From a virus, in IMG/VR virus record IMGVR_UViG_3300012006_000002, positions 38,767-102,766 of that record: DNA of 64,000 nucleotides; one strand, written 5' to 3'. Both the position numbers and the translations under genes were made by a program. The notes under the pieces are model-generated. The model was not told the DNA's origin. It did not search any database and saw only the letters and a list, made by a program, of their open reading frames with translations. How positions within the stretch are numbered: position 1 is the first letter of the stretch; each line of letters begins with the position of its first letter. Below are positions 1-64,000 of this stretch, one piece after another.

Positions 1-2
1 TT

Positions 3-245
3 ACTGTAACATTATCGAATAAACTTCTTTATACACTAGAAAGTGTAATTGTAAATATTTATGCACCACAGTGGTCAATTCCTTCCGAAAAACTTGGACC
101 CACAACTGGGTCGGGAACATTTGCGGTGAGAATACAATTAAATAGCAACGAAACAACACTCCCTCAACCTGTTATTTCTGCGGCTACTTCCGCAATTAAT
201 GCGTGGCGACCTGCGGGAATGCCTTATGTGATACAATCATACTAA
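3..245 (+). CDS. Partial (5'-truncated) baseplate wedge-like protein
   Basis: Open frame from the window edge to TAA at 243-245, ending ...AINAWRPAGMPYVIQSY. The [KR]PAG ending is typical of baseplate wedge proteins that precede tail fibres. Confidence 0.55.
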   Translation, partial: TVTLSNKLLYTLESVIVNIYAPQWSIPSEKLGPTTGSGTFAVRIQLNSNETTLPQPVISAATSAINAWRPAGMPYVIQSY

Positions 246-257
246 TGGAGAATAAAC

Positions 258-3200
258 GTGAAGCCAAGTAATCCATATTTAGGGGCATTGCCATTACGAA
301 CCAGTAGAATTTCCAGCATTGATGTTGATGGAAAAGCTTGGGATTCCGTTCTTTTTCAACAATCAAAATCTATTCTTGATTTTGATTTAAATGTAATGCA
401 GAGAATTTTGCAAGAAAATATTGCACAATTATCAAGATCAATATTTTATTCTGGATTTACTCGTTCATCTTCATTAACTGCAGATAGCAATAATGTTTAT
501 CTTGCCGTATCAAGAATCAATGCTCTTGGAAATATCATCAGACTTATTGATACAAATGGTACTGATGGAAGAATTTCTATTCCAATATCTTATACAACCA
601 ATGTAAATACATCTCAGTATTCAAGAATTTTTTTATGGATTGAAATCTGGTTTCAGGAAATTATTCCGACAACTATTTCTGAATCTTTTGACGGATCATC
701 GCCGGTTGAATTTAAATCTTCTGTTATTCCTTATGGAGGAGGAGTTCAAAATAATTCAACTTTAACAAACGAATTATATGATCCAACATTTGGATCTGAA
801 ACAACTCGCAGAATTCAAACAAGATGGAGAATTCGTCAAACTCCAGCAATAGATCCTACTCCAGTAGTTGCAGAAGCTTCTTCAATTAGCGTGACGGCAA
901 ATCAAAGCGGAGCATCTGGAACTATTGTAGTTCCAAATCCAACGAATCTATCTGGAACGATTACTGCAGCAGGAAACACCGTAAAAATGTACGGTGTTAA
1001 TACAAGCGCTTTATATCCAAAAATGATTCTTGTTCAAACAAATACCACCGGGGGGAATTTTGGCAGCGCTACAGCCGGAACAACAGCCACTATTGTATCG
1101 GTTGATAAGCTTGATGGAGGGTCCACCCCAGCAGGGGTCATCACCATCAAGGCAAATGGAACATCATCTTGCGCTGTTGGATCCGTATCTTTTACGACCT
1201 CAGGATATATGCACGGCACAACATTTGTGGTTCCTCCTTTGGGATCTCAAAAACTTATTACTGCAAATACTACGTATGGATTTCCTTCAGAAACAACACT
1301 TGGAAGTAAAACAGTGTTTGGCGTTGACCAAGCAAGATCCGATTCATATAATATTAATTTTGCGAATAATGTTTCGTATGTTTCTTCCAGACTTTCCGGC
1401 ATTACTGTCGCGGCATCATCCGTAAGCACAGCTACACTTTACGACACGTATGCGTATAAATTATCTTACTCTTACACTGATATATCTGAAAATGAATCAC
1501 TAGCAAGCATGACTTCCAACACTGTTTCAAATTTTGCTGGAAATCTTGCGAATACAGGTTTGGCAAGTACTACTTATTCTAACAAGATTACTTGGACCGC
1601 ATCCACGTCAGCTAAACAATACTATATTTATCGCAATATTTTTCGTGGTCAAATTACAAGCATTGCTGGCAACAGCACTACTGGAGCAGTATATACACTA
1701 GCGAATACAAATTCCTATGCGTTACCAATTGGAACTAAAGTAACGACTACTGGAGCATCCGTCAGTAACTATAATGTTACTGATGGAATTGTTACTGCAT
1801 CTACTACAAATACTTTTACTATTGGTAGCATTACTATTACCACCTCTACTACCGTAACTAACGGTGTGGCAAAACCAGATTCACTTCCGTTTTCCTCCGC
1901 GCAACTTATTGATACTATTATTCTTTCGGCACCAGCGACAACAAATTCTGCAGGAGTTGTTGCTAGTGGCATGACTGCAACAATTCCTGCATCTGCTACT
2001 TCAGTAACACAAAGTAATTCAGCAGCACTTCTTAATGCAGCAGGTACAGGTTCTTTGTATTCTTTGACCGGAATTAATACAACTCTTCTCAAGCCGGGAA
2101 TGATCATATCTTCTACTTCTAAAATTAATTCAGGAACTCACAGAATTCTCTCCATTACCACCTCTTCTTCAACAAACGGAACGGTGCTTTGCTATGGAAC
2201 TTCTGCTCCTACTACTACTGGTTCCACTGCGACAATTACTGATCTTTCGGTAAGTGTAGACGCCAACACTCCGGTATATTACGATAATATTAACAGTTTT
2301 TCAGAATCGCCATTTACCAAACCTTCAACAATAACAGTTCAGGCGGTCTATCCTACAAATGTTGCTCCTTTTGAGACCATATCCGGAAGCGGTGGGGATC
2401 CCCGAGTATTTGCTCAGGGCGGCCGTATTGAGGTTATACTTACCGGATCTATTAGCGCCAGTGGCGTACTTACAGTTGCTGCATTAAATACTAATGGATA
2501 TTTGCAAGTTGGACAACGAATAACCGGAATTGGTGTTCCCGATAATGTTTTTATTACTGGAATAACAACGGCTTTTAGTAGTAGTGGCAACGGAACTTAT
2601 ACGGTATCTGGAATTTCATCAGCTATTTCATCCACTACTTTATATGCTTGGTTTACTCCTTCTAAAACTTTTCAGCGATCAAGCAAAGTTACCGGCTTTA
2701 CGGAATTATATGATCCTTATGTGTACGTTGCTGGAGATGGAAGTTCTTCAGATGCGTCAGTTCTTAACACTGTTGATGGACGAGTATATGGTTTGCCTTT
2801 GGCATATGTATACAAAGACGACTCATCAGTTGTTTTAACTGATTTGCGAAATGTAATAAATTCATTAAATACCGGAACCATAAATGCCACTACGGACATC
2901 ACTACGACAAATCCGATTTCTGGACTTGCCCTGCGACTTGCTGCGTCAAGTACCGGAACATCGCTGACTGTTTCTGGGGGCGGATCAACGAACGCAGACC
3001 TTTCCTTAACGCCAAAAGGCTCCGGAGTTGTTTCAGTGGCTACCAGCCTTGCCGTTCCGGCCGGAACAGCAACATTGCCTTCGTATTCATTTGCGGGACA
3101 ATCATCTACGGGTCTGTATTATTCTCTTTCTAGCGCTGGAGTAAGTCAAATTGGACTATCTGTCGGTGGAACACCTGTTGTTACTGTCAGCCCTTTATCA

Positions 3201-4808
3201 ACTGTTTTTGCAAGTACTTTGACAAGTGCAGGCATTGTCACAGGAACAGCTTTTTCTTCCACCGGACTAGAGGGCGGTTCAGCCGGAAGATATTTAGGGA
3301 GAACAAGCAACGGCGCTCCCTCTAACGGCACCTACTCTATTGGCGATTATGTTGTTGATACTTCAGGATATGTTCGCGTTTATAATGGAACTGCGTGGAT
3401 TATTGCTGGAGCTAATGCAGGAGACCCAAACACATGGTCAGGTTTGCAAAGTTTTGTGAGATCAAGTCTCAACATAAGTTCAGCAGCAGACACTGTTGTA
3501 AACACGACCATTGGACCCGGATCTGCAACCATTGCTGCAGATTTAAGTCCTAATTATGTTTCTGGAGCAAGATTTGTATCTCCGACATATTCCAATAATG
3601 GCACTACAAAAACAATTGGATCTGCAGTAAACGTCGATATTGCAAATCTTCCCATTGCTGCAACAAATGTTTCTATTACAAATTCATATGGACTTCGTAT
3701 TACGGGTACAGCAACAAACGCTACAAATGCCTACAGTCTTTATGTATCGGGTTCTACTGGATCTACTTTGTCCTATGCAATGTATGTTGCAAGTGGATTA
3801 TCGTATTTTGCTGATAACGTAACTATTGCAAAAATTACTAAAATTACTGATAGCACTGATGCTACTAGCACAACTGCCGATGCTGCTCTTGTCATATCGG
3901 GTGGTCTTGCTGTTGCCAAGAAGCTTTATGCCGGTTCTTTGTACGGCCCGCTTATTGGAACCGTAGGTGCTGGGACAGGAAACGCTAACACGGGAGCGTT
4001 TACCACTCTAACTACTAGCGATACTACCGAAGCAACAAATACTTCTACTGCCTCCGTTGCTATCACCGGAGGTCTTGCTGTTGCCAAGAAAATTTTTGCT
4101 AATCAGTTTAACGGCCCTCTTGTTGGAGCCGTCACTGGAAATGTCACTGGAAATGTGACCGGATTGCAGACCTATACGATTGCAGCAGGCAGTACTGCCG
4201 ACCTTATTTCCGCAACAATGGCTACAAGTGATTTTTTCAGGATTAGAGTAGGGGGAAGCGCTGATGCCGGTTATGCGGAAATAGCAACTGCTGATAATGG
4301 ATCGGAACCAATACATGTCCGTCAGTATACTTGGGGGTATCTTAACGGAAGTTCTGGAGACACTGATTCATGGAAAAACCCAACCCGAACCGCTACTCTT
4401 CTTGATGCATCTGGAAACACTTCTTTTCCGGGAACATTATCAGCAGACAAAATGAGCGGCGGTGCAGCACCACGTTGCTTTATTCCTGCCGGAGCATTTA
4501 CATCACTTAACGCAACGTTGTCAACAGACACTACTACTGGACAATATCAATGGACATTTGCTGCTGCAAATACTGCGTATGTATATTTAGTTGTTCCTGC
4601 AAACTACGGTGGAGGGACATGCTCGTTTACTATTCATGGCACTGCAACGGGTAATCTTACTGCAAAATATGGAACAACATCTGCTGCTGACACAACATTT
4701 ACTTCAGGAGCAACAATACTAGTTGCTAGCACGGCATACTATATTAAATTAACATGTGCCGTATCACAAACGGCAACTTTGACAGGCATGTCAATTGTAT
4801 TTGGATAA
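258..4808 (+). CDS. Long tail fibre / baseplate-attached receptor-binding protein (1516 aa)
   Basis: GTG start after GGAG; S/T/G/A-rich beta-type sequence; N-terminal baseplate-anchor-like region (ETTRRIQTRWRIR); two GGLAVAKK fibre repeats. Confidence 0.75.
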   Translation: MKPSNPYLGALPLRTSRISSIDVDGKAWDSVLFQQSKSILDFDLNVMQRILQENIAQLSRSIFYSGFTRSSSLTADSNNVYLAVSRINALGNIIRLIDTNGTDGRISIPISYTTNVNTSQYSRIFLWIEIWFQEIIPTTISESFDGSSPVEFKSSVIPYGGGVQNNSTLTNELYDPTFGSETTRRIQTRWRIRQTPAIDPTPVVAEASSISVTANQSGASGTIVVPNPTNLSGTITAAGNTVKMYGVNTSALYPKMILVQTNTTGGNFGSATAGTTATIVSVDKLDGGSTPAGVITIKANGTSSCAVGSVSFTTSGYMHGTTFVVPPLGSQKLITANTTYGFPSETTLGSKTVFGVDQARSDSYNINFANNVSYVSSRLSGITVAASSVSTATLYDTYAYKLSYSYTDISENESLASMTSNTVSNFAGNLANTGLASTTYSNKITWTASTSAKQYYIYRNIFRGQITSIAGNSTTGAVYTLANTNSYALPIGTKVTTTGASVSNYNVTDGIVTASTTNTFTIGSITITTSTTVTNGVAKPDSLPFSSAQLIDTIILSAPATTNSAGVVASGMTATIPASATSVTQSNSAALLNAAGTGSLYSLTGINTTLLKPGMIISSTSKINSGTHRILSITTSSSTNGTVLCYGTSAPTTTGSTATITDLSVSVDANTPVYYDNINSFSESPFTKPSTITVQAVYPTNVAPFETISGSGGDPRVFAQGGRIEVILTGSISASGVLTVAALNTNGYLQVGQRITGIGVPDNVFITGITTAFSSSGNGTYTVSGISSAISSTTLYAWFTPSKTFQRSSKVTGFTELYDPYVYVAGDGSSSDASVLNTVDGRVYGLPLAYVYKDDSSVVLTDLRNVINSLNTGTINATTDITTTNPISGLALRLAASSTGTSLTVSGGGSTNADLSLTPKGSGVVSVATSLAVPAGTATLPSYSFAGQSSTGLYYSLSSAGVSQIGLSVGGTPVVTVSPLSTVFASTLTSAGIVTGTAFSSTGLEGGSAGRYLGRTSNGAPSNGTYSIGDYVVDTSGYVRVYNGTAWIIAGANAGDPNTWSGLQSFVRSSLNISSAADTVVNTTIGPGSATIAADLSPNYVSGARFVSPTYSNNGTTKTIGSAVNVDIANLPIAATNVSITNSYGLRITGTATNATNAYSLYVSGSTGSTLSYAMYVASGLSYFADNVTIAKITKITDSTDATSTTADAALVISGGLAVAKKLYAGSLYGPLIGTVGAGTGNANTGAFTTLTTSDTTEATNTSTASVAITGGLAVAKKIFANQFNGPLVGAVTGNVTGNVTGLQTYTIAAGSTADLISATMATSDFFRIRVGGSADAGYAEIATADNGSEPIHVRQYTWGYLNGSSGDTDSWKNPTRTATLLDASGNTSFPGTLSADKMSGGAAPRCFIPAGAFTSLNATLSTDTTTGQYQWTFAAANTAYVYLVVPANYGGGTCSFTIHGTATGNLTAKYGTTSAADTTFTSGATILVASTAYYIKLTCAVSQTATLTGMSIVFG

Positions 4809-4823
4809 AAGGAAAATTTTTAA

Positions 4824-5660
4824 ATGCCATTTAAATGGAAAGACAAAATTGTTAGTTTTGGAAGTTCAAGTAGTGATCTTGCTGTAAGTGCAGGAACTTC
4901 CTATACAATTCCAGCAAACACAACTTCTCATTGGGTCAATGCAACCATTTCGGGAAACCTCTACGTACATAGAACCGCAGATTTTAGAGTAAGTGGAACT
5001 TTGACTATTGGATCCACGGGAAATATAATTGCAGTAAACAATGTCGCGGGAGAATCTGGGTCAGGAACCGCTTATGCTGCAACGACGGCTGATGACACGT
5101 TGCCCGCTTCTTCTAACGGAGCGAACGGAACTGGTGCTGGTAAAAATTCTCTTAAAATTATGGCAAATAAACTTATAAATAATGGGACTATTAGTGCTAG
5201 TGCGGACTATAACAATACGAATAGCGGAACTGGAGCTAGTGGCGGATTCATATGGATTATTTCTCCTGATATTTCAGGAGGGGCAGGAATAAGGATAAGT
5301 TGCGATGGCGCTGAAGGAGGTCCAGCTTGGGCTAGTGAGAGATATTGCGTAGGCAATGGGGTGTGGTTTGCTAATTGTGCCGGTGGCGGTGATGGGTGCT
5401 ATAATTATGGAGGCTCCGAATATGTGTCGGGAACCTCCGGTAAACACAACTCCTCGTCGGAAGGAGAATACTGTGTTGGTGGCGGGTCTGGACCCAAAGG
5501 AACGTCAGGAACAGCTTCATCTATTCTCATCGTCACTTCTAAGAATCCATCTGGAGGAACAGCAAGCAATCAAACAGTTTCTTTGGATACTACCATGAAA
5601 AGTTTGTCTCTTGGTACAATTCTTTGGTTTGAGGAAAATAAACAATGGAATACACCGTAA
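4824..5660 (+). CDS. Gly/Cys-rich tail-fibre-associated protein
   Basis: 278 aa, Gly-rich (GASGGFIWI-type motif), immediately downstream of the tail fibre. Confidence 0.55.
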   Translation: MPFKWKDKIVSFGSSSSDLAVSAGTSYTIPANTTSHWVNATISGNLYVHRTADFRVSGTLTIGSTGNIIAVNNVAGESGSGTAYAATTADDTLPASSNGANGTGAGKNSLKIMANKLINNGTISASADYNNTNSGTGASGGFIWIISPDISGGAGIRISCDGAEGGPAWASERYCVGNGVWFANCAGGGDGCYNYGGSEYVSGTSGKHNSSSEGEYCVGGGSGPKGTSGTASSILIVTSKNPSGGTASNQTVSLDTTMKSLSLGTILWFEENKQWNTP

Positions 5661-6508
5661 AACACGATGTTGCATTTGGAGATGGCTCTCATCATCATTC
5701 TGTTTATATTTCAGATAAATCGCAAGATAATTTTATAAAAGAAATTTTAGAAAATCAAGTGAAAACAAAAAATATTGATAACATTAGTTCTATTGTTTCC
5801 TATATAAAAAGTAATACAATATATGTGGAAAAAAACGGATTATATATGGAAAGACATTTGGGAATTGGAAGACCCGACGAAAACGGAAACATTATAGTAA
5901 CTCCATTTCCACATATTGGAACTTTTTGTCATGTGGTTTATTTCTTTAACTCTTCACCAGATTGGTGGAAAAATATTCAAATAATTTCAGAAAAATACAA
6001 TATTTTTTATTTTTTAGAAGCCATTGAATATTTTAAACAACGGGTGGGAGTATCTCTTGCTGGAAGTAGTGAATTAAGGCCAGATTATTACTATATGGCT
6101 AAAAATATTGCTTTATCTACAGAAGGATGGGATTTCAATGATCCTCCATTGGAGTTCATAATTTTTGGAGATAAAGAAAAACTTCCAGTTCCAAGATTTA
6201 GTGTAGTCGATACAAAAGGATTAATTGTGGGATTATCCTCTAAAGATGGAGCGGTGAAAACCGCAAATGTTGTAGATGGTGGCAATAATTACGACATCAA
6301 CGATGAGGTAGATGTATATTTTGTTGGATCAGAGGGAGCAAAACTTCGAGTTGCGGAAGTCGAAAACGGTTCAGTTACAAAATTGACTATTATCAATGAA
6401 GGAAAAAATTATCCGCTTTTTTGCACCGCAATAACGGGGTTATATAATTTTGAAAGCAATATTAGAGGACAATATTTTTTTCCTCAACATGAGGCTTTGT
6501 TTGAATAA
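5645..6508 (+). CDS. Hypothetical protein with C-terminal tail/baseplate-type VVDGGxxY repeats
   Basis: 287-aa ORF; VVDGGNNY and IINEGKNY motifs. Confidence 0.5.
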   Translation: MEYTVKHDVAFGDGSHHHSVYISDKSQDNFIKEILENQVKTKNIDNISSIVSYIKSNTIYVEKNGLYMERHLGIGRPDENGNIIVTPFPHIGTFCHVVYFFNSSPDWWKNIQIISEKYNIFYFLEAIEYFKQRVGVSLAGSSELRPDYYYMAKNIALSTEGWDFNDPPLEFIIFGDKEKLPVPRFSVVDTKGLIVGLSSKDGAVKTANVVDGGNNYDINDEVDVYFVGSEGAKLRVAEVENGSVTKLTIINEGKNYPLFCTAITGLYNFESNIRGQYFFPQHEALFE

Positions 6509-6525
6509 TATGGAAAGATATATTT

Positions 6526-7314
6526 GTGAATGATCTGTGCGCAAAAAATAGCGATAAATTTGAAGACACTTTGTCGCAAGAAACAACAACGATTTATTGG
6601 TCCGCTTGGACACCTTCTTCATCATGGGCTTTTGCTAAATTAATTCAGAAAAATTTTCGATGGTTATCTCAAGATTCAATCGGTTTGCATACTGACATCG
6701 GAAGAGGGCAGCATTTACTGGGATGTCCAGCACATAGAAGTGTCAAATCTGATACATTAATTTTAGATTTTCCCATAAATATTCATGTTGTTTTTGACGA
6801 AGTTGGAAATCCAATTGTAGAAAACAAATACAATAATTTTATCAATAAAGATTCAGGCAGAACTAGTACTCATGATGATACAATGTCTAATAGATATGCT
6901 GTTCAATTTAAAGGAGCTCCCATTTTCTTTTGCGAAGAAAGCCTTGATATTGAACTATTTCCTCCGTACATGCATAATGTTTCTTCAACGCAATATGGAG
7001 CGCTCACTGCCGGAAAATTTGATATTGGCCAATGGTTTCGACCATTATACATAGACTATATGTTGTGGAATAATGTTCGAGAAATCATCTTAAAAGAAGA
7101 TGAGCCATGTATGTATATTAAATTTCATACTAATAAACGTATTAAATTGCAAGAATTTAAATATAACGATTTTATAGCATCTGTTGCATGGGCTTGTGAA
7201 AATATTTCCAAAACATACAAAGACAGACAATCTCTTCAGCAACGATACGATCTTTTTGGAAAGGGTTCTTTAAAAAAGGCTCTTTTGCAAGAAATCAAAC
7301 AAAATCTGCTGTGA
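6526..7314 (+). CDS. Hypothetical protein
   Basis: 262-aa ORF, co-oriented in the tail operon. Confidence 0.6.
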   Translation: MNDLCAKNSDKFEDTLSQETTTIYWSAWTPSSSWAFAKLIQKNFRWLSQDSIGLHTDIGRGQHLLGCPAHRSVKSDTLILDFPINIHVVFDEVGNPIVENKYNNFINKDSGRTSTHDDTMSNRYAVQFKGAPIFFCEESLDIELFPPYMHNVSSTQYGALTAGKFDIGQWFRPLYIDYMLWNNVREIILKEDEPCMYIKFHTNKRIKLQEFKYNDFIASVAWACENISKTYKDRQSLQQRYDLFGKGSLKKALLQEIKQNLL

Positions 7315-7342
7315 AAAATTTTCACAAATACGTAGGTTCTTA

Positions 7343-7372
7343 TTGACATCCCAATGGGTGATGTGCTACCAT
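7343..7372 (+). promoter_or_regulatory. sigma70-type promoter
   Basis: TTGACA-N18-TACCAT with TGn extension, upstream of the 7420 ORF. Confidence 0.6.
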
Positions 7373-7419
7373 AAAACCAAGGAACAAGTTTCCGCCAATA
7401 CAAACAAGGAGCATGAAAC

Positions 7420-7791
7420 GTGGCGCGCGCAAATAATGTAGTGGATGCGGAGTTCACAATGGAAGAGACGGAAGTCATTGCCAGCAATCCTGAAGCGACG
7501 GACGAGGCCATGGAGTACGATCAGTTCGTTGACGTACTTGCAGACGGCAAGTACGGTGGCGAAATCTGGGCTGAAGCTGAGCGCGAGAAGATCCGGGCAC
7601 AAGCAGAGATTCGGCTCTCCAGCAAGCGGAACAATGAGCAGCGACTCAATGCTGCGACAGAGCGTCTTCGGAAGGCTGTTGATGACCAGAAGGCTGTCGA
7701 GGAGGAGTTCCCCTCTGCGCAGAAGTGGGGCAAGTACTACATCTCCCTAGAGGCTGTAAACGCCAAGCAGGCTGAAGCCAATACTCCATAA
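7420..7791 (+). CDS. Hypothetical acidic coiled-coil protein
   Basis: 123 aa; SD AGGAG; has its own promoter and terminator. Confidence 0.7.
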   Translation: MARANNVVDAEFTMEETEVIASNPEATDEAMEYDQFVDVLADGKYGGEIWAEAEREKIRAQAEIRLSSKRNNEQRLNAATERLRKAVDDQKAVEEEFPSAQKWGKYYISLEAVNAKQAEANTP

Positions 7792-7814
7792 TTATTTTGG
7801 CTTGATACTTCATG

Positions 7815-7848
7815 ATAAGGGTTGCCAGTTGGCAACCCTTATTTTTTT
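7815..7848 (+). terminator. Intrinsic terminator
   Basis: ATAAGGGTTGCCA-GT-TGGCAACCCTTAT followed by a T run. Confidence 0.85.
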
Positions 7849-7894
7849 AACTGCTACACTTCTATTGTAGATTCATCTACAGAAGGAGGTGTGA

Positions 7895-8641
7895 ATGTTT
7901 CCACTTTTGGATTCCCGAGATAATAACCCTACAATGGGTGGATATGATTTTGGTGAATGGAGTACTTACTCAAATCAATTTCATCCCGGACTCGATTTTA
8001 ATGCAGGGAATGGGGGTGATGGAGACATCGGATTACCATTGGTGACTGTTTGCAAGTCTGCTCTGCGTGCCAGTGAAGAGACTGCACGAGGGTATGGAAA
8101 ACATCAATGGTGGGAAATTCTAGAAGGTCCGCATATCGGTTCGTGGATTCATTACTGCCATGCGCACAATTTTGTTCATTCGGAGATTGGAACCATTTCT
8201 GGTCGAGGAGAAAAAATCGGCGAGTGCGGAAAATCAGGCGGACAACAATTTGCTCATCTCCATTTTGAGGTTAAGAATGACAAACCCCCAACATGGGGAT
8301 ACTGGGGTGGTGGTTTGACAAAGGATCAAATGCTTGCCACATACACCGATCCCTTGCAGTTTTGCAAAAATTATGATGACTATGTTCCAAGCGAAGAACA
8401 AAAAGGAGAATACGATATGCTGAGTGATGGAGAAAAGTCCCTGATCAATGCAGTTCGAGAATTGAATTACATCTCATATGCCGAACCAGTTGTTCGCTTG
8501 ATGGCTGGCCTCAACGCAACTGCCACCAGTGTCGAGGAATGGATCAACGAAAACGGCGCTTTGCGAAGCCAATTGGCGTTAGCAGGAGAAGCGGCCAAGG
8601 CGGATGAATCTTACGATGGAGATCACCCGGAAAAACAATAA
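7895..8641 (+). CDS. M23-family peptidase (endolysin candidate)
   Basis: HPGLD (HxxxD), YCH and HLHFE (HxH) zinc motifs; SD AGGAGG. Confidence 0.85.
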   Translation: MFPLLDSRDNNPTMGGYDFGEWSTYSNQFHPGLDFNAGNGGDGDIGLPLVTVCKSALRASEETARGYGKHQWWEILEGPHIGSWIHYCHAHNFVHSEIGTISGRGEKIGECGKSGGQQFAHLHFEVKNDKPPTWGYWGGGLTKDQMLATYTDPLQFCKNYDDYVPSEEQKGEYDMLSDGEKSLINAVRELNYISYAEPVVRLMAGLNATATSVEEWINENGALRSQLALAGEAAKADESYDGDHPEKQ

Positions 8642-8741
8642 TTTTTCATGTTCCGCATTTTGAAAACGAGCCGTAGTGGCTCGTTTTCTATTTTTCCAAA
8701 AGTATGCTACCCTCAATGTATCTTTATATTGCGGAGAACAT

Positions 8742-9803
8742 ATGACACGATCAATTGGCAAAACTCCAGAAACACGGCTTAATGATGTCCCTCATCCGTC
8801 AATCGACGGATTCCCCTTGGAAACAGAGGAAGAACACATTCTTGCGCGGGTGCCATTCAGTCCAGATGGGAAAATCAAATTTGAGGATGTTTTTCGGGTT
8901 ACCAAGGAATTGCAGAAGATCAAGAAGGATTCTCAATATAGGGTAGAAAAAGCATACTTGGACCTGAGGCATGCTGACGGACCGATTGCAATGGTCTATT
9001 CGTCCGACTGGCATCTTGGTTCTCTAGGCTGCGATTATGACAGCATGCAGCGAGACCTTGATTTTCTTCTTTCCACCGCCAACATCGGGCTTGCTACCGT
9101 TGGTGATTTGAAAGATAATTTTGCCTCATTCCATAATGTTGCTGCTATTCATGGTCAAGGATTTGCCGGAGATTTGCAAAATCTTGTTCTTGAAGATATT
9201 TCCACCAGACTTGTCCAAGCAAATAAATTATGGATTATTACTTGGGATAATCATTCCGTAGAATTTGATGAAAAAGTCATTGGATATGAAGCAGCTAATT
9301 ATATCTGGCGAAATGGAGTTCGACTTAACAAGACAATTGCCCTTGAGGGAGAAGGTTTTGTAGAACTTCATATTGGCGAAACGTTTTATACGCATATTAT
9401 TGTGCATCAATCTCGATCACATAGCAGCGTTCACAAACTTGCTGGAAACAAGCGAATCTATCAGACGAGATTCCCGGCTCATGTGATTGCAACAGGGCAT
9501 ACACATAGCCCAGATTATGAACAATATACGCACTACGAACTGGGACAATCTTTGGGATACGGTTTTGGCGGTCGATCCTATCTTGTAAAAACCGGAACAT
9601 ATAAAACAAACGATACCTATAGCCAACGATATTTTGGTCAGCCAAGCATAGGCACTCCAACAATTGTGTATTTTCCAATGCCAAAAAACATGCACAAGCA
9701 TATATGTTTTCCAAGCGCAGAGGATGCTGTTCGTTACATGAACGGTCCTGCGTTCATGCATGACTTTTCCGAAACAACAAGGCGGTCTGTGCATCCCACG
9801 TAA
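8742..9803 (+). CDS. Calcineurin-like metallophosphoesterase
   Basis: SDWHLG, GDLKDN, DNH and GHTH motifs; ATG 8742 chosen because of the GGAG SD. Confidence 0.8.
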   Translation: MTRSIGKTPETRLNDVPHPSIDGFPLETEEEHILARVPFSPDGKIKFEDVFRVTKELQKIKKDSQYRVEKAYLDLRHADGPIAMVYSSDWHLGSLGCDYDSMQRDLDFLLSTANIGLATVGDLKDNFASFHNVAAIHGQGFAGDLQNLVLEDISTRLVQANKLWIITWDNHSVEFDEKVIGYEAANYIWRNGVRLNKTIALEGEGFVELHIGETFYTHIIVHQSRSHSSVHKLAGNKRIYQTRFPAHVIATGHTHSPDYEQYTHYELGQSLGYGFGGRSYLVKTGTYKTNDTYSQRYFGQPSIGTPTIVYFPMPKNMHKHICFPSAEDAVRYMNGPAFMHDFSETTRRSVHPT

Positions 9804-9834
9804 ATGCCATACTCTTTTATGAAAGGAAAAGAGT

Positions 9835-10251
9835 ATGATAAAATTGTTTACTTATTTTGCTCAAGCCGGTCTTTCTTTTGGCATTTTTACTCCTGAAGAA
9901 CAAGCATTTATTTCGTCTATTATTGACGATATTCTTGCTTTAGTGATGGCGTTAGCTATTGCATCAGTTGCTATTGTTGGACCAATGCTTTTGAGGTCTG
10001 TGCAAAAAAAAGTTGAAACTTCTCATCATGCCAGTCAATGGGAATTATTGGCAACAATAGCAACTTTTGCAGTAAAGTCTGCACAGCAAACCATTGATCA
10101 TGAAAATAAAACACTTAAATTTGATTACGCATATAAAATAGTTGAAACTATGGCTCAAAAAAATGGAATTAAATTCATGACCGAAGAACTTGGAAGAGTG
10201 CTTATTGAGTCTGCGGTACACACCATAAAGAAAGATACACCAAGTACATAG
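9835..10251 (+). CDS. Holin-like membrane protein
   Basis: N-terminal TM helix followed by AVKSAQQ...KFDYA...IESAV, the pattern of LL-H-type phage holins. Confidence 0.6.
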   Translation: MIKLFTYFAQAGLSFGIFTPEEQAFISSIIDDILALVMALAIASVAIVGPMLLRSVQKKVETSHHASQWELLATIATFAVKSAQQTIDHENKTLKFDYAYKIVETMAQKNGIKFMTEELGRVLIESAVHTIKKDTPST

Positions 10252-10255
10252 CAAT

Positions 10256-10852
10256 ATGGAATATTCGAAACAATCTCAAGTAGAAAAAATACGAAAAGTA
10301 CACAGAAATCCGGAACAATTACGTAGAATATTGAAAATTCCTACTCCGACAACTCTTGAAAAAAGTCAGCAATTGAGGTATGAAAAATGCTCCATACCTC
10401 AATGCATTTCTTACGGAACGTCAGATCATCCACTAGACCTACATCACATTATTCCTCGATCTCAATCAATTGCTCATAGGGATGAATTTACAAATCATCT
10501 TTATATTTGCGGCGATTTTTTCCCGAAAAATCATCATAAGGCAATGCACGGCGAGGCAACTCCGGGGCTGGAAGATCTTCAGAAACTGGGATTTTTCGGA
10601 TCGTGGGAGGCCAACGCAGACCCAGCACCGACAAGAAGCCTTGACGAGACTGGTCCGATCCTGCTACAGTTCTCACAGGTGGACTCGATAGCTCGGTCCC
10701 TGATTTCAACAAGTGTTGAATATCTTCTTGATTACGCTAAGAAGCGTGGTATAATTTCTCCGGATATAACGTTATCGGATAATAACGTTATTTTTCTTAA
10801 AAACTATTCCGATACTAACGGAATATCCGGAGTAGCTAGCTACCGGAAGTAA
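10256..10852 (+). CDS. HNH-like endonuclease domain protein
   Basis: CSIPQC...LHHIIPRS...NHLYIC...HHKAMH. Confidence 0.6.
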   Translation: MEYSKQSQVEKIRKVHRNPEQLRRILKIPTPTTLEKSQQLRYEKCSIPQCISYGTSDHPLDLHHIIPRSQSIAHRDEFTNHLYICGDFFPKNHHKAMHGEATPGLEDLQKLGFFGSWEANADPAPTRSLDETGPILLQFSQVDSIARSLISTSVEYLLDYAKKRGIISPDITLSDNNVIFLKNYSDTNGISGVASYRK

Positions 10853-10883
10853 TTCTTACGGATAGTACCGAATAAAACGGTAA

Positions 10884-11444
10884 TTGTCCGAAGAGAGAAT
10901 TATTAGGATTTTACGGAATATGAGTACTACTATTGATCCGGTAGCAGACTGGATTCAAAAGGAAATTGTTCCTGCCATACAAGAATCAAGTACATTGTTG
11001 TATGAGTTCAGCAGATTGGAATTAAGAGATATTGTTCAGTCACACGAAATGTTGTGGAAACTGATCACTCTGAACCATAGATTGGGGTTATTGTATGCAG
11101 ATTGCATTGAACTCAAAAGCGAATTTGAGACACAGTGCAACGAGGTGCAGTCACAGGTATTGTTGATGCTTGGAGCGCGTTCCGAGTATCGTCTTACCGC
11201 GGAAGCTGCTCGATCAGCGGGAGAATTGGCAAGCAGCAACATCTCGGCATTAACTGCCCTGTATCCCAATGTTGCAAAAATGCTCTCTTCAATTATTCCC
11301 GGCGAAGAGCCTAGACGAAAATTGAACAAACTTTCCGCAATGGTGGATAAGTTGAAGTCAATTCAGAGGGATGTTCAAGAGTCCATAAATGGAATCAAGC
11401 ATCTCGGAAACAGAGACCTGCAGCATGCTGTACATGGTCTCTAG
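10884..11444 (+). CDS. Hypothetical helical protein
   Basis: 186-aa ORF; start uncertain (TTG 10884 or ATG 10920). Confidence 0.55.
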   Translation: MSEERIIRILRNMSTTIDPVADWIQKEIVPAIQESSTLLYEFSRLELRDIVQSHEMLWKLITLNHRLGLLYADCIELKSEFETQCNEVQSQVLLMLGARSEYRLTAEAARSAGELASSNISALTALYPNVAKMLSSIIPGEEPRRKLNKLSAMVDKLKSIQRDVQESINGIKHLGNRDLQHAVHGL

Positions 11445-11465
11445 TAATTTATTACTGGAGTTAAT

Positions 11466-11981
11466 ATGCCTTCATTCAAAGAACTCTACGAGCCTGTTGC
11501 AAGATTGGCTGCAAGAGAGAACAACATCAACGAGAATATTTTTTGTGGTTTGATTACCATAGAAAGTAAATGGAACCCAAATGCAGTCAACCCGGACTCT
11601 GGTGCTGCAGGTATTGCTCAGATCATGAGGATCTGGCATCCCGGAGTGAATGTTTTCAATCCTATTGAATCCTTGTACTATTCAGCAAAATTAATACGAT
11701 CATATTTGAATGTATTCAATGGTGATTACGACTGGGCATTGGCGGCGTATCACATGGGAATCTCTACGGTAACATCCATGCATACTACATCGGGACAGTT
11801 ACCATTTTACGAGTTACGTAATTACGTCTATCCTGTGAATCAATTAGCAATGGAATGCGTCATTCATCAGCCAGTATCAACGCTTATCCCCTCAGTGATG
11901 CCTAGCGTTACTCCTGAGGCGTCCTTGCTTGATCCCCTGTATCTTCTTCTTCCATTGTTGTTTGCCTTGCTTAAACAATAG
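11466..11981 (+). CDS. Lytic transglycosylase (SLT domain) with hydrophobic C-terminus
   Basis: IESKWNPNAV, GAAGIAQIM and ALAAYHMG SLT motifs. Confidence 0.85.
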   Translation: MPSFKELYEPVARLAARENNINENIFCGLITIESKWNPNAVNPDSGAAGIAQIMRIWHPGVNVFNPIESLYYSAKLIRSYLNVFNGDYDWALAAYHMGISTVTSMHTTSGQLPFYELRNYVYPVNQLAMECVIHQPVSTLIPSVMPSVTPEASLLDPLYLLLPLLFALLKQ

Positions 11982-11983
11982 AT

Positions 11984-12259
11984 TTATCCTCTCGGCGCAA
12001 TTTCTCGCGAAAGAGGGGTTGCGTCGGTTGATCTGGTATCGGTCGAGCTTTCAGAAGCTGCATTTTTTGCCCGGAGACTTGTGCTGTAGAATGTTCCCGT
12101 AGCCGCACCGACGACACCAGTAAGGACCGGGATAGCTCCGGGATTTTCTACTACTACGGCAAGATAAATAATTGCCAATATGGACAAAAACCCAATAACA
12201 ACACCAGCGTACTCAAAAATTGTCGGCGGCTCTTGAAGTTTCATTATGTTACTCCTCAT
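11984..12259 (-). CDS. Small two-TM membrane protein (holin-like)
   Basis: Two hydrophobic segments; SD GAGGAG present. Confidence 0.5.
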   Translation of the reverse strand: MRSNIMKLQEPPTIFEYAGVVIGFLSILAIIYLAVVVENPGAIPVLTGVVGAATGTFYSTSLRAKNAASESSTDTRSTDATPLSREIAPRG

Positions 12260-12299
12260 TTATAGTATATAATTATACTTAATAAATACAGTGCCTTTT

Positions 12300-12386
12300 G
12301 CTGGGATGATGAAATCGGTAGACATACCTGACTTAAAATCAGGAGGCGGACATTCCGTCGTGCGGGTTCGAGTCCCGCTCCCAGCA
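12300..12386 (+). tRNA. tRNA-Leu (anticodon TAA)
   Basis: Acceptor stem GCTGGGA/TCCCAGC; D-loop GGTA; anticodon arm CCTGA-CTTAAAA-TCAGG; long variable arm; T arm GCGGG-TTCGAGT-CCCGC; discriminator A; CCA not fully encoded. Confidence 0.95.
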
Positions 12387-12388
12387 CC

Positions 12389-12417
12389 TTGCTAGAGTTG
12401 ATTCCGTCTGCTATACT
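12389..12417 (+). promoter_or_regulatory. sigma70-type promoter
   Basis: TTGCTA-N17-TATACT with TGn extension. Confidence 0.6.
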
Positions 12418-12434
12418 GTAGGCAGGAGGACACG

Positions 12435-12749
12435 ATGAATAATTGGCGCGAAAATGATGAACGAGTCATCACAGCCAAGGATACTCAAGACGCACTTCGC
12501 ATCATTGCGCTTGCGCAGCGTGGGCATGGTTTGACGAGGTTCAGGATTATTGATGAACCCGGCTCCGGCCCTCTGGTTGACGAAATCAACAAGTGTGCCG
12601 CAGGATGGGGTGTCGGATACGACACGCTAGAGAAGTATCGCCAGTTCCTGAACAAATCCCGCCCCGGCCACGGGCTTCGCATTACCATTGATCCGATGTG
12701 TTACCGGCGAGGCGCAGACTTGATCCGCTCTCTGAAGGGGTTCATCTAG
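12435..12749 (+). CDS. Hypothetical protein
   Basis: 104 aa; SD AGGAGG. Confidence 0.7.
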   Translation: MNNWRENDERVITAKDTQDALRIIALAQRGHGLTRFRIIDEPGSGPLVDEINKCAAGWGVGYDTLEKYRQFLNKSRPGHGLRITIDPMCYRRGADLIRSLKGFI

Positions 12750-12756
12750 ATCGGGC

Positions 12757-12785
12757 TTGACAAGCGTTCCCGCTTGGCTTATAGT
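12757..12785 (+). promoter_or_regulatory. Near-consensus sigma70 promoter driving a non-coding transcript
   Basis: TTGACA-N17-TATAGT. Confidence 0.8.
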
Positions 12786-12790
12786 TGAGA

Positions 12791-12935
12791 TGTCGCGTCG
12801 GCATCCCCCTTGCTAACCAGTTGCCTTACTGGGGACGCGACAAGGCAGCGCAGATACAGAGCCTGTAGTTCTGTAGATTCGTTGTCTACCCGCCTGAATC
12901 CCCTTCGGTTTGGAACAAGACCGAAGGGGATTTTG
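12791..12935 (+). ncRNA. Candidate structured small RNA (~145 nt)
   Basis: Lies between a consensus promoter and a terminator, with no SD-led ORF; several nested stems containing G-U pairs. Confidence 0.6.
12897..12935 (+). terminator. Intrinsic terminator
   Basis: AATCCCCTTCGGT...ACCGAAGGGGATT followed by TTGCTTT. Confidence 0.8.
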
Positions 12936-12973
12936 CTTTCAGTTTCTGACAATTTCCCAGTATTCGCTCGATG

Positions 12974-13002
12974 TTGACGAAACCGTCTGCATTGTGTATA
13001 CT
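12974..13002 (+). promoter_or_regulatory. sigma70 promoter overlapping dyad GACG-N4-CGTC
   Basis: TTGACG-N17-TATACT; GACGAAACCGTC at 12976-12987. Confidence 0.75.
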
Positions 13003-13053
13003 TGATGCAGGTGGCCCGCCCAAGCCGGAGTCGCCAGAAAGAAGGAAGGCACG

Positions 13054-13605
13054 ATGCCCTGCCACGACATTCTTATTGAAACAGCAATCAAGCAAGTGAC
13101 CAATGAACAGATCAGCGAGACTGTTCCGATGTGGGACATGATGGCATCTGTCCTTACCATTGATGTTCCCAATGATTTTGGCGCTCGTCCAAATTACGAA
13201 AACAATTTGGTTCTTTATCGAATGGCCGGAGGGTCACTAGATGCAGAACTTGTGCAGCGATACCAGCAGTCCTACGTTGCGCGACAGATCTTTGCCGCAC
13301 TGGAAGCAGACGGCTACGAAATGCACGCCTACGTCTCTCCTGATCATGAGGGAACTTGGGTCATTAACGCCAGAGATGTGACTCGAAACGCAACCATCGG
13401 CGTTGTTGTCTACAAGACTCTTGAATTTGAGATTGATTTTCTCGATGTACTTCATGATGATTCTGTCTGGCTCGTGGGCGGTGAATTTGGTCGAGTCATA
13501 GAGAAAGTCCAAGCAATGGGACTTGCGACAGAAGTTGTTAAAATGGACATTGACAACAACGCAAAAGCAATATATTCACAAGAATCAAACGCTTTGTATT
13601 CATAA
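13054..13605 (+). CDS. Hypothetical protein
   Basis: 183 aa; SD GAAGG. Confidence 0.7.
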   Translation: MPCHDILIETAIKQVTNEQISETVPMWDMMASVLTIDVPNDFGARPNYENNLVLYRMAGGSLDAELVQRYQQSYVARQIFAALEADGYEMHAYVSPDHEGTWVINARDVTRNATIGVVVYKTLEFEIDFLDVLHDDSVWLVGGEFGRVIEKVQAMGLATEVVKMDIDNNAKAIYSQESNALYS

Positions 13606-13623
13606 AATAGAAGGTAAAATAAA

Positions 13624-14559
13624 ATGGACGCCAAACACAAAGAACGCGCACTCATTGTTTCGGATATTCACAGTAACGCACATGCATTGCGCGCAGTTAT
13701 TGATGATGCAACCAAGGCATTAAAGGGAAGGAAAAATTTTCACGCATCAGGGCTTCCGTTTCACGAAATCTGGTGCGTTGGCGATCTTGTTGGCTACGGA
13801 CCTGAGCCGAACGAAGTCATTGACATGCTGCGCAAATTTCAAAAAGAAGGCATTGCTGTTCACGCGGTAAAGGGAAACCACGATACTGCTGTCGCTGGAA
13901 TAACAAATGCAAGAGATCACATGCACACGGCAGCAGCTCAGTGTGCAGAACATAATGCCTCAATCATAACTCCAGAAAATCAGCGTTGGCTTGCAAGTCT
14001 TCCAGATACTGCTCAAGTTGGCCCAAAGATCGAAAATCCTGCTGGATTAACTGGAAGCCGAAGCATGTTCACGCTTGCTCACGGAACTCCAGACAGTCCG
14101 CAGGGAACGTATGCAGATTCATATGAATCCGCGCTTTACGGATTAGATCATCTTGATGCGGATCATGAACACACTCCGTATACTCCTCATGTCATTGTTG
14201 GTCATACGCATGATCCGAGGGCTTTTCAGTTTGATCCGGATCATATCGTCGAACACCCTGCCGAAGATGGATCATTTCCATTCCTTGGTCCTGCAGCAAA
14301 TGATTATTCCTTGTTGCACAATGACAAATTGCACATCTTGAATAATCAAGGAAACGGCCGATTCGTGATCAATCCCGGCAGTGTCGGGCAGCCTCGCGAT
14401 CACGACCCGCGTGCATCCTACGGAATTGCTGAAGTAACTGCTTCGGGTATTCGCATCATGCACCGCAGGACTCCTTACGATGTTCCGTCCGTTCAAAAGA
14501 AGATGAAAGCCGAGGGTCTGCCCGCCTCGATGTACCAACGTCTTTCCCTTGGGCGCTAA
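13624..14559 (+). CDS. Metallophosphoesterase (YfcE/ApaH/PPP-like)
   Basis: SDIHSN, GDLVGYGP, GNHD, HG, GHTH and NPGSVGQPRD motifs. Confidence 0.9.
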   Translation: MDAKHKERALIVSDIHSNAHALRAVIDDATKALKGRKNFHASGLPFHEIWCVGDLVGYGPEPNEVIDMLRKFQKEGIAVHAVKGNHDTAVAGITNARDHMHTAAAQCAEHNASIITPENQRWLASLPDTAQVGPKIENPAGLTGSRSMFTLAHGTPDSPQGTYADSYESALYGLDHLDADHEHTPYTPHVIVGHTHDPRAFQFDPDHIVEHPAEDGSFPFLGPAANDYSLLHNDKLHILNNQGNGRFVINPGSVGQPRDHDPRASYGIAEVTASGIRIMHRRTPYDVPSVQKKMKAEGLPASMYQRLSLGR

Positions 14560-14572
14560 ATATCTTTTCCCC

Positions 14573-14601
14573 TTGACATAGACGAACCCGTCGTATACAC
14601 T
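14573..14601 (+). promoter_or_regulatory. sigma70 promoter with dyad in spacer
   Basis: TTGACA-N17-TACACT; GACGAACCCGTC at 14581-14592; followed by the GGCGGGAATCCCGCC leader hairpin. Confidence 0.8.
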
Positions 14602-14651
14602 TGTTCTAGGCGGGAATCCCGCCCAAGGACTCTCCGAAAGGAACTACTCTT

Positions 14652-16580
14652 ATGGCCAGTACCGAAATTGCTCCCAGCCCCGAGTGGGCAAAGACCGTCG
14701 TCAAGAAGTACCTCACTGGAGAAGGCCATGCCTACCTTCTCTATGGGCCGGGAATTCATGACATCAGCGCCTTGTCCTACGACCTGCACGCCAATCTGTA
14801 TCACACGTTTGGCAACAAGGCGACGCCCAACAAGCCCGTGCAACTTGACTTCGATATCGTTGTTCGTTACGACCGCGTTGCTGGGTTCCGGTTCATTGGA
14901 ACGGAAAAGAAGCGCAGCGATGATCGTGAGCGATTCAAGGCAATCGTCGAGAAGATTCGTGCCAACGCTCCGGCTGGCGCAGCAAACGCAGCAGGAATTC
15001 GCGGAGGAATGTCTAGCGGAATTTCTTCCGCTCCAAAGTCGGATATCTTGGAACAATCCAAGAATCCTGCACTCGCCATTCCGCTATTGACTGACGCGCT
15101 TTCTCAAAGCGAAGTGCGACTGTGCGTTATTCTGGATGAGTTCCAGAGTATTTGTCCTCGTGGCGATTGGGACAAGATTGGCGAAATGTTCACCAATTGC
15201 ATTATTGCCGCAAGATCATGGGGTCTGGACTTTGACAACATAGGTGGTCATGGTCGTAAATGGACCAAGGGTGGGGCTGGGCACATTATTATCGGTATAA
15301 CCGATGATAAGTCGGAAATCAATGCCGCCCTCTCAAAGGGACGTAGCATTTCTGGCTGGATTCCGATCAATGTCGGCTTTCCTTCTCCAGTAGAGCGCGA
15401 ATACTATATCTCTGAGAGGGTCATGACCCCGGCATACCTTGAACAGGTCGAGATTGACTTTGGCGACAATGTTGCCGAAGAAGACCGGGCAAAGTGGCTG
15501 GCAAGTGCAACTGGCGGACTGAGTATTCGCGCTATCGAAGACATGCGCCTTGCTGGCGACCGTCACCGCATGCTTACTCGTGACATGGTTCAGAAGATTA
15601 TCAATGAAACCATTTCCGAACAGTTTGCTGGTCAGGGCGGATCCGAGTACCTGACGGTCATCAATCCCACAAAGGGTCTTCGCGACTATGGGTTTCCGGC
15701 GTATCTGATTGAATACATGGAATGGTTTATCAGGCAATTCCGTGCTGGCAAACTCAGGAACGCAAACATCCTTGAGGCTGGCCCTCCCGGCACCGGAAAG
15801 AGCATCCTTGCGTATGCCTTGGCCTACGAACTTGGATACAAGTGCGTTCACTGGAGTCCTGCCCTCACTCAGAGCAAGTGGGTAGGGGATTCGGAGAAGC
15901 AGACGCAGCAGGTGTTGGACTGGGTTGAAGCCAACCTTCCTTGCATGGTTTTCATTGACGAAATCGACGTTGCGCTTACCTCGCGCGATGGCGGCGTTGG
16001 TGATAGCTCCGGGGTTGGATCAAAGATGCTTAGCATCTTGATGCCTTGGCTGGAGCGGGACGAAATCAAGGGCAAACTTCTTCTTGTTGGCGCAACAAAC
16101 CGTGCTGATAACATTGATGCAGCAATGAGGCGTCGCCTGCAGACAGTTCTTCCTATTCTTCCTCCAATGACACCAGAAGATCGTCGAGCGGTATTGGAGA
16201 ATGTTCTTATCCGCGAGCAGGGCATAGATCGCAATTTGATCGAAATCCCAGAAGAAGTTGTTGCAGACGGTGCTACAAAGTGGTACACACAAGCCAACTT
16301 GTCTATTCTTGCTGAGAAGGCAGCGTCTATTGCCTCACGGAAAGGCGATGAGTTTTCATCACGAGTCGGACATTTTCTCCAACTGGCTTCCGCTTCATAC
16401 CGTGTTGATACAACGCGCACGGAAGCACTCTCCTATCTTGCTGCTTCTCAGTCATCTGATACCGACCTTCTTCCTCCGGGCTTTCAAGTGAAGCAGGAGC
16501 GGGAAGTCAAGAAAATCTTGCGAGAGATTGAGGCAGATGATGACGATGAGGTCGGGCCTAGCGAACGGGGAGTTCGCTAG
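14652..16580 (+). CDS. AAA+ ATPase (classical clade, Ycf46/CDC48-like architecture)
   Basis: Walker A GPPGTGKS, Walker B FIDEID, SRH GATNRADNIDAAMRRR; degenerate N-terminal AAA-like domain. Confidence 0.9.
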   Translation: MASTEIAPSPEWAKTVVKKYLTGEGHAYLLYGPGIHDISALSYDLHANLYHTFGNKATPNKPVQLDFDIVVRYDRVAGFRFIGTEKKRSDDRERFKAIVEKIRANAPAGAANAAGIRGGMSSGISSAPKSDILEQSKNPALAIPLLTDALSQSEVRLCVILDEFQSICPRGDWDKIGEMFTNCIIAARSWGLDFDNIGGHGRKWTKGGAGHIIIGITDDKSEINAALSKGRSISGWIPINVGFPSPVEREYYISERVMTPAYLEQVEIDFGDNVAEEDRAKWLASATGGLSIRAIEDMRLAGDRHRMLTRDMVQKIINETISEQFAGQGGSEYLTVINPTKGLRDYGFPAYLIEYMEWFIRQFRAGKLRNANILEAGPPGTGKSILAYALAYELGYKCVHWSPALTQSKWVGDSEKQTQQVLDWVEANLPCMVFIDEIDVALTSRDGGVGDSSGVGSKMLSILMPWLERDEIKGKLLLVGATNRADNIDAAMRRRLQTVLPILPPMTPEDRRAVLENVLIREQGIDRNLIEIPEEVVADGATKWYTQANLSILAEKAASIASRKGDEFSSRVGHFLQLASASYRVDTTRTEALSYLAASQSSDTDLLPPGFQVKQEREVKKILREIEADDDDEVGPSERGVR

Positions 16581-16606
16581 GCCACACTGCCCCGAAAGGA
16601 ATTATC

Positions 16607-16930
16607 ATGAGTACTTTTAAAAACAACACGTCGCTGCCAATATTCAGAGATCCAAAATTTCAAGATATGTTAGTCAAACAATTTGAATACTCTATGAAAT
16701 CAAATATAGAAGAATTATTCAATGCAATTGAAGAAATGATGAATCTAGATCATATGAAAAATCCAAAGTATACATCTGATGTGTATGACAAAATAGCAAA
16801 AGCAACACATAATCTCAGATTCCGATTGATTCATTCACTTCCTGATTATCAAATTGACGACACTGTCGACCAAATTGTGTCGCAGATCATGGATAGTCTT
16901 TCCAATATGCCGACCGAATACCCCCACTGA
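16607..16930 (+). CDS. Hypothetical protein
   Basis: 107 aa; SD AAGGA. Confidence 0.6.
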   Translation: MSTFKNNTSLPIFRDPKFQDMLVKQFEYSMKSNIEELFNAIEEMMNLDHMKNPKYTSDVYDKIAKATHNLRFRLIHSLPDYQIDDTVDQIVSQIMDSLSNMPTEYPH

Positions 16931-16931
16931 C

Positions 16932-16960
16932 TTGACACCGACGAATCCGTCTGATAGTAT
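16932..16960 (+). promoter_or_regulatory. sigma70 promoter with dyad in spacer
   Basis: TTGACA-N17-TAGTAT; GACGAATCCGTC at 16940-16951. Confidence 0.8.
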
Positions 16961-16995
16961 TATCTTGTGGGCACTGCCCCGGAACTGGAGAAAAA

Positions 16996-18525
16996 ATGAC
17001 CGTTACTCTTACGAACCCGCAAACCCTAGAAGAACAGTCCGAATCGCTACGCCAGCAACTTGGGCTGGAGGTGGCTCCCAAAATCATCAATCCTGATTCA
17101 GTCACAAAGATTTTTGAATCCGGCGTCTTGGCAAATGTTCGCGTGACCGCTGAGCGATTCAACTTTTCCATCAAGTTGTCTGACTTGGGAATTGTTCCTA
17201 CTCGCGAAAACCGAAAGGAAAAGTTGGTTAGCGCCATCGACTCGGTTCTCAGAAATTCTCAGCGCGCATCTTTGCTGCCCAAGGATGAAATGTTCCATTA
17301 CGTGGATGGCAAGAAAGTTGCCATTCCCATGCCAGAGATTACTGACCGGGCTGTAAGGTTCTTGTTTCCCACTCGCTACGACGAGGATAAGGGACCGGCT
17401 TCTGCTTCTGAAGCATCATGGGATGCCATTCCATTGTATGGAATGACTTTCATTCCGCTCGCTTCTTGGGTTCGCTGGAGCAAGCAGTATGAAGAGGCGA
17501 AGACAGAGCATCTTCGTGCGGCACAACTCATCGTTGATAACTATGATCGACTGAGGAGTGCATCAGTCAATCATTACGTGCAGATTGCCCTTGATGTGTA
17601 CAACCGGCTTCAGAAGACTGCGCCTCAGCAATTGACGCGCACTATCCAGTTGAATGACCTTACAGCGCGACGCTTTGGCGGAACCGCTGGCGAGTCAATG
17701 GAGGTGCAGATCACACCTGTCCAGTGGGTGCGTCGCTGGAAGCGTGTTGTTCTTCGCGCTTGGCCCACCAAGCAAGATATCATCAATAAGTATCGAGTAG
17801 ATGCCAAGTTTTTTTGGGCACCTCTGCCGTCCAAGGTTGCCGAAGACCGCATTCTTGCTGATGAAAAGATTCGGAATCGAAACTCTGAAAATACTGCAAT
17901 CAGTCAGATCAGGGATGTTGTGAATAGCACCATGTCTTCTCAGGCGCATGAACTTACAGTGTCTTATGTCAGAACTATCGTAGAGCGCACCGAGATGGTT
18001 TTTCTTGGATTTCTCAACTTTGTTCAGAATGACAATCGTGCAATTTCTCCCAGACAGTTAAATGCAGTACTCCGTGTCGTAGATATGATCAGCCAGATGA
18101 CAGCGGATGTGTCTGGACTTGATGGAATCAAGCGTCAGGCGGAATTGATCGAGGCATATGTCGAGCAAAGCAAGTCGCTATTAGCTTCATCTTCGAACAA
18201 GAAGGGTCGCAAGTCTACTGCTGAGGAAATTTCCAAGGATCTTCCGAGCATTATTGCACAAGCAGTTCAGATCGTTCGCGAAGAGGCCGAGTCACTTATC
18301 GGATTCGAAGCGCGCCGGACAGTGTACTCAGCCGAAGACCCGATGCAAATTCTTGCCTCCATAAACTCTTCCCAGTCAGGTCAGTCTCCAGTTGTTCGTC
18401 GCGCGTCAGTCAGCACAGAGGATGACGCTGTCGAATTTATCGAATGGGAAGATACTGACGCCCACGAGCCGCTGCCTCTCGATGAGCAGGAAGATGAACT
18501 TGCCGCAGTCCGCCGCGTGCGATAA
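16996..18525 (+). CDS. Hypothetical helical protein (possibly DUF3150-like)
   Basis: 509 aa; SD GGAG; family assignment is tentative. Confidence 0.65.
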   Translation: MTVTLTNPQTLEEQSESLRQQLGLEVAPKIINPDSVTKIFESGVLANVRVTAERFNFSIKLSDLGIVPTRENRKEKLVSAIDSVLRNSQRASLLPKDEMFHYVDGKKVAIPMPEITDRAVRFLFPTRYDEDKGPASASEASWDAIPLYGMTFIPLASWVRWSKQYEEAKTEHLRAAQLIVDNYDRLRSASVNHYVQIALDVYNRLQKTAPQQLTRTIQLNDLTARRFGGTAGESMEVQITPVQWVRRWKRVVLRAWPTKQDIINKYRVDAKFFWAPLPSKVAEDRILADEKIRNRNSENTAISQIRDVVNSTMSSQAHELTVSYVRTIVERTEMVFLGFLNFVQNDNRAISPRQLNAVLRVVDMISQMTADVSGLDGIKRQAELIEAYVEQSKSLLASSSNKKGRKSTAEEISKDLPSIIAQAVQIVREEAESLIGFEARRTVYSAEDPMQILASINSSQSGQSPVVRRASVSTEDDAVEFIEWEDTDAHEPLPLDEQEDELAAVRRVR

Positions 18526-18569
18526 TCTTTCCCGCGGGGCTGGATCCAGCCCCGCACTCACCGAGGGGG

Positions 18570-20708
18570 ATGCCTGTGACAAGTACGCTAGAGGACACTC
18601 TCTCCATCCTTTTTTCATATGTCGATAAGGGATGGAATATTTTCCCAATAGAAAAGAATGGTAAACGCCCAGTTGTTGTAAGCCGGGGGAAGGATAACTC
18701 TGGAGAAGAGTTTGAGGTTAGATTGAAGTGGAATACATTTCAATACAACAAGAATACCAAGGATCAGATAAAGACTTGGTATTCTCAGTTTCCGGAGTGC
18801 AACTGGGCAGTTGTGTGCGGCAAGATATCAAATCTTGTTGTAATGGATGTGGATGGGGATCTGGGAATTGCTTCTCTTCAAAAATTTCATCCGGAAATAC
18901 AATCAACAAAGACATGGATGCAAGCAAGCCCACATGGGTTTCACATGTTTTTTCTACACCCCGGCAGTGACGTAAAAAGTTTCCCTATTCTGCCAAAAGT
19001 TGACATCAAAGCAGATGGTGGATACATTGTTATCCATCCATCAAAAATTGATGAAGAGCAGTACAGAATCCTGATTGAGGCTCCCCTTGCAACATGTCCG
19101 GGGTGGATCGTCCGTGGTGAATCCTCACGAGACGACAATGAATCTGAGGCTGCCCCCGTTTCTGCCGAAAAGACCAGACCCCAATGGGTTTCTGATCTTA
19201 TTGCTCATGGCTCTCCTTCTGGAACACGAAATCCAGACGCTGCTCGCCTTGTAGGATATTTCTGGAATAAGGGAATAGGCAAGGACATTATCGAGACCAT
19301 CATGGCTCCATGGGCGGAGCGTTGTCAGCCTCCCTTTTCAATGAGAGAACTTCAGACAGTGATTCGAAGCATTTGTTCATATCAGCAAATGGCAAAGAAT
19401 CACGGAGTGGTTGACCCTCCTACGATGAGTTCTAGTGGTACTGGCATGAAATACACTTGGCATACGTTCAAGGTGGATATTGTCATATCAAAAGTTCTGG
19501 ATACTGATCGCTTCGGACTTGTTGGGGAGTGGGAGGTGCAGACGAATGGCATTCCCTCCCTGCCAAAATATCTCTATGGCCCCGTGGCAGTTACAATGAA
19601 GGACGGACAGAAATTGTCCGCGCTGGTCACGGAACTTGAGAAGCGGATGTTTGGACCTCCGTGGCGTCAGATGGTCAGTGACGTAGCGCGGCTAAGCATC
19701 GGTCAGTTCACTCGGGGGCAGCCATGGAGCCTTCTGCGAGATGCGCCCCGCGCACAGCAGATGGGATACGCACACAGGCCTCTCCTGTTGGCCAAGGAAC
19801 CCACCCTTTGGTTCAGCGCGGGTGGTGGCATGAAAAGCTACCTAGCCCTCGCTCTGGGCATACAAATGGAAACGGGCATTGATCTTGGGCTGGGAACTCC
19901 GCTGGTCCGGAATCATGTCGCGTACCTTGACTGGGAATGGGATATTGGCCAACATGCGCGACGATTGGATACAATAATATCTCCGTCAGACCAAGAGCGA
20001 CTTGGCGTCAATATTGTCTACCGGAATTGTGGAGGCAGACCGCTTCGCAATCAGATTGACGAACTAAAGCGACTTATCGCACAAGAAGGAGTGACGTATG
20101 TCATTATTGACTCTGCTAGTCCTGCTTGTGGTCGTGCTAGCGATAATGACGAGATTGTGGCGTTCTTTCAGAGCATCTCACAACTCAACGTGGGGTCATT
20201 AATTCTCGCTCACATCACGAAGAATGATAGAAATTCTCAGGATGATGTCCAAACTGCTTTCGGTGGAGTGCAGTGGGAGAATCAGGCTCGATCAACGTGG
20301 CATATCCGCAAGGTTCAGGAAGAGGGAAGCAACATATCCGACCTCGTCATGACACACCAGAAAATAAATGCTGGTGCAATGAATCCCCCGATTGCGATAC
20401 GATTTCAATTTCCTTATGAAGACGAGCCGGGTGGACTGGTAAGTTTCCAGATGATGAATCCCTCTGATCTTTCTCCTGAATCACTGAAAGACAGCGGGAT
20501 AAGTTTCAGGGATAAGATTAAGTTTGTCCTGAAAAACAAATCCATGTCGGTAGAAGACATTGCCGAGGCCATGAGCATGAGTCCATCACCGGGCTTGGTC
20601 AATACCCTTAAGGCCATGGAGCAGAACACCCTGACACGAATCGTGAGGAATGTCGGTGGCCAGCAGGTGGAGTGCTGGGGGCTTCGGTTTGGACGAACAG
20701 CAGATTGA
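18570..20708 (+). CDS. Bifunctional primase-polymerase (Prim-Pol) + PriCT + RecA/AAA_25-type helicase
   Basis: GWNIFPI..GKRP, NWAVVCG..SNLVVMDVD, GFHMFF, VDIKADGGYIVIHPS; GTRN PriCT motif; Walker A-like GGGMKS; Walker B VIIDS. Confidence 0.85.
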   Translation: MPVTSTLEDTLSILFSYVDKGWNIFPIEKNGKRPVVVSRGKDNSGEEFEVRLKWNTFQYNKNTKDQIKTWYSQFPECNWAVVCGKISNLVVMDVDGDLGIASLQKFHPEIQSTKTWMQASPHGFHMFFLHPGSDVKSFPILPKVDIKADGGYIVIHPSKIDEEQYRILIEAPLATCPGWIVRGESSRDDNESEAAPVSAEKTRPQWVSDLIAHGSPSGTRNPDAARLVGYFWNKGIGKDIIETIMAPWAERCQPPFSMRELQTVIRSICSYQQMAKNHGVVDPPTMSSSGTGMKYTWHTFKVDIVISKVLDTDRFGLVGEWEVQTNGIPSLPKYLYGPVAVTMKDGQKLSALVTELEKRMFGPPWRQMVSDVARLSIGQFTRGQPWSLLRDAPRAQQMGYAHRPLLLAKEPTLWFSAGGGMKSYLALALGIQMETGIDLGLGTPLVRNHVAYLDWEWDIGQHARRLDTIISPSDQERLGVNIVYRNCGGRPLRNQIDELKRLIAQEGVTYVIIDSASPACGRASDNDEIVAFFQSISQLNVGSLILAHITKNDRNSQDDVQTAFGGVQWENQARSTWHIRKVQEEGSNISDLVMTHQKINAGAMNPPIAIRFQFPYEDEPGGLVSFQMMNPSDLSPESLKDSGISFRDKIKFVLKNKSMSVEDIAEAMSMSPSPGLVNTLKAMEQNTLTRIVRNVGGQQVECWGLRFGRTAD

Positions 20709-20709
20709 T

Positions 20710-21102
20710 ATGGCGTCATTCAACGTATTTGATGTAATGAAAAAGTCTCCCCCTCGACAAAAGGGGGAGACTTCGTCGTTTCTGTCCATAGCCGAAGCAA
20801 TTGACACAATGGACAAGCTAGCCAGCATCTTGATTGCCAGCAATATCCAATGGAAAACAGGAAACCAGCGAACGTTTGCTCATTCGAGCGATATGAAATC
20901 AATAAATGAAAATGCCAGAAAAGCAGCGCTGTTCATTTATTCCGAAGAGCAAAAGGGATCTTTGCTCATTCGCAAATTTTCCGCAGAGTGCTGGAGCGAA
21001 CTTATTGCAATTACCTCTGTGGCTGAGGTACAATCGTTCTGTCAGTCAACTTCAATGAACCCATCAGTTCTTTGCAGAATAATTCTGACAGAAAAACAAT
21101 GA
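20710..21102 (+). CDS. Hypothetical protein
   Basis: ATG at 20710 directly after the primase stop. Confidence 0.6.
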   Translation: MASFNVFDVMKKSPPRQKGETSSFLSIAEAIDTMDKLASILIASNIQWKTGNQRTFAHSSDMKSINENARKAALFIYSEEQKGSLLIRKFSAECWSELIAITSVAEVQSFCQSTSMNPSVLCRIILTEKQ

Positions 21103-21105
21103 GTT

Positions 21106-21795
21106 ATGGCATTTAATAAATCAAGAAAATCCTCTACGCCCGACATTGCACTACCTGCACTTACTGGAAAATCTTGGCCAACCATATCAAGAATATTATG
21201 TATTGACGAAAGTCTTAATGATAGCGGAGCAGCACTTTTTGTTGATTGCGTATATCAAAAAGTTATTGACGAAGAGTCAAAAGATAATATCGGGCTTTTT
21301 CTAACAATCAAAAAAAATCAATCGCAAGTATTTAAAATTATTAAATACTTCAATTGGGTTGATCAAATGATTAAAGACCACAATCCAGATGTGGTGATTG
21401 GCGAAACGCATCCGTTTACTCGTGGCAATCTCAAGACAAGCAGTGCGACACTAGAAGTCATGGCTGGAATCAGGTACATTACCATGCTTGCGTGTGGATT
21501 ATCTTCAGTGCCGTATGTTGAATTTTCAACAAATCATGTAAAAACCATTATGTGTGGCGCTCCGTCAGCGTCAAAGGAAATGGTTCAAATGATTTTGAAG
21601 GGCTGCGGATACGATCTTCCAGTCTATTGGGGACAAGCACAAGAAATAAATGGTAATGTATGCGACGCTATTGCAATGGGTGAAGTTATCTGCAGAATGC
21701 AAAAACAAGAAATACTTCGCATGCAGTATAGTGTAGTTGTTGGACCCGGGCGTTCTCAAACACAAAAGCGTGCATCAACCAAATTTCAAGGATAA
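21106..21795 (+). CDS. ruvC: RuvC-like Holliday junction resolvase
   Basis: ILCIDESLNDSGAA, VIGE, VKTIMCG..ASKEMVQ and DAIAMG RuvC motifs. Confidence 0.75.
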   Translation: MAFNKSRKSSTPDIALPALTGKSWPTISRILCIDESLNDSGAALFVDCVYQKVIDEESKDNIGLFLTIKKNQSQVFKIIKYFNWVDQMIKDHNPDVVIGETHPFTRGNLKTSSATLEVMAGIRYITMLACGLSSVPYVEFSTNHVKTIMCGAPSASKEMVQMILKGCGYDLPVYWGQAQEINGNVCDAIAMGEVICRMQKQEILRMQYSVVVGPGRSQTQKRASTKFQG

Positions 21796-21799
21796 GAAA

Positions 21800-22246
21800 A
21801 TGAATTCCGGCGCAGTAAAGCCATTTCCACAAATCAATTATTTTTCTCATGATTTCAAGGAACCAGAAACAATATCAGAATGTCAGGATAGACTTTTTGA
21901 ATTACAGCAAAATTTGCATAAGATTAATCAGCAAATTAATGATCCGCACAGAATGGAAAAACTAGATATTTCCAATGAGGAATATCAGATGTGGAAACAC
22001 AAGGCAATTCATGCAAGAAATGCCAAAAGAATGCAGCAAAAAATTTTGAATCAATGGCTGCAATCGCAGAAAGTCAAGAGAGCGCTGGATGCGATTAGCG
22101 GATCAAATCCGGTAGCAATTATTGAAAAGTTAGTAGAAATTATTACCTTTTTAAAAAATAAACATAATTTTGAATTAACTGATGAAATGTCTGATATAAT
22201 TTCATTGGCTAATAACATAGTATCCAATGATCCAATAGGAAGATGA
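21800..22246 (+). CDS. Hypothetical coiled-coil protein
   Basis: ATG 21800 follows the upstream stop. Confidence 0.6.
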   Translation: MNSGAVKPFPQINYFSHDFKEPETISECQDRLFELQQNLHKINQQINDPHRMEKLDISNEEYQMWKHKAIHARNAKRMQQKILNQWLQSQKVKRALDAISGSNPVAIIEKLVEIITFLKNKHNFELTDEMSDIISLANNIVSNDPIGR

Positions 22247-22247
22247 C

Positions 22248-22697
22248 ATGCGACCAGACGACACCATGACAAATTTAACGGATGACCTGCGTCATATTAC
22301 TGAAGGTTTTCCTGCGCACCCGATACTAGAAAATTATCCAGTATTATGGGATGAAGAGGGTGACGAGTGGATTTTTCGAAGAACGACAAATGTGCTTGTT
22401 CCAAAATTGGTAGACGTTGTTGATATCAAAGAACCAGATGTCAGATATACAGTAGCTGCCATCCGGAGGTCAGTACAAAACGGCGGTGGTATTGATTTTG
22501 TGATTTGGCTTGAGGCTGATGTTCCTGATGAAAAAACTGGAATAAAGAAAAAAGTATCACAGTTATGCTTTGGCCCATCCCATGCCGAAAACATGAATCT
22601 AGTTAATTCTACGATAAGCACAACAATGATGGCTTTTGAGCAAGTGTACAAAGATCCCAAATGGATAAGTCAATTTGAAAAAAGGATCATTGTCTAA
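22248..22697 (+). CDS. Hypothetical protein
   Basis: 149 aa in a tightly packed operon. Confidence 0.6.
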   Translation: MRPDDTMTNLTDDLRHITEGFPAHPILENYPVLWDEEGDEWIFRRTTNVLVPKLVDVVDIKEPDVRYTVAAIRRSVQNGGGIDFVIWLEADVPDEKTGIKKKVSQLCFGPSHAENMNLVNSTISTTMMAFEQVYKDPKWISQFEKRIIV

Positions 22698-23032
22698 TGT
22701 CGGATTTGAGTGTCCGGGCGTTTGATCAAGCACAACGAAGAAAAAGATATCCAGAAAGAAGAGGGTCTCTTGGTGTCGCTTGCATGCAAAGAGATATTAT
22801 TACTGCGCAAAAATACTTGTCAATTGCATCTGAGATTCTGTGGCAGACATCAATTGATAAAGAATATGAAATGCCTATATTAATGACGGCAGAATCAAAA
22901 TTACAGCACACACTCAATGAATGTCTGGCGAAGGCTGGATTGCAGTTATTGCAATTAAGTGGATGCTTGGGAATAGATTTTGTTACGCTCATGCGACAAC
23001 GCCTTGAAAGAGAAGAATTGGCAGTACTCTAA
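22697..23032 (+). CDS. Hypothetical protein
   Basis: TAATG translational coupling at both ends. Confidence 0.6.
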   Translation: MSDLSVRAFDQAQRRKRYPERRGSLGVACMQRDIITAQKYLSIASEILWQTSIDKEYEMPILMTAESKLQHTLNECLAKAGLQLLQLSGCLGIDFVTLMRQRLEREELAVL

Positions 23033-23190
23033 TGGCAAATAAATTAAAATATAAATCAAAAAAAAAGAAGTATTATTGTTCAAATTGCGAAAAGGAAACA
23101 ATTGAACATAATGGAGAAAATGACATTACAAGAAGATGCAAAATATGCAAGAAAGATTGTGTCTTTATTCCCTATGAGGAGGAATGGTGA
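23032..23190 (+). CDS. Small zinc-ribbon protein (52 aa, not in ORF track)
   Basis: MANKLKYKSKKKKYYCSNC...RRCKIC...W; coupled by TAATG and TGATG overlaps. Confidence 0.65.
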   Translation: MANKLKYKSKKKKYYCSNCEKETIEHNGENDITRRCKICKKDCVFIPYEEEW

Positions 23191-23444
23191 TGAGAGCGGA
23201 GCCTGAATGGGTAATCAGCGCAGTAAAAAACGATTTAACCGCGACGTGGTGGTCGGCGGCTGAAGCATTGTTTTTGTCAAACCCAGATAATGTTCCGGAA
23301 TCCATTCATTTCATGTTAGATCCAACATGGAAAGAGCAAGAAGTGGTAGCGACCAAACACGACATCAGAGCGGTTCAGGCATGGGCGACTGGAATTCACG
23401 GATGGAACTCGCAAAAAAGTCCTCTTGAATTTCTTAAAATATAA
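23190..23444 (+). CDS. Hypothetical protein
   Basis: SD GAGGAGG; TGATG overlap. Confidence 0.6.
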   Translation: MRAEPEWVISAVKNDLTATWWSAAEALFLSNPDNVPESIHFMLDPTWKEQEVVATKHDIRAVQAWATGIHGWNSQKSPLEFLKI

Positions 23445-23463
23445 TACACATCGGAAGGCATCT

Positions 23464-23736
23464 ATGATTACCCAAATGCACACGCCCTTGCCGGTCGTCA
23501 CTCCAAGAGGAAAGGGCTGGGCGTATTTTATTATTGATAGATCGCAGGAACATTATCTTGAATGGGTAGTATTCCTTGACGACGGAGGATGTTGCTGGAC
23601 GTTTCCAAATACGGAAATTCGTATTCAGGATAATTGGTCAATGGGAAGAACAAAAATTCACGATTTTTCGTATCAACCTTCCGCTCCATTGCCAAAAGTA
23701 AACCAATCCTCGTATCCTACAAAAAACGAAACATAA
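23464..23736 (+). CDS. Conserved phage hypothetical protein
   Basis: MITQMHTPLPVVTPRGKGWAYFIID...WVVFLD..G.CWTFPN.EIR pattern. Confidence 0.6.
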   Translation: MITQMHTPLPVVTPRGKGWAYFIIDRSQEHYLEWVVFLDDGGCCWTFPNTEIRIQDNWSMGRTKIHDFSYQPSAPLPKVNQSSYPTKNET

Positions 23737-23737
23737 A

Positions 23738-24778
23738 ATGGAGAGTATCTCTGACGTTGTGCGTCGTCAATTTCGGGAACAGGCAATGAAAGATATTGCA
23801 GAATCTTCTAAATCATCGCCAAAAAAGCGACCAATCGTTGTTGAGTCCGTATCGTTGCCTGTATTTCCCGCAGAAGATCGAATGCAAAGTAGAAGAAAAA
23901 TAAAAGATTCTTCTTTAGTTGTCAATACATCAGACAATGATGAAAATGTATCAAGACCGGAAAACATTGAATCTGATAATTCGGAAGAAATTGAAAACAC
24001 AGGAACAATTTATTCAGACATGCCAGACGGTACTCCGGGCGAAGACCCATTAACTCCAGAAGAAGCCGCGTTGCAACTTGCTCTGGCTGTGCGAAAAGGT
24101 CACGAAAAAGGCAAACCAGATATTGATTGGCATCTGGTGAAATTATTGTATGTAAACGGCGGATGGACTTATGAGCGTATTGCCAATGAATGCAATATTT
24201 CCTTTACATTAGTAAGGCTCAATGGCCGAAAGGGAAGATGGCCTGAGGCGCGAGAATCATACAGGCTAGAGCAGTCCTCAAAAATTCAGGAACGAATGGC
24301 TCTTGAGGAAGATCGGCTAAGAGATTGGCAGATCATGAAGCGACGCCAAGCTGGAATTGATGGATTCAATTGGCTTGTAAAAGCAATGTCAAACTTGCGC
24401 GATGATGCTAGTCCGGAGTCCATTGCCAAACTGGGTGGACTTATTGACAGAATGATGTCATCAGTTACCGGCATGGCACCTGTAGAAGGCGCGCCGGGGG
24501 CAGTAAGCGTTCAGGTTCAAAATAACATAGGATCTAATGCATTTGCGCCAAATTCTCCCCAAGCAAAACTGGCTGCTGTATGGACAAAAAAGGTTGGAGA
24601 AACTGAGGAAGATCATACAAAGCGCTTGGCATTCACCATACGAGATTTGTATATCGAGTGTGACAGGGCTGGATTGTATGAAGATCTGAAACTGGATCCT
24701 GAGGGCCAAAGACAGATGCGCTTAAGAAATAGATTAGGCTTATCTGAACCAGTATCCATTTTGGAAGATAAACAATGA
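23738..24778 (+). CDS. terS: Terminase small subunit (putative)
   Basis: HTH segment IDWHLVKLLYVNGGWTYERIANECNIS; overlaps the TerL start (ATGA). Confidence 0.6.
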   Translation: MESISDVVRRQFREQAMKDIAESSKSSPKKRPIVVESVSLPVFPAEDRMQSRRKIKDSSLVVNTSDNDENVSRPENIESDNSEEIENTGTIYSDMPDGTPGEDPLTPEEAALQLALAVRKGHEKGKPDIDWHLVKLLYVNGGWTYERIANECNISFTLVRLNGRKGRWPEARESYRLEQSSKIQERMALEEDRLRDWQIMKRRQAGIDGFNWLVKAMSNLRDDASPESIAKLGGLIDRMMSSVTGMAPVEGAPGAVSVQVQNNIGSNAFAPNSPQAKLAAVWTKKVGETEEDHTKRLAFTIRDLYIECDRAGLYEDLKLDPEGQRQMRLRNRLGLSEPVSILEDKQ

Positions 24779-26442
24779 CATCCATGGTACAATCCGTACC
24801 TCCTCCGACAGGAATTGAAGATGGATTACGAAAATGGAGAATTGAAAAAACCATTGATGATCCATTTGAATTCGGAAGAATATATTTTCCCAAATACTGG
24901 TTTCAGGCCTCTCCGGAATTTCATAAAGATATTATGGATTTAGCGACTCGTAAAAATCCTGCAGACTGGGTTGGCAAAGAGATGCTTAATACGCTTGTTC
25001 TTGCCGCTCCAAGAAATCATAGCAAATCAACTCTTATTACATTTTTATATGTCATATGGTCGTTAGTGACGCAAAGAAAATTTTTTACTGTTATTATCTC
25101 TGATATTGCAAGAATCTCTGTTGGTCATACAAGAAATATTAAAGAAGAGTTTGAGTCAAATGAAAGATTATGCAATGATTGGGGTATAATTCTTGGAAGA
25201 GAGTGGGAGACTTTGTCGGGAGCCGCAAAAAATGAGCGGGAAAAATGGACTGACGAAGAGTTTGTAATTGGTTTTCGTAAATGGGATAAATACAAAAACT
25301 GCTGGAGCGACGAACTTGAAGACCGTGCAAAAGTGCTGGCTAGAATGGCTAATAATCCTCTTCGTGGTCTTAGGTTTGGCTTTCGGCGTCCCGATCTGGT
25401 TATTGCTGATGACTTGGAGAACGATGAACTCGTAGACACTTCTGCCCAGCGCGAGAAACTCGCTCAATGGTGGGATTCCGCTGTGGAGCCAATGATCGAG
25501 CCTCCACCCATCGGACAAATAATCTTGGTGGGAACAGTGTTGCATTATGGCTCATTGCTTAATCAAATGCTTGGTCGTCCAGATTTGTATGTCACTCGCA
25601 GGTATCAAGCAATTGTCAACAAACAATTGGAAGATGGCAGCAAAATTCAGGCACCATTGTGGCCGGAAAGATTCTCGATGGAGAGGCTTGCGGCATTAAA
25701 AGCAAAAAATGTTCTTGCTTTTCAAAAAGAATATATGAATGATCCTCGTGATGATACCACAAGATCATTTAGAAGTTCATGGATTCAATGGTATGATAGT
25801 TACGATATAACATATAATTCAATGTATAATAAATGGTATTTTAGAAATAAACCATTATCAATGTATACAGGAGTTGATTGGAGTGTTGGTAAAGACGATC
25901 AATCAGATTTTTTTGCAATTGTCATGATTGGCAGAACATCAGATAATGATATAGTTGTATTTGATATTAATGCAGACAGAACTGATGTTGCAAATCAAGT
26001 AAACAGACTTATTCAACAAAATCAAGCATATAAAATACAAATGAATGGAATTGAAGCAAACGGATTTCAGCATGTTATTATTCAACAAGTATTAAGACGA
26101 GCATTAATACCAATTAGAAAAATTGTTCATGTTTCAAGAAAAAGAAAACAAATTCGCATTGAGGGCATGGCTCCATTATTTGAACAGTCTAAAATTTTTA
26201 TACGCAAATGCGCAGAATACGAAATAACTAAAGATGAAATAACAAGTGAACCAGACTCAATCTCAGGATTTAATTATGATGAGACAAGAATGGCTGTAGT
26301 TCATCCACATTTTTGGCCCCTTTACGACCAGTTAATGACCTATCCGAGATCACAGCATGATGATATACTTGATGCTCTAGAGATGGCCATAGAAACATCA
26401 CGATCTGGCAAGCGGCTTTTTGACGAAATTTTATTAGTGTAA
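24775..26442 (+). CDS. terL: Terminase large subunit
   Basis: Walker A APRNHSKST; RGLRFG..RPDLVIADDLEND; VGTVLH; nuclease motifs GVDWS and HDDILDALEMA. Confidence 0.92.
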   Translation: MTSMVQSVPPPTGIEDGLRKWRIEKTIDDPFEFGRIYFPKYWFQASPEFHKDIMDLATRKNPADWVGKEMLNTLVLAAPRNHSKSTLITFLYVIWSLVTQRKFFTVIISDIARISVGHTRNIKEEFESNERLCNDWGIILGREWETLSGAAKNEREKWTDEEFVIGFRKWDKYKNCWSDELEDRAKVLARMANNPLRGLRFGFRRPDLVIADDLENDELVDTSAQREKLAQWWDSAVEPMIEPPPIGQIILVGTVLHYGSLLNQMLGRPDLYVTRRYQAIVNKQLEDGSKIQAPLWPERFSMERLAALKAKNVLAFQKEYMNDPRDDTTRSFRSSWIQWYDSYDITYNSMYNKWYFRNKPLSMYTGVDWSVGKDDQSDFFAIVMIGRTSDNDIVVFDINADRTDVANQVNRLIQQNQAYKIQMNGIEANGFQHVIIQQVLRRALIPIRKIVHVSRKRKQIRIEGMAPLFEQSKIFIRKCAEYEITKDEITSEPDSISGFNYDETRMAVVHPHFWPLYDQLMTYPRSQHDDILDALEMAIETSRSGKRLFDEILLV

Positions 26443-26491
26443 GAACCAGACAAGCGTTGTTAAAATAGTATACTAAATTAGAGGAAAAACA

Positions 26492-28393
26492 ATGCTGGTA
26501 GATTTATATGGAAATGCGATACTTCCCAAAAAGCAAGACTTGGATCTTACAGAGATTTTAAGTAAATCAAATATTGAAAAAGTAAACGAAAACGAAGCGC
26601 GTCGTCGTGGCCAATGGTTTTCTAATTACGGACCCAATGTCACTAATATTGGATCGCTGAATGGAACGCTTCGCAAACCACTAGACACTCCTCCCTTTGC
26701 AATGTTGCGCCAAGTTGTCAGAGACAGCCTTATCGACAGGGCAATCGTGTCTAGGCGAGTTGAAGATATCAAAGGATTATCAAGAAAAATTGTTGTTTCC
26801 GGAAAGCAAAAAGGATGGAGGGTTGTTCATAAAAGATTTGATGATCCAAATTTTGATTCTAGTGATCCCAAGATCCAACGTCGATGCCGGGAAATGGAAA
26901 AAATAATAGAGAGTCCATCGCGTCTTTATCACAAGACATTCAGGGATTTCTTGACCGTGGCCGTACAAGAAGAACTAGTGATTGATCGTCGCGCCATGGT
27001 TGTCAATCGAGATTCCAAAGGGCGTCCGGTTGAGTATTATTTGTTGCCGGGAGATACAATCCTGCCTGTGCTGTATGTCCTTATGCCGTGGATGGCACGT
27101 CGAGGCATCACCAACGAACGCGTAGCAAGAATGATCCTATCGGAAGAATATTCTCAAAAATCCGGACTGACCATCGACATCACTGAGGCGGCTTACGTAC
27201 AGGAGGTTGATGGTCAGGTAGTGGGGGCGTGGAAGGAAGATGAGATAGATGTTGAATGGTCTAACCCTTCCGGTGAATTGAACCGCTGGGGATTTGGCGT
27301 CAGTCTGCTTGAGCAATCACTTCAGGCAACATCGCTCTTGTTAAATATGTTTAATTTTAACAAGGATCTGTTTCGGCCCGGATTCCCCTCGCGAATGCTT
27401 GTATTGTCGGGAGATTATTCTGCCGAAGGATTAGCCACATTTGAGCGGCAGATTCTGGGGCAGGGTGGTCCTGCCAGTCCCAAGTCGAAAATGCCAGTTT
27501 TGCCGGGGCCAGAAAATATGCGGGCGCAAGTGTTGGATCTGACAAATAATCCCGGCGATATGCAGTTTGAACAATTTTTCAGACTTATGTCTTGTGTCAA
27601 ATGTTCATTCTTCGGCATGCATCCTTCCCGGCTAAACTTGAGCGAGAATAATCCTCAGGGTTTAGTGATGGGTTCTGGCAGTGCAACAAGCGAAGTATCA
27701 AAGACTGTCAATGAAGAAGGTTTGTACGCAATACTTGAAAGCAATGCTGACTGGTTGACGCGTACTCTTATTCAACCACACTACGATGATCTTATTCTCA
27801 TTTTTGATGGCCTTCACGAAGAAAGCGAAGCAGTTGTTCTCCAGTCATTGCAGATGGAATCTGCTTGGAGTACAAAGAACGAAATTCGCGCACGCAGGAA
27901 TCTCCCTCCTCTCAGTGACATGGAGGGCGGAGAGGTCATCAACGATGGTGTGTGGCTGCAATGGGTCTCGCTCAAGAAGCAAGAAAAGCAGCAAGAAGAT
28001 GCCAAGAAAGAATACGAAAAGGGAAATTTTGGAGGCGGCCAACCGGGCCAACCGGGTCAGCAGGGTCCAGACGGCGGTCAGCCCGGACAGGACGGTGGTC
28101 AGCCACCACAGGGGGGCGGTGATCCCGCGGCAATGATGGCCCAAATGATGGGCGGAGGACAACAGCCTGATGCTGGAGGACAGCAGCCACCTGATGCTGG
28201 AGGACAGCAGCCACCTGATGGTTCACAATCTAACGATCAGCAGCCAGCAAACGCACCTCAGCAGGGGCAAGCAGGGCAGGGTAGCCTTCCAGACGCAAAT
28301 TCGTCAGAAGATGAACAGCCTGCCGGACAAGCGCTGACGCCTAGCCAGATTCGGGAAATCTTGTCAAAGATTGGACGCTCGGGGAGGAGATAG
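26492..28393 (+). CDS. Portal protein with disordered Q/G/P-rich C-terminal tail
   Basis: Follows TerL; GFGVSLLE, DMQFEQF, NEIRARRNLPPL..GGE portal motifs. Confidence 0.85.
   Translation: MLVDLYGNAILPKKQDLDLTEILSKSNIEKVNENEARRRGQWFSNYGPNVTNIGSLNGTLRKPLDTPPFAMLRQVVRDSLIDRAIVSRRVEDIKGLSRKIVVSGKQKGWRVVHKRFDDPNFDSSDPKIQRRCREMEKIIESPSRLYHKTFRDFLTVAVQEELVIDRRAMVVNRDSKGRPVEYYLLPGDTILPVLYVLMPWMARRGITNERVARMILSEEYSQKSGLTIDITEAAYVQEVDGQVVGAWKEDEIDVEWSNPSGELNRWGFGVSLLEQSLQATSLLLNMFNFNKDLFRPGFPSRMLVLSGDYSAEGLATFERQILGQGGPASPKSKMPVLPGPENMRAQVLDLTNNPGDMQFEQFFRLMSCVKCSFFGMHPSRLNLSENNPQGLVMGSGSATSEVSKTVNEEGLYAILESNADWLTRTLIQPHYDDLILIFDGLHEESEAVVLQSLQMESAWSTKNEIRARRNLPPLSDMEGGEVINDGVWLQWVSLKKQEKQQEDAKKEYEKGNFGGGQPGQPGQQGPDGGQPGQDGGQPPQGGGDPAAMMAQMMGGGQQPDAGGQQPPDAGGQQPPDGSQSNDQQPANAPQQGQAGQGSLPDANSSEDEQPAGQALTPSQIREILSKIGRSGRR
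28154..28219 (+). repeat. Tandem ~24-bp coding repeat (GGQQPPDA)
   Basis: GGAGGACAGCAGCCACCTGATGCT-like unit, about 3 copies, in the portal tail. Confidence 0.8.
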
Positions 28394-28819
28394 CCTCTCT
28401 TTGGCCATATCACGAAAGTAGAGGGGTGGGAAGTATTTTTTTAATGGGTCCGTTTCATCCCACCCCTCTATGGTAGACATCCATTTCTTTACTTCGATAA
28501 CTTCCAGTTCTGTTGCATGCTCCATGGGGCTGGGCCATGGCATGTTCCAGTCGTCCATGACAAAAGATCGCATCATGGGATGAATACATGACGGGACTGT
28601 ATCTTTGTCGCGGCGATATGCGCGGTCTGCCAAAAGCCACCATTGCACAACATGCTCGTTTCGAGAAGAGTGAATGATCCATTCTGGGGGAAGTTTTTTC
28701 AAGTACGCAGGAGGCGTTTCCACAGTCGTTTCCGGAGATGGGGAGTCAGACTGTGAGACAGAAACTTCCGCTGCGGGCTTGCTGCTTTTTACTATTATTG
28801 CTTTTGTAAAATCTACCAT
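28364..28819 (-). CDS. Hypothetical protein (N-terminal FTKA/IVKS motifs)
   Basis: 151 aa, convergent with the portal gene. Confidence 0.65.
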   Translation of the reverse strand: MVDFTKAIIVKSSKPAAEVSVSQSDSPSPETTVETPPAYLKKLPPEWIIHSSRNEHVVQWWLLADRAYRRDKDTVPSCIHPMMRSFVMDDWNMPWPSPMEHATELEVIEVKKWMSTIEGWDETDPLKKYFPPLYFRDMAKERLSPPRASNL

Positions 28820-28995
28820 TATGTTTCTTTTTTATAAGGAACAATGCATTTCATTCCACGGATAGGGCAGTGAAAACATCTCCCCTTTTTATAGAATGCT
28901 CGAATTTCGCATCGTGTACAACGATGTTTGTGATTGACCTGTTCTCGAATATCTTTGTATCTGTCAAGTCCATACGTATAAAAAGTGAATGTCAT
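28819..28995 (-). CDS. Small zinc-finger protein (58 aa, not in ORF track)
   Basis: MTFTFYTYGLDRYKDIREQVNHKHRCTRC...RCFHC...; TAATG-coupled to dnaE upstream and to the next gene. Confidence 0.6.
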   Translation of the reverse strand: MTFTFYTYGLDRYKDIREQVNHKHRCTRCEIRAFYKKGRCFHCPIRGMKCIVPYKKET

Positions 28996-31900
28996 TACGT
29001 AAATACTTTCATTGCACTTGATATGGAAATTGGAACTTCCATATCTATCGTTCCCCGATCAGAATGAACTCTCACCACACAGGATTCATCGCTAGACTGC
29101 CCTTTTTGATAAACCGTCCAAAGCATTCCTAGTCGAGATGAAACTTTTGTTTCCCTAAGAGACCATAAGACTACTGGATCGGATGTGTCGGTCACTGGCG
29201 CGTCAGGATTGATAATGACGATATCATCACAAATAACGGATGGCTTGCCATCCCTTACCCGAATTTCTCCCTTTACCAGAACCCGCCTGTCTAGGAGTTG
29301 CTGGGGGTTCGACCCACAGACAGAAATATATTTATTTGAAAATAAGACGATATCAATTTGGCCATGCTGATCTTCCATGAGCAAGAAAGACATCATCTTG
29401 CCGTTCTTGGTTTGAAAATCTCGCACGCTCCGTATGACTCCGCCTACAATGGCGGATTGATCTGCGCCCTCCATGAGGTTTTGGGAATTGTGTGTTGCAT
29501 AGTAATCAATGATATGGCGCACATCATCTAGCGGATGCTCTGATAGGTACACGCCAAGCACCTCGTATTCATACTCAAGACGCTGGGACCGGGTCATCGG
29601 GTCGGCACCCAGTAGCCCAAGTGATTGTACGTCACCGTCGCCAAACATGTCAAGTTGCCCAGAGGAGCGAAGCGCCGAACGTTCGCGTGCAGACTCGATA
29701 AATTTTGGCAACGATTCAATCAGGCTTGCCCTCTCGCCAAACTCGTCCAAGGAACCTGCCTTGATGAGATTTGCAACGCCTTTTTGATTAATGACACTAA
29801 GATTTATCTTTGACAGAAAATCATGGAAAGATTCAAATTTTCCCTGAGACACTCTGGCAAATACCAGAGTCTTGCATGCTGTTGAACTCATGCCCGATAC
29901 GGCAGACAGGCCAAACGCAATGGCCTCTGTGCCATCAATTTCTGCGATGGAAAACACATCTGAAGATACATTCACCATAGGAGGAATAACTTGGATTCCC
30001 ATGCGACGGCATTCAGCAATTGATTCGGAAATCTTTTCCTTATTGTTGGATTCGTAGGTCATTACTGTCGTCATGTACTCAATAGAATAATTTGCCTTGA
30101 GGTATGCAGTGATATAAGAAATATATCCGTAGCAGAAAGCATGCGCACGATTGAATCCATATCCGGCAAACGGTGCAATGGTCTCCCAGATATCTGAGGC
30201 CACATCCATGTCATACCCACGCGACATGCTGCCAGAAATGAATTTTTCTTTCTGTTCTTCAATCACACTGATTTGTTTCTTGCCCATTCCTTTGCGGAGA
30301 ACATCTACTTCTCCCCAAGAGAACCCGGCAATCTTCCGGGCAATCAATAAGACCTGATCCTGATACACCACCACGCCGTATGTTTCTTCAAGTATTTCTC
30401 GCAAATCATCATGCAAATACGAAATGTATCGGGAATTGTTCTTGGCAGTTGCAAAGTCCGGAATGTGTTCCATTGGTCCGGGGCGATACAGCGCCACGAT
30501 TGCAGGAAGATCGGTAATCCTTGATGGGCGCACAAGACGCAATGCTCGACGCATTCCTACAGATTCCAATTGGAATACGGCTGCGGTGTCCCCACGCGCC
30601 AAAAGATCGTAGGTTCTCTGGGCAAGGGGATTGCTGTACTCAATGGGAATGTCGCTATACAATTTCTCCCCACTGGTTCCGTACAAATCTATATCGTGTC
30701 TCTGTTTTATGAGTTCGCATACATCTTTGATAATTGTGAGATTTGCGAGGCCAAGAAAATCGAACTTCGAAAGTCCAAGGCTTTCGATAATTCCGGTGGA
30801 GTTGTTGTTGTCATACTGAGTGACAAATGTTCCAGTTTTGCGTCCGGATTTTTCAGGAGGCAACTGTACTGGAACCACTTCATCAAGATCTGTTGCAGTA
30901 ATGAGAATTCCTGCGGCATGGGTTCCAAATCCTCTCGTCAATCCTTCGATTTCTTTGGCCAAGGAAAAGACTTCATTTAATTGTGGATTATTTTTCATAG
31001 CCCGGATAATTTTTGGATCTAGAGAAACTTCATCAAGAGTAATTCCGGGTGTATCAACAAATAGAGAAGTAAAGGAATTGCTTACATCAAAGGGAACTTC
31101 CATGACGCGGGCAATGTCTTTTACCGCAGCCCGTGATCCCAAAGTAAGAAATGTTCCTACATGAGCGACTTTAGTCTTGCCATATTTTTCGGTCACATAC
31201 TCAATGACATCAGCCCTGCGGTTGTCCGCAAAATCCATGTCAATATCCGGCATGCCCTTGCGATCCTTATGAAGGAATCGCTCGAACATGATGTCGTATT
31301 TCACCGGATCAATATCGCAAATACCCAGCGAATAGACGCACAAGCTTCCCGCAACAGATCCGCGAGGAACAGCCATAACCCCTTGGAGACGTGCGAACCG
31401 AACATAATCCTGAACAATAAGAAAATATAATGCATATCCAGTTTCTTTTATAACCGATAATTCATAATCTGCACGTTCTTTATGTCCAGTACTAACTGTT
31501 CCGTAGCGCCAAGCGAGTCCATCGTAGACCTGCTTGGTTAGCCAAGAGTCTGGAGTGTGCCCTTGGGGAATTTCAAACTCCGGAAGCATGACTTTGGAAA
31601 AATCCAATGCAAGATTGCACTGATCAGCCACCCAATCGGTGTTGCGAACTGCTTCTTCGCGTCCCGAAAAATCACGAAGCATCTCCTCTTCGCCACGAAG
31701 GTAATACGCACCATAGGGGGTTATCTTGAATCTCTTCGGATCATTAAGGGTCGATCCGGTTTGAATGGCGAGCATGGCATCATGAGACTTGGCATCCTCA
31801 GGACGCGCATAGTGGCTGTCGCACGCAGCGACCGCCTTCGCCCCAAGCCAGTCGGCTATTCCGAAGAGCGCAGGATTAAGGGTTCGCTGCTTTTCGTGGC

Positions 31901-32432
31901 CATGGTTGTGGACCTCAATCGCATACCGATCCCCGAAGAGTTCTTTATATTTGCCAGCAATTGCTCTGGCGTCATCGACACTTCTCTCCAGAATTGCTTC
32001 GGATACCTCACCGGACATACATCCAGAAAGGGCAAAAATTCCTTCGGAATGTTGCTCAAGGCAAGAAAAATCAATGCGCGGTTTATAATACAATCCTTCA
32101 ACATGTGCTTTACTTGTTAATTTTAGTAAATTTTTATATCCAACTTCATTCATTGCCAATAGTGTAAGATGACAACTGCTTCCTGCCTTATCCAATACAG
32201 CATCTTTTCTCAGCATGTTACCTTTTGTGATATATGCTTCGACTCCTACAATTGGCTTTATCCCTGCAGACTTTGCTGCGCGATAGAATTCAATTGACCC
32301 ATACATTACTCCATGATCAGTCAGTGCAACTGCGGTTTGTCCAAGTTCCGCAACGCGGCTGATGATCTCGGAAATTCTGGAACGTCCATCAAGAATGGAA
32401 AAATGACTATGATTATGCAGTTGTACGGTCAT
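28995..32432 (-). CDS. dnaE: DNA polymerase III alpha subunit
   Basis: PHP domain HNHSHFSILDG/TDHG; RGSVAGS; MPDIDMDF; KFDFLGL; YGFNRAHA; C-terminal OB fold. Confidence 0.97.
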   Translation of the reverse strand: MTVQLHNHSHFSILDGRSRISEIISRVAELGQTAVALTDHGVMYGSIEFYRAAKSAGIKPIVGVEAYITKGNMLRKDAVLDKAGSSCHLTLLAMNEVGYKNLLKLTSKAHVEGLYYKPRIDFSCLEQHSEGIFALSGCMSGEVSEAILERSVDDARAIAGKYKELFGDRYAIEVHNHGHEKQRTLNPALFGIADWLGAKAVAACDSHYARPEDAKSHDAMLAIQTGSTLNDPKRFKITPYGAYYLRGEEEMLRDFSGREEAVRNTDWVADQCNLALDFSKVMLPEFEIPQGHTPDSWLTKQVYDGLAWRYGTVSTGHKERADYELSVIKETGYALYFLIVQDYVRFARLQGVMAVPRGSVAGSLCVYSLGICDIDPVKYDIMFERFLHKDRKGMPDIDMDFADNRRADVIEYVTEKYGKTKVAHVGTFLTLGSRAAVKDIARVMEVPFDVSNSFTSLFVDTPGITLDEVSLDPKIIRAMKNNPQLNEVFSLAKEIEGLTRGFGTHAAGILITATDLDEVVPVQLPPEKSGRKTGTFVTQYDNNNSTGIIESLGLSKFDFLGLANLTIIKDVCELIKQRHDIDLYGTSGEKLYSDIPIEYSNPLAQRTYDLLARGDTAAVFQLESVGMRRALRLVRPSRITDLPAIVALYRPGPMEHIPDFATAKNNSRYISYLHDDLREILEETYGVVVYQDQVLLIARKIAGFSWGEVDVLRKGMGKKQISVIEEQKEKFISGSMSRGYDMDVASDIWETIAPFAGYGFNRAHAFCYGYISYITAYLKANYSIEYMTTVMTYESNNKEKISESIAECRRMGIQVIPPMVNVSSDVFSIAEIDGTEAIAFGLSAVSGMSSTACKTLVFARVSQGKFESFHDFLSKINLSVINQKGVANLIKAGSLDEFGERASLIESLPKFIESARERSALRSSGQLDMFGDGDVQSLGLLGADPMTRSQRLEYEYEVLGVYLSEHPLDDVRHIIDYYATHNSQNLMEGADQSAIVGGVIRSVRDFQTKNGKMMSFLLMEDQHGQIDIVLFSNKYISVCGSNPQQLLDRRVLVKGEIRVRDGKPSVICDDIVIINPDAPVTDTSDPVVLWSLRETKVSSRLGMLWTVYQKGQSSDESCVVRVHSDRGTIDMEVPISISSAMKVFT

Positions 32433-32979
32433 GAACTATCTCCGAAATTGGCCGTAATTGATGAATGAATATATTCATGCAATCAGTAAAAAACACCACA
32501 CCATTGGGTTCCCTGTCTCCTGCTTTGCGAATCTGCGCTAGTGTGGACATGTCATCTTTCGTGGCATACCCAAGTATCCACGCAGTGTGGAACCTGTATA
32601 TATCTTGCTTGTCGTGTATATCGGAATATCGCTGTAATGAAATAAAAACATAAAGTTCTGGATTTTGCACCCCATTGTTGTAGGTAGGCGTGGAACATTC
32701 AAAAGTTTCTTTTGGGGCAACACTTCGGTCCTTAGTCTTGATCTCTGTTTTCTTGCCTCGTATTTCAATATCATGGCTTCGGTAATAAACAAACTTGCAG
32801 GGAACGCGATATTTTGTCAACCATATTTCAACAACAAGTTCGCCAAGGCAGCCAATCTGATTGGCGATGAACCCTCGATGAGAATGCCTCAGGATAGGCA
32901 TCTTCAATGCCCGCTCCTGTGCTTGTGCGAGTATCTCGGGCGTAAGTGTGGCACGTATGAATTGTCGATACAGTGCCAT
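32413..32979 (-). CDS. PD-(D/E)xK-like nuclease (putative)
   Basis: GCLGE...SHDIEIRGKKTEIKTK (E...D...ExK pattern). Confidence 0.55.
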   Translation of the reverse strand: MALYRQFIRATLTPEILAQAQERALKMPILRHSHRGFIANQIGCLGELVVEIWLTKYRVPCKFVYYRSHDIEIRGKKTEIKTKDRSVAPKETFECSTPTYNNGVQNPELYVFISLQRYSDIHDKQDIYRFHTAWILGYATKDDMSTLAQIRKAGDREPNGVVFFTDCMNIFIHQLRPISEIVHDRTTA

Positions 32980-33747
32980 CTAGGAGGTCGCCGATTGCTG
33001 CACCGCGTATTCTAGTAATTGAGGCCCAAAGTAATCATGGGCACGAGTATTCAATTCAAAGCCGATGAATCTCCTGCCAAGACGAACCGCCGAGAATCCC
33101 GTGCTGTAACTTCCGGCAAAAGGATCAAGGATGGTTTCTCCTTTTGATGAACTGTAAAGAATATATTTATCAATAAATTCTTCTGAAAGTTGATTGCTAT
33201 TTTTTATTTCACCAAACTTGTAATGACGAGGAAGTTTCTGAACGGACAGTCTGTCCAGATAACTTTGCTGGGTGTCGGAGAACAGACAGTGCGTATTGAA
33301 AGTACGTTTTTGTGATGATGTCTCTGACTTTGACCAGAATAATACGTGATAATGGCTAGATACCCATTTCTTTTTTGTGTACACGCCGAAACTATATTGT
33401 GCAATAATATGATTGATCTCATTAAGAGACGTGCTGTGTAAAGCATTCAGAACATGATGCAAGTTTGTATAGCCGGACACAATATACATTGACCCTCCGG
33501 GACGCAGGACGCGCTCACATTGTTGTATCCATGACAAAGACCATTCGGCATACTGCGACAGAGGAACATCAATGTATCCGGGAATGACACGCGACTCATC
33601 ACGGTTGTACATGACATCAAGAGTCTCGCCTTTTATTCCATACGGAGGATCGGTGAAAATCATATCAATACTATTTGCAGGTATCTTGTCTGCCATTCCA
33701 GAAAGAGAATCAAGATTATGTATAGACACAGACAGAGTTTCAGACAT
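32980..33747 (-). CDS. Beta-class N6-A/N4-C DNA methyltransferase
   Basis: TDPPY catalytic motif precedes the LDPFAGS SAM-binding motif. Confidence 0.9.
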   Translation of the reverse strand: MSETLSVSIHNLDSLSGMADKIPANSIDMIFTDPPYGIKGETLDVMYNRDESRVIPGYIDVPLSQYAEWSLSWIQQCERVLRPGGSMYIVSGYTNLHHVLNALHSTSLNEINHIIAQYSFGVYTKKKWVSSHYHVLFWSKSETSSQKRTFNTHCLFSDTQQSYLDRLSVQKLPRHYKFGEIKNSNQLSEEFIDKYILYSSSKGETILDPFAGSYSTGFSAVRLGRRFIGFELNTRAHDYFGPQLLEYAVQQSATS

Positions 33748-33819
33748 GAGAAATCTCCAAAATAGAAAGGAGAGCCGTTCGGCTCCCCTCTATTGTACAG
33801 GCAAACGGCATGGGTCAAT

Positions 33820-34221
33820 CTACTGAGCGAGGCGGATTTTCTCCAGTGCGTCAAGATCCTTGTGCTTGGTTCCCCCGTCATACGCCCAAGCGTATCCGCC
33901 TTTCACTAACTGGTCGTTCAATGAGAGCGGCTCGCCATCAATAAATATCGTGCCAAGGATTCTTCCGTATTTTTCGGACGAATCAGGTTTTTCGGTCTTG
34001 ATCACGATTTTCTTGGCGGATTCCAGACGATGCTTGAGCCATTCTTTCGCGGCTAATCCCATTTTCTTTTCTCGAAGATCGAGCGTCCTCGACTCCGGAG
34101 TGTCAATCCCATTAAGACGCACCCTGCTTGAAAATGAAACATCAAAACCTAAATCAATTTGTACATCAATGGTGTCGCCATCAACAACATCAATCAAACG
34201 TGCTACTTTATATTCATACAT
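33820..34221 (-). CDS. Thermonuclease (SNase-like)
   Basis: MYEYK..VVDGDTIDV.IDLGF..RVRLNGIDTPE..KYGRILG; true start is ATG 34221. Confidence 0.9.
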   Translation of the reverse strand: MYEYKVARLIDVVDGDTIDVQIDLGFDVSFSSRVRLNGIDTPESRTLDLREKKMGLAAKEWLKHRLESAKKIVIKTEKPDSSEKYGRILGTIFIDGEPLSLNDQLVKGGYAWAYDGGTKHKDLDALEKIRLAQ

Positions 34222-34234
34222 TATAAGATTCTTT

Positions 34235-34465
34235 CTAATTTTTTTGAACAAGAGAAAACCATTGCGATTTTTTAATTTCTTTTTCTTGTAGTTGAGTTTC
34301 GTACTTTTCAAGCAAAGAAAATAATTCTTTATTATGCTTGTGAATTCCATGGTCTTTTTCGTGTTCCTTGCCATTTTCTTCAGCAAGTTCTTCTCCATGG
34401 ATTTTTTTGGCAAGATTATTTTGCTTCTTCATTATTTGCTGTTTAAGAGAATAAAAGTCAGACAT
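34235..34465 (-). CDS. Small charged protein
   Basis: 76 aa; SD GAGG. Confidence 0.6.
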   Translation of the reverse strand: MSDFYSLKQQIMKKQNNLAKKIHGEELAEENGKEHEKDHGIHKHNKELFSLLEKYETQLQEKEIKKSQWFSLVQKN

Positions 34466-34568
34466 TTTTTCCTCGTATTTTCAATAATATTTTATAGCAA
34501 GAGCAGATAGGACTATTGTACAAAATGAAATTAACAATGTATTAATTTGCCAATAAGATTCTTGACAA

Positions 34569-35219
34569 TTATTCTGACCGCATGAAGAATGCATCGCTCT
34601 CCCCTGTTCTATTTTTCATTGAAGAAAAATACACATACTTATTTGTTTTGAATACAAGTAATGATTTTTTTGCAATCATAAATGGACCCTTGCGTTCATA
34701 AATTACATGATTCCAGCGAACTTGATCGTTGCCATTCCATTTATCAGGATTTACCGCTGATACATGATGCTCTGATTCAACAGGAGTAAAATGTTCATTA
34801 ATCTCGGCATGAGTTAAAGGAAATAATGTATCTCCGGGAATATGATGTTGTATGTGTGTAAAATGTAATTGATGTGTTACTGGTAAAAACTGCTTGTATA
34901 TTTCTGATCCACCAGTAACATATAAATGATCATGATCAGATGTTGCGTGTTTGTCAATAAGAGATTGAATATCATTAGCAACTTCTACGCCCGGATATTT
35001 CCAGTCTTTCTGCGTGGTGAGTACAATATTTTTTCTTCCCGGTAATGGTTTTTGCGGAAGATTTTCAAATGTTTTTCGTCCCATTACGATTGTTTTGCCA
35101 AGAGTTTTTCTCTTGAATAATTTTAATTCATCAGGCAGATGCCAAGGCATGACGTTATCTTTTCCAATTACGTATGCTCCATCAGGGCGACGGGCACCAG
35201 CAACAATTCCATAAATCAT
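34569..35219 (-). CDS. folA: Dihydrofolate reductase with ~40-aa C-terminal extension
   Basis: VIGKDNVMPWHLPDELKLFK, VMGRKTFENL, PLPGRKNIVLT, VTGGSEIY, GDTLFP. Confidence 0.92.
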   Translation of the reverse strand: MIYGIVAGARRPDGAYVIGKDNVMPWHLPDELKLFKRKTLGKTIVMGRKTFENLPQKPLPGRKNIVLTTQKDWKYPGVEVANDIQSLIDKHATSDHDHLYVTGGSEIYKQFLPVTHQLHFTHIQHHIPGDTLFPLTHAEINEHFTPVESEHHVSAVNPDKWNGNDQVRWNHVIYERKGPFMIAKKSLLVFKTNKYVYFSSMKNRTGESDAFFMRSE

Positions 35220-35226
35220 TAGTGTG

Positions 35227-36825
35227 CTACTTTTCCCCGGAAAATTCTTTGTATTTTTGGGCAATCGCTTTGGCGTCACGGACACTTGGCTTCCGGGATT
35301 TTTTGGGTTTGGCTACGGGAACAAGAGGGTGTTCGCCACGAAGTATGGAGCGAATTTCTGGATGAAGTCGATAGGCTCCATCCTCCATCAGGGGAGGCAT
35401 GGGTGGCTGATAATTTTTTCTTTGACTTCCTTTTCTTACTTCTTTTTCCCATTCCTGACGCTGCTTATTATATTCCCTAAGAAGTGGTGTTCGGTATTTT
35501 ACAGGAAGAGAGGCATATCTCTGCGAATCATGAAGTGCCTCATATACTGCTACAGTATATTTATCATCATCGGTAAGATATTTGGAGCCTTCCGGATCAT
35601 CCATTTGATCTTTTAATCCCTGAATGTGATCATAGGCAAGATCACCACTATGCAATGCATTTTTCATGGCCGGATGATCTCTGAATCGGGGAACCATCAG
35701 ATGCTTGTTGCCCTTGGCCTCCCATCTTTTGGAATCGGCAGAGATGGCTGGGGGTTCAGGTTTTGGATCGCGAGGTTTGTCAAGATCGGGATTGGCAAGT
35801 CTGCGGCGTGCCCTTGCTTGTGCGGCTTTGATTGGGTTTAATAATGCTCTTCTTTCTTCTACCGGAAGACCCTCCAATTTTCGTCGCGTGGATACAGGGG
35901 CATCTCCTTCGGCTGCTGGTCGTTTCGGTGCGCGAGGCCTGCGTGCAGGTCGTTCGACAACCGGATCTGGTGCTGGAGATTCCTCGGCTACTGCTGCTGC
36001 CGTTTTTTTTGGCCGGGTTCTTTTTGGCGCAGAAGCAGATTGCTGCATTGCCGCCACATTTGCTGCAATCGGATCTTCTCCACTTTTTATGGATGCCTTT
36101 TTTGCGTCAAAAAACGCTATTGCTGAACGAGTAGCCTGTCGTTTTGCTTCCTGATGTGCTTCATTCGTGGGATCATACCTTTCGGCTCCTTCAAAAACAG
36201 GAGTAAGACGCCGGGGCGTTGCCCATCCGTGAATTTGAGAGGTTTTCAAAACTGCTGCGATTTGATCGCGGATTTGATCTTCTTTTACTTTTTGCACTCG
36301 TAAATCTGGCGCTTCAAAAACAGGGCTTTTCCCACTCGGAGTAGTAACTTTTAATCCATGTTGAAATAAATCAACAGGTGCAGCGGTTGGATTTTTTGGA
36401 TCATGCAACAAATATCCCATATCTGTAGTAATGGCAATATGATGATTGGGATGATTAGGGTCGCTATACGGTTTTCCCGGAGGAATCACTCTTCCTTCAG
36501 GCACTACGTGCGGATGCGCGATAAGTTTTGAAATATCAACTTCTTTATTGCCGTCCAATATTTTGCCCTGCATGAGAAGATTGTGTGCCCTCATGTGTTC
36601 TGCAAGTTGTGCCTTTGCTCGTCCGCTAAGTTCCTTCTCTCTCGCAGTAACAATCTTCGATGCAGGTGCTATGCTTTTTTTGCCCATTCCTCGGGATATG
36701 ATGGGTTGCAAACCCTTTTGCAGTCTTGCTTCAGGGCTGCTGATATCAATGACAGGAGATGGATTTGTCCTTACAACATATCCATACATTCTTCTCATAA
36801 ACTTTGCAATATCATTATTATTCAT
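35227..36825 (-). CDS. Basic low-complexity protein (putative internal head protein)
   Basis: 532 aa, P/R/K/H-rich; MRRMYGY and LQKG motifs. Confidence 0.6.
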   Translation of the reverse strand: MNNNDIAKFMRRMYGYVVRTNPSPVIDISSPEARLQKGLQPIISRGMGKKSIAPASKIVTAREKELSGRAKAQLAEHMRAHNLLMQGKILDGNKEVDISKLIAHPHVVPEGRVIPPGKPYSDPNHPNHHIAITTDMGYLLHDPKNPTAAPVDLFQHGLKVTTPSGKSPVFEAPDLRVQKVKEDQIRDQIAAVLKTSQIHGWATPRRLTPVFEGAERYDPTNEAHQEAKRQATRSAIAFFDAKKASIKSGEDPIAANVAAMQQSASAPKRTRPKKTAAAVAEESPAPDPVVERPARRPRAPKRPAAEGDAPVSTRRKLEGLPVEERRALLNPIKAAQARARRRLANPDLDKPRDPKPEPPAISADSKRWEAKGNKHLMVPRFRDHPAMKNALHSGDLAYDHIQGLKDQMDDPEGSKYLTDDDKYTVAVYEALHDSQRYASLPVKYRTPLLREYNKQRQEWEKEVRKGSQRKNYQPPMPPLMEDGAYRLHPEIRSILRGEHPLVPVAKPKKSRKPSVRDAKAIAQKYKEFSGEK

Positions 36826-37589
36826 TAGTTTGCAATTGGCTTTCTGGAATAACTATCAGACGTGACATTTTCGGATACATCATATGGACGAGGAACTCTC
36901 TGGACCTGATCCGAGGGTGATTGCAATATTCCAGTATAATCAACAGGTGTTGAGTGATATGTTTCCTTATAGTATTCGGCATTTGGACCAGTCACGGTAT
37001 TGTAATCTCCAACCCCTCGCACGACCTTGATGCCGTTGCGCCTTCTCCAATCAAGCACAGCATCAGCGCTGTTCTTGTTTCGCTGATGCCAGCCATAATT
37101 TATGTGACCCGGATCAGTTATTCTTCCAGATATTCTTGCGGCACTCTCTAATTCTTGATCTGTTTTTGTGTGAGCCGGATTAGTGTCCATGTCAATATCT
37201 GAATACATTGACTGAACATGTCCGCCAACCTCTTGGTGTTGACCTTGTTGTCCGCGATTTCTATCGTTTTCGCGTCTATACTCAAGTTCGCCTTTGTTTT
37301 TTTGATTTTTTCTTGTTGCAATAGACGCATCCATATTCATTTTTTGCGGTTCTTTGCGTATATTGCTCGAAGCATCTGATGTTTTTTGCTCTACGTCATT
37401 TGCTGTAGGATTTAATTTTACTCTCATGCCAAACGATGATGCCGCAGATCCACTTCCTCCAATTTGCTTTGATCGCATACTAAAAGAGGGGTCACTTTCT
37501 GTAGCTTTACGCAGCCTTTGCATGGAAACCGAAACCGGAATTCCATGCATTCGCTCCATCAACTCCGCAAATTTTTCTGGCTTCATCAT
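36825..37589 (-). CDS. Putative internal head protein
   Basis: MERMHG and LRKA motifs; start set after the upstream stop. Confidence 0.55.
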   Translation of the reverse strand: MMKPEKFAELMERMHGIPVSVSMQRLRKATESDPSFSMRSKQIGGSGSAASSFGMRVKLNPTANDVEQKTSDASSNIRKEPQKMNMDASIATRKNQKNKGELEYRRENDRNRGQQGQHQEVGGHVQSMYSDIDMDTNPAHTKTDQELESAARISGRITDPGHINYGWHQRNKNSADAVLDWRRRNGIKVVRGVGDYNTVTGPNAEYYKETYHSTPVDYTGILQSPSDQVQRVPRPYDVSENVTSDSYSRKPIAN

Positions 37590-37596
37590 GTATTTC

Positions 37597-39108
37597 TTAG
37601 AAAGAAAATGCTCCATACGAGGCATCATTATTATTTTCAAATGTGTCTAGTCCATGCCACCCCGCCTTGACTCGCTTCTTTCTTTTGCCATGCCTGAGGT
37701 CGCGGAAATATGTGTTTGCATGGTCCATGAACGTTTTAGATTTTGGTCCAAGCTTAGGATCACCTGTCATCTTAGGATCCGCGTTTTTAGAAAAATGCTT
37801 GCGTTTTCCCGATGCAATATCTTGCATGTGACCTTCATTCAAGATAGCTCGTTCTGCGAACCCTGCTGGCTTGCCCTTTATGTCAGCAGAATCCCTGTCT
37901 GTTGTCCATCCTTCGTGACCAACACGTTTGGCTTGCAGTCTGATTGTTTTCGCAGGATTTGTGGGATCTGATGCTAGATATCCACGCTTTTTATCATTGA
38001 ATTGCTGGTGAAGTTTCTGGACTTTTTCTGCAGTATTGGCATGCTCTAAACCATTTTGATGCAGTTCATCCCTGCCGTTCCCAAGGGTAAGATTCAAATT
38101 TCCTATCTTCTCATGATTCTTCTCGTCTCTGAACAAATGACCGGGAACAAACGTGTTGAGATGATTGGCAATATTTCTGTGGTAATCTCCCATCTCTCCA
38201 GTGTGAAATCCAACCACATCTTTTCCGGTAGTTTTGTCTTGAGCAATTCCGTGGCTTGGAACCCATCCATGTGTTGGATGATGAGCAAAAATTTGCTCAT
38301 GACCCTCATGATCATTAATTTTTACAATGGGGGTGGCACCAACTTTTGAACCCCATTGACCTGTTCCGTTGTTTGCAAGACCAATATTCATGGATCTTGA
38401 GTCTTTCAGTCCATGCATGTACTTCCAGTGAGCTGCTTCTTGAGGGGAACGATGCTCGACATCTGCCGAATTACTGTGTTCACTAAGAATTCCATGATTA
38501 TTCATAGCGGCAAGATTTGCATACGCTTCGCCTAAGCCCTGCATGCCCTGCATTGTCTGATTGCCTTTACTGTAAAGACCGTTTTTATCGGCTTTCATTT
38601 TTGCATCAGTCGCAGCCTTTGTAGTGGCCGCTACTCCAGCAGAACTAGCGGGATGAAACGATGCGCCCATTCCCTTGGTTGACGCACCTTTTGCCGGAGA
38701 TGGTGGCGACCACAGTGCTTTGGAAAAATAATCAATATTATCATTCTTTGCTAGTAAATTATAAATTTGTTTATTATTGTATCCAAAAGACTTTTTGTAG
38801 TAATTAATTAAAGATTCTACATTTACATACGGAGTATCTTTATAGGCTTTTTCAAAGGAAACGCCATTGGCTCGCACTGGAAATAGACGATATGTCTCTA
38901 CTTCGTAAAATGCATCTTCTGTTTGCTGATCAGTGATTGGGGAAAAGAAATTTTGTGAATATGTTTGAGTAAACGATTTGTACGCAATGTCAATCCGTCG
39001 CTTGCGCTTCTCTTCCGGATTCAATTGACGCTTTGTTTGTTTTGGCAATTTGTCGTTTGGTCCCCAGCGGGGAGTGTAATCATCCTTACCAAACTTGTCG
39101 TTTTTCAT
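37597..39108 (-). CDS. His/Lys-rich putative internal head protein
   Basis: 503 aa; AYKS, FEKA, YKKS, FSKA motifs. Confidence 0.6.
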   Translation of the reverse strand: MKNDKFGKDDYTPRWGPNDKLPKQTKRQLNPEEKRKRRIDIAYKSFTQTYSQNFFSPITDQQTEDAFYEVETYRLFPVRANGVSFEKAYKDTPYVNVESLINYYKKSFGYNNKQIYNLLAKNDNIDYFSKALWSPPSPAKGASTKGMGASFHPASSAGVAATTKAATDAKMKADKNGLYSKGNQTMQGMQGLGEAYANLAAMNNHGILSEHSNSADVEHRSPQEAAHWKYMHGLKDSRSMNIGLANNGTGQWGSKVGATPIVKINDHEGHEQIFAHHPTHGWVPSHGIAQDKTTGKDVVGFHTGEMGDYHRNIANHLNTFVPGHLFRDEKNHEKIGNLNLTLGNGRDELHQNGLEHANTAEKVQKLHQQFNDKKRGYLASDPTNPAKTIRLQAKRVGHEGWTTDRDSADIKGKPAGFAERAILNEGHMQDIASGKRKHFSKNADPKMTGDPKLGPKSKTFMDHANTYFRDLRHGKRKKRVKAGWHGLDTFENNNDASYGAFSF

Positions 39109-39110
39109 TG

Positions 39111-40349
39111 TTATCGTCCAGTTGCGTTTTTGCGCATTGAACGACCGTGAAGAAGAAGGCTTTTGGCAAACGAAACATCAAAATCTGGCTGGCGGATTGA
39201 CTTGTCCAGCGGCTTTGGCGGATTCTTCTTGCCTCGAAACTGAACGAAAGTAGCAAATGATCTCCGCGGACGATCATCGGGAAGATTTGGATCCTGCTGA
39301 CTCTGTTGTTCCATCGCACGGGCATGGCGGATATCATCTTCTCGGGCAGCAACGTGCCTGTCCCAGCTTCCACCCATGTGCTGAAAACTACCACTTGGGC
39401 CGACCTTGCTGGGATCAAACGTTTGGCCGTTTTCAGCCGCCACTCTTGCGCGATTTGCTGCCCGCTTTTCAGCCGACTTGCCAAGTTTTTGTGCGCTTCG
39501 GATGGAGCGGTCGGCGGCAATTGCCTTTGCGCCTTCCTGATGTCGGCCCGAGCGCATGCGTCCGTTGCCGCTTGCACGGTCGTCACGCTTGTCTGTTCCT
39601 CGTGCGCTTGGCGGCTGACGACGCATGGACGAATACGAAGGCGCATCATCTTCTTCGCCCTTATCCAGTTCCTCTGGTGAAGCAAACGAAGCAAACTTCT
39701 GCCGCTTGCTATTGTTCTCGTTCTTGGTATTCTGCGCCATGGCCTGCGCTGTCCCGGTTCCATGTACAGCCTGTCCATTTCGTGGCCCGCCGAAGTGCTG
39801 TGTCTGTCCCGGAGCGGCCATATTGGGCTTCTTTGCGTTTCCCACTTCCTGCCCGAATTTTGGATGAGAGGAATCAAGATACTGGGCCTTGATCAAGGAA
39901 TACGTTGAATAGTACTCACCAGCAACCGTATCAATTGCGGAACGATAATGAAATTCCGGATCATTTGTCGCAATTCCCTTGCGCAAATCACGCTGCTCAA
40001 TCTCTGTTGCAGACTTTCGGACGCGAGCAAGGTCTTCCTTGAAATGTTTGGCGTCAACACCTTCAATAGCAATTGATCGGGACGACGACGTTCCCTCTCC
40101 AAGCGGAGCAATGATCACGCCATATGCACCATCCTGATGCAACTCAAACTTGTTTCCAACATGCCATGCGCCAATCGTTGCATGCGTCTCAGGAGCGTCA
40201 ATCTTCCTGATGCTTGCGTTATAGTGATTCTGGCTGTATCCATACATGCTTCTCATCATGTCGGAAATAAGTTCATCATTTGGTGCAGACTTGTAGATCT
40301 TGACAGAATCATTCATATTTCCAAGGAATGACGTGGTGTTGCGGTTCAT
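39111..40349 (-). CDS. Putative internal head protein
   Basis: IYKS, MRSMYGY, VRKS, LRKG, LIKA, LDKG, LDKS, FAKS motifs. Confidence 0.6.
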   Translation of the reverse strand: MNRNTTSFLGNMNDSVKIYKSAPNDELISDMMRSMYGYSQNHYNASIRKIDAPETHATIGAWHVGNKFELHQDGAYGVIIAPLGEGTSSSRSIAIEGVDAKHFKEDLARVRKSATEIEQRDLRKGIATNDPEFHYRSAIDTVAGEYYSTYSLIKAQYLDSSHPKFGQEVGNAKKPNMAAPGQTQHFGGPRNGQAVHGTGTAQAMAQNTKNENNSKRQKFASFASPEELDKGEEDDAPSYSSMRRQPPSARGTDKRDDRASGNGRMRSGRHQEGAKAIAADRSIRSAQKLGKSAEKRAANRARVAAENGQTFDPSKVGPSGSFQHMGGSWDRHVAAREDDIRHARAMEQQSQQDPNLPDDRPRRSFATFVQFRGKKNPPKPLDKSIRQPDFDVSFAKSLLLHGRSMRKNATGR

Positions 40350-40365
40350 TATGTTTTCTTCCTTT

Positions 40366-41241
40366 TTACTTGCGTTTTGATTTGGCTTGCCGATAATCAT
40401 CTTCAGTCATTGCGTCTGGCCCCGGACCTGCGGAAAATCCAAAAGGACGATTGGTTTTCATGACTGGTTTTTTTTCAACAGGGGGACGAACTCGTCCCGG
40501 ACGATTTTCCGGACGCTCTTCCTGAATGTTTCTTGTATCACTCGGCAGCGGAATCTTGAACTTGTTTCCGGCCGCAGTGGCAAACTCAGCCTTGCGAAAT
40601 GACTTTCGTGTTCCGTCGGGATTATGCGTTGCCTTTGGATAGCGCTGTCCGTCAAGTCCGGTTGATCCCGGATTCGCTGCCGGATGATAATCGCTAAGAG
40701 TCATTCCGGGAGGAAGGACTTGCCCGCGAGGGGTACGTTTTTGGGGGACAGGTGCAACTCCTGTCATTTTGCCTTTTCGTCGCTCAATTGCACTCGGGCC
40801 TTTTCTTGGCTTGTAGTCTGCGTCCCCAAGCGGATAGTCGTTACCCATGTCATCGAGAAGACCCTTGCCAAAACTCTTCTTCGAGCCATGGCCATATTCT
40901 TCGTGATACCAACTTGGCATTCCAGATACGCCCTGACCTTTTGACTGCTTTTCACGCCATTGACGAATGGCGCGAAGCGTGTCAAGTTGGGTTGCATATT
41001 TCTCTTCCGCTTGCCGAAACTTCGTGTGTTGTCCGGCAGTTTCGGCTTGATGCGCTTGCTTCGCAAAATGATCTCGCGCGTCGAGCGCATCCGCTCGGGC
41101 ATGCGCAATTTGCTGATCGTTATATTGATGATAGTGATGACCAGCCTCGGGATGATAGGGAATACCCTTTTCTGCCTTGGATAAATCCTGAAGTTCAACA
41201 TACGTATTCATTGATTTATTGAAAAGATATCTTCTTGCCAT
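40366..41241 (-). CDS. Putative internal head protein
   Basis: SD GAGGAG; FNKS, LSKA, FGKG, FRKA motifs. Confidence 0.6.
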   Translation of the reverse strand: MARRYLFNKSMNTYVELQDLSKAEKGIPYHPEAGHHYHQYNDQQIAHARADALDARDHFAKQAHQAETAGQHTKFRQAEEKYATQLDTLRAIRQWREKQSKGQGVSGMPSWYHEEYGHGSKKSFGKGLLDDMGNDYPLGDADYKPRKGPSAIERRKGKMTGVAPVPQKRTPRGQVLPPGMTLSDYHPAANPGSTGLDGQRYPKATHNPDGTRKSFRKAEFATAAGNKFKIPLPSDTRNIQEERPENRPGRVRPPVEKKPVMKTNRPFGFSAGPGPDAMTEDDYRQAKSKRK

Positions 41242-41344
41242 GAACTTCTCCTCGTTCGGCACAGTATTGATTTATTATAAACAAATTCTATAAGAAATGG
41301 TTTGCTTAGACAAGATAACAGAAGAAGCAAAGGAGTGTCAACGC

Positions 41345-42148
41345 TTATACGGATACAGGTGCTGATATTGATGGATGACTTTGCAATTCATAAAGAACAA
41401 AATCAGAGGCAGAAAGATTTTCGACTTCCTGAAGAGAAGAGAATGACGGCATTACCAGAGTCGGACGATTGAAAGGATCGCGGGATAACTGTTCACTGAC
41501 TTGTTCAACGTGATTGTCATATATATGGGCATCTCCAAGGGAAAATATCAATGAATGCGGAATTCTGTCTGTAACTTGAGCAAGTATGGAAAGAAGAAGT
41601 CCATACGATGCTATGTTAAAAGGAACCCCAAGAAACATATCTCCAGATCTCTGGGTAACTTTCATTGAAACATGATTATATCCATGACAATATAATTGAA
41701 ACATGACATGGCAGGGAGGGAGTGCCATCGAAGGAATATCGGAAGGATTCCATGCATTCACGACAAGTCTGCGGCTATTTGGATTCGTGCGTATTTCATC
41801 AACAATGTTTTGAAGTTGATCAATTGATCCGGAAGGAGATGGCCAATTTCGCCATTGATGTCCATAAATTGGACCTAGCGATCCGTCGTCTTTTTCCCAC
41901 TCATTCCAGATAGTTACGCGGCGTTCTTTTAGCCAATTATTGTTTGTTTCTCCACGAATAAAAAACAACAATTCCCATACAATGGATTTCCATGCCAGCC
42001 GCTTGGTGGTTACCAAGGGAAATCCATCATTAAAATGGAAACGCATTTCTCTGGGCGCAAAAACACTTCGCGTACCCGTCCCTGTGCGATCCATCCTTCG
42101 AACGCCATGCCTCAGCACTTCGTCTAAAACTTCAAGATATTCCTTCAT
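41345..42148 (-). CDS. thyA: Thymidylate synthase
   Basis: DRTGTGT, LGPIYGHQWR, SRR..AWNP, MALPPCH, QRSGDMFLGVPFNIASY, DAHIYDNH. Confidence 0.97.
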   Translation of the reverse strand: MKEYLEVLDEVLRHGVRRMDRTGTGTRSVFAPREMRFHFNDGFPLVTTKRLAWKSIVWELLFFIRGETNNNWLKERRVTIWNEWEKDDGSLGPIYGHQWRNWPSPSGSIDQLQNIVDEIRTNPNSRRLVVNAWNPSDIPSMALPPCHVMFQLYCHGYNHVSMKVTQRSGDMFLGVPFNIASYGLLLSILAQVTDRIPHSLIFSLGDAHIYDNHVEQVSEQLSRDPFNRPTLVMPSFSSLQEVENLSASDFVLYELQSHPSISAPVSV

Positions 42149-42313
42149 GATGCGCAATTCTTTCCTCGTGGGTAGCCGGATCCGTCGGCGTCTGTTATAC
42201 TAGGGGTGGCGTCATGGATCATCAGCAGCAAATCAGTTTTTTTTGAAAGCCTTTATTTTTGGCGACATTTGTATTATAGTATACACGTGATATAATATTT
42301 GTCGGAGAATAAA

Positions 42314-43462
42314 ATGTCAGTATCGTTAAGAGAACATTTGCTTAGAAAATCCAGACAAGAGTTGAGGGACGCGAATCATTCTTTGGTTTGGTATTCCGCA
42401 ATGCGAAAAGCTGATCTGAACGCACAGGCAAGCGCTGGCGGAAACCCGAGGGCACAAAGTGACTATTGGCAACGATATCACGGAGCGACGCTCGACCAAC
42501 ACTTGAATGATCCGTCCGGGCTTCCTCCATCTGCTCGCGATCATATCGAAAGTCAGCGCGAGTTCTGGCAGGGACGCGCTGGCGCTCCCAAGCCAAAGCG
42601 TACTGCTGCGCCAAAACCTTGGCCAAATGGCGAGAGACGCATTCCCGGAACCGGCGCTCCGGAAGAGCGCGACCCGCGGTCGCTCGGAACCATGAGGAGA
42701 TTACGACGCATTGCAGATAGATATGTTGCAAGCATAGGACTTCCGAAGATCAATCATGATCATCCTCCGATTGCAAAAGTTGATCCGGCATTTCATACTG
42801 AAATGGCTCATGCATTTGAACACATGAAAAATGAACCAAATCATCCTGCGGTAAGAGCATCGTATGATGCACTCGCCAAAGAAACAATAGCGCAATTTGA
42901 AGCGTTACGTCGGGCTGGAGTGAAATTCAAGCCGATTCCCGAGGGTCATGGCGATCCATATGAAGGAAATGCACAAAAGATGCTGCATGACTTGCATCAC
43001 AACAAGACGCTGCATTATTTCCAGACCGCACATGGATATGGCGATGAGGGAGCGAATGTTGATCCGGAGAATAAGCCCCTGACTGCAATCGCCGTAGGAT
43101 CTGATGGAAAGAACTTGCATATAGATGGACATAGTGGTCCGCTTATGGTAAATGATATATTCAGAGTTGTTCACGATGTGATGGGGCATGGGCTTGCCGG
43201 TGGTTCAGGATATAAAGGTTATTCGTTTACTCCTCATGGAGAGGAAAGCGCATGGAGACATCATCTCTTGATGTACACACCGGCAGCACGAATGGCGATG
43301 ACTCAGGAGTTAAGAGGACAAAATTCATGGGTTAACTATGGCCCTCATGGGAAAAAGAATCGAACATCCCCTCCGGATACCACATATGCTGATCAGAAAG
43401 TTGGCTTATGGCCGGAAAAATATCAGGAACTCTATCACAATGAGGAAAAACAAGATGGCTGA
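42314..43462 (+). CDS. Virion-type protein with HDxxGH...E putative metal-binding domain
   Basis: NDIFRVVHDVMGHG...GEESAW...ELRGQNSWVNYGP; N-terminal LRKS and MRKA motifs. Confidence 0.65.
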   Translation: MSVSLREHLLRKSRQELRDANHSLVWYSAMRKADLNAQASAGGNPRAQSDYWQRYHGATLDQHLNDPSGLPPSARDHIESQREFWQGRAGAPKPKRTAAPKPWPNGERRIPGTGAPEERDPRSLGTMRRLRRIADRYVASIGLPKINHDHPPIAKVDPAFHTEMAHAFEHMKNEPNHPAVRASYDALAKETIAQFEALRRAGVKFKPIPEGHGDPYEGNAQKMLHDLHHNKTLHYFQTAHGYGDEGANVDPENKPLTAIAVGSDGKNLHIDGHSGPLMVNDIFRVVHDVMGHGLAGGSGYKGYSFTPHGEESAWRHHLLMYTPAARMAMTQELRGQNSWVNYGPHGKKNRTSPPDTTYADQKVGLWPEKYQELYHNEEKQDG

Positions 43463-43613
43463 AAAAAAAGTTGAAAAAATGAAGAAATCCTCAAGCAGAA
43501 AATCTTCTCCGGTTTCTAAGAAAGTTGCGCAGCATAATTTGGCCGAACACTCTCGACGGTGCGCAATTCCAGAATGGGAATGGGCCATGTATGAAGACGA
43601 AGTTCAGAACTAG
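43455..43613 (+). CDS. Small basic protein
   Basis: SD GAGG; ATG 43455. Confidence 0.45.
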   Translation: MAEKKVEKMKKSSSRKSSPVSKKVAQHNLAEHSRRCAIPEWEWAMYEDEVQN

Positions 43614-43630
43614 TTGAAAGGAAAGAGAAA

Positions 43631-43813
43631 ATGGACGCAAAAAAGAAGCCACAACGCAGTATTGAAGAAATCCTTCAAGGTCGTAATCTTGTAGATCCGA
43701 AAGCATTAGCCGCCTACATGGAAGCCATGAAGAAAGAGAAGGCGATGGAGCGCGAAATGGCTCGCCGTAGGCGCAAAGCTCCTGCCCACGAAAAGCATCT
43801 TCACTACTCGTAG
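43631..43813 (+). CDS. Small basic protein
   Basis: 60 aa; SD AAGGA. Confidence 0.5.
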   Translation: MDAKKKPQRSIEEILQGRNLVDPKALAAYMEAMKKEKAMEREMARRRRKAPAHEKHLHYS

Positions 43814-43821
43814 AAAAAAGT

Positions 43822-46800
43822 ATGACTATCGTATTTCGCAAAACATCGTCAGGAGGAGGTCGTAGCCTTGGCGTGCCCATCGGGCCAGACGGTACTGGAA
43901 CGACAACAAGACGCGAGATAAAAGACAAGATTTTGCGATTTAATCCTTGGCTTGACACTGCCAAAAGAGAAGAAGTTGCTGATCGTCCCGAATCCCAATG
44001 GGGAACGAAGACAAGAAAATGGGTGAAAAAAGAGCTGAGGGACAATCGCTGGACGCGCGCTCCCTTGCGTGCAAAGACTCCGGGCACGGGAACGACAACA
44101 AGGCGAGAGAGAGCGGCCTTGGGTCCAATGGCAACAGCAACACCTCCTGCGCATATGAGAGGAATAGATGGCTTTACAGCGATCCCTCGGTACACAGGAG
44201 GGGGCACAAGGAGGCCTCGCGACAAGGATCCAGATAGCGATGGCTTCACGAGAAATGTAGGCGGGACCGGACAAACTGACGAAGTAGCACGCGCGGCCCA
44301 CGGATGGGGCCACCCCAGCGACTTGTCTGAATTGGCTGGACCAATAGTATCGCCCGTTCGCGGTCCGGAACCTCGTGCGGACGGCAGGCGTCACGCCGAG
44401 GAGTCCCTGCGATTGCCTCATGGCCATGAATTTCAGGATATTGATGAATATCCACCGAAAGGATTTCCTGCGCATTTAAAGGCGCTGACTCCTGATGGCG
44501 GCGGCAGGCGCGTCGGCGATACACCGAGCGGAATAACATTTTCATACGATTATCATTTATCCCATAGCGACGACGATCCCGATCATATGGATGCCGTCGA
44601 ATCAATGCCTCCGGGGATACGGGCTGATGCATCCGGAAAGAAATTCATTCAAAAGATATGTCTTCCAAATGAAAGCACCGCACGTGGAGAAAATGGGATA
44701 TCAAAAGTTGAAGAGTCTCGAAGAAGCACTGTTGGGGAGACTCTTGCCGACCGGATTTATCGTATCTTTGGCGTTCCTGTTCCGCGTTCGCAAATCTATA
44801 GTTTGAAAACAGGATTGCCCGTTCCTCATGATTACCAGTGGGCACCTAACGAATCGGCAACAAGAATATCTGAACATCTTGGAGATGCTTCAAACACGAT
44901 TGCCGGTGATGATGAGGCGCGTAACGGCGGCGTGATCCGGGGAAGAAACCTTGGCTTGGGTCCAATTGGCCGAAATCGTGGACGCTCCAGTTCTGTCGCC
45001 CGTATGTCCGCTCGCGCTTTGCGGGGAAATTCTTCAGGCACTGACGCTAGTACGGATCGCCCGCATGCCGGATTTAACAGAAACAAGAAGCGTTACGCGG
45101 TTGTTCAAGCACTACTTGGAGGCGGTGATGATCATCACCGCAACAGCATGACTGACGGAATAGCAAAGGATATTGTCTGGAAGGTTGACAATGGGTCTGC
45201 ATTGAAACATACTGCATTTGGTTCAGAAAAAGACGAAGAGGAATGGGGAGTTGTTCACCCAAAAACAATTCTTATTCCTGAAATTATAGATCTTCTGCTG
45301 AATAAAACCATTACCTACAGGGAAGCCTATCGGCAAATGGAACAAGTTGCAAAAATATGGAATCGTCAAAAAGATGCAATTGCGCATCTTTACAAATCTG
45401 ATGAAGATCCTGAGCAGTTTCATATTTTTGCCAGTCGGGCCAACAGCATTGCACGGGCAGTTGATCTTATAAAGAGTCCAAGCGAATTACGCAGGGTGTT
45501 TGAGGCACATAAACAAAGACCATATGATGATCCTGCCCGCGTAGGACCAAAAGGCGAAGTGATTCGGAACAGAAGATTTCCGCGAAAGAAGCGATCAGCA
45601 GGATCTGAATCAGGATTCATGGCGCGGTCAATGTTAATGCTAGCCGTTACACCTTTGAAAATCCTGAGGAAAGCGCGTCCGGCTGTGCAGGCAAATCCTC
45701 CGCCGGACACAAAAGATCTTCCCGAAACAGAACTCAATACTCGGGGAGAAAAAATGTATGGTCCATTGCCACCGTGGCCAAAGAGTGATCCGCATACCAT
45801 AGGTGCCACGACACAAGCTGCTGGCATGTATCCATTTGAGGCAAGGCGACGAGCGGCGCTGGAGCAGGGTAATCCCTCTGCCAGAAGAGATTTCAGGCGG
45901 TTGCCGAGAGCCGTGCGAAGAAGAATGCTTGAGATGCACAACCGTGCGGGGGGGGAAGTTCCTGCCGATCTTCGCGACTTGTATCTCGGAGATGAGTATC
46001 GCCCCGGCCGCACAAAAGTCCAATCAAATCCCGGAACATCGGCCAAGGACAGGACTGTACTTCGAGGATCTCCTCGATGGAATACCGCCCGGATTCTTCC
46101 TGTTACATCAACGGTATTCGGTCCCGGACAGAGAATGAGGGGCAATCGTTTCCATGCCGAAGAAGCATTGAAACTTCCGGATGGTCACGAGCATCAGGAC
46201 ATCGGGGAAACCCCTCCTCACGGATTTCCTGATCACCTCAGGGAGCTTCATACACGAGGTGGAGGAAGAAGACTGCCCATTAGTTTAAGTGGTATCAATT
46301 TTGATAGGAGCAGGCATGAAAGCGCATCAAGATATGATGCAAATGCCAAGAAATACATGGCTACCTTCAAGAGATGGAGGCCGGGTATTCGGGAGACTGC
46401 TGACGGACGAAAGTTCATTCAGAAAATCTGTCTTCCTGCGTCGTCGTCGCATTCTGCGCACATGGCAGGAATGAGTGCTGCCGACAAATCTCGGGAAAAC
46501 ACTGTTCACGAAGCAATTGGAGATCGTTTGTTGCGAGTATTTGGAATTCCGGTTCCGAGAACACAGTTATACAGTCTTGCAACCGGAAAACCCGTTCCTC
46601 ATGGTTATCAATGGAAACCCGACGAGATGGCCACCAGAATATCTGAACATCTTGGACCAGAATCAAAGACAATGGCCGAACATGGCGTTTCTTGGGGTCC
46701 GGACGCTATAGCAGCCACGAATTGGCGAGGAAACAAGAAAAGATACTCCATGGTTGCGGCGTTGTTTGATTCCGATGGTGATGATCATGAGGGAAACAGC

Positions 46801-47256
46801 ATGACCGATGGTGTGCATTTTGATATTCCTTGGAAAGTTGATAATGGAGCAGCGCTGAGTCATGATGCATGGGGAAGAAGGAAGAGACATTGGGTCCGAC
46901 ATGAACCAAAGAGCATATTGCTTCCTCAAATTTATTATGCACTAACATCAGGAAGTATTGACTTTCATCACGCATTTGATCAAATGAAACAAATTGCTGA
47001 AATCTGGGCCAAACAGAAAAATACAATTAAAAAAATATTTGCCGATGAAAAAGATCCAGAGCAGTATCAGATTTTCAAGAGTCGCGCTCAAAGCGTTGCC
47101 CGTGCAGTAAATGTTCTTGGAAACGCACGAAATTTGAGAAGATTGATTGAGCGGCATCAAAGAATAATTCCTCAAGCCAACGCAGGAAAAACAAGCGCAA
47201 AGAGAAAAGTGCGTCGCGCAGGACTTGATTCCAATGCCGATATTGTCAATCCATAA
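43822..47256 (+). CDS. Protein with two HipA/PI3-PI4K-like kinase domains
   Basis: Each domain has FIQK, E..[AG]DR...FG[VI]PVP, DxHxxN (DDHHRN, DDHEGN) and WKVDNG. Confidence 0.75.
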   Translation: MTIVFRKTSSGGGRSLGVPIGPDGTGTTTRREIKDKILRFNPWLDTAKREEVADRPESQWGTKTRKWVKKELRDNRWTRAPLRAKTPGTGTTTRRERAALGPMATATPPAHMRGIDGFTAIPRYTGGGTRRPRDKDPDSDGFTRNVGGTGQTDEVARAAHGWGHPSDLSELAGPIVSPVRGPEPRADGRRHAEESLRLPHGHEFQDIDEYPPKGFPAHLKALTPDGGGRRVGDTPSGITFSYDYHLSHSDDDPDHMDAVESMPPGIRADASGKKFIQKICLPNESTARGENGISKVEESRRSTVGETLADRIYRIFGVPVPRSQIYSLKTGLPVPHDYQWAPNESATRISEHLGDASNTIAGDDEARNGGVIRGRNLGLGPIGRNRGRSSSVARMSARALRGNSSGTDASTDRPHAGFNRNKKRYAVVQALLGGGDDHHRNSMTDGIAKDIVWKVDNGSALKHTAFGSEKDEEEWGVVHPKTILIPEIIDLLLNKTITYREAYRQMEQVAKIWNRQKDAIAHLYKSDEDPEQFHIFASRANSIARAVDLIKSPSELRRVFEAHKQRPYDDPARVGPKGEVIRNRRFPRKKRSAGSESGFMARSMLMLAVTPLKILRKARPAVQANPPPDTKDLPETELNTRGEKMYGPLPPWPKSDPHTIGATTQAAGMYPFEARRRAALEQGNPSARRDFRRLPRAVRRRMLEMHNRAGGEVPADLRDLYLGDEYRPGRTKVQSNPGTSAKDRTVLRGSPRWNTARILPVTSTVFGPGQRMRGNRFHAEEALKLPDGHEHQDIGETPPHGFPDHLRELHTRGGGRRLPISLSGINFDRSRHESASRYDANAKKYMATFKRWRPGIRETADGRKFIQKICLPASSSHSAHMAGMSAADKSRENTVHEAIGDRLLRVFGIPVPRTQLYSLATGKPVPHGYQWKPDEMATRISEHLGPESKTMAEHGVSWGPDAIAATNWRGNKKRYSMVAALFDSDGDDHEGNSMTDGVHFDIPWKVDNGAALSHDAWGRRKRHWVRHEPKSILLPQIYYALTSGSIDFHHAFDQMKQIAEIWAKQKNTIKKIFADEKDPEQYQIFKSRAQSVARAVNVLGNARNLRRLIERHQRIIPQANAGKTSAKRKVRRAGLDSNADIVNP

Positions 47257-47272
47257 AATAAGGAATACATAA

Positions 47273-48781
47273 ATGCCAAAAAAAACGACTTCCATGTCGC
47301 CGGACAAAGCAGCTATACATCAAGCGGTGAGAGCGCAGTTGGATCAAGCACGAAAAGTGGCCCTTCCACGGGAAGAGACGCTTACTCCAAGAAGATTGAG
47401 GGCAGCGTTGCGTGGCCCTAATGCGTCGACAGACAAAAGTACCCCGTCTTCAATGTCTGTGCAAACACCTTCGTGGTGGCAGTCGAGTCCAAGCCAGACA
47501 GCATCCACCACGCCGAGTCCAACGAGACCATCGCGGGGGGCACGTGTAGCGGGAAGGCGGGGAGGATCTGATCCCGACTCGCAATTTGCGCAGGGCAACC
47601 GATGGGCGGTTCCGGGAAAGCCACCGAGAGCTGGTGCGCTAACTTCTCCTGTTCGCGGGCCAGAACCGCGCGCGGACGGCAAACGTCACGCCGAGGAATC
47701 CCTGCGATTGCCTGAAGGTCATGATTTTCAGGATATTGATGAATACCCCCCCAAAGGGTTTCCGTCTCATTTGAAGGAACTGACTCCTGATGGCGGCGGC
47801 GAGCGGCTTCCCATAGAGCCGGGGGGAGTAACGTTCAGCGAGCGTTTTCACGAAACCAACAGCGGAGACGATCCTGAACACATGGCTAATTTTCATGCCA
47901 TGAAGCCGGGTATCAGAAAAACTGCTGCGGGAAAATTGTTTGTGCAAAAGATAGGCCTTCCATCTTCGTCAAGAAGGGAAAGCCCAGTTGATGCGTCCAG
48001 AAAATCCACGAATGGTGAAGTCATTGCCGACCGTATTTTCCGGATTCTGGGGGTTCCAGCTCCACGGTCGCAAGTGTATAGCATGAAGACCGGATTACCT
48101 GTTCCTCATGATTACCAGTGGGCACCCGGAGAAGCATCAACGCGAATATCAGAGCATGTTGGCAAAGATTCCGGAACAATAGGTGATTTAGCATATAGAC
48201 ATGGTGATCATATTAGAGAAGATTGGAAAAGCAACGAAAAAAGATACGAGGTTGCAAAAGCATTGCTTGCCCATGGGGATAATCATGAATATAATACCAT
48301 GCTTGACGGGAAGCATATGGATGTTCCTTGGAAAGTGGATAATGGCTCTGCATTGAAATATGATGCGTTTGGAGGAACCAAGCACGAGAGTGTATGGGGC
48401 AAAGTGCCAGCCAGTGATGTCATATTTCCTCAACTCCTTGAATCAGTTATAAATAAAAAAATAACGCCAAGAGAGGCATACCGGCAAATGGAAGGTATCG
48501 CCAAGATATGGCGTCGTCACCGGGGAGCCATTGAGAAGATCTACAAAAACGAAGAAGATCCCGAGCAGTTCAAGATCTTTGCCAGTCGCGCCGATAGCAT
48601 TGCAAGAGCTGTTGACATGTTCAAGGGTCCGAGAGAGTTTGCCCGAGCGCTGAACCACAATTTAGAACAAGGATTCGGCCCGTTACAGGACCATGCACCA
48701 AAGCGCAAGCCCAAGGGATCAAAGTTCACCGTGGGATCGGAGTTCATGGCCCGTTCATTCAGGTGGGGCATGAACGTCTAG
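47273..48781 (+). CDS. HipA/PI3-PI4K-like kinase paralog
   Basis: FVQK, EVIADRIFRILGVPAP, DNHEYN, WKVDNG. Confidence 0.75.
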   Translation: MPKKTTSMSPDKAAIHQAVRAQLDQARKVALPREETLTPRRLRAALRGPNASTDKSTPSSMSVQTPSWWQSSPSQTASTTPSPTRPSRGARVAGRRGGSDPDSQFAQGNRWAVPGKPPRAGALTSPVRGPEPRADGKRHAEESLRLPEGHDFQDIDEYPPKGFPSHLKELTPDGGGERLPIEPGGVTFSERFHETNSGDDPEHMANFHAMKPGIRKTAAGKLFVQKIGLPSSSRRESPVDASRKSTNGEVIADRIFRILGVPAPRSQVYSMKTGLPVPHDYQWAPGEASTRISEHVGKDSGTIGDLAYRHGDHIREDWKSNEKRYEVAKALLAHGDNHEYNTMLDGKHMDVPWKVDNGSALKYDAFGGTKHESVWGKVPASDVIFPQLLESVINKKITPREAYRQMEGIAKIWRRHRGAIEKIYKNEEDPEQFKIFASRADSIARAVDMFKGPREFARALNHNLEQGFGPLQDHAPKRKPKGSKFTVGSEFMARSFRWGMNV

Positions 48782-48809
48782 CATTAATACCACGACAGGA
48801 GATATATCA

Positions 48810-51098
48810 ATGCCAAAGAACACATCATCCGATCCGGATTATAATGGAGGTGGTCCGGGCTTGGGTGGGATGACTCCTCCAAGTCACTGGTCCGGGCATT
48901 CTCCGCCTTCAGGGGGACAGACATCGCCGGAACAAGCGGCGGCTGGTCATATTGCCGCAGCGTCGCATCCATCTATCAGTGGCGGAGTGCCGCCCCTGAA
49001 CTCAAGGACTGAGCGATTAGGACGTGTCAACGATGCTCTTGTGGCACGGAACGCGGCGTGGGCCAAACGTGGTGCGGGAGACTCACCTGAGACTCGCTCA
49101 AAAACGCGAGATGATCTTGCGTCACTACCTGACACCTTCTACGCTCCGGAATCGCAGTGGGGGAATGCCACAAGAAAGGAGCTGAAAGAAATAGTCAGGG
49201 TTAACCGTGCGGAGAATCTTGGCAGGCGTTGGGGAACCTTGACGGGGAGCTCGGCACGACGAAGGGGATTCAGGCGGGTGGATGATCTTGAGGCCCGTTA
49301 CGGAAGAGCAGGCCAGAGAGATTGGGGCGCGAGGACAAGAGCCATGGCCCAAGAAATGCTCGATCATGAAAGAGGTATGCCGTCAGCGAGACAGGCCGCG
49401 GTGCGAGCAAAGATAAAGCGGGAAAACAAAATCGTAGCCGCCTTGCAGCAGAGAGATTATGCAGTGGGCAAACGTCGTGCGGGAGATTCGCCTACCCCCG
49501 GCACCAAGACGCGAGATGATCTTGCAGCGCTTGTACGTCAGGGCGACTTGCGACGCGACGCGCCCCCTGACGCGATAAGGGCAGCAAAACGTAATGCGAG
49601 AGTTCTTCGCGCCAAGAAAATTGGCGCTGCTGCCAGAGCGCGTCGCCGTGCTGCGGGAAAACCAGCGGATGCGATGGATCTCAGTCGAAACAGGCGGGTA
49701 CGGCATGTAGATGCTCTTGAGGCGGAGCATGCAAGAGGGACTACTTGGGGTTCGGAAACAAGGCGCATGGCGAGGCAAAAAGTCAGTGACGAGAGCCGTG
49801 CGGATAGATTGTGGCAGATAGCCGCGGCACGCAGGCAAGGGATAACGACCCCCGCGCAGAGGGCACCTGTAGCGAGAGGGCGTCGAGGCGGTTCTGATCC
49901 CGACTCGCAATTTGGCAATGATCGGCGCAATGGCGGTCGTCCGGGAAGGGCATCGGCCCTAACCTCACCTGTTCGCGGGCCAGAACCTCGCGCGGACGGC
50001 AGGCGTCACACCGAGGAGTCCCTGCGGCTACCTGCTGGTCATGAATTTCAGGATATTGACGAAATCCCGCCCAAGGGATTTCCGGCGCATTTGGACGAGG
50101 TAACTCCCAAGGGCGGCGGCGAGCGTCTGCCCATAGACCTCAGTGGAGTCACATTCAAGCAGTACCATCACGAGGGCCGCAGCGGAGACGATCCTGAACA
50201 CATGGCTAATTTTCATGCCATGACTCCGGGGGTCAGGAAGACCGCTGCAGGAAAGTTATTTGTACAAAAGATAGCTCTTCCCGGCAAACGTGGATCTGAA
50301 GCGGTGGATAGTTCCAGAAAGTCTACAAATCAGGAAATGATTGCTGACCGGATTTTCCGGATTCTGGGAGTTCCAGCTCCACGGTCGCAAGTGTATAGCC
50401 TGAAGACAGGATTGCCCGTTCCGCATGATTATAAGTGGTCACCGGGAGAAGCATCCACCCGCCTAGCCGAACATCTTGGCAAGGATTCCACAACGGTGGC
50501 TAGCGCGGATCGGAGACATCAGAGCGCATGGGAAGGGCATGAACGACGATACGCTGTGGCAAAAGCATTGCTCGCTCACGGTGACGATCATCTGAACAAT
50601 ACCATGTTTGATGGAAAGCACATGGACATTCCGTGGAAAGTGGATAATGGCTATGCATTGAAATATAATGCATTCGGAGGCGAAAAAGGTTCAGATATAT
50701 GGGGGGAAGTTTCTCCTCGATCTGTGTTGTTTCCCCAGCTCTATCAAATGATTGGAGAAGGAATCGTAACTCCAAGAGAGGCATACCGGCAAATGGAAGG
50801 TATCGCCAAGATATGGCGTCGTCATGGCGGAGCCATTAGGGAACTGTATAAAAATGACGACGATCCAAAACAAGCCAAGATCTTCGCCAGTCGTGCGGAA
50901 AGCATTGTAAGAGCTGTTGACATGTTCAAGGGTCCGAAAGAGTTTGCTCGGGCGATGAGAACACATTTCAGGGCGTATGATCGGGGTGACCGCGCAACTA
51001 CGAGCGATTTGATTCCAAAGCGCAAGCCCAAGGGATCAAAGTTCAGCACGGGATCGGAGTTCATGGCCCGTTCCTTCAGTTGGGGCATGAACGTCTAG
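48810..51098 (+). CDS. HipA/PI3-PI4K-like kinase paralog with Arg-rich N-terminal repeats
   Basis: FVQK, EMIADRIFRILGVPAP, DDHLNN, WKVDNG; WGxxTR repeats. Confidence 0.75.
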   Translation: MPKNTSSDPDYNGGGPGLGGMTPPSHWSGHSPPSGGQTSPEQAAAGHIAAASHPSISGGVPPLNSRTERLGRVNDALVARNAAWAKRGAGDSPETRSKTRDDLASLPDTFYAPESQWGNATRKELKEIVRVNRAENLGRRWGTLTGSSARRRGFRRVDDLEARYGRAGQRDWGARTRAMAQEMLDHERGMPSARQAAVRAKIKRENKIVAALQQRDYAVGKRRAGDSPTPGTKTRDDLAALVRQGDLRRDAPPDAIRAAKRNARVLRAKKIGAAARARRRAAGKPADAMDLSRNRRVRHVDALEAEHARGTTWGSETRRMARQKVSDESRADRLWQIAAARRQGITTPAQRAPVARGRRGGSDPDSQFGNDRRNGGRPGRASALTSPVRGPEPRADGRRHTEESLRLPAGHEFQDIDEIPPKGFPAHLDEVTPKGGGERLPIDLSGVTFKQYHHEGRSGDDPEHMANFHAMTPGVRKTAAGKLFVQKIALPGKRGSEAVDSSRKSTNQEMIADRIFRILGVPAPRSQVYSLKTGLPVPHDYKWSPGEASTRLAEHLGKDSTTVASADRRHQSAWEGHERRYAVAKALLAHGDDHLNNTMFDGKHMDIPWKVDNGYALKYNAFGGEKGSDIWGEVSPRSVLFPQLYQMIGEGIVTPREAYRQMEGIAKIWRRHGGAIRELYKNDDDPKQAKIFASRAESIVRAVDMFKGPKEFARAMRTHFRAYDRGDRATTSDLIPKRKPKGSKFSTGSEFMARSFSWGMNV

Positions 51099-51100
51099 CA

Positions 51101-51301
51101 TCAATCTCGCGACAGGGGTGTATGAAAGAATTTTATTTCAGTCCAGCGTGACTCCACATCGGTTTCAGGATTCACGTTGGGCACTTTCCATTTTCGGGTC
51201 AGAGCATTCTCATGATCTTGCAGGGATTCTTCTCGAACATCACGGATACGTTCTTCTTCTTTTTGAAGTATCTTTTTGGAGGAAATGTCCGCCTCTTTCA
51301 T
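51101..51301 (-). CDS. Small charged hypothetical protein
   Basis: 66 aa; SD AAAGGA; divergent from the 51391 ORF. Confidence 0.45.
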   Translation of the reverse strand: MKEADISSKKILQKEEERIRDVREESLQDHENALTRKWKVPNVNPETDVESRWTEIKFFHTPLSRD

Positions 51302-51390
51302 GATGATGTCCTTTCAAAAGCCGTTGTCAGTATAGTAAAAATTTATTATAGTATAGACACACACCAATTATACAGATTCGGGAGAACACG

Positions 51391-52014
51391 ATGACAAGCA
51401 GCCCCGCAATGAAAAGAATCCATGCGAATGTGCTTGACACTTTCGATGAATCCCGAGAGAACACTCAAAAAATCATCCGTCGGGAAGAACGACGCCAAAA
51501 GAAGCGCATCCTTGACGATCATACCGGACGGGGAATCCCGAAGCATGTCCAGAAAATTACGCATGGAATTGAGCAGCACGCACGCAATCTGCAAACGAAG
51601 GTTGACCGGGACCAATCCGCGCGTCGCCGGGAGGCATCACGGGAGTTACGGAAGCATACCGAGATGATTGCGAAAGCGGCTGCAAGGGCAAACCCAACGA
51701 CTCCAAGGTCAACCCCGCGCCGTTCAAATCGACGTAGTTTCTTCGGCACTGCTGCAAAGATAGCCATAGGAGGTGCAGGGGCGGCGGCTTCGGGGTTAGC
51801 GCTGGTAAATAACGGGCAAACGTTTCTCCGGAATAATCCAGAATTTCCTGATGCCGTCAAAACTACTGTCAATAACAACAGGGGCGTTATTGACAAGGTG
51901 ACTGACTGGGCAAAGAATGTCATGAAACCCAAAGAAAAATCGTTCTCCAGAACAGTTGCAAAAAGCGCACTATACAGGCCTAAAAAAGTCATGCTGATGC
52001 TCGCCTCAACATAA
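51391..52014 (+). CDS. Basic protein with a Gly/Ala hydrophobic segment (putative virion protein)
   Basis: 207 aa; C-terminal VAKS...VMLMLAST. Confidence 0.6.
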   Translation: MTSSPAMKRIHANVLDTFDESRENTQKIIRREERRQKKRILDDHTGRGIPKHVQKITHGIEQHARNLQTKVDRDQSARRREASRELRKHTEMIAKAAARANPTTPRSTPRRSNRRSFFGTAAKIAIGGAGAAASGLALVNNGQTFLRNNPEFPDAVKTTVNNNRGVIDKVTDWAKNVMKPKEKSFSRTVAKSALYRPKKVMLMLAST

Positions 52015-52025
52015 GCAGTTAATTC

Positions 52026-55000
52026 ATGAACAATATCGAACATACCCGACTCGTTGCAATGGAGATGATGAATCCGCTGTTCAAGATTCTTGGTGAAGCA
52101 TCGCGCAAGAACGGAATGGCGTACTATGCGCGGCGGAACAAGAATCTGACGAAGGTGTTTGCGTCAATCAGGAAATTTCCTACTGGAAAGTTTGTGCCTG
52201 CCAGTGGAGTTTATGAGGGGGAACATGAAGGGGTCTTTGGCAACGACCGGAGTTTGTACTTACATGTCCGTCCAAGTCCTCAGCGTATAACCCATGTTGA
52301 TGGCGTGAACACGAGACTTCATCTAGACGATGAGGCAGACCGTCCAGTTCATCCATACATCGAATATATGCAGGTCAAGCCGGGAGCAGCCAATCCCGGC
52401 CCAGAGCATGCCCAGCAAGTATATGAAGCGCTGCATCGTCAGGGATATACCGGCGATACCATGAAGTTCCATGCGCCTACGGATGAAGATGGTCGGCGCG
52501 ACAAGAACGGGCTTAACAGGCGTCAGAGGTTATACCGTCCCTTTGTCCAAGGATGGAAGGACTTCATCCGGTCGAAGGGCAACAAGCAATACCCACCAGA
52601 GAAGTATGAGAACCTTATTAATATACATTTTGAGCGATCATTCGGGGGTCCGCTGTTCAAGATCCTTGGGGCACAAGCGCGCGATCAGGGAATGGACCGT
52701 CATCCACATGTGGCCGATGCGTTTGACTCTTCGGAAAAATATCCTACTGGCCACTTTGCCCCTTTTGGCGGTCATAGTGAGTGGGATGATAGTGCCAACC
52801 ATTGGGATGGACATGAGGGAATCTTCGGCAAGGACCGGGATCTTTATCTTCATGTCAAGCCTGCTCCGCAGCATGCCACTCATGTTGATGGAGAGAACAC
52901 AATGCTTGATCTGGATGACGAGGAAAACCGCCCAATTCATCCGTACATCCAGTACCTGCAGGTCAAGCCGGGAGCAGCCAATCCCGGCCCCGAGCATGCC
53001 CAGCAAGTATATGAGGCGCTCCATCGGCAGGGATATACCGGCGATACCATGGATTTCTTTGCACCTTCGGATTCGGATGGTCGGCGCGACAAGAACGGGC
53101 TTAACAGGCGTCAGAGGTTATACCGTCCCTTTGTCCAAGGCTGGAAGGACTTCATCCGCGCAAAGGGGTACAAGCAATACCCGATGGCAAAATCGTTGAC
53201 CAGACGGTTTTGGGAAAGGAAACCACAGGTTGGTGCTGCGCCACCTCCGGAGCCTGCGCAGGACAGGCCGAGTCTTGCCAGCCGCATGCTTGGAAAGGTC
53301 AAGGTCACGAGACGTTCTGGCTTGGAGGGAGCATCGGCAATTGCGTCAAATCCCAAGGCGGCGGGAAAGATAGCGCTTGACATGGCTGCTCCCGGAGCAT
53401 CCGCCATCGCCAGTGGTGTGCCCGCTCTTCCCAAGGTCGCGGGAGGGACCGATCTTTCCTCGCTGGTTCATCGCGTCGGTTCGAATCCGTCTGCGGAAAC
53501 ATGGGTCTCGTCAGGATTAGGAATAGTGCGTGGCGCTACAACCGGGTTGCTGGGAGTGCTAGTTCCCGGCGGAAGCAAGTCAATAGCAAGTTCTTCGGTA
53601 ACGGCAGGTTCGGGGGTCATGGACGGAATCAAGAAACTGGGAAGCGATCCTGATTTTGCTAGCGGGGCATCCGAATGGTGGCCAAGGAAGAAGGGTGCCC
53701 CGCATGCTGTTCTTCAGCATGCAATACGATTGGCTGCGGCTGGAAAGCAGATAACCAGAAGAGGGTTGTCTGATGCATTGGTTAGAGAAGAAATGACGGC
53801 ACCAATTGTCAGATCTCCTTCCGGAACATTTCATGACATACCTGACCTCATTGGTCCAAAAGTTTCCAATAGTAGCGGAATGTCCGTGTATGTTCTTCCC
53901 GCAGAACATCAAACCAGACATCTTGGCCCAATAGCCCACTATGGAAGCGACGAGAAATTCGGATCTGTCATACAGTTGAGTGGTCATGATGCTGAAGCAG
54001 AAGATTATAAAAAAATGTCAGAAATCATGCGTCCGATACTGGCAGCAGACAAGGCAAACCCCTATGTGGGAGGCATCACCGATCTCACGGGGAATATGGA
54101 TCACAAGAGAGGAAGGCAGATTGCGGGTACAGCGCAGCCTTGGGAAGAGGCAGAGCCGATTTCCTTTGATGGTCCGGAACACGCTTTTGAAGAATTCGAC
54201 AGAAAGCATAATGAAAACGGGGTTGGAAAGTCAATTGTCAAAAAAGGGGAAGCAGAGAAAGAAAGGCGTGCAAAGAAGAGAGAAAAAGAAGAGCAAGAAA
54301 AGCGCGCAAAAAAGCCGAGATATCGTGATGACGATATGGCATCGCGGATGGCCGCTCAAGAGCGCATGCGTACCGCACAGGACAGGATCAGGCCAGCCAA
54401 TCGCTCACGCCTTGAGCGATCATTGTCGTCCATGGAAAAAAGCGCCGCATGGCAACGCAAGGAAGGCAAGAACCCCAAGGGCGGACTCAACGCCAAGGGG
54501 CGGGCATCAGCCAAGCGCGAGGGCCACAATCTCAAGGCTCCGGTGAAATCGGGCGACAATCCTCGCCGCGCATCGTTTCTTGCCAGAATGGGCGGAAGTC
54601 CCGGCCCCGAATATGATGAGCATGGGAAGCCAACCAGATTGTTGCTGGCCCTTCGTGTGTGGGGAGCATCGAGCAAGGCGGATGCGAAGCGAAAGGCAGC
54701 GGCCATGAGCGAGCGGCTCAAGAAAAAGAAACTTGCAAAAGGCCGGGGCGAAGATGCGCGGCAAGACCATTTATTTTCCGGCGCTAAAGGATTTAGTGAA
54801 CGCGATTATCCAACGGGGCAAATGACGAAAACTTCGCAGCTAGGTGTATATGGTATGTCGCATATAGGTGTATTTGGAGAAAAGAGACATATTCTCGTAG
54901 AATCCCACAAAGCATACCCCGATAGCACTCACATTGAATGGGTACATATAGAACCCGGTACAAAAGTTGAACCACATCATATTACGGAGATTTTTGGAGC

Positions 55001-55835
55001 ATTGCATGACGCGGGGTACACGAAGCCGATGAGTTGGAGTGCGCTAGAAGACAATGATGAAAGATTTTCTGATCGGCAATCTTCCCGCAGGGATCGTCTT
55101 TTCCGTCCGCTGGCAGCTCAATGGGACAAATTTGTTGCGGCGAAGCAAGCCAAGATGAGCAAGGCAGAGCTAGACGCAAAAAAGCCAAACCATAATACCT
55201 CCGGCCCCCGTTCCCCCCGCTGGCAGCCCGCAGTTGGCCCAACGCTCACGCCACGCCAGATTGCCATTCAACAGCGAAGCGCCCAAAAATTGGCGGAACT
55301 TGCCGCCCTTCCGGCCGGATCTCCCCAAGCGAGAGAAGCGACTGTGCCCAAGCGATCACGGACACCGTTGATGCCAAGACGCTCGCAAGGGCTTCTCGCA
55401 TCATCCGCTGATGGCCATGTCTCTGTCGCGGAAGCCGCAAGAATACTCGGCATACCGCACTCGGCAGTGACGAAACATATCGAACGAGGTACGTTCCCCG
55501 CAAGATATGAAGCATCCAAGCGCACCATAGATACGAGTCATCCCCACTTCATCGCAGTCCGCGATGGCCTCCGGCAAGGCAAGACCATGAAGACCATTCT
55601 TTATGATCTTGAGGAGAAGCCAGTAACCGAGGAGGAAAAGAAGGACTCCTATGGCGAAATGTACGGCTATCCGCAAGGGAAACGCCGCTACCGCTCCTCA
55701 CGCACACGGACCGGCACGTCCAGACAAGCACGCCTCGGCCAGTACCAGAGAATCTCCCCGGTGACTGGCAAACCCAGCAAGAGTACGAGTCTGGGTCGCC
55801 CTCCCCTCGCTGATCCCTACGCGCTGTTTGATTGA
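52026..55835 (+). CDS. Multi-module polyprotein-like virion protein (3 related domains, DUF6321-like segment, HTH)
   Basis: Two near-identical ~180-aa domains plus a divergent third copy; AWQRKEGKNPKGGLNAKGRAS segment; VSVAEAARILGI excisionase-type HTH. Confidence 0.7.
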   Translation: MNNIEHTRLVAMEMMNPLFKILGEASRKNGMAYYARRNKNLTKVFASIRKFPTGKFVPASGVYEGEHEGVFGNDRSLYLHVRPSPQRITHVDGVNTRLHLDDEADRPVHPYIEYMQVKPGAANPGPEHAQQVYEALHRQGYTGDTMKFHAPTDEDGRRDKNGLNRRQRLYRPFVQGWKDFIRSKGNKQYPPEKYENLINIHFERSFGGPLFKILGAQARDQGMDRHPHVADAFDSSEKYPTGHFAPFGGHSEWDDSANHWDGHEGIFGKDRDLYLHVKPAPQHATHVDGENTMLDLDDEENRPIHPYIQYLQVKPGAANPGPEHAQQVYEALHRQGYTGDTMDFFAPSDSDGRRDKNGLNRRQRLYRPFVQGWKDFIRAKGYKQYPMAKSLTRRFWERKPQVGAAPPPEPAQDRPSLASRMLGKVKVTRRSGLEGASAIASNPKAAGKIALDMAAPGASAIASGVPALPKVAGGTDLSSLVHRVGSNPSAETWVSSGLGIVRGATTGLLGVLVPGGSKSIASSSVTAGSGVMDGIKKLGSDPDFASGASEWWPRKKGAPHAVLQHAIRLAAAGKQITRRGLSDALVREEMTAPIVRSPSGTFHDIPDLIGPKVSNSSGMSVYVLPAEHQTRHLGPIAHYGSDEKFGSVIQLSGHDAEAEDYKKMSEIMRPILAADKANPYVGGITDLTGNMDHKRGRQIAGTAQPWEEAEPISFDGPEHAFEEFDRKHNENGVGKSIVKKGEAEKERRAKKREKEEQEKRAKKPRYRDDDMASRMAAQERMRTAQDRIRPANRSRLERSLSSMEKSAAWQRKEGKNPKGGLNAKGRASAKREGHNLKAPVKSGDNPRRASFLARMGGSPGPEYDEHGKPTRLLLALRVWGASSKADAKRKAAAMSERLKKKKLAKGRGEDARQDHLFSGAKGFSERDYPTGQMTKTSQLGVYGMSHIGVFGEKRHILVESHKAYPDSTHIEWVHIEPGTKVEPHHITEIFGALHDAGYTKPMSWSALEDNDERFSDRQSSRRDRLFRPLAAQWDKFVAAKQAKMSKAELDAKKPNHNTSGPRSPRWQPAVGPTLTPRQIAIQQRSAQKLAELAALPAGSPQAREATVPKRSRTPLMPRRSQGLLASSADGHVSVAEAARILGIPHSAVTKHIERGTFPARYEASKRTIDTSHPHFIAVRDGLRQGKTMKTILYDLEEKPVTEEEKKDSYGEMYGYPQGKRRYRSSRTRTGTSRQARLGQYQRISPVTGKPSKSTSLGRPPLADPYALFD

Positions 55836-55880
55836 TATATATTTATTCATTGATACCCTCCCGGATCAGCATGTACCACC

Positions 55881-55951
55881 GAGAAATTTTATTTTTGGAA
55901 ATTTTTTCTGGAAATTTTTCTGGAGAATTTTCTGGAGAATTTTCTGGGAAA
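55881..55951. repeat. Tandem 12-13 bp T-tract repeats
   Basis: GGA(G/A)A(A/T)TTTTCT-like unit, about 5 copies. Confidence 0.85.
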
Positions 55952-56073
55952 CGGGAGCCTAATCGCCACTTTCGTGGCTTCCCCCTCCCCTCCCCCCCAG
56001 TGGCCGAATTAATTAATTTCTCACTCCCACCCACCCCCCACCCAGCCGGGTGAGTGGGCACCCATAGGCCCAT

Positions 56074-56110
56074 GGCCTCTTGAGTGGCCGGTCAGGCCAC
56101 TCAAGAGGCC
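56074..56110. repeat. Perfect 16-bp inverted repeat
   Basis: GGCCTCTTGAGTGGCC-GGTCA-GGCCACTCAAGAGGCC. Confidence 0.9.
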
Positions 56111-56230
56111 TGAGACGGGCCGGGGCCGCGTCCCTTGATGTTGACATATTGCACATATAGTGCCCTTACCCGAACTGCACCTGTGCCTCCGTGAGACCCC
56201 CTCTGGGATACACCCCCCAAACCGCCACAC

Positions 56231-56439
56231 CACCCACACCGGGGCCGCGCCCCTCTATCCACCCCCGACCGGCACACCGGGGCCGCGTCTCTGGAAGGGT
56301 GGTGGGCCTATACCATTCCCTGCGGGCGGCGATGCCGTTCCGGTCTGTACCATTCTCTAATGACAACGATGCCGTTTGTTTGTGTTAGTCTATAGCAGAT
56401 CGGTCGCGGGGGTAGGATCCGCGATCACAGGAGCTCCCG
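56231..56439 (+). repeat. Cassette element 1 (promoter/leader unit)
   Basis: Two CCGGGGCCGCG boxes 26 nt apart; doubled CT(A/G)TACCATT-N13-GATGCCGTT; TGTTAGTCT extended -10; hairpin; SD AGGAG. Confidence 0.85.
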
Positions 56440-56841
56440 ATGGCACGCACGCAACGCGATGGCACTAGTCCCCTTGGGCGTTGGATCCGCCCGGAGAAGC
56501 GTTACGCGATCTACGCGCGTGACGGATTCAAGTGTGCATATTGCACAAAGGATCTGCAGGTCGTGAAGCGCGAGCTGGATCGCCAGCTCGATCACCTTGA
56601 CGGGCGCGCGATCCGGTTCACGGCCGGTGGTCAGGCCGTCCGGAATAATCACCAGTCGAATCTGGTGACGGCGTGCGCGGGATGCAACGCCGCAAAGGCG
56701 GACATCGCGTTCGCAGTGTTTGCGAAGCGGTTCGCCGGTTCCCAGTCGCGCATCGCACGACTGGTGAAGCTCCCGTTGGACATTCCGGCGGCGAGGATCG
56801 CACTCGGGCTTCCGCCCGTGCGAGGGTACGTCCGGGACTAG
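56440..56841 (+). CDS. HNH endonuclease (cassette 1)
   Basis: RDGFKCAYC...LDH...NLVTACAGCNAAK. Confidence 0.85.
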   Translation: MARTQRDGTSPLGRWIRPEKRYAIYARDGFKCAYCTKDLQVVKRELDRQLDHLDGRAIRFTAGGQAVRNNHQSNLVTACAGCNAAKADIAFAVFAKRFAGSQSRIARLVKLPLDIPAARIALGLPPVRGYVRD

Positions 56842-56860
56842 TCCCGCACTCCGCCCGAGG

Positions 56861-57113
56861 AACCCCGGCTTCGGCCGGGGTTTTGTTTTGCCCGCAATCC
56901 GTCGCGGGTGTGGGAAATGGTACAGCCCCATCACCATTGCACCGGGGCCGCGTCCCTCCACCCACCCCCGACCGACGCGCCGGGGCCGCGTATGCTGTGG
57001 GGTGGGGGGGCATGACCCTGTACCATTCTCTAAGACCGACGATGCCGTTTAGACCTGTTACACTAGGGGCAGAGGTTGCGCCACCACACGCGCGACCCGG
57101 TCGGGAGGCCACC
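56861..57113 (+). repeat. Terminator + cassette element 2
   Basis: CCCCGGCTTCGGCCGGGG plus T-tract, then the full conserved element. Confidence 0.9.
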
Positions 57114-57308
57114 ATGCCCACTGCCACTGCCACCCTCGTGGAGCTCACTGCCCACGAGGCGTTTGCCTACTTCACCGAGCAGGTGAAGCAGGCGCACGCC
57201 GCCCGCGCACGCGCGCGGCACACCTACGCCTTGCGGAAGGCGGAGAACCGAATCCGCCATTGGGAGGCGGAGAAGCGACGCGCCCTCGCGGCCATCCGCG
57301 AGGGCTAG
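57114..57308 (+). CDS. Hypothetical protein, 64 aa (cassette 2)
   Basis: GGGAGGCCACC-ATG; MPTATATLVEL... Confidence 0.75.
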   Translation: MPTATATLVELTAHEAFAYFTEQVKQAHAARARARHTYALRKAENRIRHWEAEKRRALAAIREG

Positions 57309-57312
57309 TCCC

Positions 57313-57566
57313 AAGCCCCGGCTTCGGCCGGGGTTTTCTTTTGCCCGCAATCTGTCGCGGGTGTGGGAAATGGTACAGCCCCATCATCATTACACCGGGG
57401 CCGCGTGCCCCCACCCACCCGCGCCGAATGCGCCGGGGCCGCGTATGCTGTGGGGTGGGGGGGCATGACCCTGTACCATTCTCTAAGACCGACGATGCCG
57501 TTCAGACCTGTTACACTAGGGGCAGAGGTTGCGCCACCACACGCGCGACCCGGTCGGGAGGCCACC
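57313..57566 (+). repeat. Terminator + cassette element 3
   Basis: Near-identical to element 2 except for the 26-nt inter-box spacer. Confidence 0.9.
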
Positions 57567-57791
57567 ATGTCCACCACCCAAACCGCTGCGCCGCTCGCGC
57601 CCGTCGTTCAGGACGCGCTTGAGCGCGTTCTGGCCATCTACACGCGCGTCGAGCCGATGCTCGCCGCGCACGACGCCGTTGAGGCAGGCACGCGCATCCG
57701 CGACCTCGTCTACCTCGTGGAGACGATGCGCATCTCGGAGCGTAAGGCACTCGCGGAGATCGCGAAGGTGCGTGCGTTTATCCTCGGATAG
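57567..57791 (+). CDS. Hypothetical protein, 74 aa (cassette 3)
   Basis: GGGAGGCCACC-ATG; MSTTQTAAPL... Confidence 0.75.
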   Translation: MSTTQTAAPLAPVVQDALERVLAIYTRVEPMLAAHDAVEAGTRIRDLVYLVETMRISERKALAEIAKVRAFILG

Positions 57792-57810
57792 CCGCACGCA
57801 CTCCGCTCGC

Positions 57811-58069
57811 GAGACCCCGGCTTCGGCCGGGGTTTCTTTTTGCCCGCAATCTGTCGCGGGTGTGGGAAATGGTACAGCCCCATCACCATTGCACCGGGGC
57901 CGCGTGCCCCCACCCACCCGCGCCGAATGCGCCGGGGCCGCGTATGCTGTAGGGTGGGGGGGCATGACCCTGTACCATTCTCTAAGACCGACGATGCCGT
58001 TCAGACACCTGTTACACTAGTGGCAGTGGTCGGGACACCCAACACCCCGACCCGGCCGGGAGGGCCACC
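57811..58069 (+). repeat. Terminator + cassette element 4
   Basis: Full element with the GGTCGGG/CCCGACC leader. Confidence 0.9.
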
Positions 58070-58465
58070 ATGTCCACCATCACCACTCGCACCCCGCTGA
58101 AGGTCGCGCAGGAGTTTGTCCTGCCGTTCGTCGGCTTCCGCAAGCTGGAGGACGCAGACCTCGAAGGACGCTTGGACGTTCAGGAGGGTCTGCGCCAGTA
58201 CGTGATCGCCTACGATGGGCGCTTCGCGTTCATGCTGTCCTTGTACCGCGGGGCGGTCAAGGGCACCCTGTCCATCGGTCAACTGCGCGGGGCGGCCAAC
58301 GTCCTTCGCGCAGAGCTCGCGCCGAAGAAGGGCAAGGGCAAGGGCAAGGGCGCGCGCGCCGAAGATCCGGAGACGCGGGCGTTCCGCCAGATCGTCGAGT
58401 CCATCGAGGGCGACGGGTCTTACGCGCCCACGTGGGAGGACGCGCAGGACTACTTCGACAGGTAG
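58070..58465 (+). CDS. Hypothetical protein, 131 aa (cassette 4)
   Basis: SD GGAGG; contains a KGKGKG linker. Confidence 0.75.
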   Translation: MSTITTRTPLKVAQEFVLPFVGFRKLEDADLEGRLDVQEGLRQYVIAYDGRFAFMLSLYRGAVKGTLSIGQLRGAANVLRAELAPKKGKGKGKGARAEDPETRAFRQIVESIEGDGSYAPTWEDAQDYFDR

Positions 58466-58486
58466 TCCCGCGCACTCCGCCCGCGG

Positions 58487-58766
58487 AACCCCGGCTTCGG
58501 CCGGGGTTTTCTTTTGCCCGCAATCCGTCGCGGGTGAGGCAAATGGTACAGCCCCATCACCATTGCACCGGGGCCGCGTCCCTCCACCCACCCCCGACCG
58601 ACGCGCCGGGGCCGCGTCCATGTATGGTGCAATGCCTATACCATTTCCACTTTTCTCCATTGGTGTGAAGCCTGTACCATTCTCTCATTGTCAACGGTGC
58701 CGTTTGCTTGTGTTAGTATATAGCAGGTCAGTCGCGGGTGTAGGAACTGCGACTGCGGAGACACTC
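58487..58766 (+). repeat. Terminator + cassette element 5
   Basis: Full element with a doubled TACCATT box, as in element 1. Confidence 0.9.
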
Positions 58767-59168
58767 ATGGCACGCACGAAACGGGACGGCATCAGTCCCC
58801 TCGGACGTTGGATACGTCCGGTCAAGCGTCGCGCGATTTACGCGCGCGATGGCTACAAGTGTGGCTATTGCCAGAAAGACCTGCGGGTCGTCAAGCGCGA
58901 GGTGGATCGCCAGCTCGATCATATTGATGGTCGTGCCGTGCGGTTTACGGACGGCGGACAGGCGGTTCGCAATAATCATCAGTCAAACCTGATCACGGCG
59001 TGTGCCGCTTGCAATGCGGCAAAAGCGGACATCGCGTTCACGGTGTTCGTGAAACGCTTTGCCGGTGCAGACAAGCGCATCGCACGACTGGTCAATCTCC
59101 CGCTTGACCTTGTGGCAGCGAGGAACGACCTCGGGCTTCCGCCCGTGCGAGGGTACGCTCAAGCCTAG
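58767..59168 (+). CDS. HNH endonuclease paralog (cassette 5)
   Basis: 133 aa; 27 differences from the 56440 protein by manual alignment (~80% identity). Confidence 0.85.
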   Translation: MARTKRDGISPLGRWIRPVKRRAIYARDGYKCGYCQKDLRVVKREVDRQLDHIDGRAVRFTDGGQAVRNNHQSNLITACAACNAAKADIAFTVFVKRFAGADKRIARLVNLPLDLVAARNDLGLPPVRGYAQA

Positions 59169-59174
59169 CAAGGG

Positions 59175-59421
59175 AACCGCCCCGGTCAAACCGGGGCGGT
59201 TTTTTCGATCCGCAATCCGTCGCGGGTGTGGGGTAATGGTACAGACCCCCCACCATTGAACCGGGGCCGCGTCCCATGTGCCACCCCCGCCGGATGTGCC
59301 GGGGCCGCGTCCATGTATGGTGCCGGGGGTGTACCATTATCCGATGCCGATGATGCCGTTCGCACCTGTTAGTATATAGCAGTGGTCGGGACTGTCAACA
59401 CCGACCCGGCTGGGAGGCCAC
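59175..59421 (+). repeat. Terminator + cassette element 6
   Basis: ACCGCCCCGG-TCAAA-CCGGGGCGGT plus T-tract, then the full element. Confidence 0.9.
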
Positions 59422-59931
59422 ATGCAGAATCGCTCACTCTCAACCCGCGTGCGGGTGGAAGCCCTGATCAGGCAACTGGAAGAACACCTTCCACGATACC
59501 GCAGTAATGCGGAGGTCGCCAAGACCAATCCCATGCACTTCAGGAGTGTATGGAGTTATACAAGCAACATTACTCCGCAATATATTACGGAGTATTATGC
59601 GAAAATCCTCTCGGATTTGGAGACGACCATCAACAATCTCAAGAACGACCTTCAGCACAGCACGTATGCTGATGATGTCTCCCGACAGGTTGTCATCAAG
59701 ATATATAATGATGAGAAGAATGAAGCTTCTTATCGTATACTTGAGATCGAGAAAATGTACTTCACGGACATCAATGACCCCAATCTCTATTGGGTAGTTG
59801 AGAGTAACCACGGGGACGGGTGGATGGTATGTGACGATACCGACCGTCCTGCGGATCTCCCCGCAATCTGGAAACGGGCCACAAGCCGGGTGCTTGTGGG
59901 TCAGGTGGGAGATCACCTGCACTTCGCCTAG
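59422..59931 (+). CDS. Hypothetical protein, 169 aa (cassette 6)
   Basis: SD GGAGG; ORF bounded by element and terminator. Confidence 0.75.
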   Translation: MQNRSLSTRVRVEALIRQLEEHLPRYRSNAEVAKTNPMHFRSVWSYTSNITPQYITEYYAKILSDLETTINNLKNDLQHSTYADDVSRQVVIKIYNDEKNEASYRILEIEKMYFTDINDPNLYWVVESNHGDGWMVCDDTDRPADLPAIWKRATSRVLVGQVGDHLHFA

Positions 59932-59935
59932 GGTC

Positions 59936-60179
59936 AAGCCCCCGATTAGGGGGCTTTTCTTTTGCGCCGATTGTGTCGCGGGTGTGGGAAATGGTACAGC
60001 CCCCCCACCATTGAACCGGGGCCGCGTCCCTCTGCCCACCCCCGACCGACGCGCCGGGGCCGCGTCCATGTATGGTGCCGGGGGTGTACCATTACCTGAT
60101 GCCGATGATGCCGTTCACACCTGTTAGTATATAGCAGTGGTCGGGACACCCAACACCCCGACCCGGCCGGGAGGGCCAC
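59936..60179 (+). repeat. Terminator + cassette element 7
   Basis: Full conserved element. Confidence 0.9.
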
Positions 60180-60494
60180 ATGACGACCGAGACCGTGACC
60201 AACACGATCTACAGCTTGACTGCGAGTATGCCGGGATGCCTGCCGGATAGTCAGGATGTCTATCCCGATCTCGCAAGCGCGCGGGCGGCGATGCCAGCCT
60301 TGATCCAGAGCTGGGCAGACGGATGGGAGTTTGTCTACGAGAACGGGGTGGAGGTTCCCAACGAGTACTGGGAGGTCGTCCAAGGGGACGACTGGGCTGA
60401 CCTCACCATCGGAAGGTACTCCAGCATCCTCATCCGGATCAATCCGGTGGATGTTGACTGGGACTGGGAGGACGACGAGTACCGCGCTTACTAG
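60180..60494 (+). CDS. Acidic hypothetical protein, 104 aa (cassette 7)
   Basis: D/E/W-rich; SD GGAGG. Confidence 0.75.
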   Translation: MTTETVTNTIYSLTASMPGCLPDSQDVYPDLASARAAMPALIQSWADGWEFVYENGVEVPNEYWEVVQGDDWADLTIGRYSSILIRINPVDVDWDWEDDEYRAY

Positions 60495-60501
60495 GTCGCA
60501 C

Positions 60502-60755
60502 GAGACCCCGGCTTCGGCCGGGGTTTTCTTTTGTCCGCAATCTGTCGCGGGTGTGGGAAATGGTACAGCCCCATCACCATTGCACCGGGGCCGCGTCACT
60601 CCACCCACCCGCGCCGAATGCGCCGGGGCCGCGTATGCTGTGGGGTGGGGGGGCATGACCCTGTACCATTCTCGAAGACCGACGATGCCGTCCAGACCTG
60701 TTACACTAGGGGCAGTGGTCGGGAGACGACACCCCGACCCGGCCGGGAGGGCCAC
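60502..60755 (+). repeat. Terminator + cassette element 8
   Basis: Full conserved element; perfect dyad GACGATGCCGTC. Confidence 0.9.
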
Positions 60756-61091
60756 ATGGAGTACACGACCACCGACGCGCGGCTTGTCGAACTTGCACAC
60801 GCAAGGGCGACGGCCCTGTGGGATGCTCTGGATTTGGGGCAGGAGGGTGCGATAGAGGCGGGCGAAAAGGTCGCCGAAATGGACTACATATATGAGGGTT
60901 GCCTACGCGACGGGAAGTTCTCATATGTAGAAGCGTTAGTTGCCATCCACCTGACGCATCAGTTTTTGTCGGGTCTAAACGTGCAAACGTGGAAGGACGA
61001 GGGCGAGGAAGAGCAGGAGGACGAGCGGACTAACCCTCGGGATTATCCCGAGGAGGCAGGCTTGTACGACGTGATGATGTACGAGCGGTAG
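60756..61091 (+). CDS. Acidic hypothetical protein, 111 aa (cassette 8)
   Basis: MEYTTTDARL...DEGEEEQEDE. Confidence 0.75.
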   Translation: MEYTTTDARLVELAHARATALWDALDLGQEGAIEAGEKVAEMDYIYEGCLRDGKFSYVEALVAIHLTHQFLSGLNVQTWKDEGEEEQEDERTNPRDYPEEAGLYDVMMYER

Positions 61092-61096
61092 CCCTC

Positions 61097-61345
61097 AACC
61101 CCCCGACGCCAGTCGGGGGGTTTCCCTTTGCCTGCAATCTGTCGCGGGTGTGAGGCAAATGGTACAGCCCCATCACCATTGCACCGGGGCCGCGTCACTC
61201 CACCCACCCGCGCCGAATGCGCCGGGGCCGCGTATGCGTATGGGTGGTGAGCCTGTACCATTACCTGATGCCGATGATGCCGTTCACACCTGTTATCATA
61301 TAGCAGTGGTCGGGACACCCACCCCGACCCGGCTGGGAGGCCATC
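61097..61345 (+). repeat. Terminator + cassette element 9
   Basis: Full element; -10 variant TGTTATCAT. Confidence 0.9.
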
Positions 61346-61693
61346 ATGAACGCATTGTCAAAAGTTGAGTTGTGGCTGAACAATGACGATACGCTGTACA
61401 AGCGTATCAACAACATCGTTGACAGCGCATGGGAGACGGTTCAGCAAACGTCTACCCGTGAGAAGGGCGAACCCCGCCGGAATGAGTGCATTTTCCTCAT
61501 TCGGGATAGTCTGGAGGAAATCATGGAAGAGGTTTACGACAATGTTGTAAGCCAACTTGATGCCTACACTATGGATCTCGTTGGAGGCGACATATTGCGG
61601 GCGGCTATAGACGACTTGGATCTGGCGATCCTTGCCAATCGCCTACTGACATCCCGATGGGATGACTGCAAGTACGTGCATGGCGAACTCTAA
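61346..61693 (+). CDS. Acidic hypothetical protein, 115 aa (cassette 9)
   Basis: LWLNNDDTLY motif; SD GGAGG. Confidence 0.75.
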   Translation: MNALSKVELWLNNDDTLYKRINNIVDSAWETVQQTSTREKGEPRRNECIFLIRDSLEEIMEEVYDNVVSQLDAYTMDLVGGDILRAAIDDLDLAILANRLLTSRWDDCKYVHGEL

Positions 61694-61696
61694 AAC

Positions 61697-61899
61697 AAAG
61701 CCCCCCGGTTTGGGGGGCTTTTCTTTTGCGCCGATTTCGTCGCGGGTGTGGGGCCGGGGCCGCGTCTGCCATTGTGTCGCGGGTGATGAGCGATTGGTGC
61801 CGAGCCTGTACCATTACCTGATGACAACGATGCCGTTCAGACCTGTTAGTATATAGCAGTGGTCGGGACTGTCAACCCCGACCCGGCTGGGAGGCCACC
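61697..61899 (+). repeat. Terminator + shortened cassette element 10
   Basis: One GGGGCCGCG box, duplicated TCGCGGGTG, no AATGGTACAG. Confidence 0.85.
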
Positions 61900-62124
61900 G
61901 TGACGATCAAGGAATACAAGGCTATCGGTAGGGCCATCGGAGAGAGTGTCACCTACGAGGGCGACAGGATCGAGCTGTGCAACCAGCTCTACAAATCCAT
62001 CTCCGCGCTTCAGGGTCGCAAGACCCTGACCGTCAACGGCAATCGTCGATTGACGTGGGAGGATTTGCTGGAAGCGGCAAATCTGCCGCTCATCTACGAC
62101 GCGCCGTCATTGCGCGGGTTTTAG
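61900..62124 (+). CDS. Hypothetical protein, 74 aa (cassette 10)
   Basis: GGGAGGCCACC-GTG start. Confidence 0.7.
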   Translation: MTIKEYKAIGRAIGESVTYEGDRIELCNQLYKSISALQGRKTLTVNGNRRLTWEDLLEAANLPLIYDAPSLRGF

Positions 62125-62134
62125 TCCATTGACA

Positions 62135-62308
62135 CGGGCGTGACTTGGGGCGCGATGCTTGCAGGCGTCGCGCACAGGGGTGCGCCCACCATCCAAACCG
62201 CTGCACCGCGCTTGCGCGGAGGGGAGGGTGGACTGCTCATCGTTGCTGAATGGGGCAGCCCAAACAGCGAAATAATGATGAGTGGGAGAGGGTATATAAG
62301 AGACCCTC
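62135..62308 (+). ncRNA. Candidate structured RNA in the 3' region of cassette 10
   Basis: Four consecutive hairpins with G-U pairs between the stop codon and the terminator. Confidence 0.4.
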
Positions 62309-62310
62309 AA

Positions 62311-62563
62311 GGAACCCCTCCGGCGTTGGGCCGGAGGGGTTCCCTCTTTGCCATTGTGTCGCGGGTGTGAGGAAATGGTACAGACCCCCCACCATTGAAC
62401 CGGGGCCGCGTCCCATGTGCCACCCCCGCCGGATGTGCCGGGGCCGCGTCCATGTATGGTGCCGGGGGTGTACCATTACCTGATGCCAACGATGCCGTTC
62501 GCACCTGTTAGTATATAGCAGTGGTCGGGACACCCAACACCCCGACCCGGCCGGGAGGGCCAC
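62311..62563 (+). repeat. Terminator + cassette element 11
   Basis: GGAACCCCTCCGGC...GCCGGAGGGGTTCC hairpin, then the full element. Confidence 0.9.
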
Positions 62564-62917
62564 ATGACGACCCCGATCACGATCACTAAGTACGGCTATC
62601 CGCTGCGAGAGGATTGGTCATGGAGCTCGTTCCCCACCCAACAGACCGGGTTGGGGCTTGAGCTCCATCACCATGAAGGACATGTTGCCTTCAATGTGCT
62701 GTTGCCTGATGGCAAGGCACAAAGGGTGCTGGTCTTCGCGGACTACCAGATGCGCGAAGATAACTATTCTCTATGGGCATGCCGTCCAACCGTAGAGATT
62801 GTGTGGGAGGGTGTGACCATGCAGCGACTGAAGCTCGATCAGGGCCAGTCGTCATGGCAATCCATGCGCATCTATATCATGAAGGAGGTTATAAGGTTCT
62901 GTCAAGAAAACTTCTAG
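62564..62917 (+). CDS. Hypothetical protein, 117 aa (cassette 11)
   Basis: SD GGAGG; bounded by element and terminator. Confidence 0.75.
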   Translation: MTTPITITKYGYPLREDWSWSSFPTQQTGLGLELHHHEGHVAFNVLLPDGKAQRVLVFADYQMREDNYSLWACRPTVEIVWEGVTMQRLKLDQGQSSWQSMRIYIMKEVIRFCQENF

Positions 62918-62921
62918 CACT

Positions 62922-63086
62922 AGCCCCCCGGTTTGGGGGGCTTTTCTTTTGCGCCCAATCTGTCGCGGGTGAGGGCGATTGGTGCCGAGCCTGTACCATT
63001 ACCTGATGCCGATGATGCCGTTCACACCTGTTATCATATAGCAGTGGTCGGGACACCCAACACCCCGATCCGGCTGGGAGGCCACC
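62922..63086 (+). repeat. Terminator + minimal cassette element 12
   Basis: Lacks both GGGGCCGCG boxes but keeps TGTCGCGGGTG, CTGTACCATT, GATGCCGTT, the -10, the hairpin and the SD. Confidence 0.85.
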
Positions 63087-63407
63087 ATGCTGATCCGGAA
63101 CTTGAGCGATTTTGTCAAGTCATTTGACAGCGCGCCCTACGCGTGGCCCGGTGGGTATCCCACCTACTACGTCACCGCTGATGGGGAGGCCCTGTCGTAT
63201 GACGCGGTGGTTGACAACATAGAGGAGGTTATCTTCGCCATTGTCAACCCGGAGTACGGGGACGAATGGAACGTCATAGGTCTTGATATAAACTACGAAG
63301 ACCATGATCTCTATTGCGCTCACACGCACAAGCGTATAGAGAGCGCATACGGATCTGCGGAGGAGGAGTTCAAGCCAATCAACTTTGAGGAGAACATCTA
63401 CTTCTAG
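63087..63407 (+). CDS. Acidic phage protein with YAWPGGYP motif, 106 aa (cassette 12)
   Basis: YAWPGGYP...DGEAL...INYED..LYC.H...IESAYG. Confidence 0.75.
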   Translation: MLIRNLSDFVKSFDSAPYAWPGGYPTYYVTADGEALSYDAVVDNIEEVIFAIVNPEYGDEWNVIGLDINYEDHDLYCAHTHKRIESAYGSAEEEFKPINFEENIYF

Positions 63408-63430
63408 CACCTGTCTGTGCTAGTCATACA

Positions 63431-63684
63431 GGACACTCCGGTTGTGTGGCCCGGAGTGTTTCTGTTTGCCCGCAATCCGTCGCGGGTGTGAGGAAATGGT
63501 ACAGACCCCTCACCATTGCACCGGGGCCGCGTGCCCCCGGCCACCCCCGCCGGATGTGCCGGGGCCGCGTCCATGTATGGTGCCGGGGGTGTACCATTAC
63601 CTGATGCCGATGATGCCGTTCACACCTGTTAGTATATAGCAGTGGTCGGGACACCCAACACCCCGACCCGGCCGGGAGGCCACC
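63431..63684 (+). repeat. Terminator + cassette element 13
   Basis: Full conserved element. Confidence 0.9.
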
Positions 63685-63930
63685 ATGGGAAACCCAAACA
63701 ACTTTACACTTGTCTACGCATATGATGCGATAGACGTTCTCAAGAAGTACGCACGAAGTAACTATGTCAGTGGAGGACATTGGGCAGTAGAATCATTGGA
63801 AGATAATGATTATCTACAGTTTCTTCCAGATGGATTTACCGCCTTCAATGCTTCAGATATCGAATACGCAAAGAAGAGGCTTCGCGAGTGGTGGATGTTG
63901 GCAGTGGAACAGGAACAGGATTGCTACTAA
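63685..63930 (+). CDS. Hypothetical protein, 81 aa (cassette 13)
   Basis: GGGAGGCCACC-ATG. Confidence 0.75.
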   Translation: MGNPNNFTLVYAYDAIDVLKKYARSNYVSGGHWAVESLEDNDYLQFLPDGFTAFNASDIEYAKKRLREWWMLAVEQEQDCY

Positions 63931-63955
63931 TCTAATGTCTGGAGAGGAAACAACA

Positions 63956-64000
63956 ATGAACGAATCTAGTATCAAGCGGGTCTACGAAGAGACATTGCGT
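63956..64000 (+). CDS. Partial ORF running off the window
   Basis: SD GAGG; MNESSIKRVYEETLR...; not preceded by a cassette element. Confidence 0.45.
   Translation, partial: MNESSIKRVYEETLR

Follow-up and report, generated by a model that had tools for sequence, protein, structure and literature searches.

What do four copies of a kinase-like domain do side by side in the genome of one phage, and are they active enzymes that reach the host cell? The question is posed by a large, uncultured freshwater phage with a 102.8-kb record (59% complete), of which a stretch of 64,000 nucleotides, the window, was analysed here. A first-pass annotation of this DNA had described four intact atypical kinase domains in putative virion proteins.

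Three adjacent genes carry four paralogous kinase domains

The domains, K1 to K4 (~340-380 aa each), are held by three adjacent and co-oriented open frames.

43822-47256 (+), gene 1, 1144 aa
47273-48781 (+), gene 2, 502 aa
48810-51098 (+), gene 3, 762 aa
44344-45615 (+), kinase domain K1, gene 1 aa 175-598, from the alignment (to 45657 including the junction motif)
46105-47256 (+), kinase domain K2, gene 1 aa 762-1144, from the alignment
47639-48742 (+), kinase domain K3, gene 2 aa 123-490, the copy used for AF2 (to 48778 with the tail)
49959-51059 (+), kinase domain K4, gene 3 aa 384-750, from the alignment (to 51095 with the tail)

A profile of the four copies, searched against the genome, returned exactly the K1-K4 sites (E 1e-203 to 1e-217), and this search together with the alignment bears out the earlier call of four paralogous domains, at positions close to those first given. 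Pairwise identity among the copies is 45-71%: K1 shares 47-57% with the other three, K3 and K4 share 71%, and K2, which lacks the FMARS tail described below, is the most diverged copy. K1 carries a 40-aa Arg/Ser/Gly-rich insert ahead of the catalytic loop, in the hinge region. The dN/dS comparison among paralogs that the first-pass annotation had proposed gave 0.21-0.28 for every computable pair; the kinase paralogs are under purifying selection. Divergence had been located around the catalytic loop and after the DNG motif. Both regions are indeed variable (the x positions of the catalytic loop and the post-DNG segment), but in the alignment of K1-K4 the beta3-alphaC loop, the hinge and the C-terminal linker are equally among the most variable stretches.

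Fold and catalytic centre point to an atypical kinase family

No sequence model in Pfam, PHROG, NCBIfam or PDB matched the kinase domain. At E<=1, neither Pfam HipA_C (PF07804) nor PI3_PI4_kinase (PF00454) matched the three kinase proteins, and Kinase-PolyVal (PF18762) matched nowhere across the whole record, nor by hmmscan of the kinase proteins. HipA_C reached E 0.08-0.09 in two distant homologs only, and two distant homologs (P0014 and P0055) gave sub-threshold PF00454 matches. When the kinase-family profile was compared with the PDB, the PI3K catalytic loop and DFG came out on top at a non-significant level (E 0.06-0.5).

The AF2 model of K3 (pLDDT 88.1, pTM 0.87) has the bilobal fold of the PKL superfamily by VIA-align and Foldseek. 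All of the best 50 VIA-align matches in the PDB were kinases, led by CtkA (3akk_A, Z 14.6, rmsd 4.0, 233 aligned) and followed by actin-fragmin kinase (Z 13.0), HipA, PI4KIIalpha and CotH (Z ~11.8 each) and MavQ (Z 10.9). The Foldseek comparison with known kinases, likewise proposed in the first pass, returned 249 PDB matches at E<=1e-3 with PI3K/PI4K leading, so a kinase fold is predicted here too.

The residues that define the superfamily (beta3 Lys, alphaC Glu, catalytic D-x4-N and Mg-binding Asp) are likewise in place. F[IV]QK, E..[AG]DR, D[DN]H..N and DNG are present in all four copies, so the Lys/Glu/Asp/Asn/Asp set is kept throughout, as had been claimed.

K1 (gene 1 numbering): FIQK at aa 275, DDHHRN at 436, DNG at 456
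K2 (gene 1 numbering): FIQK at aa 865, DDHEGN at 987, DNG at 1007
K4 (gene 3 numbering): FVQK at aa 484, DDHLNN at 592, DNG at 612

In K3-domain numbering, K104, E127, D214, N219, D234 and G236 do not vary among the sequences compared (18/18, with identity as low as 23%), and the five catalytic residues are kept also in homologs of only 23-30% identity; G245, W253 and R317 are invariants specific to the family. In the AF2 model the catalytic residues of K3 sit in the expected elements, namely strand 100-104, helix 116-136 and the loop after helix 204-209. By analogy, K104 and E127 would hold ATP, D214 of the D-x-H-x-x-N loop would serve as catalytic base, and N219 and D234 (of DNG, the DFG equivalent) would bind Mg.

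Taken together, the assignment of K1-K4 to the CtkA/actin-fragmin-kinase/HipA/PI4K-II structural class, as predicted catalytically competent kinases, is well supported by the structural comparisons and the invariant residues, in line with the HipA/CtkA/PI3-4K superfamily named in the first pass. Judged by sequence, they are a previously unannotated family.

Basic leaders and a motif at gene and domain junctions

Each kinase domain is preceded by a basic leader.

43822-44343 (+), basic leader of gene 1, aa 1-174 (pI 10.8, R 12.6%)
45658-46104 (+), leader of K2, a Pro/Arg-rich basic linker (pI 11.0, R 13.9%, P 12%)
47273-47638 (+), basic leader of gene 2, aa 1-122 (pI 11.9)
48810-49958 (+), long basic leader of gene 3 with repeats, aa 1-383 (pI 11.5, R 15.9%, three WGxxTR repeats)

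All four are Arg-rich (R 11.5-16%, pI 10.8-11.9), as first described, but the view that each is different holds only in part: the WGxxTR motif is common to the leaders of genes 1 and 3, and GRRGGSDPDSQFG-type motifs are shared as well. Within the gene 3 leader the DNA itself is repeated (49061-49120 / 49466-49525). AF2 predicted isolated helices only for this leader (pLDDT 58.6, pTM 0.23), and its length differs among gene 3 orthologs, from ~320 aa in P0004 to ~540 aa in P0060. We picture the kinases as fused to very basic, largely unstructured leaders and all made from one operon; the leaders may tether them to DNA.

A second recurrent element, FMARS/MLML, lies between K1 and K2 and at the ends of genes 2 and 3.

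45616-45657 (+), FMARS-MLML junction motif between K1 and the linker to K2, recurring as the C-terminal tail of gene 2 and of gene 3
48743-48781 (+), C-terminal tail of gene 2, FMARSFRWGMNV, near-identical in gene 3, P0004, P0060 and L006
51060-51098 (+), C-terminal tail of gene 3, FMARSFSWGMNV

The tail of gene 2 is disordered in the K3 model (residues 357-380, pLDDT <50). MLML also ends the open frame 51391-52014. The pattern FM.R../MLML has 7 matches against 0.9 expected, a post hoc statistic inflated by paralogy; each of the 7 is either terminal or at the K1/K2 junction, and none falls outside 35227-52014. The motif thus marks gene ends and the K1/K2 junction in this phage, and module junctions in relatives. 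It may act as a processing or packaging signal, and modules would have been split in part into separate genes exactly at this point.

The 3' ends of genes 2 and 3 had been read as ~85 bp of near-identity left by recent duplication or conversion. The similarity is real (~93% over ~95 nt, against 75% across the whole domain), but two internal 60-nt windows of the same genes are equally conserved (0.92-0.93), so recent gene conversion is not required, though possible.

Relatives and a probable shared pool of modules

The close kinase family is very small, with a handful of metagenomic clusters. One ortholog (P0007) keeps the two-kinase fusion together with its FMARS/MLML junction, in another relative (L006) a second kinase gene comes after a K4-type kinase, and in P0008 and P0009 a kinase is joined to further modules. 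DUF6321 is carried by P0006 and P0009. Two genes downstream of the kinases in the window appear to draw on such modules.

51391-52014 (+), gene for a 207-aa protein ending ...VMLMLAST, corresponding to the module downstream of the kinase in P0008
52026-55835 (+), gene for a 1269-aa multi-module protein with DUF6321 (PF19846, E 6e-18)

The 207-aa protein is 30% identical over 166 aa to residues 696-848 of P0008 (E 0.01, in a single comparison), and those residues also end in MLML. The DUF6321 module of the 1269-aa protein is 77% identical (E 8e-41) to the C-terminal module of the kinase-headed P0009. This neighbour and the kinases therefore appear, from sequence comparison, to be drawn from the same module pool.

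At greater distance, hhalign linked the kinase family to domains within proteins of 1737-4358 aa (probability 93-97%), among them one giant with ART-PolyVal and one with UvrD and NUDIX. Structural look-alikes in BFVD were portal-, MuF- and ART-fused phage proteins. Those in the ESM Atlas were similar and are a lead only, since the query was a weak model of P0002 (pLDDT 0.51) taken from the Atlas itself. Measured against polyvalent proteins, in which several unrelated effector or enzymatic domains are combined, gene 1 holds two kinase domains only, and P0008 and P0009 are multi-module. Kinase, DUF6321 and other domains would form a pool of effector modules that related phages join into polyprotein-like ('polyvalent') proteins.

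Genomic setting and possible delivery

The kinase genes lie between nucleotide-metabolism genes and an array of early-gene cassettes, and not in an identified head module. Their transcription unit starts further upstream.

42255-42290 (+), promoter-like motif with TATTATAGTATA core, upstream of the transcription unit of the kinase genes
42299-43462 (+), first gene of the unit, 387 aa, with phrog_3170 (unknown function, E 1e-13) as its only match and none in Pfam or NCBIfam

The TATTATAGTATA core has 3 exact copies in the window. With its upstream AAAGCC box the motif also precedes the open frame at 51391, and a tRNA gene has it in common with the kinase unit. The motif of the early cassettes, AATGGTACAG, does not occur between 564 and 56308.

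We consider it fairly probable that these elements belong to one account: an active kinase family from a pool of effector modules, split at the junctions into separate genes, whose products would enter the host together with the DNA or shortly behind it. The diverged paralogs would each have their own set of host proteins to phosphorylate, serving takeover or the disarming of defences as the T7 kinase does. The idea of injected virion proteins, put forward in the first pass, retains circumstantial backing from the polyvalent relatives, the MuF/portal/ART look-alikes and the common tail motif. On the other side, neither Phage_Mu_F nor Peptidase_S78 nor a capsid gene was found in the 102.8-kb record (59% complete), and neither ART nor MuF at the kinase locus. 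Searches of the record for Peptidase_S77 (the T4 prohead protease) and Gp23 (the T4 capsid) were also negative and carry little weight, as Peptidase_S77 matched 0/14 control genomes and Gp23 left the control genomes unmatched as well. Virion packaging and injection are thus putative.

A serious, though less probable, alternative is that the kinases are active without being virion cargo. Their synthesis, driven by a promoter class of their own, would begin once the phage had infected the cell, and like T7 gp0.7 they would target host or phage proteins in the cytoplasm; FMARS/MLML would be no more than a linker relic of gene fission and fusion. The undetected head protease, MuF and capsid genes suit this reading, as do the neighbours (thyA/DHFR and the early-cassette array rather than portal and terminase), the promoter-like motif shared with a tRNA gene and the precedent of T7K, the best-studied phage kinase, which is expressed and not packaged (PMC13645617). 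It sits less well with distant relatives that occur as domains within polyvalent proteins or proteins fused to MuF or portal, with a tail motif whose conservation extends to the DNA and which turns up again at the ends of neighbouring, unrelated proteins, and with very basic disordered leaders that resemble internal head proteins.

The most elaborate form of delivery, which we regard as conceivable but somewhat doubtful, is a capsid-borne 'kinase battery', in which four kinases would be freed from leader-bearing precursors by FMAR|S-type cleavage, the same motif would tag other cargo, and each kinase would hit a different defence or takeover target at DNA entry. The cargo so tagged would consist of DHFR and the 207-aa protein, along with the modules of the 1269-aa protein. 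If true, the phage would carry several ready-made enzymes against host defences, addressed and processed by a code of their own.

The substrates are a separate matter. Since lipid kinases (PI4K-II and MavQ) figure among the nearest folds, a protein substrate for K1-K4 is only putative. An activity on lipids or small molecules, PI4K-II- or MavQ-like and directed for instance at envelope lipids or a nucleotide signal, is nevertheless improbable. PI4K-II (Z 11.8), MavQ and PI3K/Vps34 rank high in the structural and profile comparisons, and NUDIX domains repeatedly adjoin distant homologs; against this, the top matches are protein kinases throughout (CtkA, actin-fragmin kinase, HipA/HipT, CotH and Fam20C), and no membrane-binding element was seen. 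Phosphoinositides are, as a rule, absent from bacteria. Pseudokinases serving as structural internal head proteins, or HipA-like growth-arrest toxins for superinfection exclusion, would suit the high copy number, the basic leaders and the closeness of the HipA fold, but are very unlikely given five catalytic residues invariant in the four paralogs and in distant homologs, purifying selection and an unmatched HipA_C profile. Effectors that phosphorylate host proteins are most likely what K1-K4 are.

Comparison with known systems

The nearest structural relatives, CtkA (Helicobacter pylori cell-translocating kinase A; 3akj/3akk/3akl) and the actin-fragmin kinase of Physarum (1cja), are themselves Ser/Thr protein kinases and share with the phage domain a compact atypical architecture with a helical C-lobe. 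In contrast to both, to which it is only 12-15% identical and has no sequence-level match, the phage domain adds a conserved N-terminal extension of ~90 residues as well as G245, W253 and R317, and occurs in four tandem copies with basic leaders. The likeness to HipA and PI4K-II lies in the fold (Z 11-12). That to PI3K lies in G-D-x-H-x-x-N followed ~20 residues on by D-x-G, which aligns with GDRHxxN...DFG; the phage kinases lack the helical and C2 accessory domains of PI3K. On general inspection of the locus, neither an N-terminal domain of the HipA kind nor a gene for a HipB-like partner was noticed.

To our knowledge, kinase modules of polyvalent and MuF head proteins are common and have not been studied at the bench. 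The first-pass annotation knew of no described phage system of this form, which is too broad: Iyer et al. 2017 (PMC5512222) reported kinase domains within polyvalent proteins of phages and conjugative elements, and the T7 kinase is known (PMC13645617). What does appear undescribed is this family and its four-fold tandem expansion. The locus resembles the polyvalent and the MuF- or portal-fused kinase/ADP-ribosyltransferase head proteins in being a source of phage-borne kinase modules related to multi-module effectors. It differs in its four tandem paralogs, its basic leaders, its FMARS/MLML motif and a locus without MuF or ART. Its kinases also retain the helical lobe at the C-terminus that the 2017 family is described as lacking.

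T7K (gp0.7), a proven broad anti-defence kinase that serves host takeover, sets the context for the locus, such weapons having been demonstrated recently (PMC13645617). As in the domains studied here, its DFG equivalent has no Phe (it reads DPV, against DNG in the phage domains), and its appended nucleic-acid-binding part biases substrate choice, as the basic leaders might do. It nonetheless probably belongs to a different kinase family; its gene is early and single-copy, encodes a shut-off domain at the C-terminus and is not a multi-copy module, and no T7K-like proteins were among the BFVD matches of the kinase model.

The locus adds a previously unannotated kinase family with a fully conserved catalytic centre and a confident structural model. 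The operon's four paralogs, which share 45-71% identity and evolve under purifying selection, suit a comparison of substrate specificity. The short conserved motif falls on gene boundaries in this phage and on the boundaries of modules in relatives, and may serve as a signal for processing or packaging. Should the kinases travel with the DNA, they would exemplify a phage that multiplies one type of effector instead of combining different ones. In either case, the locus is an unusual multi-copy version of a theme known from polyvalent proteins and the T7 kinase.

Organization and conservation of the kinase genes

The kinase genes form three closely spaced plus-strand open reading frames at 43822-47256 (gene 1, 1144 aa), 47273-48781 (gene 2, 502 aa) and 48810-51098 (gene 3, 762 aa), which are separated by gaps of 16 and 28 nt. 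The first-pass annotation had described four paralogous domains with intact motifs in these genes. Searching the record with a profile of the four aligned copies confirmed this description, as the matches were exactly the four expected sites (E-values of 1e-203 to 1e-217):

Paralogous kinase-like domains
44344-45657, plus strand, K1, paralogous domain in gene 1
46105-47253, plus strand, K2, paralogous domain in gene 1
47639-48778, plus strand, K3, paralogous domain in gene 2
49959-51095, plus strand, K4, paralogous domain in gene 3

K2 to K4 are 47-57% identical to K1, and K3 and K4 share 71% identity. The motifs F[IV]QK, E..[AG]DR, D[DN]H..N and DNG are present in all four copies. Nei-Gojobori estimates for the paralog pairs yielded dN/dS ratios of 0.21-0.28 (K3-K4: dS 0.79, dN 0.21), with dS saturated for K2-K3 and K2-K4. 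This indicates purifying selection and that all copies are therefore kept by selection; pseudogenes are ruled out by the intact frames together with an omega of about 0.25. A near-identical 3' end of genes 2 and 3 had also been pointed out, and the similarity itself holds (~93% over ~95 nt, 75% overall). Recent gene conversion, one of the two causes proposed, may have occurred, but we rejected it as an established event, because two internal windows of K3/K4 match the 3' end in conservation. Upstream of gene 1, two small Lys-rich ORFs (43481-43814, plus strand) occupy the 360-nt gap that follows ORF 42299.

Each kinase domain follows a very basic segment with a pI of 10.8-11.9 and an Arg content of 11.5-16%. 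The leader of gene 3 (48810-49958) carries three copies of WGxxTR, with a DNA repeat at 49061/49466, and is composed of repeats (AGDSPE..KTRDDLA and VNALEAEH...WG..TR) whose number varies among orthologs: It spans 383 aa in the window, ~320 aa in the metagenomic relative P0004 and ~540 aa in P0060. AlphaFold2 predicted only isolated helices for this leader, at low confidence (pLDDT 58.6, pTM 0.23).

Fold and active site

The three proteins gave no meaningful hit in Pfam, PHROGs or NCBIfam and no match in the PDB using phmmer, and the kinases match none of the Pfam families HipA_C, PI3_PI4_kinase and Kinase-PolyVal. In a wider alignment of 19 sequences, K104, E127, D214, N219, D234 and G236 (numbering of the K3 domain) are invariant wherever the region is present, and the same is true for the family-specific residues G245, W253 and R317. 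Modelling of K3 with AlphaFold2 on this alignment was confident, with a pLDDT of 88.1 and a pTM of 0.87, with disorder confined to the last 24 residues, which correspond to the tail motif. The model places K104 in strand 100-104, E127 in helix 116-136, the D214-N219 loop after helix 204-209 and D234 after a short strand, so that the predicted order of the catalytic elements is the canonical kinase order.

In the PDB, 249 chains were retrieved by Foldseek at E<=1e-3, with PI3K, PI4K, Vps34 and PRPK at the top, and all of the best 50 VIA-align matches were kinases. The highest VIA-align score was obtained for CtkA (Z 14.6, 233/296 residues, rmsd 4.0), followed by actin-fragmin kinase (Z 13.0), a bacterial Ser/Thr kinase (7vkc, Z 11.9), HipA, PI4K-II-alpha and CotH (Z 11.8 each), MavQ (Z 10.9) and Fam20C (Z 10.8-10.9). 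Comparing the profile of the wider alignment with PDB sequences ranked PI3K-alpha first with a non-significant E-value of 0.06; here, GD-H--N was paired with GDRHNSN and DNG with DFG. The fold matches and the conserved active site thus support the initial grouping with the HipA/CtkA/PI3-4K atypical kinases at the level of fold and active site.

Close relatives and a shared module pool

When 1.84 billion cluster representatives were searched exhaustively with HMMER using the four-copy profile, only 14 proteins reached E<=1e-3. Five of them are close (E<=1e-30), the remainder being 23-30% identical and 260-707 aa long. No relatives were found in IMG/VR with the four-copy profile, P0009 or P0014 as the query, and a metagenome scan added only two short contigs; contigs bearing relatives reach 171-194 kb for the P0009/P0027/P0037 cluster, and P0004 is encoded on one of 35 kb. 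The metagenomic protein P0008 (925 aa) starts with the kinase, which is followed by ...LFRS-MLML... and then by additional modules and another MLML. The module at its C-terminus is 30% identical over 166 aa to the 207-aa gene product of the window, and both have an MLML end. In P0009 (925 aa) and P0006, the kinase also comes first, followed by IMRRS-FGGEMM... and finally a DUF6321 module with 77% identity (E 8e-41) to that of the neighbouring 1269-aa protein of the window. It follows from these layouts that the gene ends in the window fall at module junctions of the relatives. Tandem kinases recur as well, since one metagenomic contig (L006) carries a K4-type kinase gene and, after ~450 bp, a kinase gene of the P0005/P0008 type; the distant paralogs P0011 and P0013 also co-occur on contigs. 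The genes for the kinases, the 207-aa protein and the 1269-aa protein appear to make up one module pool expressed from two units.

Both transcription units of this pool are preceded by a promoter-like motif with the core TATTATAGTATA. The exact core TTATAGTATA is found on the plus strand at 12260, 42274 and 51346, upstream of a tRNA-Leu gene, ORF 42299 and ORF 51391, and at two of these three sites it extends to TATTATAGTATA and is preceded by an AAAGCC box. This element is a candidate for a phage promoter class separate from the early-cassette element. The control motif of the downstream early-gene cassettes is absent from the kinase-gene region, and control of the kinase genes by this motif was therefore rejected.

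The junctions carry a conserved motif. FMARSF(R/S)WGMNV forms the C-terminus of genes 2 and 3, and FMARS followed by MLML is located inside gene 1 at the K1/K2 junction, which is retained in the two-kinase ortholog P0007. The next gene after the kinases (51391-52014) also terminates in MLML, and two minus-strand ORFs, 35227-36825 and 40366-41262, contain FM(A/R)R(R) among their first 12 residues. Altogether, the pattern was observed seven times against 0.9 expected, a ratio inflated by paralogy and by the post hoc definition of the motif, and all seven occurrences are at termini or junctions within 35227-52014. Motifs of the FM(A/R)R, MMRS or FAKS type that resemble the kinase tail also sit within ~10-50 residues of a terminus in four minus-strand ORFs (35227-36825, 40366-41262, 34569-35285 and 39111-40400), which comprise unannotated basic ORFs and DHFR; these ORFs could be further members of the tagged set.

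Distant kin in polyvalent proteins

The wider alignment also matched proteins of 1737-4358 aa, each with one domain whose alignment starts around the beta3 strand and continues through DNG (hhalign probability 93-97%). One of these giants bears ART-PolyVal and ADPrib_exo_Tox, another a UvrD helicase and NUDIX; both fit the definition of polyvalent proteins by Iyer et al. (2017), where the presence of kinase domains in this protein class had already been reported (PMC5512222). Large phage proteins likewise rank first in a Foldseek search of BFVD, with portal, ADP-ribosyltransferase (Mycobacterium phage Onyinye), head morphogenesis and PI3/4-kinase-domain as top annotations. Neighbours in the ESM Atlas include Phage_Mu_F and ART fusion clusters, which we treat as no more than a lead given the pLDDT of 0.51 of the Atlas model of P0002. 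A kinase beside NUDIX is also seen in P0057 and among the neighbours from BFVD and the ESM Atlas. The metagenomic protein P0055 (1737 aa) combines a sub-threshold PI3_PI4_kinase match (1161-1206) with a match to the profile of the wider alignment at 1356-1479 and may hold two kinase-like domains.

The most distant subgroup (NWD...DN...RIDNG) occurs in MAGs of Verrucomicrobia, Parachlamydiales, Planctomycetia and Actinomycetes, and in a 2021-aa protein of Legionella longbeachae NCTC11477 (L011:5365-11427). With the homolog near its N-terminus, NUDIX and many ankyrin repeats, the latter looks like an effector.

Genomic setting and proposed function

The source record is linear, comprises 102,766 bp, of which the window covers bases 38767-102766, and is 59% complete according to CheckV (~41% of the genome absent). 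It originates from a tailed phage: The 38 kb upstream of the window encode a tail sheath, virion structural proteins and a lytic tail protein, and the following genes were located:

Phage genes
24775-26442, large terminase
26492-28393, portal
28995-32432, minus strand, PolIII-alpha
18570-20708, Prim-Pol/helicase

No similar phage was found in INPHARED, either by tblastn against 50,697 phage records or by blastn of the terminase-portal region. The record contains no match to Kinase-PolyVal, and none to Peptidase_S78, Phage_Mu_F or the HK97-type capsid, for which the controls worked, in a record of the stated completeness. Searches for the S77 prohead protease and the T4-type capsid Gp23 were also negative, a result that is uninformative as the controls matched nothing either. 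The kinases had been proposed as injected virion proteins, a role that is hypothetical on the present data. The analysis does establish four intact kinase-fold domains with the full catalytic set, which are under purifying selection, co-transcribed and modular in comparison with their relatives.

Based on family knowledge, the domains would use Mg-ATP to phosphorylate their substrates, which are most likely proteins modified on Ser/Thr. Protein kinases account for the nearest folds (CtkA, actin-fragmin kinase, HipA, CotH and Fam20C), although PI4K-II and MavQ, also near, are lipid kinases. The context suggests that the kinases may act as effector modules of the polyvalent kind, with a different target for each of the four paralogs, that the basic leaders may bind nucleic acid and that FMARS/MLML may serve as a processing or addressing signal. 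The same genome encodes a 311-aa ORF (13624-14559, plus strand) matching a NinI-like serine/threonine phosphatase (phrog_246, E 1.2e-9) and a metallophosphoesterase, and a phosphatase of this kind might reverse or limit the kinase action.

A functional precedent for the proposed effector role is the T7 kinase, which disarms DNA-associated defences and whose substrate bias stems from the DNA-binding domain appended to it (PMC13645617). In kind, both kinases as phage effectors and the kinase modules of polyvalent or MuF proteins are already known. New are a kinase family with very few members that is matched by no library model, its tandem expansion to four copies in the absence of MuF and ART, and the FMARS/MLML motif at junctions and tails.

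Follow-up and report, generated by a model that had tools for sequence, protein, structure and literature searches.

The window, a 64,000-nucleotide stretch of a 102,766-bp phage contig that is about 59% complete, carries at 56.1-63.9 kb an array of small genes, each behind a control element of about 250 bases that combines a terminator, invariant DNA motifs, a promoter, an RNA hairpin and a ribosome site (Table 1). The promoter module, GTACCATT-N12-16-GRTGCCGTY-N5-8-TGNTANNNT, occurs 13 times, once before each ORF and always on the + strand (none expected from shuffles), and the CCGGGGCCGCGT box, with at most one mismatch, occurs 24 times, also all on the + strand (0.33 expected by chance). 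Across the entire contig, both motifs cluster at the array only. The array adjoins a terminus-like or origin-like repeat region.

The preliminary description had counted 13 single-gene cassettes ending at 63,930. There are indeed 13 modules, one per ORF, but cassette 13 has a second gene, and the contig terminus falls within the array, with at least seven more units beyond this point in a strain that is 94-95% identical. At least 13 small genes, and probably no fewer than 20, stand behind the common control element.

As that description had stated, the ORFs of 64-169 aa (64, 74, 131, 133, 133, 169, 104, 111, 115, 74, 117, 106 and 81 aa) are by eye mutually unrelated, two HNH paralogs excepted; the rest are either small ORFans or belong to an unnamed family. 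Homologues of cargo 1 occur in six metagenomic clusters at 67-97% identity, and those of cargo 12 in Sphingobium and Brevundimonas phages and, in the Caulobacter phages CcrPW and CcrBL9, within the terminal repeats. Cargo 10 is followed by about 200 nt of untranslated sequence before the terminator.

Table 1. Elements (E), cargo genes and junction of the array, in window coordinates.
Feature	Position	Strand	Description
Junction preceding array	55886..56131	+	4-5 12-bp TTTTCTGGAGAA-type repeats, C-tracts, AATTAATTAA, repeat family D16; 16-bp inverted repeat, solitary box CCGGGGCCGCGTCCCTT
E1, HNH variant, array start	56101..56439	+	three boxes, no left arm, -10 TAGTCT, own leader hairpin; duplicated TACCATT..GATGCCGTT
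Cargo 1, HNH endonuclease	56440..56841	+	133 aa, pI 10.4; PHROG HNH families, best E 1e-11
E2, long form	56842..57113	+	terminator, GTCGCGGGTG, AATGGTACAG, two boxes, CTGTACCATT, GATGCCGTT; -10 TACACT; leader stem GGTTGCGC/GCGCGACC
Cargo 2	57114..57308	+	64 aa, basic; no family match
E3, long form	57309..57566	+	same type as E2
Cargo 3	57567..57791	+	74 aa; no family match
E4, long form	57792..58069	+	-10 TACACT with GGTCGGG-type leader
Cargo 4	58070..58465	+	131 aa, GC3 0.89; no family match
E5, second HNH variant	58466..58766	+	long form, additional TATACCATT copy, own leader hairpin
Cargo 5, HNH paralog	58767..59168	+	133 aa; 79% nucleotide identity with cargo 1; repeat family D9
E6, long form	59169..59421	+	-10 TAGTAT
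Cargo 6	59422..59931	+	169 aa; no family match
E7, long form	59932..60179	+	mosaic of E2-type and E6-type blocks
Cargo 7	60180..60494	+	104 aa, acidic (pI 4.1); no family match
E8, long form	60495..60755	+	-10 TACACT, GGTCGGG leader
Cargo 8	60756..61091	+	111 aa, acidic; no family match
E9, long form	61092..61345	+	-10 TATCAT; right arm distinct
Cargo 9	61346..61693	+	115 aa, acidic; no family match
E10, medium form	61694..61899	+	single box, no left arm, GTCGCGGGTG duplicated
Cargo 10	61900..62124	+	74 aa, GTG start
Cassette 10 3' tail, then E11	62125..62563	+	E11 long form from ~62320
Cargo 11	62564..62917	+	117 aa; no family match
E12, short form	62918..63086	+	no boxes or left arm; ATTGGT-N11-ACCATT and promoter core only
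Cargo 12	63087..63407	+	106 aa, acidic; phrog_18452 / phrog_18238, widespread small phage protein family
E13, long form	63408..63684	+	-
Cargo 13	63685..63930	+	81 aa, acidic; sharply bounded divergent allele vs strain L127
Cargo 14 start, second gene of cassette 13	63956..64000	+	69 aa in L127; contig ends here

Architecture of the control element

Each unit has the make-up of a self-contained expression unit, as had been proposed, and runs from an intrinsic terminator through upstream conserved motifs to an extended -10 (TGnTAnnnT, with no -35), a 5' hairpin, a strong SD and a small ORFan. The spacings described earlier hold (N16, N26, N18 or N26, N13 and N6), and paired boxes keep a constant start-to-start distance of 38 bp, but the full layout is complete in only 10 of the 13 elements, the exceptions being E10 (one box, no left arm), E12 (neither) and the variant E1. 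Upstream of the -10, GATGCCGTT spans roughly -30 to -22 and TGTACCATT roughly -52 to -44, and the boxes, one or two per element (for E1 and E12 see Table 1), lie at roughly -72 to -121; the further upstream motifs are GTCGCGGGTG and the inverted partner AATGGTACAG. The upstream motifs are invariant and strand-specific, and AATGGTACAG and CTGTACCATT bound an inverted-repeat module of about 115 bp with 10-bp terminal arms.

Four -10 variants were found (TAGTAT, TACACT, TATCAT and TAGTCT), each with T-12, A-11, T-7 and the upstream TG, in agreement with the earlier account, and on sequence grounds this pattern is as would be expected of sigma70-family recognition. Elsewhere in the window, the hexamers TACACT and TAGTAT also follow the TTGACA-17 of canonical promoters. 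E4 joins a TACACT -10 to a GGTCGGG-type leader, and is thus a recombinant of two types.

Downstream of the genes lie terminator-like hairpins with T-runs, and a 5'-proximal hairpin is predicted in each of the 20 leaders examined, with at least six different stem sequences (for example, GGTCGGG/CCCGACC, GGCCGGG/CCCGGCC, GGTTGCGC/GCGCGACC and TGACCGG/CCGGTCA) and with covariation, which indicates that the covariation method is able to detect structure in the array. The arms of the inverted repeat are invariant, its 21 predicted pairs show no compensatory change across 12 copies (covariation term -0.14), and it folds with energies usual for its base composition (z -0.4 to -3.2).

Conservation and probable turnover across strains and lineages

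Two JGI contigs, L131 and L132, match 56700-59640 and 59849-63109 at 99.7-99.8% identity, covering 2.9 and 3.3 kb of the array and spanning 4-5 elements each, and L127 and L128, from a strain 94-95% identical, have the same cassette order. Short-read contigs break at elements, and L127 terminates in a fold-back artefact. All four overlapping segments (strains at 94-99.8% identity) share one cargo order, so that gain, loss or reordering of cassettes is not seen among them.

Between strains, conservation is higher in orthologous elements than in the genes beside them: E5 differs from its counterpart in L128 (94% strain) at 2 of 301 positions, against 71 of 798 in genes (p = 2e-8). Gene 13, compared with L127, has 52 differences within 63655-63921 (p = 5e-28), with 2 differences in the 678 nt before this block and none in the 79 nt after it. 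At least one allele has thus been swapped, with flanks that are nearly identical.

A related phage lineage, G002, whose DNA polymerase is 63% identical, has an analogous GC-rich array of the same architecture, with the box, a GTACMAT-N17-GCCGT core, the extended -10, the GC-rich island and the junction in common; the junction feature set, including an identical 17-mer box, also precedes the first promoter of G002. By eye, its cargo is apparently unrelated. The array forms a hypervariable region, whose cargo in a related lineage looks wholly different. The earlier suggestion that genes are captured and shuffled by recombination between elements survives in part: the allele swap and the G002 cargo speak for it, whereas the fixed order in close strains does not. 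Recombination-driven turnover is suggested by one allele replacement, by the mosaic make-up of elements and by cargo that seems to differ in a distant relative.

A probable repeated regulatory cassette and its alternatives

We consider it probable that the array, made up of repeated regulatory cassettes, is the early, host-takeover-type region of an uncultured myovirus-like phage from freshwater. Each unit would be closed by a strong intrinsic terminator and the next opened by an extended -10 promoter of the host's sigma70 family, without a -35; the transcript would start a few bases upstream of a 7-9-bp 5' stem-loop, which probably shields the mRNA from 5'-end-dependent decay, followed by a GGGAGG ribosome site, often predicted to be shown in a small second hairpin, and by the small ORFan. 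With its own terminator, promoter, stem-loop and ribosome site, each gene would be strongly and independently expressed and insulated from its neighbours. The upstream motifs are putative binding sites of a regulator, from host or phage, that may switch or insulate all units together, and protein-binding sites are the most likely content of the upstream module. Boxes at -72 to -121 lie far upstream, which is unusual for simple repression. We infer promoter use, start sites and 'early' timing, because the array region is absent from all RNA runs among the public runs screened. Furthermore, the elements, at about 250 nt, would supply homology for ordinary homologous recombination, which could account for the mosaic sub-blocks, for the existence of long, medium and short forms, for the doubled HNH cassette and for an allele replacement bounded by the cassette; a dedicated site-specific recombinase would not be required.

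Alternatively, although we think it unlikely, the promoters could be of an activator-dependent middle type, with a phage protein on GATGCCGTT or TGTACCATT, or belong to a phage-encoded RNA polymerase. In T4 middle promoters, MotA/AsiA stand in for the -35, and the array promoters lack a -35 and carry an invariant 9-mer around -30 to -22, with a further invariant motif upstream; since promoters elsewhere in the phage are canonical, with a consensus -35, the array could form a second temporal class needing an activator. On our own reading, ACACTAGGGG and TATAGCAG also faintly resemble T7/SP6-type initiation regions. However, the -10 obeys TAnnnT with an upstream TG, which is sigma70-like and unlike single-subunit polymerases; extended -10 promoters are known to function without a -35; and the motif is confined to the array, whereas phage-polymerase promoters are distributed among the middle and late genes. 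Neither the contig nor any of five relatives yielded a T7-type RNA polymerase domain, which, for a search without a positive control in incomplete records, is weak evidence of absence.

There is only a small chance that the inverted-repeat and box module acts as folded nucleic acid, be it at the RNA level, as a processing site of the RNase III type or a second terminator in read-through transcripts, or at the DNA level, as a cruciform, an origin or an entry-pause signal. Its terminal arms pair in every predicted fold, it lies between terminator and promoter and hence within read-through RNA, and the array adjoins terminus-like or origin-like repeats. Against this, the leader hairpin covaries whereas the module shows no compensatory change, right-arm variants such as GCCGAGCC give no restored pairing with the left arm, and the z-scores are mostly unremarkable.

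The integron analogy of the preliminary description fares worse, and we hold it to be very improbable. In such a site-specific cassette platform, the module would be an attC-like site that folds as single-stranded DNA and is cut by a recombinase encoded elsewhere, with cassettes captured and excised as circles. The cassettes are indeed short, in one orientation and separated by an imperfect inverted repeat, and two HNH nucleases lie within the array. Yet no cassette is without a promoter and a terminator of its own, in contrast to the usually promoterless cassettes of integrons; the module is dispensable, being absent from medium and short elements; its arms are invariant and its interior lacks compensatory pairs, with ordinary folding energies; and cassette order is unchanged in all close strains. 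Neither an attC-like core in the elements nor an excision joint was found: the apparent joints of the 'goes back' and 'skip' types that public runs contain are other cassettes beyond the window. The earlier remark that no integrase is in view holds, in that the contig gave no tyrosine or serine recombinase, RecA, RecT or ERF, and five relatives, one of them 130 kb long and 75% complete, gave no tyrosine recombinase, although a contig about 59% complete could be missing a recombinase.

Still less plausible is a MITE-like mobile element, repeatedly inserted between genes, as the identity of the module that AATGGTACAG and CTGTACCATT delimit. Its size, terminal inverted repeats, many copies and absence from some sites would fit, but the arms have no target-site duplications, all copies share one orientation and one position relative to the promoter, and none lies elsewhere in the contig; nor did a search with the promoter-core pattern turn up copies in 185,579 species genomes of bacteria and archaea or in IMG/VR. 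In the short form, the right arm persists, with an AATGGT/ATTGGT partner at a distance of 11 nt, and this 'empty' form looks like a deletion between internal repeats rather than an unoccupied site. Finally, an origin of the repeats in misassembly, or in a chimera of several phages, is a negligible prospect despite the contig breaks and the L127 fold-back, given that L131 and L132, from independent metagenome assemblies, reproduce them, that order is kept in the 94% strain (L127 and L128) and that the sequence is present in public runs from 12 studies.

Likeness to cassettes of other large phages

The array of regulatory cassettes is a real, unusually elaborate version of the promoter-terminator cassettes known from other large phages, and not an integron. 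The earlier comparison with the PeSLs of T4-type phages (PMC2839356, PMC4122927) is apt, and as a host-takeover-type region the array may be likened to the SPO1 host-takeover module (PMC6873191). In phiCbK-like phages, terminal repeats contain arrays of small genes with clustered host-regulator sites (PMC9437464). We checked the CcrPW terminal repeat directly: a 65-nt promoter-hairpin-SD element occurs there in 8 copies, 370-690 bp apart, in the same design as the array and together with the cargo 12 homologue. To call the array the best candidate for a new system was thus an overstatement, the design being already present in cultured phages such as CcrPW.

Architecture of the repeated element

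The cassette array is organized around a promoter module, GTACCATT-N12-16-GRTGCCGTY-N5-8-TGNTANNNT, that occurs 13 times, always on the + strand and once per ORF, where chance would yield none. Upstream of the promoters lies the box, a 12-mer of the type CCGGGGCCGCGT, with 24 copies that are all intergenic and on the + strand (0.33 expected) and, where boxes are paired, a constant spacing of 38 bp. Across the whole 102,766-bp contig, the array motifs do not cluster anywhere else. A terminator hairpin with a T-run, followed by the promoter module, is found in 12 of the 13 intergenic regions; the first element, E1, opens the array, with no gene preceding it.

Reading 55,800–64,000 and aligning the 13 intergenic regions confirmed, almost letter for letter, the order of parts given in the preliminary description. 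The elements measure about 170–300 nt, or up to 440 nt when a 3′ tail is included, have a GC content of 60–67% and contain an extra module of about 110 nt made of invariant one-strand motifs. They come in three sizes, however, long, medium and short (Table), and 10 of the 13 elements are of the long form. Most long forms carry local AATGGT-N11-ACCATT pairs at each end, and the short form consequently seems to have arisen when the stretch between two copies of a single 23-bp site was deleted.

A long-hairpin model of the inverted repeat in the upstream module was rejected for its lack of covariation: the 21 predicted pairs contain no compensatory change in 12 copies, and the folding energies are ordinary for the base composition. 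For these reasons, the invariant upstream motifs are better read as putative sites for sequence-specific proteins than as folded DNA or RNA. As a tentative proposal, less likely than not, the module could act as a docking platform for one regulator that gates or insulates at least 20 early units, doubling as homology for cassette exchange; this regulator could come from the host, as a global factor, or from the phage, as a stoperator-like protein. If true, this would be a new case of phage early expression tied to host physiology, comparable to the 'lytic deferment' proposed for CtrA. The putative binding protein of the short conserved motif could reveal how early expression is timed or conditioned in such phages.

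The -10 hexamers (TAGTAT, TACACT, TATCAT and TAGTCT) vary around an invariant T-12, A-11 and T-7, together with TG at -15/-14, a pattern that is the signature of sigma70-family recognition at a predicted extended -10 promoter. These TGnTAnnnT promoters are set in surroundings of 60–67% GC, and no -35-like hexamer was found in the + strand element promoters. Two of the hexamers, TACACT and TAGTAT, are reused by promoters with a consensus -35 at other places in the window, such as 14,573 and 16,932, so that the predicted array -10s are evidently read by the host polymerase. As the consensus promoters of the replication region use the same hexamers, the phage would have two promoter classes, differing in the -35 region. 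A search for a T7-type RNA polymerase gave no match, but it is uninformative, as no control genome matched either.

Right behind a conserved GCAG, a hairpin of 7–9 bp is present in all 20 leaders folded, and its retention through at least six kinds of stem sequence shows, by covariation, a predicted structure at the extreme 5′ end that should be real in the RNA. Stem-loops at the 5′ end shield mRNAs against 5′-end-dependent decay, and the leader hairpin would protect the cassette mRNA in the same way. It is followed by a GGGAGG ribosome site, often within the loop of a small GGCC/GGCC hairpin. Together, the predicted promoter, 5′ stabiliser, ribosome site and terminator offer a set of natural insulated expression parts. 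In two of the 13 elements, E6 and E10, the loop of the leader hairpin (CTGTCAAC) gives rise to a near-consensus promoter in antisense, TTGACA-16-TATACT, which agrees at 11 of 12 positions and shares sequence with the + strand -10. The one in E10 points towards a bidirectional terminator some 140 nt distant, which makes antisense RNA through this element possible.

Table. Positions and make-up of features in and around the array (window coordinates unless another sequence is named)
Feature	Position (strand)	Description
Cassette array, part within the window	56.1–63.9 kb (+)	Elements E1–E13, each followed by its cargo gene
Long form		Measures 157–166 nt between GTCGCGGGTG and the -10; two boxes, with AATGGTACAG as the left arm
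Medium form		About 92 nt; one box
Short form		About 76 nt; without box, AATGGT/ATTGGT-N11-ACCATT pair alone left
Further element motifs		TGTACCATT, GATGCCGTT
Antisense promoter, E6	59398–59371 (-)	
Antisense promoter, E10	61875–61848 (-)	
Bidirectional terminator	61717–61702 (-)	
3′ tail of cassette 10	62125–62330	About 200 nt, GC-rich and hairpin-prone, from stop codon to terminator; only long 3′ tail in the array
Consensus promoters	12757, 12974, 14573, 16932, 19000 (+)	TTGACA/TTGACG-17-TAnnnT, ahead of replication-region genes
Junction	55886–56131	12-bp TTTTCTGGAGAA-type repeats, C-tracts, AATTAATTAA, perfect 16-bp inverted repeat, lone box
tRNA-Leu(TAA)	12300–12388	
Direct repeat in 1269-aa ORF	52223–52522 and 52811–53110	300 nt, 82% identity
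Joint in public contigs	61769>56345	E10-like left part to HNH-type promoter; 15-nt insert GTATAGGTACGTACC
End of contig L127	L127 3452–3497	Terminal 46 nt; fold-back (palindromic) assembly artefact, true continuation in L130
G002 unit	L194	Terminator, one box, GCGGCACAC repeats, palindrome AATGCGCCGCATT near -35, extended -10 TGGTATCAT
G002 junction	L194 1800–1960	
G002 diverging gene	G002 1930–1975	Behind TGATACACT, extended -10 with TACACT, directly past the T-tract repeats
CcrPW repeats	L216 418–556	GGAAATTT-type, near physical left end

Extent, strain variation and a second lineage

The record of 102,766 bp, of which the window forms the final 64 kb, is classed as 'linear' in IMG/VR and is 59% complete according to CheckV; it stops inside the array, and short-read assemblies likewise break at the repeats. 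The array end at first placed within the window is thus not its end, as two JGI metagenome contigs carry it past that of the record: L127, 94.7% identical over 62,977–64,000, continues via gene 14 (69 aa) into three further units, and L130 has the last of these in common (601 nt, 100% identity) and adds four more, with L129 being a 98% variant of L130. Taking these extra units together, the array has at least 20 predicted promoter units and about 25 predicted genes. Nor are the repeats an assembly artefact, a possibility raised at the outset. Contigs L131 and L132 reproduce 56,700–59,640 and 59,849–63,109 at 99.7–99.8% identity; L128, from a 94% identical strain, keeps the order of gene 4, HNH gene and next element; and the sequence is present in runs from 12 studies of lakes and other fresh waters, dated 2013–2025, with no RNA run listed among the public runs.

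Differences between strains are distributed unevenly. In L128, element E5 differs at 2 of 301 positions, compared with 71 of 798 in its two flanking genes (p = 2e-8), and in L127 a stretch of 678 nt with 2 differences is followed by 52 over the 267 nt that cover exactly gene 13 and by none in the 79 nt thereafter (p = 5e-28). These counts show what we take to be constraint on the elements, or their homogenisation between strains, together with at least one putative allele exchange, that of gene 13, bounded by conserved flanks. Sub-block recombination is also seen, with TACACT promoters joined to two different leaders, terminator types paired with differing promoter types and mosaic inter-box segments. 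On the cassette shuffling initially proposed, the observations are, on the one hand, the replacement-like allele of gene 13 and the mosaic elements and, on the other, a cargo order that is identical in all four overlapping segments of close strains, none of which contains a cassette indel or reordering.

Joints in public contigs that seemed to skip or go back were considered as rearrangements or circles and rejected, as they proved to be cassettes A, D and F, which lie beyond the window and have flanks that match window elements. A different joint, found in three runs of different studies, probably represents a further HNH-type cassette or a variant strain whose upstream element differs (Table).

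No close relative was found at the DNA level among cultured-phage records. In IMG/VR, the two-box pattern returned coding tandem repeats alone, a loose GTACCATT..GATGCCGT pattern gave chance hits, specific element patterns gave none, and the box-to-(-10) pattern gave the phage G002 and otherwise chance hits. The promoter core matched nothing in bacterial and archaeal genome contigs, and so provided no prophage or host clue; no related loci were reached through the neighbouring 1269-aa protein, and Rfam held nothing at the gathering score, its matches being terminator look-alikes. One candidate from a metagenome scan, L126, was discarded as a chance hit inside a coding region.

Five IMG/VR records encode a DnaE-type DNA polymerase 60–65% identical to that of the array phage. 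One of them, G002 (130 kb, 75% complete), starts inside an analogous array of five units, 390–480 bp apart and on the opposite strand, in an island of 57–62% GC. Its box is identical over a 13-mer, CCGGGGCCGCGTC, and all five copies have the same orientation relative to the genes; its units are without a leader hairpin. Alignment revealed a GTACMAT-N17-GCCGT core common to window elements and G002. The upstream module, made up of oriented boxes, AATGGT..ACCATT inverted half-sites and this core, is kept between lineages with DNA polymerases of no more than 63% identity. Ahead of the first G002 promoter lies a junction with 12-bp T-tract repeats, a homopurine/pyrimidine tract and AATTAATTA, as in the window, and the lone junction box is identical in both over a 17-mer, CCGGGGCCGCGTCCCTT. 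The four cargo proteins of G002, judged by eye alone, are seemingly unrelated to those of the window. On the basis of the common motifs and seemingly different cargo, the platform is old in this phage group, with an apparent turnover of the genes it carries.

Comparison with known systems

Terminal repeats with many small genes and dense intergenic CtrA sites are known from phiCbK-like and other Alphaproteobacteria phages (PMC9437464; Gill et al. 2012, PMC3556154), and the density of these sites was read by the authors as host-state gating of early expression (PMC9437464). In the Caulobacter phage CcrPW, which we checked directly, the repeat contains eight copies of a 65-nt element, 370–690 bp apart, in which TTAA-N7-TTAA and a promoter are followed by a 5′ hairpin and an SD. 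Both systems have a run of small unknown genes that borders, or in the array may border, the genome end, with further repeats close to the physical terminus. Every gene of the run comes after a repeated intergenic element made of a terminator, a promoter that includes a transcription-factor site (putative in the array), a 5′ hairpin and an SD. Cargo 12 has a homolog inside the CcrPW repeat, and motif density persists through cargo turnover. The array differs in its other motifs, in an element three to four times longer, in its unrelated phage lineage and in the CtrA box, as neither TTAA-N7-TTAA nor the half-site TTAACCAT occurs in 55801–64000.

The PeSLs of T4-type phages (RB49/phi1, PST and nt-1) are composite terminator/early-promoter motifs before ORFans in hyperplastic regions, which mediate modular exchange and yield mini-circles (Arbiol et al. 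2010, PMC2839356; Comeau et al. 2014, PMC4122927). PeSLs and the array share a repeated terminator and (in the array, predicted) early promoter before ORFans, as well as an element whose 3′ end carries the SD and the start codon. In PeSLs the repeats also let genes that are not otherwise related be exchanged by homology, as those of the array may do. Short and AT-rich, PeSLs have a full -35/-10 sigma70 consensus and a stem-loop that is the terminator, in or beside the promoter, whereas the array element is longer, GC-rich and without a -35, and has a separate terminator and a covarying 5′ leader hairpin. Furthermore, the mini-circles and close-relative indels known for PeSLs were not found in the assembled contigs of the array, and the phage, having a DnaE-type polymerase, is not T4-like by its replication genes. 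The likeness to PeSLs drawn in the preliminary description thus holds for the terminator and promoter before ORFans and for the hypervariable cargo, but not for the -35/-10 consensus or AT-rich upstream sequence; its qualification that the element is longer and differently built was correct, given the ~170–300 nt, the extra ~110-nt module and the separate leader hairpin.

The host-takeover module of SPO1, as relayed from a 1998 study by PMC6873191, is a terminal cluster of about 24–26 small, strongly expressed early genes. The likeness extends to small genes, presumably early in the array, that lie or may lie by the genome end, to many promoters and ribosome sites that are strong or predicted to be so, and to products that subvert the host in SPO1 and would do so in the array. 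SPO1, however, mostly has short operons driven by ordinary sigma-A promoters, and is not known to have a long conserved inter-cassette element with extra motifs. Stoperators of Cluster A mycobacteriophages (L5 and relatives) are asymmetric sites spread over the genomes of these temperate phages, where the immunity repressor binds them (PMC9283540). The box is likewise an asymmetric site of 12–13 bp, with more than 20 copies in short intergenic spaces and one orientation with respect to transcription; unlike stoperators, the boxes are restricted to a single array, where they follow terminators and precede promoters, and the phage is large and probably virulent. Neither a repressor nor an integrase was identified in the contig.

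Rather than as the new system for which it was first named a candidate, the array is best filed as an elaborate form of repeated phage regulatory cassettes, since the 65-nt element array of CcrPW and the cargo 12 homologs indicate that the design principle, also known from PeSLs and SPO1, is not new. What sets the array apart, as judged from sequence comparison, is its motifs, which include no CtrA box, its large and GC-rich element, its promoters with no -35 and a box that keeps to one strand. With it, the design in which promoter-terminator cassettes recur through early host-takeover regions is extended to an uncultured freshwater phage group, in an extreme form with at least 20 units, a 250-nt element and non-coding DNA better conserved than the genes.

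Integrons depend on IntI, on attI and on a Pc promoter that serves all cassettes, these being promoterless themselves, and attC sites are structure-defined imperfect palindromes (R''-L''/L'-R') with a GTTRRRY core and little sequence conservation. The array resembles them in its one-direction short gene cassettes parted by imperfect inverted repeats; unlike in integrons, every cassette is equipped with a promoter module, leader and terminator of its own, the repeat arms do not vary in sequence and lack covariation, and no integrase turned up in the contig. GTTRRRY occurs five times in 8.2 kb (55801–64000), fewer than there are cassette boundaries, and therefore cannot mark each of them, and the inverted-repeat module is optional, as medium and short forms do without it. 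The contig (102.8 kb, 59% complete) contains no PF00589, PF00239, RecA, RecT or ERF, and PF00589 is missing from five relatives of up to 130 kb as well, in agreement with the earlier remark that no integrase was in view; the missing ~40% of the genome leaves a small door open for a recombinase. With no attC core, no recombinase in the contig, promoters within the cassettes and a dispensable module, integron-like mobility is unsupported, while the idea of a plug-and-play platform for early genes remains reasonable.

Cargo genes, junction and host

The cargo ORFs encode proteins of 64–169 aa, one per cassette throughout the window, as initially described, except in cassette 13, which carries two genes. 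Two of them, cargo 1 and cargo 5, are HNH endonuclease paralogs (PHROG E = 1e-11), with homologs on Logan and ENA contigs of up to 60 kb and no close relative in cultured-phage records. Cargo 12 is a member of a small unnamed phage protein family, its best homologs lying within the terminal repeats of the Caulobacter phages CcrPW and CcrBL9 (36–50% identity) and others in Sphingobium and Brevundimonas phages. Eleven other cargo proteins have no Pfam or PHROG family, and ESM Atlas look-ups for cargo 4 and 6 returned nothing usable. The array genes make a list of at least 25 candidates for host takeover or anti-defence.

The junction beside the array, terminus-like in its repeats, is conserved in kind in G002 and resembles the repeats near the left end of CcrPW (Table); it may mark a genome terminus, pac site or origin. 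In run X3, over 54000–63508, unique cargo contigs have word depths of 23–39 compared with 16 for the contig over 54000–56633, contig depths being unreliable, and this roughly twofold depth fits a direct terminal repeat, although mixed strains could produce it too.

The array stretch at 56–64 kb reaches 56–66% GC in a genome of about 43%, and cargo GC declines along it from 0.64–0.70 (genes 1–4) to 0.43–0.53 (genes 9–13 and beyond). It is this GC island, the tRNA-Leu(TAA) and the relatives of cargo 12 that suggest high-GC freshwater bacteria, perhaps Alphaproteobacteria, as the host; the island and the tRNA also hint at early genes tuned to unmodified host machinery.

The 1269-aa ORF that adjoins the array contains a direct repeat that indicates a domain duplication, and its product is probably a virion protein. 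On the far side of the G002 junction, a gene diverges from the array, and about 6 kb of genes with 57–62% GC lie beyond it; these diverging genes may be a second early region across the junction.
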